Position numbers and translations under genes: made by a program. Source: Erysipelotrichaceae bacterium MTC7 (GTDB lineage Bacteria > Bacillota_I > Bacilli_A > Erysipelotrichales > Erysipelotrichaceae). Taken from it: 32,000 nt of DNA. Shown here one piece after another: positions 1 to 32,000 of this stretch; within the stretch, counting starts at the first letter, position 1; every line of letters begins with the position of its first letter. The notes beneath the pieces were generated by a model that worked only from the letters and a program-made list of their open reading frames with translations, was not told the DNA's origin and ran no database searches. The stretch covers positions 30,001-62,000 of the forward strand of contig LVZN01000002.1 of the NCBI GenBank assembly GCA_001695645.1, in the 5' to 3' direction.

Positions 1-22
1 CCTTAAACGCAGGTGAGGTCAT
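1..22 (-). CDS. First 7 codons of a third gene in the minus-strand operon (an ABC ATPase is expected here if this is an ABC-3C system); truncated by the window
   Basis: ATG (reverse complement of 20-22) lies 2 nt after the stop of the upstream small gene. Reading MTSPAFK runs off the window. Too short to identify. Confidence 0.25.
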
Positions 23-24
23 TT

Positions 25-249
25 CTATAAGCATGAGTACACCTCCCCATCTTCATTGATATCAACCGCCCGGAGAGCATACAGGCAGTCCATGACGGAC
101 AAAAAGTCCGTAGCATCGGCCAGAGCCGGTCTCATCACAAGGAATAAGTCCTTCACTTCTTTAGGACCGTTTTTCAGTTCGGTCAGCACCTTGGGAACCA
201 GTTCCAGGGTGCTTGCTTTATATGAATACAGTTTATTCGGTAATTGCAT
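25..249 (-). CDS. Small (74 aa) protein resembling the ABC-three-component system middle component (wHTH-like)
   Basis: Internal ATG of ORF 25..339, giving MQLPNKLYSYKAS... It overlaps the upstream gene stop by 17 nt, which suggests translational coupling. The pattern LPNK-x-STL-x-VPxVLxxL...F...MDCLYALRAVDINEDGEV matches my memory of ABC-3C middle-component families. No HMM was run. Confidence 0.5.
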   Translation of the reverse strand: MQLPNKLYSYKASTLELVPKVLTELKNGPKEVKDLFLVMRPALADATDFLSVMDCLYALRAVDINEDGEVYSCL

Positions 250-1402
250 CGAAAACCTCGCAGCTCTGAACAAAATAGGAGACAACGATCTGGCAGTAGA
301 TATCGTCCTGCAGGGTAACGCGGTGTATCTTCCCCGCAATCTCGTTAAATATCTCCAGGCGTGACTTATTTGCCTTTTTCAGTCTTTTATAAAAAGCGTG
401 GATCTGATCCTGTATCTCATCGTAGTCGATTTCTCCGCGCTTATCCAGGTTCATCATGATTTCCCTGATCCGAGGATAGTAGGTCGTGACGTACCCGTTC
501 ACGGCTATGTATAACGCCATGTCCTGTGTGGGACTCAGTTTCTGTTTGATCTCTTTCGGGTCAAGGGAAGCTCCAACAAGCTCTTTTTCTCCGAGCTTTT
601 TGACCTTCTTGATTACGCCCACGATGCCTTTTTCAAGCGGAAGGTCATCCAGCAAGTGGACGCTCTGCTTATGCGTGGACAGGATGTTCTTTATCTCTTT
701 CAGTTCTTTGGACAGTTTCTTGCTGTCATCCAGAAGATATGTAGCGTAGCACTGCGGACACATCGCCATCAGGTTATCCGGCGTGGCGGGTTTCTGTTTG
801 TCTATCAGGCTTACCTCGTATGTATGAACCGCTTTGCCTCTATTGGTGATGGTCAGTTGTCTGCCGCAGCCGGGAAACGGGCAGTAACCGTCCGTTTCTC
901 CAAGAAGGTAATCCCCATATCTGATTTTTAGGTCTGATGCAAGCTGTTGTTGCTGCTGTTTCTGCAAAGCGTCCTGCGGAACAAGTCCGGCAGACTCCTG
1001 GACGATCTCAACCATCCAGCCGGAAATGGTGTCTGCGACATTATCCGCATCAAGCGTTGGGTCATAACCCTTCAAATCGTCAGCAAGGAGGCTCCGGGAA
1101 GTGTCACTGTGTTCGTTGATCCGCTCGACCATAACCTCCGGCGTAAGCCTGTACACGATGGAGCCTGCCAGTTTCTTTGGCAGCTTTCTTTTTGTGTAAC
1201 TGCGGATCGTCTCATCACTCAGCTTAACAGACGGGTCTTTCCCGGTTCCCCACTCATCCTCGTTCACAGTCGTTATCATCGCCATAAGCTCGCGGAAGAA
1301 GTACGGAACATCGTCGCCATCGGCTAAATGCTTTTTCATGATAGGAAACAGCGTTTTAAATTCCACGTTGGCCTGACACTCCTTTACCAAGATTTGCACC
1401 AC
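233..1402 (-). CDS. 389-aa protein resembling an ABC-3C effector: unknown N-terminal region, degenerate HNH/zinc-ribbon (CPFPGC...CPQC), helical C-terminal domain ending CEVFD
   Basis: Long ORF in a lower-G+C segment with believable amino-acid composition. Four-Cys motif CxxxxC...N-L-M-A-M-C-P-Q-C has HNH-like spacing, but the catalytic His positions appear substituted. Start is uncertain: GTG at 1402 or ATG at 1339. The functional call comes from gene context and remembered family features. Confidence 0.5.
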   Translation of the reverse strand: MVQILVKECQANVEFKTLFPIMKKHLADGDDVPYFFRELMAMITTVNEDEWGTGKDPSVKLSDETIRSYTKRKLPKKLAGSIVYRLTPEVMVERINEHSDTSRSLLADDLKGYDPTLDADNVADTISGWMVEIVQESAGLVPQDALQKQQQQQLASDLKIRYGDYLLGETDGYCPFPGCGRQLTITNRGKAVHTYEVSLIDKQKPATPDNLMAMCPQCYATYLLDDSKKLSKELKEIKNILSTHKQSVHLLDDLPLEKGIVGVIKKVKKLGEKELVGASLDPKEIKQKLSPTQDMALYIAVNGYVTTYYPRIREIMMNLDKRGEIDYDEIQDQIHAFYKRLKKANKSRLEIFNEIAGKIHRVTLQDDIYCQIVVSYFVQSCEVFDAITE

Positions 1403-1507
1403 GACGCACCACGATGCACCAAACCATCCCCAGATCGAGAGGTCTCATTTTCTATAATGAAAACGACTTCTGAAACGACAGTGGGTGGGTCAAAAGACAC
1501 CAAAGAT

Positions 1508-1536
1508 AGTATACCACAAATGAGTTCAAATGTCAA
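1508..1536 (-). promoter_or_regulatory. Near-consensus sigma-A type promoter driving the minus-strand operon
   Basis: On the reverse strand: TTGACA (1536-1531), a 17-nt spacer, then TGgTATACT (extended -10; -10 hexamer at 1513-1508). About 100 nt upstream of the ORF start at 1402. Confidence 0.55.
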
Positions 1537-1656
1537 ATAAATTATTTGCGAAAAGGACGCAGCAAGATCATGAACAGGAATACTGAGAAAATCACGGTGC
1601 GTGGACTTCAGTTTCCAATCTCTCGTGCGCTACCTGTGAACAGAAAAATTTCGCAG

Positions 1657-1695
1657 GAGGTTAAAAATCCGCTGATTTTCTTTGACTGTGACTTG
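1657..1695 (+). repeat. Copy A of the 3-copy element GGTTAAAA(A)TCC...TTTTCTTTGACTGTGACTTG (hairpin arms degenerate in this copy)
   Basis: The 20-mer TTTTCTTTGACTGTGACTTG (1676-1695) is identical to 2658-2677 and 7303-7322. The upstream GGTTAAAAATCC loop-like segment is also retained. Confidence 0.7.
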
Positions 1696-2078
1696 AGGAC
1701 TAAGAATTTTTCAGAAGAGTCCGCTCAAACCGGCAGTTCATCTCCAGTGGATAGTGAGGGGGTTGAATTTTTCGGCAGGAAGTAGAAGGAAACCGTCAGA
1801 TTTACCCTTCTCCCAAGGCTACCTGATAGGAGCCACACAAACAAGGTAAAAGGCGGGCGACCGCTTTTACATAACAAAATATTTCAATGCCTGATTACGT
1901 ATAAGGGCAAAGGATACATATATCGGACAAGCTGCTGCGGCGGCGAAAGTGCGATATGGAGTACCCTTTCTTCCTTATACCCTTTTGCAGGCAAGTAAGG
2001 TCGGGGATGCTCCACAGGCACTCCGGCCTTTATCTGTATCTGATGCCCTTTCCCAAGAATCAGGGGAAAGGACAATCA

Positions 2079-2627
2079 ATGAAAACCAAAAAGACAAGAT
2101 GGGACAAGAGAGGCACTTACACATTCAACTTTAATGACGGCAGCAGCGTTACCGTCAGACCCGGCGAAGACGGCGTGACCGAGGCGGACATCAAAGTCCT
2201 GCACTCCCTGGACGATGCCGAGGTTTACAACAACATCAAAAATAGCCGTCCTCCGATGACAGACGCAGAGAAAGCGGAGAAAAGGAAGTGGGAGGCGGAG
2301 CATCCAGGAGAGCGGTACCCCGCAAACTGGAACCTTTCCTTCGACTACATGGCGGGCGATGACGGCGACGAGGACAAGTTGGACAAGAGCCGCATCCTTT
2401 CGGAAACCTGCACCTACATGGAAACGGAGGACGAGACCGAAAAAGAAATGCTCGACCGCATCCTGTGGTTCCTGACCGACATCCAGCGCGAGGTGTACCG
2501 CCTGGTAAAGCTCGTGGGACACACGCAGACAGAGGCGGCGGATATCCTGGGGACAAGCATTCCGAACATCAACAAGCATCTGAAGAAAGCGATGGAGCGA
2601 ATCGAGGAACAGAAAGAAAAAATGTGA
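2079..2627 (+). CDS. Sigma-70 region-4-like HTH regulator (182 aa), likely an early transcription factor
   Basis: ATG at 2079 follows GGGGAAAGGA. C-terminal segment LTDIQREVYRLVKLVGHTQTEAADILGTSIPNINKHLKKAMERI has the sigma-70 r4 / ECF-like HTH pattern. The upstream in-frame extension (1956-2078) looks non-coding. Confidence 0.6.
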   Translation: MKTKKTRWDKRGTYTFNFNDGSSVTVRPGEDGVTEADIKVLHSLDDAEVYNNIKNSRPPMTDAEKAEKRKWEAEHPGERYPANWNLSFDYMAGDDGDEDKLDKSRILSETCTYMETEDETEKEMLDRILWFLTDIQREVYRLVKLVGHTQTEAADILGTSIPNINKHLKKAMERIEEQKEKM

Positions 2628-2632
2628 TTTTT

Positions 2633-2677
2633 CCGGGCGGGGTTAAAATCCCGCCCATTTTCTTTGACTGTGACTTG
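2633..2677 (+). terminator. Rho-independent terminator hairpin fused to the conserved CTTTGACTGTGACTTG box (copy B)
   Basis: GGGCGGG (2635-2641) pairs with CCCGCCC (2650-2656) across an 8-nt loop GTTAAAAT, followed by ATTTTCTTT. It sits directly after the stop codon at 2627. Confidence 0.7.
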
Positions 2678-2712
2678 TAAGGCAGATGACCTTACAGAAA
2701 GCGAGGTGACAC

Positions 2713-2949
2713 ATGGCAATGAAACACAGAATCACCATCAATGTCACTGATCCGAACGGAAAGAAGGCTGCCGTGCTGCGCGGGGCGGATATGCGGCTCC
2801 CTGCAAGGCTCGTGAGGTTCCTCTTCGGGGACTTCCAGCAGGTCTACCTCCTCTCGCCGGGGCAGACAGTTGAATCCGTGAATATCAGTGAGGTCAAGGA
2901 AGGAGGTAAAACGGATGCCAAAAATGAGCCAACTTGCAGCGGAACTTGA
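2713..2949 (+). CDS. Hypothetical small protein (78 aa)
   Basis: ATG preceded by GAGGTG. Overlaps the next gene by 35 nt. No recognisable motifs. Confidence 0.4.
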   Translation: MAMKHRITINVTDPNGKKAAVLRGADMRLPARLVRFLFGDFQQVYLLSPGQTVESVNISEVKEGGKTDAKNEPTCSGT

Positions 2950-3301
2950 TGAGCTGCGCCACTGCGGTGAAGTCCTGATCGGGATTTCCGATACGCTCCG
3001 TGAGATGTTCAGCGGCGGCGATGATATGACGGTGACACAGGAAACGCCTGCGGAAAAGCCGAAGGGCAAGGCAAAGGCGGAAAAGACTGCTCCCGCAAAG
3101 GAGCCGGAACCTGAAAAGCCTGCGGAGCCAGAAAAGAAACTCACCCTTGCGGATGTCAGGGCGGTGCTTGCCGAGAAGTCCAGAGCCGGGTTTACCGAAG
3201 AGGTCAAGGCGCTGATCGCAAAACACGGCGCGGACAGGCTGTCGGAAGTGCCGGAAACGGAGTACGCCGCCCTGCTTGCGGATGCGGAGGTGCTGGGATG
3301 A
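2915..3301 (+). CDS. Hypothetical protein with a Pro/Glu/Lys-rich linker and helical C-terminal domain
   Basis: ATG at 2915 is 7 nt after AGGAGG. Stop overlaps the next start (ATGA). Low-complexity PAEKPKGKAKAEKTAPAKEPEPEKPAEPEKK, then LTLADVRAVLAEKSRAG.... Confidence 0.6.
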   Translation: MPKMSQLAAELDELRHCGEVLIGISDTLREMFSGGDDMTVTQETPAEKPKGKAKAEKTAPAKEPEPEKPAEPEKKLTLADVRAVLAEKSRAGFTEEVKALIAKHGADRLSEVPETEYAALLADAEVLG

Positions 3302-4425
3302 GTGAGAAGAAACACGCGGTGCTTTCCGCATCCTCGGCACACAGGTGGCTTGCCTGCCCGCCTTCTGCTCTGGCCTGTGCCAGCGTGAAGGATACCGCAA
3401 GCGAGTATGCCCAGCAAGGGACGGACGCGCACAGCCTTTGCGAGTATAAGCTTCTGAAATCCCTGGGACAGAAAGCAGAAGACCCGACCGAGAACCTTAC
3501 CTATTTCGATGAGGAGATGGTGGGCTGCGCCGATGCCTATGCAGAGTTTGTACAGGAGCAGGTTGAGGCGGCAAAGCAGAAATGCGCCGATCCCATCGTG
3601 TTGGTGGAACAGCGGCTTGATTTCTCCGAGTATGTGCCGGAGGGCTTCGGCACCGGGGACTGCGTCATTGTCGGGGATGGGACGCTCTCGGTGATCGATT
3701 TCAAGTACGGCGTAGGGATCGTGGTCGAGGCAGAGAAGAATCCGCAGATGATGTGTTACGCGCTCGGTGCGCTGGCGCTGTTTGACGGGATCTACGATAT
3801 CGACACGGTATCCATGACCATCTTCCAACCGAGGCGCGAGAATGTCAGCACATACACCATCCCCAAGGAGGAACTGCTCACCTGGGCAAAAGAGGTGCTT
3901 GCACCGACCGCGCAGCTTGCCGCAAAGGGCGAGGGCGAATACTGCGCCGGGGAACACTGCCAGTTCTGCAAGGTGAAAGCCACCTGCAGGAAACGAGCGG
4001 AACATAACCTGGAGCTTGCCCGCTACGACTTCGAGCCTCCGGCTAACCTGGAGGACGCCGAGATCGAGGCGATCCTCGCAAGAGCGGATGAACTGGTTTC
4101 TTGGGCGGGCGACGTCAAGGAATTTGCTCTCCAGGCGGCTCTGCAGGGAAAGCAATGGCAGGACTGGAAGGTGGTCGAAGGCCGCTCCAACAGGAAGTAC
4201 ACAAACGATGACGCCGTCGCACAGACGGTGCAGGACGCCGGATACGATCCCTACGAACATAAAGTTCTGGGCATCACGGCGATGACGAAACTCCTCGGCA
4301 AAGGGAAGTTTGAGGAACTGCTCGGCTCCCTTACCTATAAGCCGCAGGGCAAACCCACATTAGTGCCGATTACGGACAAGCGTCCGGTAATGAATACGGC
4401 AGCAGAAGATTTCAAAGAAGATTAA
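3298..4425 (+). CDS. DUF2800-type PD-(D/E)XK (Cas4-like) nuclease of the phage replication/recombination module
   Basis: N-terminal LSASSAHRWLACPPS, motifs GTDAHSLCE and DFKYG, and a C-terminal Cys cluster CAGEHCQFCKVKATC typical of Cas4-like Fe-S nucleases. Conserved neighbourhood with DUF2815 and a family-A polymerase. Confidence 0.8.
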   Translation: MSEKKHAVLSASSAHRWLACPPSALACASVKDTASEYAQQGTDAHSLCEYKLLKSLGQKAEDPTENLTYFDEEMVGCADAYAEFVQEQVEAAKQKCADPIVLVEQRLDFSEYVPEGFGTGDCVIVGDGTLSVIDFKYGVGIVVEAEKNPQMMCYALGALALFDGIYDIDTVSMTIFQPRRENVSTYTIPKEELLTWAKEVLAPTAQLAAKGEGEYCAGEHCQFCKVKATCRKRAEHNLELARYDFEPPANLEDAEIEAILARADELVSWAGDVKEFALQAALQGKQWQDWKVVEGRSNRKYTNDDAVAQTVQDAGYDPYEHKVLGITAMTKLLGKGKFEELLGSLTYKPQGKPTLVPITDKRPVMNTAAEDFKED

Positions 4426-4438
4426 GGAGGACAATACC

Positions 4439-5002
4439 ATGTCAAAGAATTTTGTAAATCCCACCAAGGTTATCACTGGTCCCAACACCAGATGGAGCTA
4501 TGCGAATGTCTGGGAGGCGAAGAGCATCAACGGCGGCGCGCCGAAGTTCAGCGTGAGCCTCATCATCCCGAAGTCCGATACCAAGACCATCGAGAAGATC
4601 AAGGCGGCTATCCAGGCAGCCTACGAGGAGGGTGAATCCAAGCTCAAGGGCAACGGCAAGACCGTCCCCGCGCTCTCGGTTCTTAAGACTCCCCTGCGTG
4701 ACGGCGATCTGGAACGTCCCGACGATGAGGCGTATGCCAATGCCTTCTTCGTGAACGCCAACTCCGGCACGGCTCCCGGCATCGTGGATGCGGACAGACA
4801 GCCGATCCTCGACCACTCCGAGGTGTATTCCGGTGTGTACGGCCGCGCCAGCATCAATTTCTATGCGTTTAACTCCAATGGCAACAAGGGTATCGCCTGC
4901 GGTCTGAACAATCTCCAGAAGATGCGTGACGGCGAGCCTCTCGGCGGCAAGACCCGTGCGGAGGATGATTTCGCGGACGATGATGAGGACTTCCTCGATT
5001 GA
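4439..5002 (+). CDS. DUF2815-type ssDNA-binding-like protein with acidic C-terminal tail
   Basis: Strong RBS AAGGAGG. Sequence ...RWSYANVWEAK...FSVSLIIPK... ending in DDFADDDEDFLD, like an SSB tail. Conserved position between DUF2800 and the polymerase. Confidence 0.8.
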   Translation: MSKNFVNPTKVITGPNTRWSYANVWEAKSINGGAPKFSVSLIIPKSDTKTIEKIKAAIQAAYEEGESKLKGNGKTVPALSVLKTPLRDGDLERPDDEAYANAFFVNANSGTAPGIVDADRQPILDHSEVYSGVYGRASINFYAFNSNGNKGIACGLNNLQKMRDGEPLGGKTRAEDDFADDDEDFLD

Positions 5003-5060
5003 TCCCGGATTCGGCGGGCGGCGGGAAACCGCCGTCTGCCACATAGCGAGGTAAACGAAG

Positions 5061-5225
5061 ATGGTTAATGAAGTATTCAATTTCCTGTGTTCTGCTCTCG
5101 TGATCCTGCTGCTTGCGGAGGTCGCTGCGCTGGTATTCGTCAGCGTACACGAGGCGTTCCGGGAGAAGCGTGAACAGATGCGCAGGTACTACAGGAACAG
5201 ACGAAACAGGAAAAACGACAAGTAA
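5061..5225 (+). CDS. Possible 54-aa single-pass membrane protein
   Basis: My own translation: MVNEVFNFLCSALVILLLAEVAALVFVSVHEAFREKREQMRRYYRNRRNRKNDK. Hydrophobic helix followed by a basic tail. GAGGT lies 7 nt upstream. Below the ORF-track size cut-off. Confidence 0.3.
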   Translation: MVNEVFNFLCSALVILLLAEVAALVFVSVHEAFREKREQMRRYYRNRRNRKNDK

Positions 5226-5280
5226 TGCGGATGGGGCGGCAGGGGTTACCTTTGCCGCCCTTTTGAAAAGGACGGTGCAT

Positions 5281-7269
5281 ATGAAAACATTGAGTATCGA
5301 TTTGGAGACCTACAGCAGCAATGACCTGCAGAAGTGCGGCGTTTACAAGTATGCTGAGGCTCCCGATTTTGAAATATTGCTGTTTGGTTATTCTGCGGAC
5401 GGCGGTCCAGTTGAGGTAGTTGACCTTACCTCTGGCGAGAAGATACCGCAGACGGTCATTGATGCCCTTACGGACGATTCAGTTATCAAGTGGGCGTACA
5501 ACTGTCAGTTCGAGCGGGTGTGTCTCTCACGCTATCTGTCTGATCGTGGCATAAGCCTTGATCCGTTTCATGACCGCCATGAACTGACCACGGAGATGGC
5601 GAGGTTCTTAAATCCCGAAAGCTGGCGCTGCTCCATGATCTGGTCGGCATACATGGGGCTTCCCCGTTCGCTTGAGTCGGTTGGCGCTGTTCTCGGCCTT
5701 GAGGAACAGAAGCTGAAGGAGGGCAAGGAACTGATCCGTTATTTCTGCGTCCCCTGTAAGCCGACCAAGGCGAACGGCGGCAGGACGAGAAATCTGCCTG
5801 TCCACGATCCTGACAAGTGGGAAATGTTCAAGAAATACAATAAGCGCGATGTGGAGACAGAGATGGCGATACAGAAACGACTCGCCAATTATCCCGTGCC
5901 GGACTTCGTGTGGGATGAGTTCCACATTGACCAGGAAATCAACGACCGGGGCATCATGCTCGATATGGACGTGGTCACGAACGCTATTGACTTTGATGAA
6001 CGCTCCAAGGGAGAACTGGCAGAAGCCATGCAGGAACTGACCGACCTTGAGAATCCAAATTCCGTGGTGCAGATGAAGCAGTGGCTTTCGGATAACGGCA
6101 TGGAGGTGGATTCCCTCGGAAAGAAAGAGGTCGCTGCCATGCTGAAGACCGCTCCGCCGAAACTGGCGGAGGTACTGACGCTCCGGCAGCAGCTTGCCAA
6201 GTCCTCTGTAAAGAAATATCAGGCAATGCAAAATTCTGTCTGTGCTGATAACAGGTGCCGTGGAATGTTCGCTTTCTACGGAGCCAACAGGACGGGCAGG
6301 TTCGCCGGGCGTATCGTGCAATTGCAGAATCTGCCTCAGAACCATATCCCCGATTTAGCGGAAGCCCGCTCCCTTGTGAAATGCGGCGATTATGAGGCGC
6401 TGGAACTTCTGTATGAGAATGTGCCGGAGGTTTTATCGGAACTGATCCGCACGGCATTCGTGCCGAAACCGGGATACAAATTCATCGTATCGGACTTCTC
6501 CGCTATTGAGGCTCGTGTGTTGTCCTGGCTTGCCGGGGAACAGTGGCGGATGCAGACCTTTGCCGAGGGCGGGGACATCTACTGTGCTACGGCGGAGAGG
6601 ATGTTCCATTGCAGGGTGGTCAAGCACGGCGAGAACGGTGAGCTGCGCCAGAAGGGCAAGCAGTGCGAATTGTCCTGTGGCTACGGCGGATCTGTCGGTG
6701 CGCTCAAAGCGATGGGCGCTCTTGAGGCTGGTATGCAGGAGGACGAACTGAAACCGCTGGTGGACGCATGGCGGTCTGCCAATCCGAAAATCGTGGAGTT
6801 CTGGTGGGATGTCGACCGTGCGGTCATGAAGACGGTTCGGGAGCGTGTTCCCACAAGGGTAAAGAACATCCGATTCTCCTGGAAGAGCGGGATGCTGTTT
6901 ATCACGCTTCCTTCCGGCAGACAGCTTGCCTATGTAAAGCCGAGGATCGGTGAGAACCAGTTCGGCGGTGACTGCGTGACATACATGGGAGTCGGCGGGA
7001 CAAAGAAGTGGGAGCGGCTGGAAAGCTATGGTCCCAAGTTCGTGGAGAACATCGTGCAGGCGATCTCAAGGGATATCCTCATGTATGCCATGAAAACGCT
7101 GCGGTGCTGCAGCATCGTTGCCCATGTGCATGACGAACTGATCATAGAGGCGGATAAGCGGATGTCGCTTGACGCCGTATGTGAACAGATGGGAAGGACG
7201 CCGCCCTGGGCAGAGGGCTTGCTGCTCCGCGCGGATGGGTACGAGACCGATTTTTATAAAAAAGACTGA
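5281..7269 (+). CDS. Family-A DNA polymerase with 3'-5' exonuclease domain
   Basis: Start MKTLSIDLETYS (Exo I DxE). Polymerase motif A DFSAIEARVLSWL, motif B RQKGKQCELSCGYGGS, motif C HVHDELIIE. The in-frame extension 5113-5280 looks like non-coding read-through. Confidence 0.9.
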   Translation: MKTLSIDLETYSSNDLQKCGVYKYAEAPDFEILLFGYSADGGPVEVVDLTSGEKIPQTVIDALTDDSVIKWAYNCQFERVCLSRYLSDRGISLDPFHDRHELTTEMARFLNPESWRCSMIWSAYMGLPRSLESVGAVLGLEEQKLKEGKELIRYFCVPCKPTKANGGRTRNLPVHDPDKWEMFKKYNKRDVETEMAIQKRLANYPVPDFVWDEFHIDQEINDRGIMLDMDVVTNAIDFDERSKGELAEAMQELTDLENPNSVVQMKQWLSDNGMEVDSLGKKEVAAMLKTAPPKLAEVLTLRQQLAKSSVKKYQAMQNSVCADNRCRGMFAFYGANRTGRFAGRIVQLQNLPQNHIPDLAEARSLVKCGDYEALELLYENVPEVLSELIRTAFVPKPGYKFIVSDFSAIEARVLSWLAGEQWRMQTFAEGGDIYCATAERMFHCRVVKHGENGELRQKGKQCELSCGYGGSVGALKAMGALEAGMQEDELKPLVDAWRSANPKIVEFWWDVDRAVMKTVRERVPTRVKNIRFSWKSGMLFITLPSGRQLAYVKPRIGENQFGGDCVTYMGVGGTKKWERLESYGPKFVENIVQAISRDILMYAMKTLRCCSIVAHVHDELIIEADKRMSLDAVCEQMGRTPPWAEGLLLRADGYETDFYKKD

Positions 7270-7278
7270 TAGTTTTTT

Positions 7279-7322
7279 CGGGCGGGGTTAAAATCCCGCC
7301 TTTTTTCTTTGACTGTGACTTG
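7279..7322 (+). terminator. Rho-independent terminator hairpin fused to the conserved CTTTGACTGTGACTTG box (copy C)
   Basis: GGCGGG (7281-7286) pairs with CCCGCC (7295-7300), same GTTAAAAT loop, then TTTTTTCTTT. It starts 10 nt after the polymerase stop. CGGGCGGGGTTAAAATCCCGCC is identical to copy B. Confidence 0.7.
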
Positions 7323-7366
7323 AAGGGGCAATGGCTCCTTACGATTCACGGAAGGAGGACTATCAG

Positions 7367-7711
7367 ATGGATGTATTGGAGATTCGCTACGAGAACGGAC
7401 ACATGACGATCAATGTCCCTGTGTATTTCCCGTGCCTCCAGAAACATGCAAGGAAGCTCTTCCCGATGATAAAGCGTTACTGCACCGGAAAGGACAGGGC
7501 GGCTCTCGGCCGTTACCTGTATCTTCTCCGGGCTTTTTTGCAGGCGCAGATGGAAACGGGAGACGGCTTTTCCGGCGTTCCGCCAGATTGGGAGTACGGC
7601 AGCAGGTTCGTCACATACAGCGTGACGGAACGGAAGTCGCTCTATAAACGGGCGGACAGTAACTACAGGCTTTATTGCAAATTGGAGGTAGACGACGAAT
7701 GGATGAAATGA
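7367..7711 (+). CDS. Hypothetical protein (114 aa)
   Basis: ATG at 7367 is 8 nt after AGGAGG. No recognisable motifs. Confidence 0.55.
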   Translation: MDVLEIRYENGHMTINVPVYFPCLQKHARKLFPMIKRYCTGKDRAALGRYLYLLRAFLQAQMETGDGFSGVPPDWEYGSRFVTYSVTERKSLYKRADSNYRLYCKLEVDDEWMK

Positions 7712-8139
7712 AGTACAACAGCGAGGGATATTACGATCCCACCACTTACGAGGCACTTATGAAGATCGAGCAGGAGGAACGCGCCGCAAGGAAAGCGGCG
7801 AACTACCGTCCGCTCGTGTATATCTGCTCCCCTTATGCCGGGGATGTGGAAAAGAACACCTGCAGGGCGAGGAACTACAGCCGCTTTGCCGTGGTCAAGA
7901 GGGCGATCCCGATTGCTCCCCACCTGCTCTTCCCTCAGTTCATGTCCGAGGATACGGAACGCAGCCTTGCGCTTTTTATGGGAGGCGTCCTGCTTGGTAA
8001 ATGCGATGAGGTGTGGGTGTTCGGCAACAGGATAACTGCCGGGATGCGTGAGGAGATTGATAAGGCGGAACGGATGAAAAAGAAGATCCGCCGTTTTTCG
8101 GAAGTACTGGAGGAGGAGCAGATCAATGGAATTGGATAG
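7699..8139 (+). CDS. DUF4406 / nucleoside 2-deoxyribosyltransferase-like protein
   Basis: Pattern VYICSPYAGD...APHLLFPQF...ER...LLGKCDEVWVFGNRITAGMREEI matches my memory of the DUF4406/NDT-like fold family. Start choice (7699 or 7708) is uncertain. Confidence 0.5.
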   Translation: MDEMKYNSEGYYDPTTYEALMKIEQEERAARKAANYRPLVYICSPYAGDVEKNTCRARNYSRFAVVKRAIPIAPHLLFPQFMSEDTERSLALFMGGVLLGKCDEVWVFGNRITAGMREEIDKAERMKKKIRRFSEVLEEEQINGIG

Positions 8140-9013
8140 ATTTCTCATAACGAAAGATCCTCCGGGACTCAGCGAGGATAACTCCCATGTGGACGAGTGG
8201 TGCAGGAAGTGGAGCCGTCCCGTTAACCTCGCACTGTTTGATACGGTGAATCTGACGGAGCAGGAATGCAGCGATATGCTCCCGCAAATTGAAACCATGA
8301 AATACGGCGGTTCCGATCTGATGCTTTCTCCCGCTCTGGAGGTATTTGTCCTTCATATGACAGGAAAAAATGAACAGGGCATTGAGGGGTACAACAATAT
8401 CCTTTTTCGGAAAACGGTCATAACCGATACCTGGGTACAGCACGGAGACGGTGCGATCATGACGATGACGCCCATTCTTGATGCGTATTTTTTCTTTGAC
8501 AGTGGCATAGTGGCAGACGCAGTCGTGACGATGGGCGTGTTCAAGGCGGAATATGATGGCGGTCAAATCACCACAGGCACTTTTCAGCGGCCTGTGTGGG
8601 TAAAGGATTATGACCTTCTGGGTGACGATTATCTCATTGAGTATTTTCGCTATACAAAGCTGGAATATCTGCTGATCCAAAAGGCTCTTTATGACCGCCC
8701 GGAGGTCTTTGTGGAAACCAGAAAACAAATGAGCGTTGATCCGCAGCCCACAAAGAAAAAGCGTAAAGGCAAAGGACGCAGACGCATCGTCAAGGCGGTA
8801 AAGGTACTGCGGATATCGCAGGATGAATTTGACGATTACACAAAGGCTCACAGGGAGATGAGCTGTCCCTGCTGGGGCGTTATCGGCCATTGGAGAAATT
8901 ACAAATCAGGCAAGCGGGTGTGGATATCGCCTTACCGTAAGGGAAAGCAGCGCCACGATCCCGCCGCCTACAGTTCAAAGGAATACAAAATGGAGGAGGT
9001 ACAGCATGCGTGA
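8126..9013 (+). CDS. Hypothetical 295-aa protein with a basic patch (KKKRKGKGRRR) and C-terminal CPCWGVIGHWRNYKSGKRVWISPYRKGK motif
   Basis: Start overlaps the upstream gene by 14 nt and the stop overlaps the next start by 8 nt. Visibly lower G+C than its neighbours. No family recognised. Confidence 0.6.
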   Translation: MELDRFLITKDPPGLSEDNSHVDEWCRKWSRPVNLALFDTVNLTEQECSDMLPQIETMKYGGSDLMLSPALEVFVLHMTGKNEQGIEGYNNILFRKTVITDTWVQHGDGAIMTMTPILDAYFFFDSGIVADAVVTMGVFKAEYDGGQITTGTFQRPVWVKDYDLLGDDYLIEYFRYTKLEYLLIQKALYDRPEVFVETRKQMSVDPQPTKKKRKGKGRRRIVKAVKVLRISQDEFDDYTKAHREMSCPCWGVIGHWRNYKSGKRVWISPYRKGKQRHDPAAYSSKEYKMEEVQHA

Positions 9014-11348
9014 TTTACCGATTGCCTACGGTCACAGCAGCCATGCGAAGAAGTGGTCGAATAAGACCACGACCTTCGATGACCTGTGCGAGAGGCTGAA
9101 GACCACCATCCGGACGCCGGAGTCGGTGGAGGAATATGCAAAGATGAAATCAAAAGAGCGCGAGACGGCAAAAGACCACGGCGGCTTTGTCTGCGGAGCC
9201 CTTACGGGCGGCAGGCGCCTTTTGCAGAACGTGGCGAGCCGCTCTATGGTCAACCTGGACGGCGACAGGGTCACGGCGGAGTTTGTGGACGGTTACGAAG
9301 CCGGAATGAAATACCGCTCCTGCCTGTACTCCACGCACGGTCATGTGCCGGAAGCTCCGAGGGTGAGGATACTGATCCCCCTCACCAGGGATGTGACTGC
9401 GGAGGAATATGTCGCCATCTCAAGATATGTGGCGGAGGAACTGGGCATCGACATGTTTGACGAATGCTCCTATCTTCCGAACCAGATGATGTACTGGCCG
9501 AGTACGCCGTCGAACGGAGAATACCTGTATCTCGTGACGGACGGAGACTGGCTGAATCCCGATGACATCCTCTCGGCGCATCCCGAATGGACGGACCCGG
9601 CGAGACTGCCCACATCCTCCAGGGAGAGCGAGGCAAAGGGCATCAGCGACAAGAAACAGGCGGACCCTTTGGAAAAGGACGGCATCGTCGGTATGTTCAA
9701 TAACGCCTACTTCCCTGTGAACCTTGCTATTGATGAATTCCTCGGTGACGTCTACGAGCTTTCGGCGGACGGTACCCGTTACCGCTTTAAGGAGTCGAGC
9801 AGCCAGCCGGGTGTCGAGGTCAAGGAGAGCGGCAAGTTCGTGTACAGCCACCACGCCAAGGACCCGGCATATCTGAAGCTGTGCAGCGCATTCGATATCG
9901 TCCGAATCCACCTGTTCGGTGATGAGGACGAGAAGAAGTCGTTCCGTGCGATGGCGGACTTTGCCAGCAAGGATGAAAAGGTCAAGATGCTGATCCTTGA
10001 GAAAAAGCAGCAGGAGGCGGAGACGGACTTCGACATCACGGACGAGGACGATTCCTGGAAGAAAAAGCTGGAGTATGAGCCTCGTTCCACCATGCTGAAA
10101 AATTCCCTGCACAACATTACCCTGATCATGGAGAACGATCCCAACCTCAAGGGCATCGTATTTAATCAGCTGGCTGACGGTATGGAGATCAAGGGCGAGG
10201 TGCCATGGAAGCATCCGGCAAGGTTCTGGCGCGATGCGGATGACGCCCAGCTTATCAGCTTTGTGGATTCCCATTATGGCTCTTTCTCGGAACGCAACTA
10301 CCGTATCGCTGTCACCAAGGTGACGGACGACCGTTCTTATCATCCTATCCGGGAAATGTTCGAGTCACTTCCACCCTGGGACAAGGTCAAGCGGGCGGAG
10401 ACCGTACTGATCGACTACCTCGGCGCGGAAGACAACCGCTATGTCAGGGCGGTCACGAGGAAGTCGCTGTGCGCGGCATACATGAGGGTGCATAATCCCG
10501 GCATCAAGTTCGACACCATGATCGTTCTGAACGGCGCACAGGGCATCGGCAAAAGCACCCTGATCGCCTGCCTCGGCGGGGAATGGTTCTCGGACAGCCT
10601 TGCGCTTTCGGACATGAACGACAAGACGGCAGCTGAGAAACTGCAGGGGTATTGGATTCTGGAGATCGGTGAACTTGCTGGCATGAAGAAAGCGGATATC
10701 GACAAGGTCAAAGCTTTCATATCCCGTCAGGATGACAAGTACCGCGCCAGTTTCGGACGGAGGGTGACTCCGCATCCGAGGCAGTGCGTGTTCTTTGGCA
10801 CGACCAACAGCGAGAACGGGTATCTCCGCGACATCACCGGCAACCGCAGATTCTGGAACGTCAAGGTCACGGGTCAGGGAAAATACAAGCCCTGGGACAT
10901 GACCAACGAGGTGGTTCAGCAAATATGGGCGGAGGTCGCCGAGATTGCCAAAGCGGGAGAAAGGCTGTATCTCGACGCTGACCTTGAGGCTTTTGCCAAG
11001 CAGGAGCAGCGCGAGGCGATGGAGCAGGATGACCGTGAGGGCATCGTGCGGAACTACCTGGATATGCTTCTTCCCGACAATTGGGACAGCATGGACTATT
11101 ACAGGCGCAGGGAGTATATCCGCGACATCGACGATCCGACAAGGACGGAGGGCACTGTGAAGCGTCAGACCGTGAGCAACATTGAGATCTGGTGCGAATG
11201 CTTCGGCAAAAGCAAAGAGGAGATGCGTCCCTCCGACTCTTATGCCATATCCGCCATCATGGTGCGGATTGAGGGCTGGGAGAAGTGCGGAGCGCGGCAG
11301 ATGCTCCCCATCTATGGGCGACAGCGTGTATATACGAGGACAACCTAA
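9006..11348 (+). CDS. Primase-helicase (N-terminal primase/polymerase-like region + VirE/D5-like P-loop NTPase)
   Basis: Walker A LNGAQGIGKST, Walker B-like YWILEIGEL, and VirE-family motifs ...RASFGRRVTPHPRQCVFFGTTN...RRFW. Size and position are typical of phage replicative primase-helicases. Confidence 0.85.
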   Translation: MRDLPIAYGHSSHAKKWSNKTTTFDDLCERLKTTIRTPESVEEYAKMKSKERETAKDHGGFVCGALTGGRRLLQNVASRSMVNLDGDRVTAEFVDGYEAGMKYRSCLYSTHGHVPEAPRVRILIPLTRDVTAEEYVAISRYVAEELGIDMFDECSYLPNQMMYWPSTPSNGEYLYLVTDGDWLNPDDILSAHPEWTDPARLPTSSRESEAKGISDKKQADPLEKDGIVGMFNNAYFPVNLAIDEFLGDVYELSADGTRYRFKESSSQPGVEVKESGKFVYSHHAKDPAYLKLCSAFDIVRIHLFGDEDEKKSFRAMADFASKDEKVKMLILEKKQQEAETDFDITDEDDSWKKKLEYEPRSTMLKNSLHNITLIMENDPNLKGIVFNQLADGMEIKGEVPWKHPARFWRDADDAQLISFVDSHYGSFSERNYRIAVTKVTDDRSYHPIREMFESLPPWDKVKRAETVLIDYLGAEDNRYVRAVTRKSLCAAYMRVHNPGIKFDTMIVLNGAQGIGKSTLIACLGGEWFSDSLALSDMNDKTAAEKLQGYWILEIGELAGMKKADIDKVKAFISRQDDKYRASFGRRVTPHPRQCVFFGTTNSENGYLRDITGNRRFWNVKVTGQGKYKPWDMTNEVVQQIWAEVAEIAKAGERLYLDADLEAFAKQEQREAMEQDDREGIVRNYLDMLLPDNWDSMDYYRRREYIRDIDDPTRTEGTVKRQTVSNIEIWCECFGKSKEEMRPSDSYAISAIMVRIEGWEKCGARQMLPIYGRQRVYTRTT

Positions 11349-11350
11349 TC

Positions 11351-11623
11351 CGTCCATTACCTGTCCGGGCGTTGTCCACGGTCAGAAAATGCAGTCACCA
11401 CAAGGGTTTTCTGCAAGTCCGTGGACAACTGGACAGAAAAATCTATAAAAGACAAAAACATTTAATTTCATATTACAAATCCCGTCCTGCACACAGGCGA
11501 ATGCGCACGTTTCGCGCGTAAAGGATTTTTTCGTCCACTTGTCCGCAAAAGCAGCGAAAACGCAGTCACAGCAAGGGTTTTTACTGTGGACAGGCTCTGC
11601 GGACAAGTGCTGGACGGGACAAC
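11351..11623. other. Putative replication origin: two related iteron units flanking an A+T-rich core
   Basis: At least 12 GTCC(A/G) / (T/C)GGAC boxes. Perfect inverted repeats TTGTCCACGG (11372-11381) / CCGTGGACAA (11419-11428) and CTTGTCCGC (11538-11546) / GCGGACAAG (11599-11607), each pair bracketing an 18/20-identical direct repeat GCAGTCAC..CAAGGGTTTT (11391-11410, 11562-11581). A+T-rich stretch at 11437-11480. Lies directly downstream of the primase-helicase gene. Confidence 0.4.
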
Positions 11624-11644
11624 TTCTGAAAGGAGAAATCAGAA

Positions 11645-12163
11645 ATGATCAAAAACGGAAGACCTTATACGAATGAGAACGGATTTGTCGATGAGGCGCT
11701 TATCACGGAACACAGTGATGAGGAGATAGCGGCTGTTGACGGATGGATCAGAAAGAATGTCCGTACAGGCAAGAAGATACTCCACGGACACACGAGTTAC
11801 GGGATGAAGCACATGCTGGAACACGACACCGGCATTTACCTTACGAACAATGAGTTCAAGGACGCTATGCTGCTTGCCGGATACCAGCCCGTGAATCCGA
11901 AGGACCTGAACTGGAAGTACCGCATTGAACTGACACGGGAGATCAATGACAATCCCAGCCCGTTCTTCCATTGGGTGAGGAAATACGAGATGGACGCCAC
12001 GCCCTGCGGAGACTTCGTCAGGGATATGCTTCACGACTTCGAGTTCCCGATCCTGGCGGAACACGACATCATAGCACGGTACCTTGGGCGCATCGGCGCT
12101 TGCAGCGGAGCGGTGGAGGCATTCGAGGAGTTATGGAGGGATTATGCGGGAGAGACAGATTGA
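11645..12163 (+). CDS. Hypothetical protein with C-terminal YozE/SAM-like domain
   Basis: AGGAG lies 9 nt upstream. C-terminal FFHWVRKYEMDATPCGDFVRDMLHDFEFP...IARYL pattern resembles the YozE_SAM_like family. N-terminal domain (TSYGMKHMLE motif) is unassigned. Confidence 0.55.
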   Translation: MIKNGRPYTNENGFVDEALITEHSDEEIAAVDGWIRKNVRTGKKILHGHTSYGMKHMLEHDTGIYLTNNEFKDAMLLAGYQPVNPKDLNWKYRIELTREINDNPSPFFHWVRKYEMDATPCGDFVRDMLHDFEFPILAEHDIIARYLGRIGACSGAVEAFEELWRDYAGETD

Positions 12164-12425
12164 ACAGAAACTTGTAAAAGCCGTAAAAGCTACAGGCGGC
12201 ATCGCACCGAAACTTACCTCTCCCGGATTTGACGGGATGCCCGACCGCATGGTGCTGATGCCGGGAGGGCGCATCGGGTTTGTCGAGGTGAAAGCACCGG
12301 GCGAGAAACCAAGACCGCTGCAGCTTTCAAGACACAGGCTCCTGCGGCGTCTGGGCTTCAAGGTGTATGTCTTGGACGATGCGGAGCAGATAGGAGGAAT
12401 CATCGATGATATACGAGCCACATGA
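12144..12425 (+). CDS. VRR-NUC domain nuclease
   Basis: ATG at 12144 follows GGAGGG. Motifs GMPDRMVL...GFVEVKAPGEKPRPLQ match the VRR-NUC D...(E/D)xK...Q signature. Sits beside an SNF2 helicase, as in many phages. Confidence 0.8.
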   Translation: MRERQIEQKLVKAVKATGGIAPKLTSPGFDGMPDRMVLMPGGRIGFVEVKAPGEKPRPLQLSRHRLLRRLGFKVYVLDDAEQIGGIIDDIRAT

Positions 12426-13770
12426 TTATCAGAAATATGCCACGGGATATATCGAAAGCCATCCCATTGCTGCAGTCCTGTTGGACATGGGACTTGGCAA
12501 GACGAGCATCACGCTGACGGCTCTTAACGACCTTCTGTTTGACAGCTTTGAGGTGCATAAAGTACTTGTCGTGGCACCTTTAAGAGTCGCCAGGTTTACA
12601 TGGTCTGCAGAGATCGAGAAATGGGAGCATCTGAGCGGACTTCAGTATTCCGTGGCAGTCGGAACAGAAAAAGAGCGGCTGGAAGCCCTGCAGAGACAGG
12701 CGGACATCTACATCATCAACCGTGAGAACGTGCAGTGGCTGATTGAGAAAAGCGGCATTCCCTTTGATTTCGACATGGTGGTGATCGATGAGCTTTCGTC
12801 ATTTAAGAACCACCAGGCAAAGCGGTTCAGGAGCCTTATGAAGGTCAGACCGAGGGTAAAACGAATCGTGGGGCTTACGGGAACGCCGAGCAGCAACGGC
12901 CTGATGGATCTGTGGGCGGAGTTCAGATTGCTTGACATGGGACAGCGGCTTGGACGGTTCATCGGGCAGTACAGAACGGCATATTTCAAGCCGGACAAGG
13001 TCAACGGTCCCATCGTTTACAGCTACAAGCCTCTGCCGGATGCCGAAAAGCAGATATACGGCAAAATATCCGACATCACGATTTCCATGAAATCAACCGA
13101 CCATCTGAAAATGCCGGAGCTGGTCAGTTCAAAGCATACGGTGTACCTGTCGGAGGATGAACGGAAACGGTATGAGGATATGAAAGCGGAACTGATCCTT
13201 CAGCTGCCGGAGGGTGAAGTGACAGCCGCCAATGCCGCTGCCCTTTCGGGGAAACTCTCCCAGATGGCGAACGGAGCGGTCTATTCCGATGATGAGTCGG
13301 TGGTGAAGATCCACGACCGCAAGCTGGACGCCCTGGAGGACATCATTGAGTCGGCGAACGGCAAACCGCTGCTTGTGGCGTACTGGTATAAGCACGACCT
13401 TGAGCGTATCACGGCGAGACTTGCGGAAATCAAGGGTCCCTTTGCCAAGCTGGACACGGACGCCAGTATCCGGAGGTGGAACGCTGGGGAGCTTCCCGTA
13501 GCACTCATACATCCGGCATCGGCTGGACACGGGCTGAACCTGCAGAGCGGCGGCAGCACCATTGTGTGGTTCGGGCTTACCTGGAGCCTTGAACTGTATC
13601 AGCAGACGAACGCAAGACTGTGGCGGCAGGGGCAGACAGCCGGGACCGTGGTGGTGCAGCACATCATCGCGGAGGACACGATTGACGGACGGATCATGAA
13701 AGCCTTGTCCGAAAAGGACAGCACACAATCTGCGTTGATCGAAGCCGTGAAAGCTGACCTTCAGCTATGA
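12406..13770 (+). CDS. SNF2/DEAD-like superfamily-2 helicase
   Basis: Motif I LDMGLGKTS, motif II VVIDELSSFKN, motif III GLTGTP, C-terminal helicase motifs HPASAGHGLNLQ and RLWRQGQ. Confidence 0.85.
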   Translation: MIYEPHDYQKYATGYIESHPIAAVLLDMGLGKTSITLTALNDLLFDSFEVHKVLVVAPLRVARFTWSAEIEKWEHLSGLQYSVAVGTEKERLEALQRQADIYIINRENVQWLIEKSGIPFDFDMVVIDELSSFKNHQAKRFRSLMKVRPRVKRIVGLTGTPSSNGLMDLWAEFRLLDMGQRLGRFIGQYRTAYFKPDKVNGPIVYSYKPLPDAEKQIYGKISDITISMKSTDHLKMPELVSSKHTVYLSEDERKRYEDMKAELILQLPEGEVTAANAAALSGKLSQMANGAVYSDDESVVKIHDRKLDALEDIIESANGKPLLVAYWYKHDLERITARLAEIKGPFAKLDTDASIRRWNAGELPVALIHPASAGHGLNLQSGGSTIVWFGLTWSLELYQQTNARLWRQGQTAGTVVVQHIIAEDTIDGRIMKALSEKDSTQSALIEAVKADLQL

Positions 13771-13848
13771 CGGCATCTATGACAATCTATGGAGACAATC
13801 ATGGCCAATCCGAGGGAAACAACAATTTCTTATTCGGAGGTAGACACC

Positions 13849-14310
13849 ATGAATGTAGTTTGGAAGTATCTGGACAAAAGAGCCGGGGCTGTCGCGGCGC
13901 TTAAGGATTTCGGCAGCATGAAGTTCATCATCGAGAACACGGATGATGAGATCAAAGCGGCGTATGACAAGATGTCGAGCGTCAGTGGCGTCCGTTATGA
14001 CGGGATGCCGCATGTGAGGAATCTCCACGCCGCCGAGGACAGGATCATCAATGCCATCGATGAGATCGATGTGCTGAAGGAGCGTTACAGGCAGGCGGTG
14101 GAATACATGGACTGGTTCGTTCCCGCATGGGAGCAGCTGTCGGAGGATGACCGCTATGTGCTGGACACCTTCTACAGTGAGGACAACGAGTACGGCAGCA
14201 GCGTGGTTGATGACATCGCGGAGTATTTCCATATCGAGCGGGCATCCGCTTACCGCAGGAAGAACCGTGCCATCGACAAGCTGACCGTCCTGCTGTTCGG
14301 CAAGCCTTAA
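13849..14310 (+). CDS. Putative late-gene transcriptional activator (RinA/ArpU-like, sigma-70 region-4-type HTH)
   Basis: ATG at 13849 is 8 nt after GGAGG (alternative ATG at 13789). C-terminal LSEDDRYVLDTFY...VVDDIAEYFHIERASAYRRKNRAIDKL is r4-like. Position immediately upstream of HNH/terS is typical of late activators. Confidence 0.5.
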   Translation: MNVVWKYLDKRAGAVAALKDFGSMKFIIENTDDEIKAAYDKMSSVSGVRYDGMPHVRNLHAAEDRIINAIDEIDVLKERYRQAVEYMDWFVPAWEQLSEDDRYVLDTFYSEDNEYGSSVVDDIAEYFHIERASAYRRKNRAIDKLTVLLFGKP

Positions 14311-14340
14311 ACCCTTGTCCACTTTCTGAGACGATTTATC

Positions 14341-14359
14341 TATAATGGCGTGTTATACT
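14341..14359 (+). promoter_or_regulatory. Candidate late promoter: tandem -10 elements (TATAAT and TGtTATACT) with no good -35
   Basis: TATAAT at 14341-14346 and extended -10 TGTTATACT at 14351-14359. Only TTGTCC at a 20-nt spacing upstream, which fits an activator-dependent promoter. Lies between the late-activator-like gene and HNH. Confidence 0.35.
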
Positions 14360-14439
14360 GATATCGTAAAATAGTGGGCGGAGCCTCATGGGAGAAATCC
14401 TGTGGGGCTTTTCTTATGCCCGGAAAGCGAGGTGGAAGG

Positions 14440-14787
14440 ATGCCAAGAAAACCAAAGCGTCCCTGCCGCTACCCCGGATGTCCGAACCTTACGGACGGTG
14501 TTTATTGCGAGGAACACGCAAAACAGATGGAACAGCACTACGAGAAGTTCCAGCGTGGCTACTCACCCGGCAAACGTTACGGACGTGCCTGGACACGCAT
14601 CCGTCACCGGTACGCAAGCAAGCATCCTCTCTGTGAGATGTGCATGAAAGAAGGTCGGTATGTTGCGGTCGAGGAGGTCCACCACATCGTGCCGCTGTCG
14701 GAAGGCGGAACGCACGATGAGTCAAACCTTATGAGCCTGTGCCGTTCCTGTCACGAGAAAATACACAAAGAACGTGGTGATCGATAA
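14440..14787 (+). CDS. Phage HNH endonuclease (packaging-associated type)
   Basis: MPRKPKRPCRYPGCPNL...; HNH core CEMC...VHHIVPLSEGGTHDESNLMSLCRSCHEKIH. Sits beside a P27-type terS, as in cos phages that need an HNH partner. Confidence 0.85.
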   Translation: MPRKPKRPCRYPGCPNLTDGVYCEEHAKQMEQHYEKFQRGYSPGKRYGRAWTRIRHRYASKHPLCEMCMKEGRYVAVEEVHHIVPLSEGGTHDESNLMSLCRSCHEKIHKERGDR

Positions 14788-14883
14788 GGACCCAGGGGCG
14801 GTCAAAATCTCTACGAGGGGCTTCTGCGGAAAACGGCGCGGGGTCACGTGTGCGAAAAAGGCGAAATCAAAAGGGTAATTAAA

Positions 14884-14911
14884 GGCGGCCGGTTCCGGCT
14901 GCTTCATTTTT
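14884..14911 (+). terminator. Possible intrinsic terminator/attenuator between HNH and terS
   Basis: GGCGGCCG (14884-14891) pairs with CGGCTGCT (14896-14903; two G-U pairs) around a 4-nt loop, then TCATTTTT. It lies only about 20 nt before the terS start, so it may be a regulated or leaky site. Confidence 0.35.
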
Positions 14912-14931
14912 GCGCGGAAGGAGGTGTGAAA

Positions 14932-15480
14932 ATGCCGACAAAATCCAACAACACAGGCGGTCGGGGCGGTGCGAGACCCGGTGCGGGAAGGAAGAAATCC
15001 GCTGTCAAGGAGAAAGCCGAGAACGGCAATCCGGGCGGACGCAGACTGGAAGTTCTTGATATTCCCGAAGTCGAGGGTGTCGATATGCCAAAACCGCATG
15101 ATTTTCTGTCAGCAGAGCAAAGGGACGGAAGTACCCTGCAGGCGGAGGAAATCTATAAGGAAACATGGGAATGGCTGCAGAAGGTCGGGTGCGCCGCAAA
15201 GGTGTCTCCCCAGCTTCTGGAGAGGTACGCCATGTGCAGTGCCAGGTGGATACAGTGCGAGGAGATGACGAACCGCATGGGATTCCTCTCCAAGCACCCG
15301 ACGACGCAGAAGCCGATACCGTCGCCGTTCATCAACATCGGCATCAACTACATGAACCAGGCGGTGCGGCTCTGGAACGAGATATTCCAAATCGTGAAGG
15401 AGAACTGCAGCACCGACTACGGGGATGTTTCCCCGCAGGATGACCTGATGGAGCGACTGCTCAGAGCAAGGAAAGGATAA
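14932..15480 (+). CDS. terS: Terminase small subunit, P27 family
   Basis: ATG at 14932 follows GGAAGGAGG. Gly/Arg-rich N-terminus GGRGGARPGAGRKK, then ...TWEWLQKVG...LLERYAMCSARWIQCEE..., as in P27-type TerS. Confidence 0.75.
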   Translation: MPTKSNNTGGRGGARPGAGRKKSAVKEKAENGNPGGRRLEVLDIPEVEGVDMPKPHDFLSAEQRDGSTLQAEEIYKETWEWLQKVGCAAKVSPQLLERYAMCSARWIQCEEMTNRMGFLSKHPTTQKPIPSPFINIGINYMNQAVRLWNEIFQIVKENCSTDYGDVSPQDDLMERLLRARKG

Positions 15481-15484
15481 TGAT

Positions 15485-16285
15485 ATGTTTGAAAAAGTAA
15501 ATCCCGCACATCCCGATAAACTGGCTGACCGCATCGCCGGGGCCATTGTGGATGCCGCATACAGAAAAGAAAGTGATCCGAAGATCGCCGTGGAAGTCCT
15601 GCTCGGTCACGGAATGTGTCACATTATCGCGGAGACTTCTGTACATATTCCGAAGGGCGAGATCACGGATATTGTCCGCCGTATCGCCGGGAATGTGAAA
15701 ATCAGCGTCCAGGAAGTTCCGCAGGACGGGCACCTGTCTAAGAATCAGTCTGCCGGGTTTCGCTGCGGTGACAACGGCATCTTTAAGGGCGTGCCTGTGA
15801 CGGATGAGCAGAAAAAGCTGACAAAGATCGCCGCAGATATCTACGGTCAGTACCACGCTGACGGCAAGTATATTCTGGACGGCGATAATCTGACCTTCTG
15901 CCAGAGCAATGCAGATACACAGCAGCTGAAGAAATCATATAAGAAAGCCGTGGTCAATCCGCTGGGTGACTGGACGGGCGGCACGGATGTGGACGCAGGA
16001 GCCACGAACAGGAAGCTCGGCTCTGATATGGGCGATTCCGTCACAGGCGGCGGTCTGCACGGTAAAGACCTGTCAAAAGCTGACGTGTCCGTGAACATCT
16101 GGGCATGGCTCAAGGCGCAGGAAACCGGCAAGCCCGTGGAGCTTTCCTGCTCCATCGGAGATGAGAAGGTCGGCGGCGTGCCGTATACGGAGATCGTAGA
16201 GACCGCGAGGAAATACATCGATGGTCTCGGCGGTTTTGAGAAATTTGCGGAATGGGGGTTGGTGCGATATGAAGACAACGACTGA
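15485..16285 (+). CDS. metK: Compact (266 aa) S-adenosylmethionine synthetase (MetK) homolog
   Basis: Aligned by eye to MetK signatures: AHPDKLADRIAGAIVDA (GHPDKxxDxISDAxLDA), CGDNGIFKG (GAGDQGxMFGYA), NPLGDWTGG...ATNRKLGSDMGD (NPTGRF..GGP..D.GLTGRKIIVDTYGG), GGGLHGKDLSKADVS (GGGAFSGKDPxKVDRS). About 120 aa shorter than canonical MetK. Confidence 0.7.
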   Translation: MFEKVNPAHPDKLADRIAGAIVDAAYRKESDPKIAVEVLLGHGMCHIIAETSVHIPKGEITDIVRRIAGNVKISVQEVPQDGHLSKNQSAGFRCGDNGIFKGVPVTDEQKKLTKIAADIYGQYHADGKYILDGDNLTFCQSNADTQQLKKSYKKAVVNPLGDWTGGTDVDAGATNRKLGSDMGDSVTGGGLHGKDLSKADVSVNIWAWLKAQETGKPVELSCSIGDEKVGGVPYTEIVETARKYIDGLGGFEKFAEWGLVRYEDND

Positions 16286-17528
16286 AATGCAGCTCGTTCC
16301 GATTGCAAAACTGGTACCTTATGTGAATAACGCGCGTACCCACTCCCCGGAGCAGATAAACAAGCTGCGATCCTCCCTCCGGGAGTTCGGCTTCATCAAT
16401 CCTGTCATTATCGACCGTGACTTTGGCGTTATCGCCGGCCACGGTCGTATTCTTGCGGCGAAAGAGGAAGGCATCACGGAAGTGCCGTGTGTCTTTGCCG
16501 ACCATCTGACAGAGGCGCAGAAGAAAGCGTATATCATCGCCGACAACCGCATGGCGATGGACGCCGGATGGGACGAGGAGCTTCTGCGTGTCGAGATCGA
16601 GGCTTTGCAGGGCATGGACTTCGATCCCATGCTCACAGGCTTTGATGAAAAGGAACTGGCTGACCTGTTTGGCACAGAGTCTGACAGCGAGGCGAAGGAT
16701 GATGACTTTGACCTGACCGCCGCATTGGAGAAAGCCGCCTTTGTGGAGCGGGGTGATATCTGGACAGTGGGCAGACACAGGCTGATGTGCGGAGACGCTA
16801 CGGACGCTGGAGATGTCGCATTGCTGATGGGCGGCAGGAAAGCCAACCTTATCGTGACAGATCCTCCGTATGGCGTATCCTTCAAGAGTTCCAGCGGTCT
16901 TACCATACAGAACGATTCCATGAAGAACGAGGAGTTTTACAACTTCCTGTTCGCTGCGTTCAAGTGTATGGCGGATGTGCTGGAGAAAGGCGGCGCGGCT
17001 TATGTGTTCCACGCGGACACCGAAGGCTTGAACTTCCGAAAAGCGTTCATTGACGCCGGGTTCCACCTGGCGGGCGTGTGTATCTGGGTGAAGAATTCCC
17101 TGGTACTTGGTCGCTCGGATTATCAGTGGCAGCACGAGCCGGTGCTTTACGGATTCCTGCAGAACGGCAAGCATCCGTGGTACTCCGACCGCAAGCAGAC
17201 CACCATCTGGAATTATGATAAGCCAAAACGTAACGCCAACCATCCGACATCAAAGCCGCTCGACCTGCTCGGATACCCTATCGGGAATTCCTCGCAGGAG
17301 AACTCCATCGTGATCGATACCTTCGGCGGCAGCGGCTCCACCATGATGGCATGCGAACAGATGAACCGCATGTGTTTCACTATGGAGCTGGATGAGAAGT
17401 ACGCATCGGTCATCCTCCGCAGGGCTGTGGAGAACGGCATTGATCCCGCTGACATTTATGTTGAAAGAAACGGAGAAAAAATGATGTACTCCGACCTCGT
17501 GAAAGAGGTGGAGGTTCCTAATGAGTAA
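16269..17528 (+). CDS. ParB-like nuclease domain fused to a beta-class N6A/N4C DNA methyltransferase
   Basis: N-terminal ParB/Srx-like segment (VPYVNNARTHS...IAGHGRILAA). Methylase motif IV IVTDPPYG precedes motif I DTFGGSGST (beta-class order). Overlaps metK-like by 17 nt and the next gene by 8 nt. Confidence 0.85.
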   Translation: MKTTTEMQLVPIAKLVPYVNNARTHSPEQINKLRSSLREFGFINPVIIDRDFGVIAGHGRILAAKEEGITEVPCVFADHLTEAQKKAYIIADNRMAMDAGWDEELLRVEIEALQGMDFDPMLTGFDEKELADLFGTESDSEAKDDDFDLTAALEKAAFVERGDIWTVGRHRLMCGDATDAGDVALLMGGRKANLIVTDPPYGVSFKSSSGLTIQNDSMKNEEFYNFLFAAFKCMADVLEKGGAAYVFHADTEGLNFRKAFIDAGFHLAGVCIWVKNSLVLGRSDYQWQHEPVLYGFLQNGKHPWYSDRKQTTIWNYDKPKRNANHPTSKPLDLLGYPIGNSSQENSIVIDTFGGSGSTMMACEQMNRMCFTMELDEKYASVILRRAVENGIDPADIYVERNGEKMMYSDLVKEVEVPNE

Positions 17529-19659
17529 ACTGACGCTTGGCAGCCTGTTTGACGGTTCCGGCGGTTTTCCTTTGGGCGGCTTGATTTCCGGCATCACTCC
17601 CGTGTGGAGTTCGGAGATCGAGCCGTTTCCCGTTATGGTGACTTCGAAGCGGCTGCCGTTTGTGAAACATTATGGTGACGTATCCACGTTAAAGGGCGGC
17701 GAGCTTGAGCCGGTGGATATCATCACCTTCGGCTCACCCTGCCAGGATATGTCCGTGGCGGGTAAAAGAGAGGGGCTGGACGGCTCCCGTTCAAGCCTTT
17801 TCTATGAAGCTGTCCGAATCGTAAAGGAAATGAGGTGTGCAACCAATGGAAAATATCCGAGATACATCGTCTGGGAGAACGTCCCAGGCGCGTTCAGTTC
17901 GAACAAAGGCGCGGACTTCCAGTCCGTCCTCGAAGAGATCTGCAGCGTCAAAGGATACGAGATTGATCCTGCTCGACCTGCGAAATGGCCAAACGCCGGA
18001 GAGATCGTGGCAGACGATTTCAGTCTCGCATGGCGGGTATTTGATGCTCAATACTGGGGAGTTCCCCAGCGAAGAAAACGTATCTACCTTGTCGCAGATT
18101 TTGCAGGCGGGAGTGCCGGAAAAATATTATTTGAGTCAGAAGGCATGTCTGGGTATACTCCGCAGGGCTTCCGCTCGTGGGAAGGAGCTGCCGGAACTGC
18201 TGAAGAAGGCGCTCATGCGTCAGGCATCGGCATAGACGGATACAACGGAGCTGTCTCTGATGAGGCGGCTACCCTTGGCGAGAACTGCGGGATGTCCACG
18301 GGCAGGAACGGCGTCATGGTCTTAAACGACCAGGGCGGCGACCGCATGGATGTGACGGAGGGAGTGACCTGTACGCTCCGCGCAGAGGCGCACCATCCTC
18401 CCTGCGTGATGGGAGCGGCGGGTTTCTGCACTGAGCATTCAGCGGATTCCAGGGGCATCGGATATGAAGAGGAGACTTCTCCCACGCTCCGTGCCGGGAC
18501 AGTTCCGGCTGCGGTCTATGAGAACCACAGCCAGGATACCAGATACACGGGGCCGCTTGATGTGGCTCCTACGGTGATGTCCACCTACGGAACGGGCGGC
18601 AATAACCAGCCGTTCGTGGTGGAGGACACTCCGAAAACGCTGAAGATCCGTTCCGGCTGTGAGGGTGGCGGTAAGGGCGCACTGATACAGGATAATAAAT
18701 CGGCAACGCTCGGCTGCAACAACGATCAGACCGTCTTTGTGCCGTTTGTAAAAGGCACCCGTCCACATTCTGCCGAAGAGGGACAGCAATGGAAGGAATC
18801 CGATGTGGCAAATACGCTGAATACCCATGACGTCGGCGAGGCAAGGTGCAACGAGCTGGCGGTTAAGGTCTACGGCATCTGCTCCAAGGATTCAAACGCC
18901 ATGAAGTCCGATAATCCGAAAAGCGGATTCTATGAGGCGGATACCACACGGACGCTTGACGCAAACGGCGGCAACCCCTCCTGCAACCAGGGCGGCATGG
19001 CTGTCGTGGCTCTTGAGGGCAACGGTGCAAGACCGTCCCATAAGGGCAGCGGCTATTCCGAGGAAGATGTCAGCTTCACGCTGAATGCTACAGAACAGCA
19101 TGCCGTAGCATACGGCATCGACCGTGCTACCTATAACATGGGGCAGAACGCCAAGTTCGGGATCGCGGTCGAGGAGGAAGTCGAGCCTACGATGGTGGCA
19201 AAGGGACCGGGCGCGGTCGGACAGCCTGTGTACCATTCCAGCAAGAGTTCATTTCACACGAATTTCTCAGATGAAGCTGTATCTGATACGCTTGTTGCCA
19301 CTGACTTCAAAGACCCGCCGACGGTATCGGAAGACCCATATTATATCGTGAGGAGACTTACTCCTACTGAGTGCGCAAGGCTGCAGGGCTTTCCCGAATG
19401 GTGGTGCGACGGGCTTGGAACGGACGAGCCGACCGAGGAGGAGATTGCTTTCTGGACGGAGGTGTTTGAAACGCATCGGAGGGTTATGGGGACATCCTCC
19501 AAGCCGAAGACCAGGAACCAGATCATCAAGTGGATCAAGGAGCCGCATTCCGACTCCGCAGAATATAAGATGTGGGGCAACGGCGTGGCTTTGCCGAATG
19601 TCTGCTTTGTGCTTTCGGGGATCGTGTACTATGCACAGTTCCCGGAATTTTTGTTGTGA
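17521..19659 (+). CDS. DNA (cytosine-5) methyltransferase, 712 aa, with a target-recognition region of about 400 aa made of repeated TL-type units
   Basis: Motif I LFDGSGGF, motif IV GSPCQDMS, motif VI ENVPG, motif VIII QRRKRIYLV, motif IX RRLTPTECARLQGFP, motif X GNGVALPNV. Between VIII and IX are 11 occurrences of (D/E)(D/E)xxxT(L/V/M). Confidence 0.9.
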   Translation: MSKLTLGSLFDGSGGFPLGGLISGITPVWSSEIEPFPVMVTSKRLPFVKHYGDVSTLKGGELEPVDIITFGSPCQDMSVAGKREGLDGSRSSLFYEAVRIVKEMRCATNGKYPRYIVWENVPGAFSSNKGADFQSVLEEICSVKGYEIDPARPAKWPNAGEIVADDFSLAWRVFDAQYWGVPQRRKRIYLVADFAGGSAGKILFESEGMSGYTPQGFRSWEGAAGTAEEGAHASGIGIDGYNGAVSDEAATLGENCGMSTGRNGVMVLNDQGGDRMDVTEGVTCTLRAEAHHPPCVMGAAGFCTEHSADSRGIGYEEETSPTLRAGTVPAAVYENHSQDTRYTGPLDVAPTVMSTYGTGGNNQPFVVEDTPKTLKIRSGCEGGGKGALIQDNKSATLGCNNDQTVFVPFVKGTRPHSAEEGQQWKESDVANTLNTHDVGEARCNELAVKVYGICSKDSNAMKSDNPKSGFYEADTTRTLDANGGNPSCNQGGMAVVALEGNGARPSHKGSGYSEEDVSFTLNATEQHAVAYGIDRATYNMGQNAKFGIAVEEEVEPTMVAKGPGAVGQPVYHSSKSSFHTNFSDEAVSDTLVATDFKDPPTVSEDPYYIVRRLTPTECARLQGFPEWWCDGLGTDEPTEEEIAFWTEVFETHRRVMGTSSKPKTRNQIIKWIKEPHSDSAEYKMWGNGVALPNVCFVLSGIVYYAQFPEFLL

Positions 19660-19661
19660 GT

Positions 19662-19751
19662 TATTCTACACCGAAATGTGCGGAAATCGCTTGATATTCC
19701 TGGGGTTCAGAGTGATTAATGTACTACCAAAAACAAAGGAGGTTTTCGCAC
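19662..19751 (+). promoter_or_regulatory. Promoter/leader cassette, copy 1 (most divergent)
   Basis: TTGATA (19691-19696), a 19-nt spacer, then TG-A-TTAATG inside TTCAGAGTGATTAAT (19706-19720). AAAGGAGG RBS, ATG at 19752. Confidence 0.5.
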
Positions 19752-20468
19752 ATGGAAATCAGGTACAACGTAACAGGCGCACAGCGCAAGGAACTGGTAA
19801 AGGCCATCGCCGATACCACGGGAGCAAAGGCAAAGTACATGGGAATGCCCACGGCAGCCTACGAGATCGACTACTTCACGGTAACCAAGGACGGAATGCT
19901 CATCTTCGATGACAGAGCGGACAGCGAGGAAGTGGAGCAGGTGCTTGAGGCCATCGCCGCCGCAGGGTTCGACTGTGAGCCGCAGGACGGAGAGGATTCG
20001 GAGTTTGAGGAAGTATCCGAAACCGAAGAGAACGCACCACAGGCGGCCACAGACGGGCTTACGGTGGCGGTTCCGAGGGACAGCCTTTCGGACGCCGCCA
20101 TTGAGAACCTGCAGAGGATCGTGGATTCCAAGGCGGCGCTCATGAAAAAGGCAATCGGCACGGACAGCCTTCCGATTGAAGTGACTGACGAGAAGGTATC
20201 CTTCCCCTGGTTCACGGAGATGGACGGCGATTCCGCAAGGGCATACACGCACCTTGTCTCCGCACTCTGCGAGATGGCGAGGAACGCCAAGCGAGTGACC
20301 GCCACGGAAAAGGAAGTCGACAACGAGAAGTACGCATTCCGCTGCTTTCTCCTGCGTCTGGGCTTCATCGGTGCTGAGTACAAGACCGAACGTAAAATCC
20401 TGCTGAAGAACCTCACGGGCTCCTCGGCTTTCAAGAACGGAGGTACTGACCATGAGATTTCCGAGTAA
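19752..20468 (+). CDS. 238-aa protein: apparent catalytically gutted paralog of the downstream amidoligase (shared N-terminal strand-helix and C-terminal module, acidic linker replacing the core)
   Basis: C-terminal KYAFRCFLLRLGFIGAEYKTERKILLKNLTGSSAFKNG versus amidoligase KYAMRTWLLRLGFIGEEFATARDFLTRNLSGDTAFRHG. N-terminal EIRYNVTGAQRKELVKAIADTTG resembles amidoligase VEVEMNSIKRSKAAKIAADFFG. No HIHIG-type core. Confidence 0.6.
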   Translation: MEIRYNVTGAQRKELVKAIADTTGAKAKYMGMPTAAYEIDYFTVTKDGMLIFDDRADSEEVEQVLEAIAAAGFDCEPQDGEDSEFEEVSETEENAPQAATDGLTVAVPRDSLSDAAIENLQRIVDSKAALMKKAIGTDSLPIEVTDEKVSFPWFTEMDGDSARAYTHLVSALCEMARNAKRVTATEKEVDNEKYAFRCFLLRLGFIGAEYKTERKILLKNLTGSSAFKNGGTDHEISE

Positions 20469-20688
20469 AGAGATTGTGGATCGTATCCGCAAACAGTACC
20501 CTGTCGGCTGCCGGGTAGAACTTGTGCAGATGGACGATGCCCAGGCTCCGCCAATCGGCACGAAAGGAACAGTCACCGGAGTGGACGATACCGGCTCCCT
20601 CCTCATGCGGTGGGACAACGGCAGTGGACTGAACGTGGTCTACGGCGAGGATATCGTAAGGAAGGTTGATGATTTGAGTGACCAATAA
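20452..20688 (+). CDS. DUF4314-like small protein (78 aa)
   Basis: GCRVELVQMDDAQAPPIGTKGTVTGVDDTGSLLMRWDNGSGLNVVYGED matches my memory of the DUF4314 SH3-like module common in Firmicute mobile elements. GGAGG RBS. Confidence 0.55.
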   Translation: MRFPSKEIVDRIRKQYPVGCRVELVQMDDAQAPPIGTKGTVTGVDDTGSLLMRWDNGSGLNVVYGEDIVRKVDDLSDQ

Positions 20689-20986
20689 GATTCTTTCGGA
20701 TTTCTTCTACGGCAACATCGTGCCGAACGAGAAGCAGTTTGACCGCAATTCGGAATTTGGCAGAGCGGCAGACGAACTGGCCAAGGAGGAAGAGAAGCTC
20801 CGGACAATGCTGGACGACAACACGCTGGCATTACTTGACAGGATGATACAGCTGCAGGGAACTGTTACGGGCATGACCGCAGAAGGGTACTTCATTGACG
20901 GATTCCAGACAGGATTCCGAATTGCATTGGCAGTCCTGTATGAGGGAGAAAAGCCCTTCCTCAAAGCGGTATCCGAGGGGACATAA
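20678..20986 (+). CDS. Small helical protein of the YGNI-P-x-E ... GF-x-x-GF-R family common in Clostridia mobile elements
   Basis: GTG start at 20678. FFYGNIVPNEKQF...EEEKLRTMLDDNTLALLDRM...YFIDGFQTGFRIAL pattern. I believe this is a catalogued DUF but am unsure of its number. Confidence 0.5.
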   Translation: MTNKILSDFFYGNIVPNEKQFDRNSEFGRAADELAKEEEKLRTMLDDNTLALLDRMIQLQGTVTGMTAEGYFIDGFQTGFRIALAVLYEGEKPFLKAVSEGT

Positions 20987-21136
20987 TCTACACAATTCAT
21001 GCCGGTTTTACGGGCGGATATTCGTGTACATTATGGCGAGAAATAACTTGATAAAAGTGTGCTTCAGAGTGATATATAGACACACCGAAGGGAACGAAAC
21101 CCTCGGAAAACAAAGGATTTCAAGGAGGCACACACC
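20987..21136 (+). promoter_or_regulatory. Promoter/leader cassette, copy 2
   Basis: Imperfect palindrome TACACAA (20989-20995) / TCGTGTA (21022-21028). TTGATA (21048-21053), a 19-nt spacer, then TG-A-TATATA within TTCAGAGTGATATAT (21063-21077). AAGGAGG RBS, ATG at 21137. Confidence 0.55.
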
Positions 21137-22087
21137 ATGAACGCAAGGACAGAGAGACAGATTACCGAGATGAAGAACCAGACCATCGGGGTCGAGGTCG
21201 AGATGAACAGCATCAAGAGGAGCAAGGCAGCGAAGATTGCCGCCGACTTCTTCGGAACAGGCAGATACGAGAACACAGCAAGCCGCAACGGGTACTACAC
21301 CTGGTCGGCTTGGGACAGCGAAGGTCGCGAGTGGAAATTCCAGAGGGACGTTTCCATCAGCGGACCGGACGATGAAAAATGTGAGATGGTCACGCCGATC
21401 CTTACCTACGGCGATATCGAAACCCTTCAGGAACTTTGCAGACAGCTTCGACACGCAGGCGCAAAGAGCGATGCCAGCCGGGGCTGCGGAGTCCACATCC
21501 ACATCGGAGCGAACGGTCACACGCCGCAGACGCTCCGCAACCTCGCAAACATCATGGCAAGCCATGAGAGTCTGATCGCCGAGGCTTTGAAGCTCGACCG
21601 CTACCGCATGGACAGATACTGCCGCACGGTGGACCCGAACTTCCTGCAGGCGGTCAACCGCAAGAAGCCTAAGACCATGAGCCAGCTTGCGGACATCTGG
21701 TATACCTCGCAGGGAGCGAGCTACGGCAGGACGCAGCACTACAACGACAGCCGCTACCATATGCTCAACTACCATGCGACCTTCACGAAGGGCACCATCG
21801 AGTTCCGGCTCTTCCAGTTCGATGAGCCGACAGCGGAGCGCAAGGGCGGCATCCATGCAGGACAGCTGAAGAGCTACATTCAGCTTTGCCTCGCACTCAG
21901 CCAGATGGCAAAGGACGTGCGGACGGCAAGCCCGAAACCGCAGCAGAACGAGAATCCGAAATACGCCATGAGAACCTGGCTTCTCCGCCTCGGATTCATA
22001 GGAGAGGAATTCGCAACGGCGAGGGACTTCCTTACCCGCAACCTTTCCGGGGACACGGCATTCAGGCACGGCAGAGCCGCCGCTTGA
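21137..22087 (+). CDS. Amidoligase (Amidoligase_2 / glutamine-synthetase-like fold family)
   Basis: IGVEVEMNS N-terminal strand, W-x-F-x-RD-x-S, CGVHIHIG, GTIEFRLFQ: the signature order I recall for PF12224-type amidoligases of phages and conjugative elements. Confidence 0.75.
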   Translation: MNARTERQITEMKNQTIGVEVEMNSIKRSKAAKIAADFFGTGRYENTASRNGYYTWSAWDSEGREWKFQRDVSISGPDDEKCEMVTPILTYGDIETLQELCRQLRHAGAKSDASRGCGVHIHIGANGHTPQTLRNLANIMASHESLIAEALKLDRYRMDRYCRTVDPNFLQAVNRKKPKTMSQLADIWYTSQGASYGRTQHYNDSRYHMLNYHATFTKGTIEFRLFQFDEPTAERKGGIHAGQLKSYIQLCLALSQMAKDVRTASPKPQQNENPKYAMRTWLLRLGFIGEEFATARDFLTRNLSGDTAFRHGRAAA

Positions 22088-22167
22088 AGGACTTAGGTTA
22101 AATGCCCTGCCTTCTGACCGCTTCGGCGGTCTTAAGGTGGTAGAAGGACAAGTAACCTAAGTCCTTC
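22086..22167 (+). other. Structured 82-nt intercistronic element (15-bp perfect outer stem, inner stem, UUCG-capped hairpin)
   Basis: GAAGGACTTAGGTTA (22086-22100) is the exact reverse complement of TAACCTAAGTCCTTC (22153-22167). Inner CCTTCT (22110-22115) pairs with AGAAGG (22142-22147). GACCGC-TTCG-GCGGTC at 22116-22131. No downstream U-tract. Confidence 0.5.
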
Positions 22168-22186
22168 AGAAAGGACGGTAACGACT

Positions 22187-22660
22187 ATGGCAAAGAGATA
22201 CTACATCGCTTACGGCAGCAACCTCAACGTTCCGCAGATGCGGATGCGCTGCCCACGCGCCACGATCCTCGGAACGGCGAACCTTACGGGCTGGGAGCTG
22301 CTTTTCAAGGGAAGCAAGACAGGCTCCTACCTCACGATTGAGGAATGCGAAGGCGGCACGGTTCCCGTGGTGATCTGGGAAGTGACGGAATCGGACGAGG
22401 CGGCTCTTGACCGCTACGAGGGGTTTCCCACCTTCTACTACAAGAAGGACATCAAGCTGAAGTACAAGGGCATCCGAACGGGAAAGCGCAGGACGGTGAC
22501 GGCGTTCGCCTACATCATGCACGAGGAGCGTCCCATCGGTGTTCCGAGCAATTTCTACATGAGGACTTGCCTTGAGGGATACGACACCTTTTACTTCGAC
22601 AAGAACATTCTGATCGATGCTTACGATAAATGCAGGGAGGTATGCGGCCATGAAGGATAA
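22187..22660 (+). CDS. Gamma-glutamylcyclotransferase (GGCT / AIG2-like) family protein
   Basis: YYIAYGSNLNVPQMRMRCPRATILGTANLTGWELLFKG... and ...ALDRYEGFP..YYKK are classic AIG2/GGCT N-terminal and central motifs. Confidence 0.8.
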   Translation: MAKRYYIAYGSNLNVPQMRMRCPRATILGTANLTGWELLFKGSKTGSYLTIEECEGGTVPVVIWEVTESDEAALDRYEGFPTFYYKKDIKLKYKGIRTGKRRTVTAFAYIMHEERPIGVPSNFYMRTCLEGYDTFYFDKNILIDAYDKCREVCGHEG

Positions 22661-22850
22661 TGTGATAAGGATGGCGGTCTGCCCGCTGTGCGGAAAGAAC
22701 TACCACGGCGCTCCGGCCCTTTCGAGAACGGATAACAAAACGCTCATCTGCCCGGACTGCGGAACAAGACAGGCGCTCCAGTCCATCGGCGTGGATGCCG
22801 AGGAGCAGGAACAGATCATCGAGACGATCCACCGTCACACGCAGGAGTAA
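22650..22850 (+). CDS. Small 4-Cys zinc-ribbon protein (66 aa)
   Basis: ATG at 22650 is 9 nt after GGGAGG and overlaps the GGCT stop. CPLCGK...(20 aa)...CPDCG. Confidence 0.6.
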   Translation: MKDNVIRMAVCPLCGKNYHGAPALSRTDNKTLICPDCGTRQALQSIGVDAEEQEQIIETIHRHTQE

Positions 22851-22974
22851 TATACACAATTCCTGCGGTGGATATTTGTGTAGATTATGCCTTGGAAATC
22901 TACAGAAATAGCTTGCTATTATCGTCGTTCAGAGTGATATATGTACATACCAAAACGAACGGAGGATAACCACC
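22851..22974 (+). promoter_or_regulatory. Promoter/leader cassette, copy 3
   Basis: Palindrome TACACAA (22853-22859) / TTGTGTA (22876-22882). TTGCTA (22913-22918), a 19-nt spacer, then TG-A-TATATG within TTCAGAGTGATATAT (22928-22942). GGAGG RBS, ATG at 22975. Confidence 0.55.
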
Positions 22975-23451
22975 ATGATGAACACGAACAACAGCTATTT
23001 TGAAGAGATGAAGCGCATCGGCTACGCATGGGAAGAGGCACAGGTCGAACGGAAGAACCGCAAGCAGCAGATCATCGACACCCTCGGCTGGGACAGCGAG
23101 GAACTGAAAGCCTGGTACGAAGAGGACAAGGCTGCGGTTTTCCCCTTCCCACAGGGTGCAAGCAAAGCCTACCGCGCATGGGCAGGCAGCATCAGCCGCA
23201 AGGAGGACGAGGTCGAGATGGACGATTTCCTTTGGGAAAAGGAAGTACACGACTTCATCGACACGCTCCGCAGGGCGGGCATTCAGACCTTTGTTTACAC
23301 CAACCAGTCCACAGCGGTGATGGAGAACCTCCACGCCTTTGCCGCAGAAGGTTGCACGATGGACGGGCTTTGCACCATCACTCGGCACGAAGACCGCTGG
23401 GGCGATGAGGAGCCGACCGAGGTCATGGGCATCCGGTTCAGCGTGAACTGA
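22975..23451 (+). CDS. Hypothetical protein (158 aa)
   Basis: Own promoter cassette and RBS. Believable composition. No family recognised. Confidence 0.6.
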   Translation: MMNTNNSYFEEMKRIGYAWEEAQVERKNRKQQIIDTLGWDSEELKAWYEEDKAAVFPFPQGASKAYRAWAGSISRKEDEVEMDDFLWEKEVHDFIDTLRRAGIQTFVYTNQSTAVMENLHAFAAEGCTMDGLCTITRHEDRWGDEEPTEVMGIRFSVN

Positions 23452-23454
23452 GGG

Positions 23455-23595
23455 TGTAAACCACACAATTTCCCCTTCGGATATTTGTGTAGATTATAGA
23501 TCGGATTTTTACAGAAATGACTTGCTATTATTGCCGTTCAGAGTGATATATGTACATACCGAAAGGGAAAACAAAGCAAACGGAGGACAAAGACC
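23455..23595 (+). promoter_or_regulatory. Promoter/leader cassette, copy 4
   Basis: ACACAA (23463-23468) / TTGTGT (23485-23490). TTGCTA (23522-23527), a 19-nt spacer, TTCAGAGTGATATAT (23537-23551). GGAGG RBS, ATG at 23596. Near-identical to copy 3 over about 100 nt. Confidence 0.55.
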
Positions 23596-23874
23596 ATGAC
23601 AATTAACGATGCAATGAGAACCTACAGACTGCCGAACCCCACCACGCCAGAGGACTTGGAATGCCGCTGGAGCAAGGTGCTGAACTTTGGAGACAAGGTG
23701 CTTCTTGCTGGGTATTACTACAACGGGCAGAACAAGCCTTCCTACTTCGGAGCGGTTTACGAGTACCTTGAGGACGGCAGGCACGACTGCGAAAGCACCA
23801 TCGGGCTTTATGCGGCAAGCGAGGTCGAGTTCGAGGATGATGGCCACGCGATTGCCTGGGCGATGCAGCAGTAA
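23596..23874 (+). CDS. Hypothetical protein (92 aa)
   Basis: Own promoter cassette and RBS. No family recognised. Confidence 0.55.
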   Translation: MTINDAMRTYRLPNPTTPEDLECRWSKVLNFGDKVLLAGYYYNGQNKPSYFGAVYEYLEDGRHDCESTIGLYAASEVEFEDDGHAIAWAMQQ

Positions 23875-23985
23875 GATACAGAAAAACGAATAACCAAAGG
23901 GACGAGCCGGAAGGCTCTGTCTCTCGTACAGATAGATTTATGGACGGCTTGCCATTGGCAGGTCATTTTTTATGCCATTCGGGAG

Positions 23986-25596
23986 GTGAGCATTACGAGA
24001 AAACTGAAGAAATACAAACCGACACAGCTTATGGCGAAGACCTCCCGCTATGACAAGGAGGCTGCGGATTATGCCGTCATGTTCATCGAGTCGCTCTGCC
24101 ACACCAAAGGCACATGGGCGGGAAAGCCCTTTGAACTGATCGACTGGCAGGAGCAGATCATCCGTGACCTTTTTGGTATCTTGAAGCCCAATGGTTACCG
24201 CCAGTTCAACACGGCATACATCGAGATACCGAAGAAACAGGGCAAGAGCGAGCTTGCGGCGGCGGTGGCACTCCTTCTCCTCTGCGGAGACGGCGAAGAA
24301 CGCGCCGAGGTGTACGGCTGTGCCGCCGACAGGAACCAGGCAAAGATCGTCTTTGATGTGGCTGTGGATATGGTGCGGTTCTGCCCGGCACTTGCCAAGC
24401 GCGTGAAGATACTGGAGTCGCAGAAAAAGATAACCTATCTGCCAACCAACAGTTCCTACCAGGTGCTGTCGGCTGATGTGGCAAACAAGCACGGTTTCAA
24501 TACCCACGGCGTTATTTTTGATGAGCTGCACACGCAGCCGAACAGAAAGCTGTTTGATGTCATGCTACAGGGCTCCGGCGATGCAAGGATGCAGCCGCTT
24601 TACTTTCTGATCACCACAGCCGGGAATGATACGAATTCCATCTGCTATGAGGTGCATCAGAAAGCCTTGGACATCCAAGCAGGACGGAAGGTCGATCCGA
24701 CTTTCTATTCCGTTATCTACGGTGCGGCGGAGGATGAGGACTGGACGGACCCGGAGGTCTGGAAGAAAGCAAATCCCTCTCTCGGCATCACGGTCGGTAT
24801 CGACAAGGTGAAAGCGGCGTGTGATTCCGCACAGCAGAATCCTGGCGAGGAGAACGCATTCCGGCAGTTAAGACTCAATCAATGGGTGAAACAGTCGGTC
24901 AGATGGATGCCGATGGACAAGTGGGATGCCTGTGCGTTCCCTGTTTCCGAGGATGATCTGGAGGGTCGTGTCTGTTACGGCGGTCTTGACCTCTCGTCCA
25001 CAACGGATATTACGGCGTTCGTTCTGGTGTTCCCGCCGCAGGATGAGGAGGATAAATACAGCATCCTTCCGTTCTTCTGGATACCGGAGGAGACCGTTGA
25101 CCTTCGTGTAAAGCGAGACCATGTTCCCTATGATCTGTGGGAGCGGCAGGGACTTCTGATGACCACGGAGGGCAATGTTGTTCACTACGGATATATTGAA
25201 AAATTTATCGAGCGGCTGGGAGAGCGGTTCAACATCCGCGAGATCGCATTTGACCGCTGGGGAGCGGTGCAGATGGTGCAGAACCTTGAGGGCATGGGAT
25301 TTACGGTCGTTCCGTTCGGACAGGGATTTAAGGATATGTCCCCGCCGACCAAGGAACTGATGAAGCTGACTTTGGAGGAGAAGATCGCACACGGCGGGCA
25401 TCCCGTCCTGCGGTGGATGATGGACAACATCTTCATCCGTACCGATCCAGCCGGAAACATCAAGGCAGACAAGGAAAAATCGACAGAAAAGATCGATGGC
25501 GCGATTGCGACCATCATGGCACTCGACCGGGCGATCCGGTGCGGCAATGAATCTCACGAGAGCGTGTATGACTCCCGTGGGATTTTGTTTATATGA
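23986..25596 (+). CDS. terL: Terminase large subunit (Terminase_1 type)
   Basis: ...AADYAVMFIESLCHTKGTWAGKPFELIDWQEQIIRDLFG..., Walker A-like IEIPKKQGKS, Walker B FDELH, and a C-terminal RNaseH-like nuclease region with ...DKIDGAIA. Start is uncertain: the GTG at 23986 sits inside the only SD-like GGGAGGTG, and the next in-frame ATG is at 24031. Confidence 0.9.
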   Translation: MSITRKLKKYKPTQLMAKTSRYDKEAADYAVMFIESLCHTKGTWAGKPFELIDWQEQIIRDLFGILKPNGYRQFNTAYIEIPKKQGKSELAAAVALLLLCGDGEERAEVYGCAADRNQAKIVFDVAVDMVRFCPALAKRVKILESQKKITYLPTNSSYQVLSADVANKHGFNTHGVIFDELHTQPNRKLFDVMLQGSGDARMQPLYFLITTAGNDTNSICYEVHQKALDIQAGRKVDPTFYSVIYGAAEDEDWTDPEVWKKANPSLGITVGIDKVKAACDSAQQNPGEENAFRQLRLNQWVKQSVRWMPMDKWDACAFPVSEDDLEGRVCYGGLDLSSTTDITAFVLVFPPQDEEDKYSILPFFWIPEETVDLRVKRDHVPYDLWERQGLLMTTEGNVVHYGYIEKFIERLGERFNIREIAFDRWGAVQMVQNLEGMGFTVVPFGQGFKDMSPPTKELMKLTLEEKIAHGGHPVLRWMMDNIFIRTDPAGNIKADKEKSTEKIDGAIATIMALDRAIRCGNESHESVYDSRGILFI

Positions 25597-25615
25597 GGAA
25601 GGAGCGTGATGAGAT

Positions 25616-26950
25616 ATGGGAATATTCAGCGGTTTATTTCGGTCAAGGGATAAGCCCACCGACAGCACGGTCGGTTCGAGATACGCCTTTTACATGGGCG
25701 GCAGCTCGTCCGGCAAGGTGGTGACGGAGCGGAGCGCGATGCAGATGACAGCGGTGTATGCCTGTGTGCGTATCCTGTCGGAGGCAATCGCGGGACTTCC
25801 GCTCCATATGTACCGCTACAAGGATGACGGCGGCAAGGAAAAGGCGCTCGATCATCCATTATACCTTCTGCTCCATGACGAGCCGAACCCGGAGATGAGT
25901 TCATTCGTGTTCAGGGAAACACTGATGACTCATCTTTTGCTTTGGGGAAACGCCTATGCGCAGATCATCCGCAACGGCAAGGGTGAGGTCGTGGCGCTGT
26001 ATCCGCTGATGCCGAACAAGATGACCGTCAGCAGGGATGAGACAGGACAGCTTTATTACACCTATCAGAAATCCCAGGAAGAGCTGCCGAAGGACAACAC
26101 CTATACGGTGACGCTCCATCCTTCCGATGTGCTGCATATCCCCGGACTCGGCTTTGACGGTCTGGTGGGATACTCGCCGATCGCGATGGCAAAGAACGCC
26201 ATCGGGCTTGCGATTGCAACCGAGGAATACGGCAGCAAGTTCTTCGCAAACGGCGCGGCGCCGAGCGGTGTGCTGGAGCATCCCGGAACGATCAAGGACC
26301 CGCAGAGGGTGCGCGAGTCATGGATGAGCCAGTTTGGAGGGTCGGCAAACAGCAACAAGATCGCCGTTCTGGAGGAGGGGCTTAAGTACACGCCTATCTC
26401 CATCTCGCCGGAACAGGCGCAGTTTCTGGAAACGAGAAAGTTCCAGATCAATGAAATAGCCCGGATTTTCAGAGTGCCTCCGCACATGGTGGGAGACCTT
26501 GAGAAGTCGAGTTTTTCCAATATAGAGCAGCAGTCCCTTGAGTTTGTGAAGTACACGCTCGATCCCTGGGTGGTCAGATGGGAACAGTCCATACAGCGGA
26601 CGCTCCTGACGCCGGAGGAGAAGAAAACATACTTCGTGAAGTTCAACGTGGAAGGGCTGCTCCGTGGAGATTACCAGAGCCGCATGAGCGGGTATGCCAC
26701 GGCAAGGCAGAACGGCTGGATGAGCGCAAACGACATCCGGGAGCTTGAGAATCTTGACCGCATCCCTGCGGAAGACGGCGGCGATCTCTACCTCGTAAAC
26801 GGCAACATGCTCCCGCTTAACAGGGCGGGTGCTTTTGCAGATACAACTACTGACCAAGGGAAGGAGGAAGAAGCCAATGAGTCAGACGAAGAAGTTCTGG
26901 GCGTGGAAGAACCAGGCGGACGACGGCGGAACCGAGGCAAGGGTGCTTGA
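25616..26950 (+). CDS. Portal protein, HK97 family
   Basis: ...MTAVYACVRILSEAIAGLPL..., LLLWGNAY, FLETRKFQINEIARIFRVPPHMVG. Sits directly after terL. Confidence 0.9.
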   Translation: MGIFSGLFRSRDKPTDSTVGSRYAFYMGGSSSGKVVTERSAMQMTAVYACVRILSEAIAGLPLHMYRYKDDGGKEKALDHPLYLLLHDEPNPEMSSFVFRETLMTHLLLWGNAYAQIIRNGKGEVVALYPLMPNKMTVSRDETGQLYYTYQKSQEELPKDNTYTVTLHPSDVLHIPGLGFDGLVGYSPIAMAKNAIGLAIATEEYGSKFFANGAAPSGVLEHPGTIKDPQRVRESWMSQFGGSANSNKIAVLEEGLKYTPISISPEQAQFLETRKFQINEIARIFRVPPHMVGDLEKSSFSNIEQQSLEFVKYTLDPWVVRWEQSIQRTLLTPEEKKTYFVKFNVEGLLRGDYQSRMSGYATARQNGWMSANDIRELENLDRIPAEDGGDLYLVNGNMLPLNRAGAFADTTTDQGKEEEANESDEEVLGVEEPGGRRRNRGKGA

Positions 26951-27635
26951 ACTGTACGGCACGATCGCCGAGGAGAGCTGGTTCGATGACGATATCACGC
27001 CCGCGCAGTTCCGTGAGGAGCTGTTTGCCGGGAGCGGTCCCGTGACAGTGTGGATCAACTCGCCCGGCGGAGACTGCATTGCGGCAAGCCAGATATACAC
27101 CATGCTGATGGATTACAGGGATGACGTGACCGTCAAGATCGACGGCATCGCGGCATCTGCGGCTTCCGTCATCGCAATGGCGGGAACCGAGGTGCTGATG
27201 GCTCCCACGGCGCTGATAATGATCCACAATCCTGCGACCATCGCTATGGGCGACCATGAAGACATGCAGAAAGCCATCGAGATGCTGGACGAGGTCAAGG
27301 AGAGCATTATCAATGCCTATGAGATCAAGACCAGTCTTTCGAGGGCGAAGCTGTCGCACCTTATGGATGCGGAAACCTGGATGAACGCAAACAAGGCTGT
27401 GGAGTTGGGCTTTGCGGACGGCATTCTTGAAGATGAGAAGGCCGCTGACATTGCCGTACCCGCCTATGCGTTTTCAAGGAAGACCGTACAGGCGGCACTG
27501 ATGAACAAAATCACTGCCAAGGCAAAGCCTGTGCAAAAAGCCGATATCCCGGCAGATGCGCAGACAGACACACCGGCGGGACGCTCGGTCGATGAACTGA
27601 AAGCCCGCCTCAACACGATCAAAAACTTTATTTAA
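26877..27635 (+). CDS. Prohead (head maturation) serine protease, ClpP/S14-like
   Basis: ATG at 26877 is 8 nt after AAGGAGGA. INSPGGD, GIAASAASVIAMAG, MIHNP motifs. Overlaps the portal 3' end by 74 nt in another frame. Confidence 0.85.
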   Translation: MSQTKKFWAWKNQADDGGTEARVLELYGTIAEESWFDDDITPAQFREELFAGSGPVTVWINSPGGDCIAASQIYTMLMDYRDDVTVKIDGIAASAASVIAMAGTEVLMAPTALIMIHNPATIAMGDHEDMQKAIEMLDEVKESIINAYEIKTSLSRAKLSHLMDAETWMNANKAVELGFADGILEDEKAADIAVPAYAFSRKTVQAALMNKITAKAKPVQKADIPADAQTDTPAGRSVDELKARLNTIKNFI

Positions 27636-27650
27636 CGGAGGTAAATCATC

Positions 27651-28832
27651 ATGACTATTATCGAAATGCGTGAGAAGAGAGCAAAGCTGTGGAACACGAT
27701 GGAGGGTTTCCTCGATACCCACAGAAACGACAAGGGCGTCCTGTCCGCAGAGGATGACGCCACCTATTCCGCTATGGAACAGGATCTGAACGACCTGTCC
27801 AACGAGATCCGCCGCATGGAGCGCAGGGACGCTATGGAAGCGGAACTGAACAAGCCTGTGGGCACTCCCATCAAGGAGACTCCCGAAAAGCCGAATGCCG
27901 AGATGCAGAAGGGTCGCGCGTCCAATGCCTATAAGGAGGACTTCGGCAGACACCTTCGCGGCAAGGCTCCCATCCACAACGTGCTTTCCGAAAGCACCGA
28001 CGCGGACGGCGGCTACCTTGTGCCGGAGGAGTTCGAGCGCGACATCGTGACCGGGCTTGACGCAGTAAACGTGGTTCGTTCCATTGCCAAGGTCATCACG
28101 ACTCAGAATGACAGGAAGATCCCGATTTCCGTTGGCCATTCGGTAGCTAACTGGACTGCTGAGAATGCGGCTTTCACCGAGAGCAATCCCACCTTCGGTC
28201 AGAAGGAGATCGACGCCTACAAGCTCACCGACCTTATCCGCATCAGTGTGGAACTTCTGCAGGATGCGGCGTTTCCGCTGGAGGAGTATATTGCCAATGA
28301 GTTCGCCAGAGCGTTCGGTGCTGCCGAGGAAGAGGCGTTCTGCGTGGGCAACGGCACGGGGCGTCCTACGGGCATCTTTACCGCCAATGGCGGCGCGGTC
28401 GGCGTGACCGCTGCGGCAAACAATGCCATCACAGCGGATGAGCTTATCAACCTCGTATACGCGCTCAAGGCTCCGTATCGCAGGAACGCAAAGTTCCTCA
28501 TGAACGATGCGACCATCTCCGCCATCCGCAAGCTGAAGGACGGCAACGGCGTGTATCTGTGGCAGCCTTCCCTCCAGGCGGGAGAGCCTGACAAGCTGCT
28601 CGGCTATGACCTCTATACCTCTCCGTATGCGCCTACTATGGCGGCGGGTGCGTATACCGTTGCATTCGGTGATTTCCAGAACTACTGGATCGGCGACCGT
28701 GCGGGCAGAACGGTTCAGCGCCTGAACGAGCTTTATGCTACCAACGGTCAGATCGGTTATGTGGCCACTGAGCGTGTGGACGGCAAGGTCATCCTCGCCG
28801 AGGGCATCCAGCTCCTGCAGATGAAAGCGTAA
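27651..28832 (+). CDS. Major capsid protein, HK97 family (with N-terminal delta/scaffold-like coiled coil)
   Basis: Coiled-coil N-terminus, then DADGGYLVPEEF and the ...AFCVGNGTGRPTGI... core. Position after the protease. Confidence 0.9.
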   Translation: MTIIEMREKRAKLWNTMEGFLDTHRNDKGVLSAEDDATYSAMEQDLNDLSNEIRRMERRDAMEAELNKPVGTPIKETPEKPNAEMQKGRASNAYKEDFGRHLRGKAPIHNVLSESTDADGGYLVPEEFERDIVTGLDAVNVVRSIAKVITTQNDRKIPISVGHSVANWTAENAAFTESNPTFGQKEIDAYKLTDLIRISVELLQDAAFPLEEYIANEFARAFGAAEEEAFCVGNGTGRPTGIFTANGGAVGVTAAANNAITADELINLVYALKAPYRRNAKFLMNDATISAIRKLKDGNGVYLWQPSLQAGEPDKLLGYDLYTSPYAPTMAAGAYTVAFGDFQNYWIGDRAGRTVQRLNELYATNGQIGYVATERVDGKVILAEGIQLLQMKA

Positions 28833-28845
28833 GGAGGACAAGGCT

Positions 28846-29070
28846 ATGAGCGAGTATAACGCAAAGAATTATACCGAACAGGGCGGTGACATCACACACA
28901 TCGGAGGAACGCTGATCATCGAGGAAGGAGCCTCTGTGGAGGGGCTCCTTTCCACTCCTGCGGAAAACCAGGCAGACAGCGAGGCAACGACTGTGGCTGC
29001 TCTGAAAGAGGACTTCAATGGTCTGCTGGCAAAGCTGAAGACTTCCGGACTTATGGCAGCGGACGAATAA
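28846..29070 (+). CDS. Small head-associated protein (head-fibre/decoration-like), 74 aa
   Basis: AAGGAGGA RBS. MSEYNAKNYTEQGGD..HIGG.L.I N-terminus resembles proteins I recall annotated as head fibre proteins. The call is weak. Confidence 0.45.
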   Translation: MSEYNAKNYTEQGGDITHIGGTLIIEEGASVEGLLSTPAENQADSEATTVAALKEDFNGLLAKLKTSGLMAADE

Positions 29071-29241
29071 TAACCGGGCAACCGAGCCGTCCGTGGGAGC
29101 GATCCTGCGGGCGGCACAATGGGGTTCCCGGCAAGCCGTAAGGCTTGTTGGGGAGAGGACGAGCAGTGAAGTGAGTGAGCTTTCGTGTTTGCACGAAAAC
29201 GAACGATACGGAACTTGCGAGGACGAGAAGGGAGTGAGACT

Positions 29242-29532
29242 ATGGCAATTATCACGCTTGATGAGGCAAAGACCTATCTTCGTGTGGACTATTCCGATGA
29301 GGATGACCTTATCACGAATTTTATATCTACGGCGGAAAAGCTGGTACAGGATATGTCGCGGCTCTCGGATGATGACTGGGATGCCGCCGATGAAGATACC
29401 CTTGCCCGTGTGCGGATAGCCATCCTTTTTACGGTCGCATATCTCTATGAGCATCGTGAGGAGGCAGACCACAGCGCGCTGAACCTGACGCTCCGCTCCC
29501 TTCTTTTCGGTATACGGGAGGAGGAATTCTGA
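29242..29532 (+). CDS. Head-tail connector protein (gp6-like)
   Basis: MAIITLDEAKTYLRVDYSDEDDLI...I.AAE..V is the typical gp6-like N-terminus. An in-frame GTG at 29185 could add 19 aa. Confidence 0.75.
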   Translation: MAIITLDEAKTYLRVDYSDEDDLITNFISTAEKLVQDMSRLSDDDWDAADEDTLARVRIAILFTVAYLYEHREEADHSALNLTLRSLLFGIREEEF

Positions 29533-29885
29533 TGAATATAGCAGCCATGCGGGTGCGCGTCACTTTCCAGAAAAATACGGCCATCGTCGACAAATACGGA
29601 AACCACAAAACCGGCTGGGCGGATTATTTCTCCTGCTGGGCGACCGCAGGCTCCAACAATGCGGTAAGCGGGACGGGGAGCGGCTCTGAAAGCACGGGCG
29701 TTGTTATCCGTTCCGAAGAGTCTCTTTCCTTTACCTGCAGGTGGTGTTCCGAACTTGCCGCCGTGGAATCCACGAAATACAGGATCGTCTGCGAGGGTAA
29801 GACCTATAACATCATTTATGTGAATCCGATGGGCTTCAAGCATAACAGCATCAAGTTTTCCTGCGAACTGGAGGGACAGTCATGA
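29532..29885 (+). CDS. Head closure / head-tail adaptor protein
   Basis: ATGA overlap with the upstream gene. R.RVTFQK....D.YGN....W.....CWA pattern of the Phage_H_T_join family. Confidence 0.7.
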   Translation: MNIAAMRVRVTFQKNTAIVDKYGNHKTGWADYFSCWATAGSNNAVSGTGSGSESTGVVIRSEESLSFTCRWCSELAAVESTKYRIVCEGKTYNIIYVNPMGFKHNSIKFSCELEGQS

Positions 29886-30262
29886 GCCGCCGGGTATCCG
29901 TGGACGGCATGGCGGACGCCATCATGGAGGAACTGACGAAGTACTCCGATCTTGCCGCCGATGAACTGAAAGCCGCCGTGAAAGAGACGGCGCAGTCGGT
30001 ACGCAAGGACATCCAGGCGTCCGCTCCGTCACGCACGGGGAAATATAAAAAATCGTGGTCGGTAAAGACTGTGAAGGAATCCTCGGAAACCATCGACCTG
30101 GTGGTGCATTCCAAAAACCGCTATCAGATAGCGCACCTTCTGGAACATGGCCACGCCAAGCGAGGCGGAGGAAGGGTCGCGGCAAGACCGCATATCGCTC
30201 CCGCTGAACAGGCAGGAAACGAAAAGCTGGTAAAGACCATCGAGCAGAAGCTGAAAGGGTGA
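29882..30262 (+). CDS. HK97 gp10-family tail-component protein
   Basis: ...QASAPSRTGKYKKSWSVK... and GHAKRGGGRVAARPHIAPAEQ match the HK97 gp10 family pattern. Overlapping stops and starts. Confidence 0.75.
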   Translation: MSRRVSVDGMADAIMEELTKYSDLAADELKAAVKETAQSVRKDIQASAPSRTGKYKKSWSVKTVKESSETIDLVVHSKNRYQIAHLLEHGHAKRGGGRVAARPHIAPAEQAGNEKLVKTIEQKLKG

Positions 30263-30597
30263 TGCCTATGACACACGAAGAAATCGTAACCATGCTGGAG
30301 GAGGCAAACCTTCCTCTTGCGTATGACCATTTTGCGGAGGGCGAAAGTCCCGATCCGCCTTTTTTAATCTTCCTATTTCCGGGGACGGACAATATGTTCG
30401 CCGACAACAAGGTGTGGCAGAAGATCAACCAGCTGAACATCGAACTGTACACGGACGAAAAGTCGCCGGAAACGGAAGAAACAATCGAGGACATCCTGGA
30501 CTCCTACGAGATCCCTTATGAGAAGTCGGAGTACTGGATCGAATCGGAAAAGATGTATGAAGTGCTTTATCAAACAGAAATTTTAGGAGGTAACTGA
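30262..30597 (+). CDS. Probable tail completion/terminator protein
   Basis: ATGA overlap with gp10-like stop. Position between gp10-like and major tail protein genes. No motif recognised. Confidence 0.45.
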   Translation: MPMTHEEIVTMLEEANLPLAYDHFAEGESPDPPFLIFLFPGTDNMFADNKVWQKINQLNIELYTDEKSPETEETIEDILDSYEIPYEKSEYWIESEKMYEVLYQTEILGGN

Positions 30598-30599
30598 CT

Positions 30600-31181
30600 A
30601 TGGCAACGAAAAAGAACAAAGTCAAGTTCGGTCTGAAGAACTGCCATTACGCACTGGTCACGCTTGCGGATGACGGTACCGCCACATTCGGCACGCCCGT
30701 GGCTATGCCTGGCGCAGTATCCCTTTCGCTTGACGCGGAGGGTGAAAACGAGCCGTTCTACGCCGATGATTCCGTGTACTACATGGTATCGGACAACAAC
30801 GGCTATTCCGGCGATCTGGAGCTTGCGCTCATCCCGGAGAGTTTTCTTACGGACATCATGCACGAGACCGAGGACAGCAACGGCGTTCTCTATGAGAACA
30901 AGGACGTGGAGCCGGAGCATTTTGCACTGCTTTTCGAGTTTACGGGTGACCAGAGGAAGATCCGCCACTGTATGTATTACTGCTCGGCGAGCCGTCCTTC
31001 CGTATCCGGCAATACCCGCGAGGATTCTACCGAGGTGCAGACAGAAACACTCTCGCTGACTGTTTCCCCTCTGCCGAGCGGACTGGTGAAGGTCAAGACC
31101 GGGACGAACACCACGGCGGCTGTCTATGACGCATGGTACAACTCGGTATATGAGATTTCGACCGAAAGCAGCGGCGAGTAA
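30600..31181 (+). CDS. Major tail (tube) protein, phi13/TP901-1-like
   Basis: MATKKNKVKFGLKNCHYA....DDGT..FGTPV.MPGAVSLSLDAEGE...FYADD is characteristic of the phi13-family major tail protein. Confidence 0.8.
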   Translation: MATKKNKVKFGLKNCHYALVTLADDGTATFGTPVAMPGAVSLSLDAEGENEPFYADDSVYYMVSDNNGYSGDLELALIPESFLTDIMHETEDSNGVLYENKDVEPEHFALLFEFTGDQRKIRHCMYYCSASRPSVSGNTREDSTEVQTETLSLTVSPLPSGLVKVKTGTNTTAAVYDAWYNSVYEISTESSGE

Positions 31182-31195
31182 GGAGGGCTTAAATC

Positions 31196-31573
31196 ATGGC
31201 AGTAACAAAAACAATCGCCGTTGACGGCAAGGACGTGACTTTCCGTGCGTCTGCCGCCATCCCGCGGCTTTACAGAAACAAGTTCCACAGGGACATTTAC
31301 CGTGACCTGAACGAACTTCAGAAAGGGATCGATGAGAACAGTGCCGGGGAATCCAACCTCGACACTTTTTCTTTGGAACTTTTCGAGAACATCGCGTGGC
31401 TCATGGCGAGGCACGCCGACTCCGCCGTTCCTGACTCTCCCGAAGAGTGGCTGGACGGCTTCAACACCTTTTCCATCTACGAGGTGCTGCCGCAGATCAT
31501 CGAACTGTGGGGCATCAACACGCAGCAGCAGGTCGAGTCTAAAAAAAACGTCCCGCCACGGAAAGGGAGATGA
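31196..31573 (+). CDS. Tail assembly chaperone (gpG-like)
   Basis: Position between the tail tube and tape measure genes. Ends just after a slippery A-run. Confidence 0.7.
   Translation: MAVTKTIAVDGKDVTFRASAAIPRLYRNKFHRDIYRDLNELQKGIDENSAGESNLDTFSLELFENIAWLMARHADSAVPDSPEEWLDGFNTFSIYEVLPQIIELWGINTQQQVESKKNVPPRKGR
31543..31549 (+). promoter_or_regulatory. Programmed -1 ribosomal frameshift heptamer A_AAA_AAC (gpG to gpGT)
   Basis: In the zero frame tct aaa aaa aac. A -1 slip enters the frame of 31570..31734, and there is no stop between 31549 and 31570. Confidence 0.6.
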
Positions 31574-31734
31574 CAACGCCGCTGTTCCTGCTCCGGTGTG
31601 TGCAGATCGGGCTTTCCATCTCGGAACTCGATCTGCTCACCATCGGGACGGTGAACGATATGTATGCGGAAATGTCAAATGATGACTGGGACTACGCGCA
31701 GGTCGCTACCCAGGAGCAGATGGACAGATTTTAA
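31570..31734 (+). CDS. T-segment of the tail chaperone (expressed as a G-T fusion by -1 frameshift, or possibly on its own from the ATG at 31570)
   Basis: My translation: MTTPLFLLRCVQIGLSISELDLLTIGTVNDMYAEMSNDDWDYAQVATQEQMDRF. It is in the -1 frame relative to gpG. Confidence 0.55.
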   Translation: MTTPLFLLRCVQIGLSISELDLLTIGTVNDMYAEMSNDDWDYAQVATQEQMDRF

Positions 31735-31752
31735 CGAAGGGAGGCAGGACGC

Positions 31753-32000
31753 ATGGCTGACAGAATTAAGGGCATAACAGTCGAGATCGGCGGCGATACG
31801 ACCGGCCTCTCGAAAGCCCTGTCCGGCGTAAACAAAGAGATAAAGTCCACGCAGACACAGCTGAAGGACGTCAATAAATTACTGAAGCTTGATCCTACGA
31901 ATACAACGCTCCTTCAGCAGAAACAGCAGCTCTTAAAGACCGCCATCTCCGAAACGAAGGACAAGCTGACGCAGCTGAAATCCGTGCAGGATCAGATGGA
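31753..32000 (+). CDS. Tape measure protein, N-terminal fragment (continues beyond the window)
   Basis: GAAGGGAGG RBS. MADRIKGITVEIGGDTTGLSKALSGVNKEIKSTQTQLKDVNKLLKLDP is the canonical TMP N-terminus. Confidence 0.8.
   Translation, partial: MADRIKGITVEIGGDTTGLSKALSGVNKEIKSTQTQLKDVNKLLKLDPTNTTLLQQKQQLLKTAISETKDKLTQLKSVQDQM

Follow-up and report, generated by a model that had tools for sequence, protein, structure and literature searches.

A methylation block and small self-contained cassettes between the terminase genes of a common human-gut phage family

Gene content of the terS-terL interval

In the 32-kb stretch of DNA analyzed here (the window), the small and large terminase genes are separated by about 8.4 kb of accessory genes. 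Judging from the sequence, this interval is probably the lineage-typical terS-terL accessory module of Heliusvirales-type temperate Firmicutes siphophages, with two mechanistically separate halves. It is the usual equipment of a very common human-gut phage family: a methylation block, followed by small self-contained cassettes that are swapped among phages. The separation of terS from terL by accessory genes, as reported in the initial annotation, is borne out by coordinates and gene content, and the accompanying interpretation of these genes as a counter-defense toolkit is partly supported.

ORF and profile analysis of the window placed the terS stop at 15480 and the start of terL near 23986. 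Thirteen ORFs had been described within this interval; its coordinates and gene content were confirmed, but Pfam and PHROG profile searches yielded 11 credible genes, and the count of 13 was not reproduced. All interval genes lie on one strand, tightly clustered and adjoining the packaging genes. Profile searches against Pfam, PHROG, and PADLOC produced assignments for the ORFs, with PADLOC defense matches for the methylases alone. The features are as follows.

14374..14787, + strand: HNH endonuclease, left neighbor of the packaging genes (Pfam HNH, 57.9 bits)
14932..15480, + strand: P27-type TerS; the ORF opens at 14848, with a probable start at 14932 (Terminase_4, 26.1 bits)
15485..16285, + strand: compact MetK-like SAM synthetase, 266 aa (S-AdoMet_synt_N as sole domain, 45.7 bits; phrog_1569, 1e-68)
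16269..17528, + strand: ParB_N and N6_N4_Mtase fusion (phrog_498, 6e-178; PADLOC MTase_II, 5e-151)
17521..19659, + strand: orphan C5 cytosine methyltransferase, 712 aa (DNA_methylase in two pieces; PADLOC "orphan MTase" PDLC03715, 2e-252)
19682..19751, + strand: cassette copy 1 and 5' UTR with an AAGGAGG ribosome-binding site (core 19690-19720; motif scan)
19752..20468, + strand: AmiP, a catalytically dead amidoligase paralog (phrog_2443, 8e-69)
20452..20688, + strand: DUF4314, a small beta-barrel of SH3-like fold; 17-nt overlap with the AmiP stop (PF14192, 109 bits)
20678..20986, + strand: DUF6809, small helical protein (PF20648, 72.8 bits)
20987..21136, + strand: cassette copy 2, with upstream hairpin, promoter-like core, and 5' UTR (core 21047-21077; motif scan and fold)
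21137..22087, + strand: Amidoligase_2 (Ami), a GCS2/glutamine-synthetase-like carboxylate-amine ligase (PF12224, 184.7 bits, positions 1-244 of 245)
22081..22180, + strand: conserved rod-like RNA hairpin at the amidoligase/GGCT junction (-50.8 kcal/mol, z = -7.7)
22187..22660, + strand: gamma-glutamyl cyclotransferase-like protein (GGCT; GGACT/AIG2; PF06094, 49 bits)
22617..22850, + strand: small Zn-ribbon protein, probable start 22650 (phrog_2945, 2e-24)
22851..22974, + strand: cassette copy 3 (core 22912-22942; motif scan)
22975..23451, + strand: DUF7698 protein (PF24753, 50.4 bits)
23452..23595, + strand: cassette copy 4 (core 23521-23551; motif scan)
23596..23874, + strand: Nmad4, nucleotide modification associated domain 4 (PF18756, 81.9 bits)
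23898..23971, + strand: conserved pre-terL leader: hairpin 1 (23898-23924, then CTCTCGTAC) plus a second hairpin, GC-rich and with a T-run (23946-23971; terminator scan and folds)
23986..25596, + strand: TerL (TerL_ATPase and TerL_nuclease), with the portal gene next

Conservation of the interval among relatives

TerL is 84 to 95% identical to that of 80 IMG/VR relatives. For comparisons of gene content, relatives were defined as those with both terS and terL (n = 53, TerL 84 to 95% identical). In all 53 the two genes are split, by 2.2 to 8.8 kb and with gene order unchanged, and the island is thus not peculiar to this phage. The HNH gene lies directly 5' of TerS in nearly all of them. Genes for the ParB-methylase (96%), DUF4314 (94%), and AmiP (91%) are near-universal, and those for the compact MetK, the C5 methylase, the amidoligase-GGCT-Zn-ribbon unit, DUF7698, and Nmad4 are optional. 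The initial annotation had held that finding the same genes at this position in close relatives would count against its reading. Since the interval is shared by all relatives, half of that objection applies: the core is fixed, and the periphery is variable.

The best-matching named phages belong to Ca. Heliusvirales, and the layout recurs in Streptococcus phage Javan191 and Erysipelothrix phage phi1605. In the relative L005, the whole block lies 5' of an adjoining terS-terL pair. The window's TerS aligns over its full length with that of L005, a bona fide P27 protein with 107 bits on Terminase_4.

The methylation block

The junctions from terS onward are a 4-nt gap, a 17-nt overlap, and an 8-nt overlap, just as first described, and the first three genes do form a SAM-synthetase and orphan-methylase block coupled to terS. 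In alignments, the MetK-like motifs HPDK, GDNG, GG..D.G.T.RK, and GGG..GKD..K.D.S match those of solved methionine adenosyltransferases. A full-length MetK is found within the interval of 3 of the 53 relatives, and MetK and C5 methylases co-occur among relatives (odds ratio 5.3, p = 0.006, phylogeny ignored). The variable region of the C5 methylase spans about 370 aa; a TL-motif scan of it found about 10 T[LVM] motifs resembling target-recognition domains, a count only about two to three times the composition expectation. Block indels among relatives are confined to this region. Pfam profile searches identified no restriction endonuclease domain among the 11 genes.

Half 1 (15485-19659) most likely shields the phage from host restriction through self-methylation. 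We propose that it would be transcribed and translated together with terS, the compact methionine adenosyltransferase acting as a local SAM source. The ParB-N6/N4 methylase and the orphan C5 methylase, with its putative tandem target-recognition modules, would spend this SAM on methylating replicated phage DNA at many motifs, timed around packaging, and progeny DNA would presumably enter the next host pre-protected against restriction. The ParB-methylase may play a role in packaging or replication, instead of or besides protection.

Half 1 as such is essentially known already. Classical multispecific C5 enzymes are about 440 to 500 aa long, with up to five characterized specificities, whereas the enzyme in the window is larger, at 712 aa with about 10 candidate motifs (456 to 746 aa in relatives). 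The Bacillus phage multispecific C5 methyltransferases M.SPRI, M.Phi3TI, M.H2I, and M.phiBssHII (references listed in PMC8936443) are similar phage orphan enzymes, with conserved catalytic N- and C-terminal parts around an enlarged variable region carrying tandem TL-type motifs, and a presumed protection against many restriction enzymes at once. The prevalence of MetK and C5 methylases in Heliusvirales has also been described already: C5 methylases (67% of genomes) and SAM synthetases (58.9%) are the commonest auxiliary genes, with a suggested anti-restriction role (de Jonge 2024, PMC11283538). The word amidoligase has no match in the main text of that paper.

Repeated promoter-like cassettes and the pre-terL terminator

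The motif CTTGMTA-N9-TTCAGAGTGATWWAT has exactly four copies in the window (19690, 21047, 22912, and 23521) and none in 100 shuffles of it. The copies are all intergenic and on the + strand, one 5' of each of four units, in agreement with the claim that each of the four later units stands behind its own promoter-like cassette. In 85 related loci the motif was found 82 times on the + strand and 0 times on the - strand, nearly always intergenic and inside the interval. Copy 1 has counterparts 5' of the AmiP homolog in relatives, and 50 kb of the Acutalibacteraceae phage NatCom_11578 (PV036426) genome contain the motif only once, 5' of AmiP. The sequence suggests a promoter-like element specific to the island. 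Its -35-like and -10-like boxes are about 19 nt apart, and the final T of the canonical sequence is missing from the latter; recognition may therefore call for a phage-specific sigma factor or an activator. Because the -10-like box of copy 1 overlaps an ATG at 19719, we place the AmiP start at 19752.

Breakpoints of indels and permutations among relatives sit inside cassette copies. Copy 3 is a breakpoint of an indel of the DUF7698 unit relative to L001. DUF7698 is present in 21% of relatives, and its order with respect to Nmad4 is reversed in L036; Nmad4 directly adjoins TerL on its 5' side in 21% of relatives, as it does in Javan191.

Within the pre-terL leader, the GC-rich hairpin with its T-run resembles an intrinsic terminator. 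Of 78 distinct upstream regions from relatives, 52 contain a hairpin and then five or more consecutive T's, about 20 nt short of the ribosome-binding site of TerL, and the stems covary. Cassette transcripts should therefore end before terL, which would be fed by read-through from upstream. With a promoter-like motif specific to the island and, before terL, a conserved terminator, half 2 does not conform to the single late, co-expressed unit envisaged earlier; its layout is moron-like and not obviously late.

In our proposal, half 2 (19682-23971) consists of autonomous cassettes in a hyperplastic array; a promoter-like element opens each one, and the conserved terminator just before terL closes the entire array. 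Half 2 may act in counter-defense, host takeover, or lysogenic conversion. The repeats may double as recombination joints, through which units would be gained, lost, and reordered among phages. The PeSL cassettes of T4-type phages (Arbiol 2010, PMC2839356; Comeau 2014, PMC4122927) are similar in being short, intergenic hairpin-plus-promoter repeats in a hyperplastic segment, and related phages differ there by indels and replacements that break inside the motif. The cassettes here differ in sequence, promoter type, and phage group (temperate Gram-positive siphophages) and number just one to four copies per genome in one interval, with recombination inferred from breakpoints alone.

The amidoligase units

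The Ami active site is apparently intact, with VEVE, HIHIG, and EFR readable in the sequence. GGCT aligns with human GGCT and keeps the YGSNL motif and the catalytic Glu. The Zn-ribbon protein, which has only weak matches to zinc-ribbon Pfam families, always accompanies Ami-GGCT in relatives. Between the Ami and GGCT genes lies the RNA hairpin, for which no Rfam match was found. In relatives, covariance-model matches occur solely at the amidoligase/GGCT position (42 to 116 bits on the + strand, at most 37 on the - strand). Compensatory changes affect 15 of its 29 pairs, and 0 of 500 shuffles reached the observed covariation. The hairpin is present on 40 further viral contigs, directly 5' of a GGCT gene in 34.

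From family chemistry, Ami would use ATP to place a gamma-glutamyl-type amide on an amine, and GGCT would strip it off as 5-oxoproline, so that the two could act as writer and eraser. The structured RNA between their genes may set the ratio of both enzymes. This scheme would be a futile cycle unless Ami and GGCT were separated in time or substrate. The amidoligase-AIG2 pairing in Firmicutes has already been described: Iyer et al., in Mol Biosyst in 2009, and the Pfam entry PF12224 reportedly set out an Amidoligase_2/AIG2-cyclotransferase neighborhood, with the prediction that its products attach and take off a tag of peptide or gamma-glutamyl type. As there, a GCS2/glutamine-synthetase-like amidoligase and an AIG2/GGACT cyclotransferase are neighbors on a Firmicute mobile element. 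The pair in the window differs in its fixed Zn-ribbon partner and the covarying RNA hairpin between both genes, and in the company of a dead paralog that is far more widespread and forms a pair with DUF4314.

This paralog, AmiP, has no Pfam match and is labeled "virulence(-related) protein" at NCBI and by RAST. The initial annotation correctly called it a dead amidoligase: hhalign relates it to Ami with a probability of 99.96, and the catalytic His, Glu, and Arg are replaced (HIHIG by TVAVP and EFR by SFP, with the VEVE strand absent). The two proteins also have in common a C-terminal tail of 68 aa with 43% identity. The AlphaFold model of AmiP is mediocre (pLDDT 65), and a fold search with it was uninformative. 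More than half of the relatives have AmiP without Ami, and AmiP is therefore not simply a partner of Ami.

With 109 bits on PF14192, the downstream protein is a genuine DUF4314 member, for which "DUF4314-like" was too weak a label. Among PDB structures, its AlphaFold2 model (pLDDT 90) best matches the SH3-like domain at the C-terminus of biotin protein ligase, and in L068 and L042 DUF4314 is fused to a Zn ribbon. We suggest that AmiP and its SH3-like DUF4314 partner could be a non-catalytic binder of the same type of target as Ami/GGCT. DUF6809 was found in just 8% of relatives at the tblastn level.

Alternative explanations

In the initial annotation, the 11 genes form one coordinated counter-defense toolkit, expressed late with the packaging genes as unfused polyvalent proteins that might enter the cell together with the DNA; host immunity would be neutralized by the amidoligase and DUF4314 units. 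Their tight clustering on one strand beside the packaging genes fits this idea, as do the DNA-modification genes that relatives add there (extra C5 methylases and a PAPS-reductase-like gene) and the correlated presence of Ami and the C5 methylase (odds ratio 9.5, phylogeny ignored). We nevertheless consider it unlikely, given the separate promoter-like motif of half 2 and the terminator before terL. PADLOC defense models matched none of the non-methylase interval proteins, the near-universality of AmiP and DUF4314 is unlike the patchy pattern usual for anti-defense genes, and the BspA-type LRR protein, MerR-TipAS regulator, and alpha/beta hydrolase found in the same slot of relatives are not counter-defense genes. 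The polyvalent-protein argument holds for ParB and the methylases, since ParB and N6A-methylase domains are hubs of such proteins (Iyer 2017, PMC5512222). It fails for amidoligase and DUF4314, which lie outside the published domain network; that paper mentions neither these nor GGCT or Nmad. The closest 150 DUF4314 cluster representatives are small proteins (68 to 393 aa), and its viral structural matches are small and stand alone. Like phage P1 Dar and polyvalent proteins, the interval has ParB-like and methylase domains beside late or virion genes, presumably protecting incoming DNA; theirs are large, multidomain, and virion-packed (PMC5512222), whereas the fusion here joins ParB and methylase only.

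It is conceivable, if doubtful, that the cassettes of half 2 are morons for lysogenic conversion, which host RNA polymerase would transcribe from the prophage to the benefit of the lysogen, for instance by amidoligase/GGCT remodeling of envelope amines against superinfection. Envelope-amine remodeling is said to have been the original prediction for phage amidoligases, made by Iyer in 2009, and a Clostridium clostridioforme prophage paper cites that work for exactly this idea. Insulation by promoter and terminator, the variable presence of units, and the conversion-type cargo of relatives (the LRR surface protein, MerR-TipAS, and hydrolase) all favor it, as do the toxin-antitoxin and resistance genes that Javan191 and phi1605 carry between terL and portal and the temperate lifestyle of most Heliusvirales (PMC11283538). 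However, the promoter motif has no clean sigma-A consensus and occurs nowhere else in the phage, no signal peptide or membrane segment is obvious on inspection of the proteins, and AmiP and DUF4314 show core-like conservation from Streptococcus to Oscillospiraceae and Gardnerella. Half 2 could instead extend the chemistry of half 1, with Ami, GGCT, and Nmad4 building or trimming a hypermodified DNA base, such as an amino-acid adduct, in one DNA-modification pathway. The name Nmad4 reflects an association with nucleotide-modification genes, viral contigs with thymidine-hypermodification clusters also carry amidoligase genes whose function is not known, and the units adjoin methylases, a ParB domain, and, in relatives, the PAPS-reductase-like gene. 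We regard such a pathway as very improbable: the window contains no dUMP/dCMP hydroxymethylase, TET/JBP, 5-HMUDK kinase, or aGPT-Pplase and therefore offers no reactive handle on a base, Ami-GGCT is present in relatives without the C5 methylase, and Nmad4 and Ami-GGCT vary independently. There is similarly little to recommend the view that AmiP and DUF4314 are not accessory genes but cofactors with a structural or packaging role, for example in support of terminase or cos recognition. That role would explain their position and near-universality (91 to 94% of relatives, always between terS and terL), and the SH3-like fold of DUF4314 is also found in nucleic-acid enzymes (Pif1 2B domain). Yet the pair has its own promoter-like cassette apart from the terS operon, is missing from a few otherwise intact relatives (L062 and L064), lies with the block outside the terminase pair in L005, and derives from an enzyme fold without a known packaging role.

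The lineage-typical module that we favor has its closest known counterpart in Ca. Heliusvirales gut phages such as NatCom_11578, with DNA 81% identical over 67% of the queried region and TerL 94% identical. The genes follow the same order there, HNH-TerS-MetK-ParB methylase-C5 methylase-AmiP-DUF4314-DUF6809-Ami-GGCT-Zn ribbon-Nmad4-TerL, and the window differs in its extra DUF7698 cassette and in having the most cassette copies seen, four.

Gene content of the terS-terL interval

The terS and terL genes of the window are split by accessory genes, as the initial annotation had described, and both its coordinates and its gene content hold, with 11 credible genes found instead of the 13 ORFs counted there. 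The interval between the two genes falls into a methylation block (15485-19659) and a cassette array (19682-23971) whose units lie behind a repeated promoter-like element, the cassette.

Features of the terS-terL interval and its flanks
14374-14787, +, HNH, packaging-type nuclease
14848-15480 (ORF; probable start 14932), +, TerS (Terminase_4, 26 bits)
15485-16285, +, MetK-like protein, 266 aa
16269-17528, +, ParB_N + N6_N4 methylase, two-domain fusion (ParB-methylase)
17521-19659, +, C5 methylase, 712 aa
19752-20468, +, amidoligase paralog (AmiP)
20452-20688, +, DUF4314
20678-20986, +, DUF6809
21137-22087, +, Amidoligase_2 (Ami), PF12224
22081-22180, +, rod-like RNA hairpin at the amidoligase-GGCT junction, with a conserved GGUGGUAGAAGG 3' strand
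22187-22660, +, GGACT/AIG2 cyclotransferase-like protein (GGCT)
22617 or 22650 to 22850, +, Zn-ribbon protein
22975-23451, +, DUF7698
23596-23874, +, Nmad4
23898-23971, +, terL leader: a hairpin, then CTCTCGTAC, then a GC-rich hairpin and T-run
23986-25596, +, TerL; portal gene next

That the gene called TerS might not be genuine was ruled out by its full-length alignment with the P27 TerS of a relative (107 bits on Terminase_4). The proposed coupling to terS is evident at each junction, with a 4-nt gap between terS and the MetK-like gene, a 17-nt overlap between the latter and the ParB-methylase gene, and an 8-nt overlap between the two methylase genes. The ParB-methylase is the sole two-domain fusion; the other 10 interval genes encode single-domain proteins. 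At the far end, a five-codon mini-ORF, ATGCCATTCGGGAGGTGA (23971-23988), contains the GGAGG ribosome-binding site and overlaps the GTG start of terL through a GTGA, an arrangement that suggests possible termination-reinitiation coupling or another terL start.

The interval is a lineage-wide module

By DNA sequence, the window is nearest to human-gut phages that are filed under Ca. Heliusvirales, first among them Acutalibacteraceae phage NatCom_11578, which shares 81% identity and the same gene order, with a TerL that is 94% identical. Assignment to this order was judged by identity rather than by a tree, the best-matching named phages all being filed under Ca. Heliusvirales. The window also carries the order's marker genes: a DUF2800/PDDEXK exonuclease, an Enc34-type SSB, a family A DNA polymerase, VapE and SNF2 helicases, HNH, TerL, and portal.

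All window proteins were mapped onto a set of 80 IMG/VR loci with TerL 84 to 95% identical, and frequencies refer to the 53 related loci with both terS and terL. The interval measures 2.2 to 8.8 kb in these 53 relatives (median, 5.6 kb), and its gene order is constant. Genes for the ParB-methylase (96%), DUF4314 (94%), and AmiP (91%) are near-universal. The compact MetK occurs in 47% and the C5 methylase in 45 to 53%; a full-length MetK lies inside the interval in 3 of the 53. Ami (42%), GGCT (40%), and the Zn-ribbon protein (43%) form a trio that always occurs together, and DUF7698 (21%), Nmad4 (21%), and DUF6809 (8%) are rarer. The interval of the window is near the upper size limit and holds almost the full gene set.

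The interval is thus a module of the whole lineage, in which the core is fixed and the periphery varies. It does not represent an island that this phage picked up: the same interval in the same order is found in 53 of 53 relatives. A recent insertion or foreign island was also rejected because GC content and skew are flat over 15 to 24 kb. The synteny comparison recovered the anticipated variable periphery but not an ancestral terS-terL adjacency, the two genes being adjacent in none of the 53 close relatives. In the distant relative NatCom_19828 (TerL 63% identical), the block lies between HNH and an adjacent terS-terL pair. The block is therefore old, and what differs between sub-lineages is where terS stands relative to it.

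Streptococcus phage Javan191 and Erysipelothrix phage phi1605, both from cultured hosts, have the same layout, and the AmiP family (annotated as "virulence protein" or "virulence-related protein" in RAST/NCBI) extends to Gardnerella and Clostridium phages. Tractable relatives are prophages in Streptococcus, Erysipelothrix, and Enterocloster, among them Javan-type phages, phi1605, and LM41 phi13, respectively. Heliusvirales-type phages have been reported in ~82% of people sampled, which makes the content of the terS-terL interval some of the most common accessory DNA in the human gut virome.

A methylation block with a putative SAM synthetase

The methylase domains are intact (N6_N4_Mtase, 93 bits; DNA_methylase, 139 bits). 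In PADLOC, the ParB-methylase matches MTase_II (5e-151), and the C5 methylase matches the orphan-MTase model end to end (2e-252). No restriction-enzyme domain was detected in the 11 interval genes or their flanks, where the nearest nuclease is the packaging-type HNH only.

The MetK-like protein is a putative compact SAM synthetase. At 266 aa it is ~120 residues shorter than typical MATs (~385 aa); only its N-terminal MAT domain scores above the cut-off (45.7 bits), and its match to TIGR01034 is below the family threshold (50 bits; cut-off, 309). Aligned to solved MATs, it keeps counterparts of the HPDK, GxGDxG, GGPxxDxGLTGRK, and GGGAFSGKDxxKVDRS motifs. MetK presence tracks that of the C5 methylase (odds ratio 5.3, p = 0.006, uncorrected for phylogeny).

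The C5 methylase has catalytic N- and C-terminal parts around a variable region of ~370 residues. Between residues 250 and 600, about ten T[LVM] dipeptides occur in a TRD-typical context, spaced 25 to 45 aa apart, a count ~2 to 3 times that expected by chance (~5 from composition). BLAST found no internal repeat in the variable region. In relatives the enzyme ranges from 456 to 746 aa, with block indels of 30 to 80 aa confined to this region. The architecture resembles that of the multispecific C5 methylases of Bacillus phages, of which the window's enzyme appears to be an enlarged version whose specificities are predicted only. A methylase with ~ten recognition modules, if that is what it is, would be a useful tool and would leave a clear methylome signature.

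Together, these genes would provide a local SAM supply and methylate progeny DNA at many motifs late in infection, so that the DNA would reach its next host shielded from restriction. This role was also suggested by de Jonge et al. (2024; PMC11283538), by whose count 67% of Heliusvirales genomes carry a C5 methylase and 58.9% a SAM synthetase. The methylation half is therefore an ordinary feature of the phage order and is essentially published. Such a block would explain the movement of these temperate phages among restriction-rich Clostridia.

Additional C5 methylases, HNH-AP2 homing endonucleases, and a PAPS-reductase-like gene occur in this half in relatives. The last lies between the ParB-methylase and C5 methylase genes in one related locus (L002, 5577-6392) and at the same position in L030, L032, and L040, which hints at further DNA-modification chemistry in the slot in one sub-lineage.

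Promoter-like cassettes mark the units and joints of the second half

The initial annotation placed a repeated promoter-like cassette ahead of each of the four later units. These repeats are genuine and well above chance level: the 32-kb window contains exactly four matches to CTTGMTA-N9-TTCAGAGTGATWWAT, and 100 shuffles contained none. All four copies are on the + strand (19690, 21047, 22912, and 23521), each contains a TGATATAT box, and each lies 40 to 75 nt upstream of a ribosome-binding site and start. Copy 1 overlaps the ATG at 19719; the start of AmiP must therefore be 19752, behind an AAGGAGG site.

In 85 related loci, the cassette core (up to 2 mismatches) gave 82 matches on the + strand and none on the - strand, nearly all of them intergenic and within the interval. 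Most often the cassette precedes AmiP, and next most often the successive units after it; the 50 kb of the NatCom_11578 genome that were scanned hold a single cassette, ahead of AmiP. The consensus, Aaat..CTTGcTAtt...ggc.TTtAGAGTGATaTATgtAc (also written CTTGCTA-N9-TTYAGAGTGATATAT), looks like a -35 box with a TG-extended -10 box. The spacing is ~19 nt and the -10 box is without its final T, atypical properties that may call for a factor encoded by the phage. A protein with sigma-70 region 4 is encoded in the window (1956-2627, +). Further, a 173-aa protein just upstream of HNH (13789-14310, +) has, by inspection only, a sigma-/ArpU-like C-terminal helix-turn-helix; a Pfam search with it gave no match. 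Either protein could be the reader of the island-specific cassette or of a late promoter.

The array ends in the terL leader, whose T-run hairpin lies ~20 nt before the TerL ribosome-binding site. Such a T-run is present in 52 of 78 distinct TerL-upstream regions of relatives, with covarying stems, and this second hairpin of the leader looks like an intrinsic terminator. Cassette transcripts would then end before terL, which would be reached by read-through from upstream only, and the structural genes may be controlled at this leader, by read-through or antitermination. The leader is also seen upstream of TerL in L001, L006-L008, L014, L016-L023, and other loci.

The cassette copies are the joints of rearrangements between relatives. 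Compared with locus L001, the DUF7698 unit is a one-unit indel with ends within cassette copies 3 and 4; compared with L008, a multi-unit deletion spans DUF4314 to Nmad4, with its junction inside a cassette; and the order of the Nmad4 and DUF7698 units is reversed in L036. Distal-slot cargo in other relatives includes a BspA-type LRR protein, a MerR-TipAS regulator, an alpha/beta hydrolase, and DUF7678. Presence and absence are moron-like for the Ami-GGCT-Zn-ribbon, DUF7698, Nmad4, and DUF6809 units (8 to 43% of relatives, with breakpoints inside cassettes) but not for AmiP-DUF4314 (91 to 94%). A conserved strand-specific promoter-like motif and a conserved T-run hairpin before terL are candidates for the promoter and terminator that a moron would have of its own.

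Like the PeSL cassettes of T4-type phages (PMC2839356, PMC4122927), the cassettes of the window are repeated composites of a stem-loop and a promoter-like motif, and breakpoints of indels or replacements coincide with their copies. PeSLs carry a T4-type early promoter and occur in T4-like myoviruses, whereas the window has another consensus and belongs to another phage group, which makes its cassettes an analogue of PeSL and not a member. Their arrangement extends promoter-mediated gene shuffling of the PeSL kind to temperate phages of Gram-positive bacteria.

Proteins of the second half

Ami is a full Amidoligase_2 protein (PF12224, 184.7 bits against a cut-off of 22; positions 1-244 of 245) with the VEVE, HIHIG, and EFR motifs present. 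GGCT matches GGACT (49 bits) and AIG2_2 (27.7 bits) and, compared with human GGCT, conserves the YGSNL motif and the catalytic Glu. AmiP had been called a dead amidoligase paralog, a description borne out by profile-profile alignment: its homology to Ami runs through the catalytic core (hhalign probability 99.96), with HIHIG replaced by TVAVP and EFR by SFP, and without the N-terminal metal-binding strand and a 60-residue insert. This overturned the view from BLASTP that the likeness is limited to the C-terminal tail. AmiP is thus, as predicted from its motifs, a dead enzyme that is twice as widespread as the live one.

The two proteins share a 68-residue C-terminal helical tail with 43% identity (Ami 245-312, AmiP 163-230; KYAFRCFLLRLGFIGxEYKxxRKxLLxNLxGxSAF), which lies outside the Pfam amidoligase domain. 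By eye it is like an SAP/HeH-type helix-hairpin motif, and unrelated hypothetical proteins from Corynebacterium and from Peptoclostridium carry it by itself (plasmid hits H31 and H32). An AlphaFold2 model of AmiP reached a pLDDT of 65 and had no Foldseek match at E <= 0.001.

DUF4314 is translationally coupled to AmiP. Its model (pLDDT 90) consists of one helix and a five-stranded SH3-like barrel, and among PDB structures it matches best the biotin protein ligase C-terminal domain (E 9e-4), a domain that itself caps a carboxylate-amine ligase on the substrate side. Further structural matches are Pif1 2B, CPH, and Tudor domains. In two relatives DUF4314 is fused to the Zn-ribbon protein, which otherwise follows GGCT, indicating that the AmiP-DUF4314 and Ami-GGCT units are functionally linked.

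PDB sequence searches with Ami, DUF4314, DUF7698, and Nmad4 gave nothing significant, and PADLOC models matched none of the non-methylase proteins. The plasmid collection yielded 2 DUF4314 and 8 weak Ami matches only and no informative conjugative-element context. Literature searches found no functional study of Nmad4, DUF4314, or PF12224 and no amidoligase-AIG2 biochemistry for any member; the pairing in Firmicutes is reportedly described computationally by Iyer et al. in 2009 and in the Pfam entry.

A covarying RNA hairpin between the amidoligase and cyclotransferase genes

The 99-nt spacer that separates Ami from GGCT forms an extended rod-like hairpin (-50.8 kcal/mol, z = -7.7). A search with a covariance model derived from five relatives found the element at the amidoligase-GGCT junction alone; scores were 42 to 116 bits on the + strand and never above 37 bits on the - strand. 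In an alignment of 21 sequences fitted to this model, which favours structure, 94.5% of cells pair and 15 of 29 pairs carry two-sided changes, in 44 cells altogether. Covariation this strong arose in none of 500 shuffles, and slid controls pair in 27 to 55% of cells. The apical stem is replaced completely between relatives (GACCGC/GCGGTC, CCCGC/GCGGG, GGCAG/CTGCC, and CCCCAC/GTGGGG). RNAalifold on a MAFFT alignment gave no structure, the apical hairpin being misaligned, which the covariance-model alignment resolved. Both the conservation of G-U pairs and the difference between strands indicate that the structure is one of the transcript.

Rfam gave no match at E <= 1 on either strand of window 14000-24500. 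A 14-mer scan of viral contigs combined with the covariance model recovered 40 more copies, 34 of which lie within 55 nt upstream of a same-strand GGCT gene and 3 between amidoligase and DUF4314. With copies in L001 (10467-10566), L005 (9936-10027), L059 (7998-8089), and ~60 other loci, the hairpin nearly always precedes a GGCT gene as its leader. The idea of a DNA repeat of the integron attC or MITE kind was rejected, as the element occurs once per genome, at one gene junction, and with strand-specific G-U pairs. Our best guess is that it would set how much ligase is made relative to cyclotransferase, either as a site of RNase III-type processing or by binding a protein. In L045 (2572-3084), two copies flank an inserted promoter cassette and ORF, and the hairpin looks as if it was duplicated by the insertion.

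Possible roles of the second half

The second half is a conserved module, and our results describe its organisation, not its function; counter-defence, lysogenic conversion, and host takeover are possible roles. The initial annotation read all interval genes as a single coordinated anti-defence toolkit. That reading is partly supported: the methylation block holds, with protection from restriction as its probable role, but we consider the toolkit as a whole unlikely. The likeness to polyvalent proteins on which it drew is seen for ParB and the N6A methylase, which are hubs of that network; amidoligase, DUF4314, cyclotransferase, and Nmad are all absent from the main text of the polyvalent-protein paper (Iyer 2017, PMC5512222). 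Polyvalent proteins carry two to fifteen effector domains per polypeptide, whereas the interval has a two-domain fusion at most, and the closest 150 DUF4314 cluster representatives are 68 to 393 aa long. Nmad5 was rejected as an anti-defence precedent because it is a trigger, not an inhibitor, in the Tmn paper.

Other chemistries were weighed as well. No hydroxymethylase, TET/JBP, 5-HMUDK, or aGPT-Pplase gene was found in the window, which counts against a base-hypermodification pathway, and Pup-like tagging through a conserved C-terminal Glu/Gln of the small proteins was rejected because their C-termini are not conserved. More speculatively, Ami, the structured RNA, GGCT, and the Zn-ribbon protein might be a writer-eraser of a gamma-glutamyl-type tag on a host protein or metabolite, with AmiP-DUF4314 as a silent decoy sequestering the same target, the whole forming a new class of host-takeover or counter-defence effectors exchanged through promoter-cassette recombination. 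We regard this proposal as a long shot; if true, such effectors would belong to a phage order that is among the most prevalent in the human gut.

The role of phage amidoligase-cyclotransferase pairs has been an open question since 2009, and the second half offers a comparative-genomics entry to it, with new handles in a dead paralog whose conservation exceeds that of the enzyme itself, a covarying RNA element, and an island-specific promoter. New here are the fixed core of dead amidoligase and DUF4314, the island-specific promoter cassette doubling as a recombination joint, the covarying RNA element, the putatively terminator-insulated layout of the second half, and the predicted size of the methylase recognition array.

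Other observations

Relatives have a second insertion hotspot between TerL and portal, where several IMG/VR loci hold 1 to 3 kb. Javan191 (L087, 10683-11317) carries a DinJ-Doc toxin-antitoxin pair between TerL and portal, and phi1605 (L088, 12269-12763) an aminoglycoside nucleotidyltransferase; terL and portal are adjacent in the window, unlike in these relatives. Elsewhere in the window, a 389-aa protein (233-1402, -) contains CTD11, the C-terminal domain of ABC-three-component (ABC-3C) conflict systems, and is probably a prophage-borne defence or lysogeny-side gene.

Follow-up and report, generated by a model that had tools for sequence, protein, structure and literature searches.

The open reading frame at positions 15485 to 16285 of the window, the 32,000-nucleotide stretch of DNA analysed here, encodes a 266-residue protein that, judged from sequence profiles and a predicted structure, is a genuine homologue of the S-adenosylmethionine (SAM) synthetase MetK, hereafter mini-MetK. 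We give a probability of about 0.7 to the reading that mini-MetK is an active compact SAM synthetase feeding the phage DNA methylases during lytic growth. The protein would then be a size-reduced methionine adenosyltransferase (MAT), converting ATP and L-methionine into SAM, PPi and Pi. Its gene would be co-transcribed with terS and two SAM-consuming DNA methyltransferases as part of a late packaging operon, probably with translational coupling to terS and the methyltransferases, and the SAM supply raised during lytic growth would support heavy methylation of new phage DNA before packaging. We infer enzyme activity, dimer formation, expression timing and the delivery of SAM to the phage methylases: catalytic competence is read from homology, fold, retained catalytic residues and purifying selection, and the role in phage methylation from the operon geometry, the conserved linkage to the ParB-MTase and a genomic slot shared with full-length MetK.

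The gene lies among the packaging genes of a prophage, with the following features, the protein motifs being read from the sequence:

14374 to 14787, + strand: HNH endonuclease (Pfam HNH, E 1.1e-15); the same position is filled in most related loci
14929 to 15480, + strand: terS, terminase small subunit (Pfam Terminase_4; phrog_83, E 2.5e-35)
15470 to 15477, + strand: Shine-Dalgarno-like GGAAAGGA, within the 3' end of terS, 7 nt 5' of the mini-metK ATG
15485 to 16285, + strand: mini-MetK, compact S-adenosylmethionine synthetase homologue, ATG start, 266 aa
15509 to 15535, + strand: HPDKLADRI, residues 9-17 (HPDK at 15509 to 15520)
15767 to 15778, + strand: GDNG, residues 95-98
15956 to 15967, + strand: NPLG, residues 158-161
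16004 to 16015, + strand: TNRK, residues 174-177, then D181
16046 to 16084, + strand: GGGLHGKDLSKAD, residues 188-200
16229 to 16261, + strand: GGFEKFAEWGL, clade-specific, in the C-terminal part of mini-MetK
16269 to 17528, + strand: ParB-N and N6/N4 DNA methyltransferase fusion, ParB-MTase (Pfam ParB_N and N6_N4_Mtase; phrog_498, E 6e-178)
17521 to 19659, + strand: large C5-cytosine DNA methyltransferase, C5-MTase, 712 aa (Pfam DNA_methylase, E 2.6e-40)
23986 to 25596, + strand: terL, terminase large subunit, 82% identical to a sibling-prophage protein that itself matches phrog_9 large terminase

All MetK signature blocks are present in the 266-residue frame and follow the canonical order, as the first-pass annotation had reported, and its description of the gene junctions was also borne out. 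The terS stop codon (TAA, 15478-15480) is followed by a 4-nt spacer, TGAT, and by the mini-metK ATG at 15485; the ATG of the ParB-MTase at 16269 precedes the end of the mini-metK stop codon (16283-16285), giving a 17-nt overlap; and the C5-MTase start at 17521 lies 8 nt inside the ParB-MTase gene, which ends at 17528. The longest ParB-MTase frame opens at 16221, but the ATG at 16269 was preferred because the phrog_498 alignment and the homologues agree on it, and it is most likely the true start. Between terS and the C5-MTase, simple consensus scans for promoters and terminators returned chance-level matches only, indicating that no obvious signal breaks the operon, and an Rfam search of the whole window gave no match, a SAM riboswitch included. 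Amidoligase/GGCT genes lie downstream of the C5-MTase, so that the enzyme classes follow one another as mini-MetK, C5-MTase and amidoligases, within an accessory island that begins at mini-metK and ends at terL. The HNH endonuclease is the usual partner of a terminase of this type.

Several profile and sequence searches placed mini-MetK in the MetK family. The N-terminal Pfam model PF00438 (S-AdoMet_synt_N) scored 45.7 bits against a cutoff of 33.1, and the central and C-terminal MetK models PF02772 and PF02773 gave no match at E <= 0.01. The precomputed Pfam assignments of the other mini-family members show the same restriction to PF00438, whereas full-length prophage MetKs carry all three domains. 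With the NCBIfam metK equivalog model TIGR01034, mini-MetK reached 50.3 bits, mainly over the N-terminal 70 residues, well below the cutoff of 309.4; by these sequence models alone, the protein is thus MetK-related and not a metK equivalog. Other comparisons extended the relationship over almost the whole chain. Residues 1-261 aligned with positions 4-338 of the 346 in phrog_1569 (E 1.3e-68), a group that holds phage MetK-like proteins and is labelled 'unknown function' in PHROG, and hhalign matched a 141-member mini-family profile to a full-length MetK profile with a probability of 98.6% (E 1.3e-15, 230 columns), pairing each signature block of mini-MetK with its full-length counterpart. Only MetK/MAT entries were returned when phmmer was run against all PDB sequences (best E 2e-10), the best matches covering two stretches of mini-MetK, the HPDK region and the region from NPxG to GKD.

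The predicted structure agrees with this assignment. An AlphaFold2 monomer model built on 141 relatives had a mean pLDDT of 89.2 and a pTM of 0.90, with low confidence at residues 161-170, in the P-loop-bearing region. When this model was compared with the PDB by Foldseek, the best 50 matches were all MetK/MAT structures (E ~1e-15, TMq 0.62-0.75), and nothing significant was found in the BFVD viral structure library. The first-pass annotation had named the protein a miniaturised MetK about one third shorter than canonical enzymes. Both points hold: PF00438, hhalign and the 50 best Foldseek matches all lead to MetK/MAT, and with its 266 aa the protein falls 27-32% short of the host MetK (366 aa, likely start) and of the MetK of a sibling prophage (393 aa). 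Its expectation that whole subdomain segments must be missing was not upheld by the model comparison, in which the fold is kept and trimmed throughout.

This comparison was made against a model of the 393-aa sibling-prophage MetK (pLDDT 78.7), with the secondary-structure elements matched one by one. Every core element of the full-length model has a counterpart in mini-MetK, and no domain is deleted. The beta-alpha-beta-beta-alpha-beta repeats 1 and 2 are complete in the mini-MetK model, and the core of repeat 3 is kept in compressed form, its last strand being resolved as a strand in neither the mini nor the full-length model. The reductions are spread along the chain (positions in the full-length model are given before those in mini-MetK): the beta6-beta7 hairpin shrinks from 14 + 14 to 6 + 6 residues (163-176/179-192 to 127-132/135-140), helix alpha4 from 16 to 7 (198-213 to 145-151), the gate loop that follows the gate helix from about 21 to 10 (102-122 to 88-97) and the C-terminal tail beyond alpha6 from about 58 to 18 (336-393 to 249-266), and the loop preceding alpha3 is shortened as well. 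Hardly any change is seen in the N-terminal repeat or in the segment that bears the P-loop (228-272 versus 158-198). Judged from these models, the shortening of mini-MetK is distributed trimming around an intact core. A complete deletion of the gate loop had been guessed at from a three-sequence MAFFT alignment in which the GDxG block was misplaced; this was rejected, since both a 31-sequence alignment and hhalign keep the gate-loop Gln and the motif QDxxLxxNQ.

The presumed active site is retained. Using the 31-sequence alignment, which includes family members of intermediate length, together with hhalign, we mapped 15 presumed catalytic or substrate residues in mini-MetK: H9, D11, K12, E37, E50, Q80, D96, K128, W163, D170, R176, K177, K194, K198 and D200. 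In motif terms, they comprise the HPDK residues, a pair of Glu, the Gln of the gate loop, the Asp of GDxG, a Lys in the centre of the chain, one aromatic residue, Asp, Arg and Lys from the GG..D.G.T.RK block and K..K.D from the GKD block. Each has an identical counterpart in the two full-length MetKs, save for W versus F at one position, and they correspond to what we take to be H14, D16, K17, E42, E55, Q98, D118, K165, F230, D238, R244, K245, K265, K269 and D271 of E. coli MetK, presumably the ligands of the metals, triphosphate, methionine and adenine. All 15 are invariant in 73/73 sequences from viral loci and in 141/141 relatives at 61-96% identity, and these 141 also share the gate-loop motif QDxxLxxNQ without exception. 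The protein therefore resembles canonical MetK (E. coli 7loo, 7ll3 and 1fug; U. urealyticum MAT 6rkc) in its three-repeat fold, in its block order, in these 15 residues, with W for F at the presumed adenine-stacking position, and in its gate loop. It differs in being about 100-130 residues shorter, in its identity of only about 27%, and in the GDNG, ATNRKLGSDM and GGFEKFAEWGL motifs and three invariant cysteines of the mini clade. These cysteines, C94, C139 and C222, as well as H42, lack a counterpart in canonical MetK and are invariant in the 141 mini-family sequences.

Selection on the gene bears on whether it could be a decaying, functionless remnant of a full-length phage metK, a reading that its loss of a third of the canonical length and the split frame found in 2/80 related loci might suggest. 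Pairwise Nei-Gojobori dN/dS values of mini-metK have a median of 0.12-0.135, and the length of the protein is steady at 260-267 aa over thousands of clusters. Such a dN/dS (around 0.13) and length conservation, with invariant catalytic residues and a confidently predicted fold, make decay extremely improbable and in effect refute it. In the two loci concerned (L008, 1908-2693; L050, 4980-5783), the mini-metK frame is divided into two ORFs, which could reflect a frameshift, a stop codon or a sequencing error.

Across the wider family, residue conservation is less strict. When 50%-identity clusters were compared, 42 of their representatives had no gap at any catalytic column, and the complete set of 15 was found in 29 of these. 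Three full-length members, P0184, P0209 and P0214, have lost 6-8 of the 15; these sequences, like P0213 and P0142, are at 40-44% identity, and among the changes seen HPDK reads NINK and the RK pair is absent. Motifs of the fold, GGFEKLAEWGL for instance, persist in the degenerate members, which may be pseudoenzymes or copies in decay. The loss of residues in a few members implies that catalysis would be the rule in the family and not universal. Points that speak against activity of mini-MetK are the failure to reach the TIGR01034 cutoff, the missing matches to the central and C-terminal Pfam models, the low-confidence residues 161-170 and these degenerate relatives.

The host genome offers two full-length comparisons. 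Its own housekeeping metK (366 aa if the likely start is used) scores 510 bits on TIGR01034, so the phage copy is an extra one. A contrast in SAM-riboswitch control between the host and phage genes was considered and dropped, as Rfam found no SAM riboswitch upstream of the host metK, just as none was found in the window. A T-box leader (121.5 bits; L001, 1198-1398, - strand) was found directly 3' of the host metK, where it presumably regulates the gene that follows. The second comparison comes from another prophage of the same genome, seen in the stretch 19000-38900 of contig C34 (L007), which has the same architecture as that of the window: primase-helicase, SNF2 helicase, HNH, TerS, MetK, ParB-MTase, amidoligases, TerL and portal. 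In this sibling prophage, a 393-aa MetK (L007, 10033-11214; TIGR01034, 468 bits; phrog_1569, E 2e-145) is followed by the ParB-MTase gene (11162-12430). Between the two prophages, the flanking proteins show identities of 57% (TerS), 50% (ParB-MTase), 82% (TerL) and 67% (SNF2), and mini-MetK and the sibling MetK share two patches of about 38% identity, with about 27% overall. Since terS and the ParB-MTase gene enclose a full-length MetK in one prophage and mini-MetK in the other, canonical and mini forms are interchangeable occupants of this slot; of the computational evidence, we consider this equivalence the strongest sign that both perform the same task.

Fragments of full-length-type metK were also seen at the ends of short contigs of the same assembly (C36:1-423, C66:5-394 and C68:5-394). 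Their position suggests that the assembly is interrupted within repeated prophage metK copies, so that further prophages of this type may be present in the host genome besides the two identified. Among Enterococcus, Clostridioides, Thermoanaerobacter, Eubacterium, Margalitia and other, very different genera of Bacillota, the lineage of prophage-borne full-length MetKs (P0391-P0510) is 86-91% identical, which suggests a recent wide spread on mobile elements; many of its records are named 'methionine adenosyltransferase'.

The shared slot also bears on two readings in which mini-MetK would not make SAM. According to the first, mini-MetK would be a non-catalytic mimic that binds and modulates a SAM-dependent defence protein or, through mixed dimers, host MetK. 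Because the two subunits of a MetK dimer form the active site between them, a compact homologue could in principle pair with the host enzyme; the diverged family members keep fold-level motifs despite the loss of 6-8 catalytic residues, and the SAM lyase of phage T3 targets MetK, PDB entry 8bb1 being among the Foldseek matches. However, a binder would not need the strict invariance of 15 residues and the gate loop seen in the mini clade, and the same slot of the sibling prophage holds a clearly canonical full-length MetK, and we therefore consider such mimicry quite unlikely.

The second assumes altered chemistry, mini-MetK producing a SAM analogue or using a different nucleotide, and thereby supplying the cofactor for a DNA hypermodification carried out with the C5-MTase and the amidoligase/GGCT proteins. 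Synechococcus phage S-B43 provides a precedent in its pathway of cofactor synthase, C5-transferase and amide ligase (CmoA, CmoX and CmoY; PMC12783734), and the window shows the same order of enzyme classes. The likeness lies in a cofactor-making enzyme encoded beside a DNA-modifying transferase, together with an amide ligase; the difference is that CmoA is unrelated in fold and converts SAM into carboxy-SAM, whereas mini-MetK is expected to make SAM itself. The methionine-binding equivalents E50, Q80, D96 and D170 and the hydrophobic gate-loop residue L84 are conserved as in canonical MetK, the full-length MetK of the sibling prophage passes the equivalog cutoff, and nothing in the window indicates a non-methyl modification. 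Altered chemistry is, in our view, very unlikely.

The linkage to the DNA methylases, one basis of the proposed role in phage methylation, is widely conserved. In 80 IMG/VR loci (69-88% identity), the order HNH - TerS - mini-MetK - ParB-MTase - (C5-MTase) - amidoligase - TerL is nearly constant; because a single related phage lineage supplies most of these contexts, they do not count as independent observations. A TerS homologue adjoins mini-metK upstream in 71/80 loci, the ParB-MTase is found in all 80 and directly adjoins mini-metK in 70, and a C5-MTase homologue is present in 49. Gene order is rearranged in four of the 80, with a methylase still near. The gap between the upstream stop codon and mini-metK is 0-6 nt in 58 of the 72 intact cases. 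The module of MetK and ParB-MTase recurs in annotated phages of Gardnerella, Streptococcus and Terrisporobacter, the record of the Terrisporobacter phage giving culture supernatant as its source.

An additional supply of SAM would also be in keeping with the methyl demand of such a phage. A bacterial SAM pool is of the order of 1e5 molecules. By a rough estimate, a multi-specific C5-MTase and an N6/N4 MTase acting on some 50-100 genomes of about 50 kb could create a similar demand for methyl groups, making extra synthesis plausible. The idea of the first-pass annotation that the gene serves a local SAM supply for methylation gains from the methylase linkage and the operon packing, and the role itself stays a plausible one. 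Its further suggestion of a counter-defence against SAM depletion, by host defences or by SAM lyases of competitors, found no support in the analysis, and a gene that it had singled out as a curiosity turned out to belong to a very large and already annotated family. This family comprises more than 8000 clusters at 90% identity, and representatives of clustering at 50% numbered 1406 at E <= 1e-3 and 221 at E <= 1e-30, with some database sources already calling its members S-adenosylmethionine synthetase. The gene was present in 9 of the 397 species genomes sampled from the class of the host (its own genome included), in 8 families, a patchy distribution that fits a mobile gene.

Previous work places mini-MetK among known phage genes. 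The 2014 annotation of S. pyogenes Phi1207.3 proposed a 353-aa MetK (orf29) as methyl-donor supplier for a neighbouring C5-methylase, and this phage also encodes a ParB-MTase nearby. Such full-length prophage MetKs, that of the C34 sibling included, resemble mini-MetK in where their genes lie with respect to terS and to the ParB-MTase and/or C5-MTase, and in the proposed methyl-donor role; they differ in carrying all three Pfam domains and not PF00438 alone. A 2021 study of S. agalactiae prophage 12/111phiA described a MetK truncated by 135 aa relative to that of E. coli, argued that its catalytic region is intact, linked the prophage to Javan-like prophages and reported lysogen phenotypes without enzymology (PMC8223999). 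Streptococcus Javan prophage proteins are 65% identical to the mini-MetK of the window, and by our reading the truncated 12/111phiA MetK would belong to the same mini family. It comes from another host clade, and its metK neighbours are a toxin-antitoxin pair and an endonuclease (PMC8223999).

The 12/111phiA phenotypes raise the alternative that an active SAM synthetase mainly benefits the lysogen, altering AI-2 signalling, polyamines, aggregation and biofilm (lysogenic conversion). Deletion of the truncated metK reduced aggregation and biofilm formation, and a plasmid copy partly restored flocculation; this complementation was incomplete, however, and was confounded by secondary mutations (PMC8223999). 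In the window, the gene lies inside the late operon between terS and terL and shows no obvious promoter of its own; one would therefore not expect the lysogen to express it, and its tight linkage to DNA methylases points to a phage-directed function. A main benefit to the lysogen is therefore unlikely. A narrower version of the methylation role, in which mini-MetK would serve as the dedicated cofactor source for a DNA-modifying pathway whose genes lie between terS and terL (ParB-MTase, multi-module C5-MTase, amidoligase/GGCT), perhaps physically coupled to the next-translated methylase and working as a stand-alone dimer free of host-MetK regulation, is improbable as well.

In gut phages, metK is a recognised auxiliary gene, representing 8.6% of the annotated auxiliary metabolic genes in an FMT phageome study (22.8% for dcm), and both the methyl-donor idea (2014) and the truncation (2021) are already published. 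Our literature search found no enzymology or structure of the mini form. The gene family and its likely role are thus already in the literature and databases, and biochemistry is the new ground. If SAM synthesis by mini-MetK is indeed active, the 266-aa protein would be, to our knowledge, the smallest natural methionine adenosyltransferase, would mark a near-minimal core of the MetK fold and would be of use for enzymology and for the engineering of compact SAM or SAM-analogue synthases; the remaining value of the family is enzymological, and lies in this possible smallest natural MAT and in the catalytically degenerate subclade. It would also mean that, in many gut prophages, a methyl-donor supply is encoded together with broad-specificity methylases, which bears on restriction evasion.

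Upstream of the operon, a 173-aa ORF (13789-14310) located between the SNF2 helicase and HNH genes gave no solid Pfam match. At the equivalent position, Gardnerella phage vB_Gva_AB1 has a gene labelled 'RNA polymerase subunit sigma-70' and the Terrisporobacter phage one labelled 'transcriptional regulator'; by analogy, this ORF may encode a late-gene regulator of the mini-metK operon.

Follow-up and report, generated by a model that had tools for sequence, protein, structure and literature searches.

The window analysed here (the whole stretch of DNA, 32,000 nucleotides long) encodes a complete C5-cytosine methyltransferase, which is probably a phage-encoded orphan multispecific enzyme built like those of SPR, phi3T and rho11s but with a far longer array of target-recognition domains (TRDs). 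Judging from its sequence, this methylase of about ten modules probably protects the DNA of the phage against many restriction enzymes simultaneously. Its architecture, the shuffling and conservation of its modules and the homology of one of them (U9) to a mapped TRD were observed in the comparisons described below.

The ATG of the methylase gene (Table 1) overlaps the stop codon of an upstream methylase gene (ATGAGTAA), with GAGGTGGAGG located 5-14 nt 5' of it. A previous reading of this DNA, made from the sequence only, had described a 712-aa enzyme containing all the canonical C5 motifs, and three lines of evidence agree with it: the motif scan (motifs I, IV, VI, VIII, IX and X in canonical order, none missing), PF00145 (139 bits, cut-off 22, the match falling into two parts on either side of the insert) and TIGR00675 (128 bits, cut-off 100.65). 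Sequence matches in the PDB were to HhaI and HaeIII, covering residues 7-136 and motif IX. The large domain is predicted to have the Rossmann-like fold of AdoMet-dependent methyltransferases, since the AF2 model of the core reaches a pLDDT of 84-98 across most of aa 1-205 (with a loop at aa 76-90 below 50) and is aligned by Foldseek to HhaI and HaeIII over ~190 columns (E 8e-12 to 4e-10). The same catalytic fold is thus found in two monospecific Type II enzymes, M.HhaI, which targets GCGC, and M.HaeIII, which targets GGCC (Foldseek E ~1e-11), but these two have one TRD each, of ~80-110 aa, against a 428-aa array in the window methylase. The variable region had been put at about 400 aa, against roughly 60-100 aa in monospecific enzymes, in keeping with the greatly enlarged region of 428 aa that we measured between motifs VIII and IX. 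A second insert, helical and ~60 aa long, separates motifs IX and X and sets the enzyme apart from those of the Bacillus phages.

Table 1. Positions in the window of the methylase gene, its motifs and modules, and two genes upstream of it.
Feature	Position	Strand	Description
SAM synthetase (MetK) N-terminal domain-like, 266 aa	15485..16285	+	match below family cut-off
ParB N-terminal domain fused to N6/N4 amino-methyltransferase	16221..17528	+	upstream, same apparent operon
C5-cytosine methyltransferase gene	17521..19659	+	complete ORF, 712 aa; Pfam, TIGRFAM, PDB matches
N-terminal catalytic core	17521..18198	+	aa 1-226; motifs I, IV, VI, VIII
Motif I FDGSGG	17548-17565	+	aa 10-15
Motif IV PCQ	17737-17745	+	aa 73-75; catalytic Cys
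Motif VI ENV	17875-17883	+	aa 119-121
Motif VIII QRRKR	18067-18081	+	aa 183-187
U1	18199..18306	+	aa 227-262, T251; optional, in 18/120 close relatives; weak TRD candidate
U2	18307..18417	+	aa 263-299, T285, 'GVTCTLRAEAHHPP'
U3	18418..18519	+	aa 300-333, T322, 'GYEEETSPTLRAG'
U4	18520..18618	+	aa 334-366, T351
U5+U6	18619..18744	+	aa 367-408, T373 + T396; single module
U7	18745..18861	+	aa 409-447, T432; optional, in 56/120 close relatives
U8	18862..19011	+	aa 448-497, T478; commonest module type
U9	19012..19125	+	aa 498-535, T520, 'SFTLNATEQHAVAYG'; homologue of Bacillus phage C-terminal TRD
U10	19126..19230	+	aa 536-570, T557, 'EVEPTMVAKGPGAV'
U11	19231..19341	+	aa 571-607, T590; 21 aa before motif IX
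C-terminal core	19342..19656	+	aa 608-712; motifs IX and X
Motif IX RRLTPTECARLQGFP	19351-19395	+	RRLTPTE at aa 611-617
Motif X GNGV	19576-19587	+	aa 686-689

The sequence-only reading had counted, between positions 18253 and 19320 (methylase aa 245-600), eleven TRD-like units marked by T[LVM]. All eleven threonines (residues given in Table 1) and their contexts were recovered as listed, with a spacing of 22-46 aa; T[LVM] sites at 327, 404 and 601 were excluded as units. Nevertheless, the eleven sites do not make eleven separate modules, since units 5 and 6 form a single one, and the array therefore holds about ten. When the 423-aa variable region was shuffled 20000 times, none of the shuffles attained the observed counts of T[LVM] (14, against 4.7 +/- 1.9 in the shuffles), of TL (9, against 1.3 +/- 1.1, a ~7-fold enrichment) or of T[LVM] with an acidic residue up to six positions upstream (13, against 2.7). 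The flanks of the eleven units resemble each other as well, scoring -3.0 with the TL columns masked (random positions: -13.5 +/- 1.45). The composition of the insert is not low-complexity, and at the DNA level the unit array contains no repeats beyond short matches, so that the units must be old and diverged; a recent tandem duplication was rejected on these grounds.

In order to relate the units to TRDs of characterised enzymes, we compared them with fetched sequences of the SPR, rho11s, H2 and SPbeta methylases. These Bacillus enzymes have one core of the form aromatic-x3-G/D-hydrophobic-x2-T-[LIV] per TRD, at a spacing of 30-48 aa (rho11s and H2 contain four such TL cores each), and the window units have a core of the same type, with an aromatic residue at -8 and a hydrophobic one at -3, followed by T-L. 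With TL masked, the eleven units score -3.3 against five Bacillus TRD cores, a value attained by none of 20000 random position sets (-13.5 +/- 1.6). The earlier idea that T-L marks TRDs agrees with this result, as the masked flanks themselves match TRD cores of the SPR/rho11s type. At the level of individual units, the U9 family profile matches the C-terminal TRD 'QNGRRFKEDDEPAFTVNTIDRHGVAIG' of SPR, rho11s, H2 and SPbeta with 18-22.5 bits (i-E 3e-8 to 7e-7), whereas reversed controls reach 5.9 bits at most over all unit profiles. This profile evidence leaves little doubt that U9 and the C-terminal TRD common to the four enzymes are homologues; we infer this TRD to be their GGCC domain. The U4 family profile weakly matches the 'RVYSPDGVSPTLTTMGG' TRD common to H2, rho11s and SPbeta (4.5-7.5 bits). 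An alignment against Bacillus TRDs had been proposed as a check; its outcome is positive for U9 and marginal for U4, whereas the other units gave no significant profile match to the TRDs of these enzymes and, as module types, have no detectable counterpart there. A resemblance between U5U6 and the HhaI TRD ('TPKTV...GKGGQG...ITL') was rejected as homology, because 246 of 2000 shuffles equalled its score.

The structural predictions are less informative for the array itself, where the AF2 pLDDT is below 50 nearly throughout. Of the structural expectations of the sequence-only reading, independent folding of TRD-like units was not confirmed by AF2, and the solenoid envisaged as its refutation was not seen either. 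Searches with single units against Pfam and with the variable region alone against PDB sequences gave zero matches, the units being so short and diverged that library models miss them. The low pLDDT (over aa 208-603) and the missing matches would suit an insert of ~400 aa that is a disordered or repetitive linker, or a single non-recognition domain (for protein binding or packaging, for instance), in an enzyme made monospecific by its last unit, and so would the canonical distance between U11 and motif IX, since the TL lies 21 aa before that motif both in U11 and in HhaI (T250-L251). We find this hardly credible, given the ~7-fold enrichment of TL with flanks that match TRD cores, the homology of U9 to a mapped TRD, an insert that is neither low-complexity nor repetitive in its DNA, a conservation equal to that of the core, and the short relatives in which a single module is the only TRD. 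One of the latter, P0203 (413 aa), has a U5U6-type module as its sole TRD (the sequence matching the U5 part being too diverged for BLAST to call). Its fold is predicted with confidence (pLDDT 81, pTM 0.82), and the model can be aligned with HhaI along its full length (TMt 0.64), from which a single module is predicted to be able to serve as a complete TRD.

The AF2 model of the window protein also bears on the idea that the array confers a relaxed and very frequent specificity (dense methylation of short or degenerate motifs), with the modules binding DNA jointly. AF2 shows no discrete folded domains in the array, a high demand for methyl groups would be consistent with the SAM-synthetase-like gene nearby, and among the adenine methylases of phages, frequent and non-specific ones have been described (PMC3526280). 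Even so, we judge such an enzyme quite improbable, since P0203 has a lone module for its entire TRD, a Bacillus phage TRD with a defined target has a homologue among the modules, and the combinatorial presence and absence of modules suits independent units better than a joint surface.

This combinatorial behaviour is seen in the relatives of the methylase, which were studied as a close set (75-97% identity) and a distant set (150 representatives clustered at 50% identity). Among close relatives, U1 or U7 is present or absent en bloc, and P0016 has neither of the two. In P0010 the missing stretch runs exactly from the U7 TL to the U9 TL, its junction falling on the 9-nt microhomology ACGCTGAAT, and P0009 lacks the stretch from just past the U1 TL to just past the U3 TL. 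In the 150 representatives each unit type was recognised between 14 and 96 times (the latter for U8), U5 and U6 occurred side by side 36 times, and the order of the units differed from that of the window protein in 30 of 90 proteins. Two minimal relatives (P0178 and P0249) contain U4 and a U11-type element only. Based on these natural variants, the units appear to be autonomous modules that can be removed, added and exchanged.

The family is large, with 4062 clusters at 50% identity and E < 1e-30, and its members are located in phage records, in bacterial genomes and in MAGs, the last two presumably as prophages. Among the cultured carriers are Hespellia stercorisuis DSM 15480, Ructibacterium gallinarum DSM 107454, Neglectibacter timonensis SN17, Megasphaera massiliensis NP3, Lachnoclostridium phytofermentans KNHs2131, Mobilitalea sibirica DSM 26468 and Lachnospiraceae bacterium CE91-St61. 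The methylase is not an outlier but part of a very large uncharacterised Clostridia phage/prophage family (Ca. Heliusvirales-like); papers on the Heliusvirales remark only that a C5 methylase is common. Variable regions range from 120 to 706 aa among the top 150 representatives and consist mostly of module types not found in the window protein. The array had been described as far longer than known examples, which is right for the characterised enzymes and wrong for sequence space, where 14 units occur in a single relative. Counting with a generic 19-column unit HMM finds too few units (9 of 11 in the window protein, 2 of 3 in SPR), so relatives were gauged by the length of their variable region and by T[LIVM] contexts. 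When all TL 23-mers were clustered by single linkage, 422 units chained together in one cluster, which yields no count of module types; the global MAFFT alignment (2284 columns) was unable to align shuffled modules, and the motif filters did not pick up the three longest genomic matches, L040 (~1000 codons), L054 and L056.

How many of the modules are active is a point on which the readings differ. We infer that most of them are, each with its own target. The stronger form of this statement, in which most of the ~10 modules are active, at least eight unrelated motifs are methylated as alternative modules of ~35-50 aa dock onto the one core, and a large module pool shared by gut Clostridia phages is reshuffled by microhomology of the Thr-Leu codons, is put forward tentatively. 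Alternatively, the same architecture could contain one to three active TRDs, the rest being relics (pseudo-TRDs or spacers kept for recombination). For such relics, rho11s and H2 are a precedent, as they bear inactive, TL-bearing pseudo-TRDs and reportedly have fewer active specificities than their four TL cores. Within the window enzyme, U1, U5 and U11 are the least TRD-like candidates by their flanks, the threonine being retained in just 45-62% of their homologues, and U11, in whose homologues it is often swapped out ('AL'), may be a scaffold or a pseudo-TRD. Additionally, many restriction palindromes are still avoided in the window (GGCC 0.20, GGWCC 0.21, GCCGGC 0.06, GAGCTC 0 observed), which is not an obvious prediction of broad self-methylation. 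An array composed mostly of relics is nonetheless unlikely in our view. In close relatives the units are at least as conserved as the catalytic core (0.94-1.00 for U3-U6 against 0.90-0.92 for the core, with U5+U6 97-100% conserved), and U5, U6 and U8 equal the conservation of the core in distant relatives too. T[LIVM] is kept in 75-88% of the homologues of U2, U3, U4 and U6-U10, and the module types turn up again and again in a wide range of backgrounds, as would be expected if each of them is under selection.

The context of the methylase gene in the window is that of a phage (DNA polymerase, primase-helicase and both terminase subunits), and the closest GenBank relatives of the window are Ca. 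Heliusvirales phages of Oscillospirales. The SAM-synthetase-like gene lies directly upstream of both methylase genes, in what appears to be one operon with them, and no restriction endonuclease was found among the scanned neighbouring genes, which include the ParB-methylase, amidoligases and terminase. The C5 methylase gene sits between the replication and packaging modules and is next to amidoligase and gamma-glutamyl cyclotransferase genes of unknown role. This location, together with the silence that prophage methylases may show in lysogens (PMC3526280), could point to methylation serving mainly to mark DNA for packaging or replication, to reprogram expression in lysogeny, or to provide 5mC as a substrate for further modification. 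Functions of this kind seem very improbable: neither a TET/JBP-like nor a glycosyltransferase gene was found among the scanned ORFs of the window, and an arms race with diverse restriction systems would be expected to produce a combinatorially shuffled array of recognition modules. Anti-restriction is moreover the demonstrated role of multispecific methylases in Bacillus phages.

The closest known systems are the multispecific methylases of temperate Bacillus phages. The window methylase shares with M.SPRI, M.Phi3TI, M.Rho11sI, M.H2I and M.SPBetaI a phage origin, the lack of an endonuclease among the scanned neighbours, a single C5 core with contiguous TRDs in the variable region between motifs VIII and IX, and a module content that varies among related phages. 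It differs from them in having ~10 modules instead of 2-4, only 39 aa separating motif VIII from its first module (the first TL core of the Bacillus enzymes comes after roughly 90-120 aa), and gut Clostridia rather than Bacillus as hosts. To our knowledge, about five specificities are the reported maximum for multispecific C5 methylases, which is below the module count of the window protein. Outside the SPbeta-like B. subtilis phages, M.BssHII and M.(phi)BssHII (Bacillus stearothermophilus) and M.BceSV (Bacillus cereus prophage) are reported as multispecific C5 methylases, M.BceSV being prophage-encoded and silent in the lysogen (PMC8936443; PMC3526280; PMC11347163). A literature search for expanded multispecific methylases in gut phages found none beyond the Bacillus cases, BssHII and BceSV.

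One catalytic core (motifs I-VIII and IX-X) is interrupted by ~10 modules of 33-50 aa, each built on a β-hairpin ending in Thr-Leu. In the mechanism that we propose, the modules would pack in turn against the core, forming the DNA-binding cleft. A docked module would read its own short sequence and present its cytosine for methylation, so that a single polypeptide could methylate many restriction targets of the phage genome in advance, and the phage could then pass between Clostridia hosts that differ in their Type II systems. In the phage population the array evolves as modules are gained, lost or reordered in register, and the conservation of the Thr-Leu codons as ACG-CTN may help this shuffling.

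Multispecific C5 methylases have so far been a textbook curiosity, limited to a few Bacillus phages and to two to four recognition domains. What is new is that the design is enlarged about three-fold in the window methylase, and that the expanded enzyme is common, occurring in one of the most widespread phage lineages of the human gut and in prophages across Clostridia and Negativicutes. One consequence is that sets of 5mC motifs in gut metagenomes should be assigned with caution, as single phage genes, rather than many host systems, may be their source. Provided that the modules are active, the enzyme would explain how these phages cope with hosts in which many Type II systems are present, a single gene could pre-methylate DNA past the restriction barriers met in the transformation of gut anaerobes, and hundreds of natural module/motif pairs would become available for learning how C5 methylases read DNA. 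If most of them are, the family would represent both a combinatorial cassette system for anti-restriction and a natural library for the C5 recognition code.

The stretch which the sequence-only reading had interpreted as tandem target-recognition domains (TRDs) lies inside a single ORF, whose 712-residue product is a complete C5-cytosine DNA methyltransferase. It matches PF00145 (Pfam; 139 bits, in two stretches with a long insert between them) and TIGR00675 (128 bits, over the cut-off), and in a PDB sequence search residues 7-136 and motif IX match HhaI and HaeIII. The canonical catalytic motifs described previously were all found, in order, and the variable region, then estimated at about 400 aa, spans 428 aa between motifs VIII and IX. 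In the AlphaFold2 (AF2) model both halves of the core have pLDDT values of 84-98 across most residues, and the Foldseek matches to HhaI and HaeIII (~190 columns) are confined to this core. Additionally, a ~60-aa helical insert (mean pLDDT of 87-97 per 10-residue block) separates motifs IX and X, a conserved feature of the family that HhaI and HaeIII lack.

Features of the methylase gene and its surroundings in the window
Feature	Window position	Strand	Details
ABC-three-component (ABC-3C) CTD11 domain protein	233-1402	-	389 aa; PF20277, 131 bits
SAM synthetase (MetK)-like protein, N-terminal domain only	15485-16285	+	266 aa; PF00438, 45.7 bits
ParB N-terminal domain fused to N6/N4 amino-methyltransferase	16221-17528	+	phrog_498
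C5 methylase ORF	17521..19659	+	712 aa
Catalytic motifs of C5 methylase			FDGSGG 10-15, PCQ 73-75, ENV 119-121, QRRKR 183-187, RRLTPTE 611-617, GNGV 686-689 (residues; canonical order)
Interval first noted	18253-19320		residues 245-600 of C5 methylase
ACGCTGAAT, identical copies	18814-18822 and 19078-19086		9 nt; Thr-Leu-Asn codons of units 7 and 9
Helical insert, motifs IX-X	19396-19575		residues 626-685 of C5 methylase
Two amidoligase-like proteins (phrog_2443; PF12224) and gamma-glutamyl cyclotransferase	19719-20468, 21137-22087, 22187-22660	+	

The 11 threonines on which the tandem-TRD interpretation was built are correctly placed, with the contexts reported and a spacing of 22-46 aa. In the 423-aa variable region, TL occurs 9 times (1.3 +/- 1.1 in shuffles), T[LVM] 14 times (4.7 +/- 1.9) and T[LVM] with D/E at most six positions upstream 13 times (2.7 +/- 1.55), none of these counts being matched in 20000 shuffles; 9 of the 16 leucines of the region directly follow a threonine. 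The likeness among the units extends past the dipeptide, given that their flanks, with the TL columns masked, have a mean pairwise score of -3.0, against -13.5 +/- 1.45 at random positions. A repeat at the DNA level was looked for across the units and none was found, which excludes a recent tandem duplication and indicates that the units are old and diverged.

An SPR sequence served only as a probe to retrieve the actual GenBank records of the multispecific Bacillus phage enzymes SPR, rho11s, H2 and SPbeta. Each TRD of these enzymes contains one core, hydrophobic-Tyr-x3-Gly-hydrophobic-x2-Thr-[Leu/Ile/Val] (for example NVYNSSGLSPTITT, RVYSPDGVSPTLTT and DDEPAFTVNT), present three times in SPR, four in rho11s, four in H2 and twice in SPbeta, at a spacing of 30-48 aa. 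The window units are similarly arranged (T-L preceded by Val/Thr at -3, Asp/Gly at -4 and an aromatic/hydrophobic residue at -8), and, with TL masked, score on average -3.3 against five Bacillus cores (random positions, -13.5 +/- 1.6), a mean that 20000 random sets never reached; the poorest scores of the 11 belong to units 1 and 5. When one profile per unit was built from homologues in the family of the window methylase, that of unit 9 matched each of the four Bacillus enzymes at 'QNGRRFKEDDEPAFTVNTIDRHGVAIG', with 18-22.5 bits (i-E between 3e-8 and 7e-7); in reversed-sequence controls no unit profile exceeded 5.9 bits. The match of unit 4 to the 'RVYSPDGVSPTLTTMGG' TRD is weak (7.5 bits), and the remaining profiles have no significant counterpart in the four enzymes.

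HaeIII recognizes GGCC. Since 'QNGRRFKEDDEPAFTVNTIDRHGVAIG' is the sole TRD common to the four Bacillus enzymes, since HaeIII (whose sequence was checked) has 'WNEPAFTVQ' at the equivalent position, and since GGCC is the only specificity which the four are known to share, this TRD is most likely their GGCC domain. Unit 9 is a homologue of this TRD, a relationship which leaves unit 9's own specificity unfixed.

Close relatives (75-97% identity, 624-713 aa) vary by entire units, in register, with unit 1 present in 18 and unit 7 in 56 of 120. The relative P0010 has an in-register 88-aa deletion running exactly from the unit-7 TL to the unit-9 TL, and P0009 lacks the residues from just past the unit-1 TL to just past the unit-3 TL. 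The ACGCTGAAT identity coincides with the P0010 junction and ACG encodes the Thr in 10 of the 11 units, so that the T-L dipeptide also provides microhomology for in-register rearrangement. The full-library search returned 4062 clusters (50% identity) with E < 1e-30. Among the best 150 of these 4062 representatives, the window unit types were each recognised 14-96 times, nearly every unit can succeed any other, and the order differs from that of the window in 30 of the 90 proteins with at least three recognisable units. Even in relatives with the same order, window-type units make up only 28-63% of the variable region, and the pool of module types must therefore be much larger than that of the window protein.

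In the same 150 representatives, units 5 and 6 are neighbours 36 times, and a 413-aa relative (P0203) carries a single TRD, of this combined type, and no other (BLAST recognised the unit-6 part alone, the sequence matching unit 5 being seen by eye). Units 5 and 6 thus form a single module with two T-L strands; all 11 T-L sites claimed are present, and the modules number ~10. The fold of P0203 is confidently predicted (pLDDT 81, pTM 0.82) and aligns with HhaI over its full length (TMt 0.64). Two minimal relatives (P0178 and P0249) have a unit-4-type module and a unit-11-type element in which TL is replaced by AL, which makes unit 11 a tentative TRD. Inserts of ~20-23 aa with the motif KHRP.RQ.RP ('CGCPVDTSQPKAEKHRPNRQVRP' in P0041, 'CGSPVETSAKQKHRPSRQARP' in P0051 and P0072) occur at two places of the array (columns 284-306 and 426-446 of the alignment of relatives), suggesting a small mobile insertion or else a linker variant.

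Units 3-6 of close relatives share 94-100% identity with those of the window protein, the catalytic core 90-92%. In distant representatives carrying them, units 5, 6 and 8 match the core in conservation (0.62-0.63; core, 0.59-0.62). T[LIVM] is kept in 75-88% of homologues for units 2, 3, 4 and 6-10; for units 1, 5 and 11 the figure falls to 45-62%. The array is under purifying selection and is not a decaying linker.

Structure prediction of the full protein bore out neither independently folded modules nor the opposing possibility of a beta-solenoid or single insertion domain: residues 208-603 are mostly below pLDDT 50 in AF2, except around residues 371-390 (~57) and 447-473 (~74). This low confidence may be technical, because a global alignment fails to align shuffled modules, or it may reflect true conformational alternation.

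In the literature searched, multispecific C5 methylases are known only from Bacillus phages/prophages, plus BssHII. The expectation of far more units than in known examples is correct beside characterised enzymes, where the window methylase is very unusual, but not in sequence space, where variable regions span 120-706 aa (best 150 of 4062 representatives) and a 792-aa relative (P0139) has 14 well-formed units spaced 21-47 aa apart. Within its family, which is abundant and unstudied, the window protein is large but typical. A tblastn match of ~1000 codons at 64% identity (L040 3001-6006; CAJKHT010000050.1, a Clostridiales MAG) points to an even larger array or to an insertion.

The window is phage or prophage, encoding a DNA polymerase, a primase-helicase, a SNF2-type helicase, both terminase subunits (small and large) and a ssDNA-binding protein of the Enc34 type. 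In GenBank, the most similar records belong to Ca. Heliusvirales phages of Oscillospirales sampled in human faeces, and in the closest of them (PV036426.1) the methylase has 75% amino-acid identity and is flanked by the same genes; papers on this lineage only note C5 methylase (67% of genomes) and SAM synthetase (59%) as common. The C5 methylase ATG, preceded by a GAGGTGGAGG ribosome-binding site, overlaps the stop of the ParB-methyltransferase gene (ATGAGTAA), so that the phage carries, in an apparent operon, two methylases that differ in chemistry. Directly upstream of both, the MetK-like gene (50 bits against TIGR01034, cut-off 309) may encode a divergent or truncated phage MetK supplying the methyl donor. 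The amidoligase-like and cyclotransferase genes lie just 3' of the methylases, an arrangement repeated in PV036426.1, and the CTD11 protein, at the edge of the phage, could serve in defence or conflict. No restriction endonuclease was found among the scanned neighbours of the C5 methylase. Its relatives were found in Lachnospiraceae, Oscillospiraceae, Acutalibacteraceae, Ruminococcus, Megasphaera, Merdibacter and other taxa, among them several cultured strains, and the top match (96% identical) is from a Lachnospiraceae MAG of roe-deer rumen.

These comparisons establish the enzyme class, a modular architecture resembling TRDs, the homology between one module and a mapped TRD, shuffling and purifying selection, and they best support reading the protein as an orphan multispecific C5 methylase of a phage, with ~10 predicted recognition modules; we infer module activity, module targets and the docking mechanism. 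The modules would in turn partner the single catalytic core, each directing methylation at its own motif, and methylation of many motifs would pre-empt restriction across a range of hosts. The main rival, that only a few modules are active and the remainder are pseudo-TRDs, has a precedent in rho11s and H2, where pseudo-TRDs stand beside active modules. Very broad self-protection fits uneasily with the strong avoidance of palindromes in the window (ratio to expectation: GGCC 0.20, GGWCC 0.21, ACGT 0.34, CGCG 0.48, GCCGGC 0.06, CCGCGG 0.15), where k-mer statistics gave zero occurrences of GAGCTC, GGATCC and CTCGAG, with GCNGC, CCWGG, CCNGG, TCGA, AGCT and CTGCAG close to expectation. Methylation could cover just the non-avoided sites, or the avoidance could be the host's own composition. 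In architecture, the putative multispecific methylase is supported as a new and expanded form of a known type, with a predicted function; it occurs widely, lends itself to experiment and could be of practical use.

Follow-up and report, generated by a model that had tools for sequence, protein, structure and literature searches.

Conserved RNA element and catalytically dead paralog accompany an amidoligase-gamma-glutamylcyclotransferase gene pair in temperate phages of gut Clostridia

Introduction

Transient gamma-glutamyl handles are used in the ergothioneine (EgtA/EgtC), butirosin (BtrJ/BtrG), and putrescine (PuuA/PuuD) pathways. EgtA and PuuA are ligases of the GS/GCL fold and BtrG is an enzyme of the AIG2/GGCT fold; BtrJ is an ATP-grasp enzyme, unlike the GS-fold ligase described here. 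In the gamma-glutamyl cycle, gamma-Glu-X is made by ligases related to GCL, YbdK, and GshF, and 5-oxoproline and X are released by gamma-glutamylcyclotransferase (GGCT; C7orf24 in humans). Two other systems invite comparison, namely pupylation, with its PafA ligase and Dop deamidase, and com-mom of phage Mu, where a small zinc-finger protein binds an mRNA hairpin and thereby activates translation.

A gene neighborhood of Amidoligase_2 and AIG2/GGCT was reportedly described for phages and mobile elements of Firmicutes by Iyer, Abhiman, Burroughs, and Aravind in Mol Biosyst in 2009, and presumably also figures in the Pfam description of PF12224. PMC11253131 and PMC11318856 both credit the pairing to Iyer et al. 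(2009). It is carried by module B of C. difficile Tn6164 (orf22/23; PMC3485107), by Terrisporobacter phage TPDSL_ph1 (PMC11253131), and by prophages of C. clostridioforme (PMC11318856), and it is listed for Arthrobacter cluster AL phages (PMC5513430). The earlier reports concern the same two families, adjacency, and hosts as the locus described here, but they are annotations or predictions and, in their available text, none includes the conserved RNA, the dead amidoligase paralog, or the zinc ribbon.

The locus had been singled out from the DNA sequence alone as encoding an amidoligase, a GGCT, and a zinc ribbon whose target and purpose were uncharacterized. A literature search gave no experimental work on the ligase-GGCT module, in line with that statement. 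The pairing of ligase and GGCT proposed in the original prediction is real, but it is not a new observation, having already been noted in 2009 and in several phage papers. What appear to be new are the conserved RNA, the dead amidoligase paralog upstream, and a DUF4314 protein as a near-constant companion. A paper on polyvalent proteins mentions none of the module's domains, and a Klebsiella 'amidoligase' paper was set aside as not relevant, the enzyme there being an ATP-grasp.

Results and Discussion

Genomic Setting of the Module

The window, the whole stretch of 32,000 nucleotides that was analyzed, belongs to a Heliusvirales-type temperate phage of gut Clostridia. The module (Table 1) lies in a variable island with DNA methylases on one side and the large terminase on the other. 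Between TerS and TerL, the order is a SAM-synthetase-like gene, a ParB-N6/N4 methyltransferase, a C5 methyltransferase, the dead paralog, and, further on, the ligase and then Nmad4 ('nucleotide modification associated domain 4'). A scan for tRNA and tmRNA returned 0 genes.

Table 1. Features of the module and its flanking cassettes, in window coordinates.
Feature	Coordinates	Strand	Evidence
Repeat cassette copy 1, 5' of dead paralog	19682..19739	+	repeat family, core 21-mer
Catalytically dead amidoligase paralog	19752..20468	+	phrog_2443, BLASTP, hhalign
DUF4314 small protein, 78 aa	20452..20688	+	Pfam E 8e-32
DUF6809 protein, 102 aa, variable member of upstream cassette	20678..20986	+	Pfam E 4e-20
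Repeat cassette copy 2, 5' of amidoligase	20982..21136	+	D1 copy plus D7
Amidoligase_2 enzyme, 316 aa	21137..22087	+	Pfam, conserved residues, AF2, Foldseek
Structured RNA at amidoligase 3' end	22085..22175	+	folding, covariance model, covariation
GGCT/AIG2-fold gamma-glutamylcyclotransferase, 157 aa	22187..22660	+	Pfam, phrog_2520, active site
Putative C4 zinc-ribbon protein, 66 aa, phrog_2945	22650..22850	+	ORF call, invariant Cys
Repeat cassette copy 3, end of ligase-GGCT-zinc ribbon unit, 5' of DUF7698	22851..22974	+	repeat family

This setting among methylases and Nmad4, between the terminase subunits, would suit an enzyme system that modifies DNA or nucleotides, in which an amine of a base or nucleotide precursor receives a glutamyl-type group from the ligase, GGCT trims that group, and the product acts with the neighboring methylases against restriction. 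The dead paralog sits after DNA methylases even in phages without the ligase, which also fits such a role. However, GS-fold ligases are not known to take part in any DNA modification. Moreover, genes for a base hydroxymethylase, 5-hmdU kinase, aGPT-Pplase, glycosyltransferase, or deazaguanine pathway were found neither among the window ORFs scanned nor in the annotation of the complete related genome TPDSL_ph1 (PP197246), which bears out the original prediction that hydroxymethylase, DNA kinase, and glycosyltransferase are missing. DNA hypermodification is not supported, and we regard modification of DNA or nucleotides in general as quite unlikely.

Amidoligase and GGCT

The ligase matches Amidoligase_2 (PF12224) over positions 1-244 of the 245-position profile (E = 3.4e-54; 184.7 bits against a cut-off of 22). 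Across 59 diverse homologs with 37-67% identity, residues E20, E22, H120, H122, E222, and R224 show either no variation or conservation of at least 90%; they form the ExE, HxH, and ExR motifs, by which a GS fold binds metal and ATP. A search of PDB sequences with the ligase gave no match. The AF2 model (pLDDT 95.6, pTM 0.94) has as its best PDB neighbors in Foldseek the gamma-GCS domain of GshF (2.4e-5), YbdK (3.9e-4), GS, gamma-GCS, and Dop, all of them modest matches with TM about 0.4 and 10-13% identity. The protein is probably an ATP-dependent carboxylate-amine ligase of GS/gamma-GCS fold and, judged by its full GS/gamma-GCS-type catalytic set and its modeled fold, it looks active. The family comprises 4,388 clusters at 50% identity. 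N-terminally extended members carry no recognizable fused domain, and a single exception has a C-terminal DUF6262.

The cyclotransferase matches GGACT/AIG2-like PF06094 (E = 1e-12; 49.1 bits against a cut-off of 22.8), AIG2_2 (PF13772; 27.7 bits against a cut-off of 27), and phrog_2520 (E = 8e-53). Y9-G10-S11-N12-L13 and E78 are invariant among its homologs and align with YGSNL and the glutamate of LDEQEG in human GGCT, of which E98 is presumably the catalytic residue. The profile matches human GGCT (2.8e-10) far ahead of GGACT (0.03). With its catalytic site intact, this enzyme also looks active.

For ligase and cyclotransferase alike, the nearest solved folds and sequences are those of the gamma-glutamyl cycle, the catalytic residues of which are conserved in the module, and the same making of gamma-Glu-X and release of 5-oxoproline and X is predicted for it. 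In contrast to the cycle, the module's ligase is of a distinct family, its setting is a phage, and neither glutathione synthetase nor transpeptidase accompanies it. At the expense of ATP, the ligase would couple glutamate, through its gamma-carboxylate, to X, a primary amine or an amino acid, and GGCT would cyclize the glutamyl part of the product to 5-oxoproline, freeing X or a modified X. We infer glutamate as the carboxylate from the partner enzyme alone, and the 'make-and-break' of a gamma-glutamyl linkage from the chemistry of the two families. If the ligase makes gamma-Glu-X and GGCT frees X, the gamma-glutamyl group would be a transient handle, as it is for EgtA/EgtC, BtrJ/BtrG, and PuuA/PuuD, with which the module seems to share the logic of an ATP-dependent glutamyl ligase and a dedicated remover. 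A small, amino-acid-like X is favored over protein lysine because the affinities of the ligase are with gamma-GCS and YbdK and the remover is a GGCT rather than a GGACT. In Arthrobacter phages, a GAT-II gene lies beside the ligase-GGCT pair, reminiscent of EgtC in the ergothioneine pathway. The handle pathways encode intermediate tailoring enzymes, however, and the module has no evident gene for such an intermediate step. Were there no such step, the pair would run as an ATP-driven shunt from glutamate to 5-oxoproline, like the short circuit of gamma-GCS and GGCT. The reading that we prefer, tentatively and with a little less than even confidence, is a transient gamma-glutamyl handle or a glutamate-to-5-oxoproline cycle on an amine, with an RNA acting in cis and a paralog as partner.

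Given the established biochemistry of that short circuit, another possibility is that a futile cycle of ligase and GGCT burns ATP while turning glutamate, or a host gamma-glutamyl compound, into 5-oxoproline and so reprograms or poisons host metabolism, either during lytic growth or in an abortive-infection-like exclusion from the prophage. The lack of an intermediate enzyme, the moron-like provision of each unit with its own promoter-like cassette, and the proximity of the remover to GGCT proper, which acts on gamma-Glu-amino acids, are all consistent with such sabotage or take-over. A constitutive futile cycle would be costly to a lysogen, however, and the dead paralog, DUF4314, and the RNA would be left unexplained; there are also loci with the ligase only. 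NCBIfam and PADLOC searches of the module proteins gave nothing informative; no defense model in PADLOC-DB 2.0 was matched apart from a marginal match of the zinc ribbon (E = 1.2e-3), which is a further point against sabotage. We consider sabotage or take-over unlikely.

Dead Paralog and Upstream Cassette

The first gene of the cassette that precedes the ligase unit encodes a paralog of the ligase (hhalign probability 100%, E = 2.9e-44, 228 columns) in which ExE, HxH, and ExR are all replaced. It matches phrog_2443 (E = 9.5e-70), and its tail matches that of the ligase (BLASTP, 43% identity, E = 1e-17), a C-terminal helical tail of ~70 aa being common to both proteins. Its true start is likely the ATG at 19752, 3' of the RBS AAAGGAGG. 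GenBank records annotate it as 'virulence-related protein'. Two-piece tblastn matches (H7, H20, and H21) had raised the candidate of a split or intron-containing amidoligase, which was rejected, the second piece being the tail of the upstream dead paralog.

The DUF4314 protein is near-constant in module neighborhoods, where it lies 5' of the ligase or, in other lineages, directly 3' of the RNA or GGCT; a search for its homologs gave stand-alone proteins only. Both it and the dead paralog belong to the conserved neighborhood of the module and were absent from the original prediction. The DUF6809 gene was found in a subset only of related loci.

The dead paralog would probably form a regulatory or adaptor complex with the ligase, with which it has the helical tail in common. 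A GS-fold ligase with a diverged paralog nearby, and Dop among its fold matches, resembles pupylation, but the module's paralog has no catalytic residue left, no Pup-like tag is present, and a GGCT would be a meaningless partner if the glutamate were linked to protein. More broadly, the ligase might attach an amino acid or peptide to a protein, a peptide, or the envelope, for instance to block superinfection, with the paralog as substrate adaptor and GGCT recycling by-products. Such a role was predicted for the phiEco32-type amidoligase; PMC11253131 and PMC11318856 credit Iyer et al. (2009) with the prediction. The fold neighbors, moreover, include protein ligases of the Dop/PafA type. Yet the Dop match is weak (E = 0.02) and ranks below gamma-GCS and YbdK, and no module protein has a Pfam family match that indicates export or envelope association. 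GGCT enzymes also require a free alpha-amino glutamyl group and are therefore inactive on protein-embedded residues. We consider modification of proteins or the envelope distinctly improbable, slightly more so than modification of DNA.

Zinc Ribbon

The third ORF was called at 22617/22650-22850 on the + strand, and the ATG at 22650 was chosen as its start because homologs begin MK.... This start overlaps the GGCT stop codon (22658-22660) by 11 nt. C11, C14, C34, and C37 (CPxCG...CPDCG) and the motifs PALSRxD and GTRxAL are invariant among homologs. Matches to Pfam and NCBIfam zinc-ribbon models all fall below cut-offs, with weak ones to Zn_ribbon_8, HVO_2753, and Com-like models. The domain assignments of ligase and GGCT in the original prediction, the gene overlap, and the hairpin described below proved correct, and that of the zinc ribbon is probably so.

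A Pup-like tag was ruled out for this protein, the C-termini of 105 unique sequences being variable (E 23, R 20, G 14, ...) with no conserved C-terminal Gln or Glu. Pup-like tagging is not supported, and this also counts against modification of proteins. The small C4 zinc-ribbon gene, overlapping a modification-type enzyme gene near a conserved mRNA structure, recalls com-mom of phage Mu. However, matches to Zn_ribbon_Com are weak and sub-threshold (6/13 homologs, best E = 3.7e-4), the zinc ribbon is last in the module, so that gene order differs, and lineages that lack the zinc ribbon still have the RNA, which also weakens the case for an obligate RNA-binding partner. The protein is a clade-specific accessory that may bind nucleic acid.

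A Conserved RNA Element

Between ligase and GGCT lies an RNA that is conserved, covarying, strand-specific, and previously uncatalogued. Although no more than a detail in the original prediction, it is the least anticipated part of the module. The arms of the intergenic hairpin (22085-22108 and 22145-22168; 24 nt, 88% complementary) give an MFE of -51.4 kcal/mol (22085-22168; z = -5.9), and 0/200 shuffles fold as well. The outer stem begins at the TGA stop codon of the ligase. CUGCCUU pairs with AAGGUGG (P2), the inner hairpin P3 is GACCGC-UUCG-GCGGUC, and GAAGGAC and GUCCUUC can alternatively form a local hairpin, P4. The invariant 3' strand is the 17-mer CUUAAGGUGGUAGAAGG (22129-22145). The element adjoins the GGCT RBS (GAAAGGA, 22170-22176), which despite this proximity is not obviously occluded in either fold.

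A seed alignment and covariance model were needed because MAFFT/RNAalifold on raw intergenic sequences gave the inner hairpin alone. The model matches 22104-22148 on the + strand, and the element scores 84 bits on the + strand against 27 bits on the - strand, with one + copy per locus. In the alignment, 95.3% of cells pair, a share that drops to 28-63% if the partners are slid. The covariation score is 0.109, against 0.058, and 0/500 shuffles reached that value. P3 occurs as at least 6 different Watson-Crick helices, and P4 in at least 4 variants. A small ORF inside the RNA was ruled out, loop and junction lengths varying out of frame. Rfam 15 gave no match at the gathering score in the whole window, and at E up to 10 only spurious miRNA/lncRNA matches far below threshold.

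The 17-mer lies 3' of an amidoligase gene in ~115/117 IMG/VR loci and is kept beside ligases as diverged as 41-46% identity. The RNA stays at the 3' end of the ligase where GGCT or the zinc ribbon is missing. In our preferred reading of a gamma-glutamyl handle or cycle, it would most likely act in cis, as an element of processing, stability, or translation that runs from the ligase stop codon to the next RBS, and would set the ratio or timing of ligase and remover. The invariant GAAGG segment can pair in two ways that exclude each other, which would fit a switch. Of the features expected of a riboswitch, the element shows a conserved core with variable peripheral stems and alternative pairings next to an RBS. 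It might belong to a new RNA class dedicated to amidoligase genes, either a riboswitch-like sensor of the ligase product or of 5-oxoproline or a cis-encoded partner of the ligase or dead paralog, a proposal that we consider unlikely. A sensor would gate the gene behind it, and a partner would serve the ligase or dead paralog as binding site, scaffold, or substrate; in either case the module would be a ribonucleoprotein system and not a plain two-enzyme operon.

Distribution and Gene Linkage

Co-occurrence of ligase, GGCT, and zinc ribbon, for which a survey had been proposed at the outset, was strongly positive in both species genomes and IMG/VR. Among 80 species genomes, GGCT is 3' of the ligase in 75/75 and the zinc ribbon follows ligase-GGCT in 70/71, and the order of the three genes is the same in every IMG/VR locus of sufficient length. 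The trio holds as a unit in the close clade, but distant lineages that keep ligase, RNA, and GGCT have dropped the zinc ribbon. Four loci keep ligase and RNA with DUF4314 in place of GGCT, and Porphyromonas phages have the ligase alone, so the ligase can evidently work without a dedicated remover.

Most surveyed loci come from a single phage group, in which ligase identity is 77% or higher, and the genome scan, made with a 12-sequence ligase alignment, gave close relatives only. Shared descent in one phage lineage could account for the linkage of genes that are functionally independent, the hairpin being an intercistronic stabilizer; that the accessory island is mosaic apart from the module agrees with this. 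Against it, the linkage recurs in phages of Actinobacteria and Bacillus with a different gene order and ligase identity of 23-25% (GGCT-Amid-GAT in Arthrobacter phage Salgado; Amid and GGCT 1.1 kb apart in Bacillus phage 031MP002), and where identity of the flanking proteins has fallen to the 41-46% noted above, the core of the RNA does not vary. We consider independent genes very improbable.

Present in at least 590 species genomes and at least about 600 IMG/VR stretches, the module ranks among the most widespread uncharacterized enzyme pairs of phages from the human and animal gut. The identity of its substrate would reveal a chemistry, whether metabolic, counter-defensive, or modifying, that temperate Clostridia phages impose on their hosts. 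Cultured carriers include Terrisporobacter petrolearius DSL (phage TPDSL_ph1), [Ruminococcus] torques ATCC 27756, Evtepia gabavorous KLE1738, Blautia difficilis M29, Longibaculum muris DSM 29487, and Anaerofustis stercorihominis DSM 28733. Because several cultured lysogens carry it, the module is experimentally tractable now; both enzymes look active, the dead paralog is a probable partner of the ligase, and the RNA is sharply defined and directly probeable.

Repeat Cassettes and Transcription Signals

A 58-nt repeat (family D1) occurs four times in the window, at 19682, 21039, 22904, and 23513. Its 21-nt core is matched 4 times (0.00 expected), each time in the accessory region. In the cassette upstream of the ligase, a promoter-like segment, a 5' leader, and an RBS (AAGGAGG, 21122-21128) accompany an imperfect inverted repeat (TACACAA...TTCGTGTA). 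Read by eye, TTGATA ... TGATATATA may be a -35-like hexamer and an extended -10-like element; a sigma-70 scan left this copy unflagged. The copy that ends the unit has an inverted repeat (ACACAA-N16-TTGTGT) and a promoter-like segment, with a sigma-70-like match (TGGAAA-18-TATTAT) at 22893-22922. No terminator-like site was found on the + strand between 21000 and 23900, and the first one, at 23946-23974, lies directly 5' of TerL.

Linkage and distribution of the ligase module

The amidoligase (ligase), GGCT, and zinc ribbon genes constitute a real unit. ORF, domain, and sequence checks of the window upheld the three ORFs and domain assignments of the original prediction, including the overlap of the zinc ribbon start with the GGCT stop (11 nt), and the survey of gene neighborhoods bore out the proposed co-occurrence. 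In 80 IMG/VR loci, for which ligase similarity (80–96% identity) was the sole selection criterion, GGCT and then the zinc ribbon were directly 3′ of the ligase on every contig long enough, and a 249-aa ORF and DUF4314 were upstream in almost all. Likewise, among 80 species-representative genomes, the ligase was followed by GGCT (75/75) and the zinc ribbon (70/71) and was preceded by a putative dead paralogue (52/63) and DUF4314 (50/63). At least 590 species genomes were confirmed by scan, with hosts among the Lachnospiraceae, Oscillospiraceae, Ruminococcus, Blautia, Christensenellaceae, Erysipelotrichales, Anaerofustis, and Peptostreptococcaceae. The module is thus an extremely widespread ‘known unknown.’

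The ligase-GGCT link also extends far outside the close clade. Arthrobacter phage Salgado has the order GGCT-amidoligase-glutamine amidotransferase, and Bacillus phage 031MP002 encodes amidoligase and GGCT within 1.1 kb; Porphyromonas phages encode the ligase alone. In distant Heliusvirales lineages (ligase 41–46% identical), the zinc ribbon is often absent, and DUF4314 is sometimes 3′ of GGCT or even in its place. That the genes are independent and joined solely by shared descent is unlikely because the pair recurs in unrelated phage groups.

The core pairing is not novel. The Pfam PF12224 description reportedly includes it. For phages and mobile elements of Firmicutes, the link between amidoligase and AIG2/GGCT dates to Iyer et al. 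(2009), according to two papers citing it for this exact pair (PMC11253131, PMC11318856), and the pair is listed in Tn6164 (PMC3485107) and Arthrobacter cluster AL phages (PMC5513430). Our literature search found no experimental characterization of the pair, consistent with the earlier statement that its target and purpose are uncharacterized. Apparently new are the conserved RNA element, the dead paralogue, and a wider definition of the module, spanning dead paralogue, DUF4314, ligase, RNA, GGCT, and optionally the zinc ribbon; with them the system becomes experimentally tractable.

Features of the window
Feature	Coordinates	Strand	Remarks
CTD11 ORF	233-1402	-	389 aa; E 7.7e-38
Sigma-70 region-4 protein	1956-2627		
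DUF7768 protein	7675-8139		E 5e-40
SAM-synthetase-like protein	15485-16285		266 aa; N-terminal domain only (E 1e-11; phrog_1569)
C5 cytosine methylase	17521-19659		712 aa; Pfam match in two stretches (best, residues 6-192)
Putative dead paralogue	19719-20468		probable start ATG 19752, after AAAGGAGG RBS
DUF4314	20452-20688		
DUF6809	20678-20986		
Ligase (Amidoligase_2)	21137-22087	+	
Conserved RNA element	22085-22175	+	hairpin 22085-22168
GGCT	22187-22660	+	
Zinc ribbon	22650-22850	+	
DUF7698	22975-23451		
Nmad4	23596-23874		E 4e-23
Terminator-like hairpin	23946-23974	+	GGCTTGCCATTGGCAGGTC ATTTTTTATG

Predicted activities of the ligase and GGCT

The GS-fold catalytic residues of the ligase (E20/E22, H120/H122, and E222/R224) show little or no variation among 59 homologs (37–67% identity), and GGCT retains the YGSNL loop and catalytic glutamate; both enzymes therefore look active. 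The ligase AlphaFold model is confident (pLDDT 95.6), and in the PDB it comes nearest to the gamma-GCS domain of GshF, YbdK, glutamine synthetases, E. coli gamma-GCS, and Dop. With TM-scores of only about 0.4, it is a distinct branch of the gamma-GCS/GS fold. The GGCT profile gave a much stronger match to human GGCT (2.8e-10) than to GGACT (0.03).

The natural coupling would be formation of gamma-Glu-X by the ligase followed by release of 5-oxoproline and X by GGCT. Of the proposed ‘make-and-break’ system, the two enzymes stand as apparently active by their conserved residues, whereas their coupling is drawn from family chemistry. A possible reading, and chemically the simplest, is host sabotage through a futile Glu-to-5-oxoproline cycle. 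Only the neighborhood, which includes methylases and Nmad4 (‘nucleotide modification associated domain 4’), points to DNA hypermodification, but no known-route enzyme was found among the window ORFs scanned, as originally noted for thymidine hypermodification, or is annotated in the complete genome of the active Terrisporobacter prophage TPDSL_ph1 (PP197246). Pup-like tagging is unsupported, given that the zinc ribbon C-terminus is variable and protein-embedded glutamate is not a possible GGCT substrate.

A conserved structured RNA

The structured RNA predicted between ligase and GGCT was recovered as a hairpin (-51.4 kcal/mol, z = -5.9) that exemplifies a conserved element. In related loci, the ligase-GGCT spacer retains an invariant 3′ strand, CUUAAGGUGGUAGAAGG. 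On its 5′ side is a GC-rich inner hairpin with compensatory changes (GACCGC/GCGGUC, CCCGC/GCGGG, GACCAC/GUGGUC, GAGCGG/CCGCUC, GGACGG/CCGUCC, and GGCAG/CUGCC), and a local hairpin on its 3′ side also covaries (GAAGGG/CCCUUC, GAAGGAC/GUCCUUC, GAAAGGG/CCCUUUC, and GAAGAA/UUCUUC); outer stems are swapped wholesale between classes. A GAAGG segment has alternative pairings, with upstream CCUCC/CCUUC or downstream CCCUUC.

A covariance model based on 19 sequences detected a single copy at each locus, on the mRNA strand (up to 84 bits versus about 27 bits on the reverse strand), with the match starting no more than about 30 nt from the stop codon of the ligase. In the model-fitted alignment, paired cells amounted to 95.3% (28–63% with partners slid), five pairs showed double changes, and the covariation score (0.109) exceeded all 500 shuffles, figures that are biased in favor of the structure because the alignment was fitted to it. 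Independent support comes from the alignment-free helix tally.

Searched for as an exact match in IMG/VR, the 17-mer 3′ strand occurred at 117 loci; where the contig permits a check, all are downstream of an amidoligase gene except a chance coding match (L190). The 17-mer also occurs beside ligases only 41–46% identical to that of the window, and at four loci the next gene is DUF4314, not GGCT. The element ends 0–2 nt before the RBS of the next gene. It had no match in Rfam 15, and no amidoligase-associated RNA motif was found in the literature search. We favor a cis-acting element for processing, stability, or translation, which would set expression of the ligase versus the remover; a riboswitch-like or protein-binding role is possible.

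Several loci depart from this arrangement. L118 (IMGVR_UViG_3300010163_001843) has two copies (4121-4169 and 4543-4595) about 420 nt apart in the ligase-GGCT interval. Five loci (L009, L019, L022, L025, and L074) have an extra small ORF between the RNA, which remains at the ligase end, and GGCT, with spacers of about 290 nt. In five genome loci (L259, L261, L263, L276, and L280), a minority type among close ligase homologs, a longer, different GC-rich sequence replaces the element and could itself form another structure, unrelated to the first.

A putative pseudo-enzyme upstream of the ligase

The ORF upstream of the ligase, annotated in GenBank as ‘virulence-related protein,’ has no Pfam match. 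It belongs to the same PHROG as the ligase and shares the last ~70 ligase residues (43% identity). Profile-profile comparison (117 against 149 homologs) matched the two across 228 columns (probability 100%, E 2.9e-44), yet ExE, HxH, and ExR are all substituted and about 47 residues are missing. This match and these losses identify it, from sequence, as a catalytically dead amidoligase paralogue.

Paralogue-tail proteins with the same annotation are encoded by Streptococcus phage Javan191 (L286, 3066-3749) and Clostridium phage CWou-2020b (L287, 3276-3998). Their genes, the clostridial one in a C. botulinum phage, directly follow DNA methylases and precede terminase, and neither phage has an active ligase or GGCT. 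The role of the paralogue is therefore not strictly tied to the ligase. This placement suggests that the pseudo-enzyme has its own role in connection with the methylase-packaging region.

Phage context and repeat cassettes

The 32-kb window belongs to a temperate phage or prophage of Clostridia, of siphovirus type. A sigma-like gene, DUF2800 nuclease, Enc34-type SSB, PolA, VapE primase-helicase, VRR-NUC, SNF2 helicase, HNH, and TerS are followed by an accessory island comprising a SAM-synthetase-like protein, a ParB-N6/N4 methylase, a C5 methylase, and four short cassettes, and then by TerL, portal, ClpP protease, capsid, and head-tail genes. Among annotated relatives, ‘Ca. Heliusvirales’ gut phages PV0364xx are the nearest (ligase identity 67–81%); among the genome matches listed, the closest comes from a roe-deer rumen MAG of Lachnospiraceae (98%).

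Several genes outside the module merit mention. The CTD11 ORF (of ABC-three-component, ABC-3C, conflict systems), lies at the left edge of the window and runs against the direction of the phage genes; it may be an accessory gene carried by the prophage for defense or on the lysogeny side. The phage-encoded sigma-70 region-4 protein has a TPDSL_ph1 homolog annotated RNA polymerase sigma factor. Within the replication module, the DUF7768 ORF has a possible counterpart, by position, in a TPDSL_ph1 gene in the DNA polymerase-helicase interval annotated ‘nucleoside 2-deoxyribosyltransferase’; nucleotide-pool manipulation could be relevant. The SAM-synthetase-like protein, directly 5′ of both DNA methylases, may be truncated or divergent MetK-like. 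The split Pfam match of the unusually long C5 methylase indicates a large insert between catalytic motifs.

The ‘promoter cassette’ originally assigned to the trio is a real 58-nt repeat, with four copies confined to the island, but the copy preceding the ligase escaped a generic sigma-70 scan, and promoter function (TTGATA/TTGCTA and TGATATAT) is only plausible. The copies precede dead paralogue-DUF4314-DUF6809, ligase-GGCT-zinc ribbon, DUF7698, and Nmad4, respectively; the inverted repeat ACACAA-N16-TTGTGT is also present in copies 3 and 4. Presence of Nmad4 and DUF7698 varies among related loci, suggesting that cassettes act as exchangeable moron-like units. On the + strand, the island has a single terminator-like hairpin followed by a T-run, positioned 12 nt ahead of the TerL start codon (GTG). 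Given that 8.5 kb of accessory genes and this apparent terminator separate TerL from TerS, late transcription may depend on read-through or a separate promoter.
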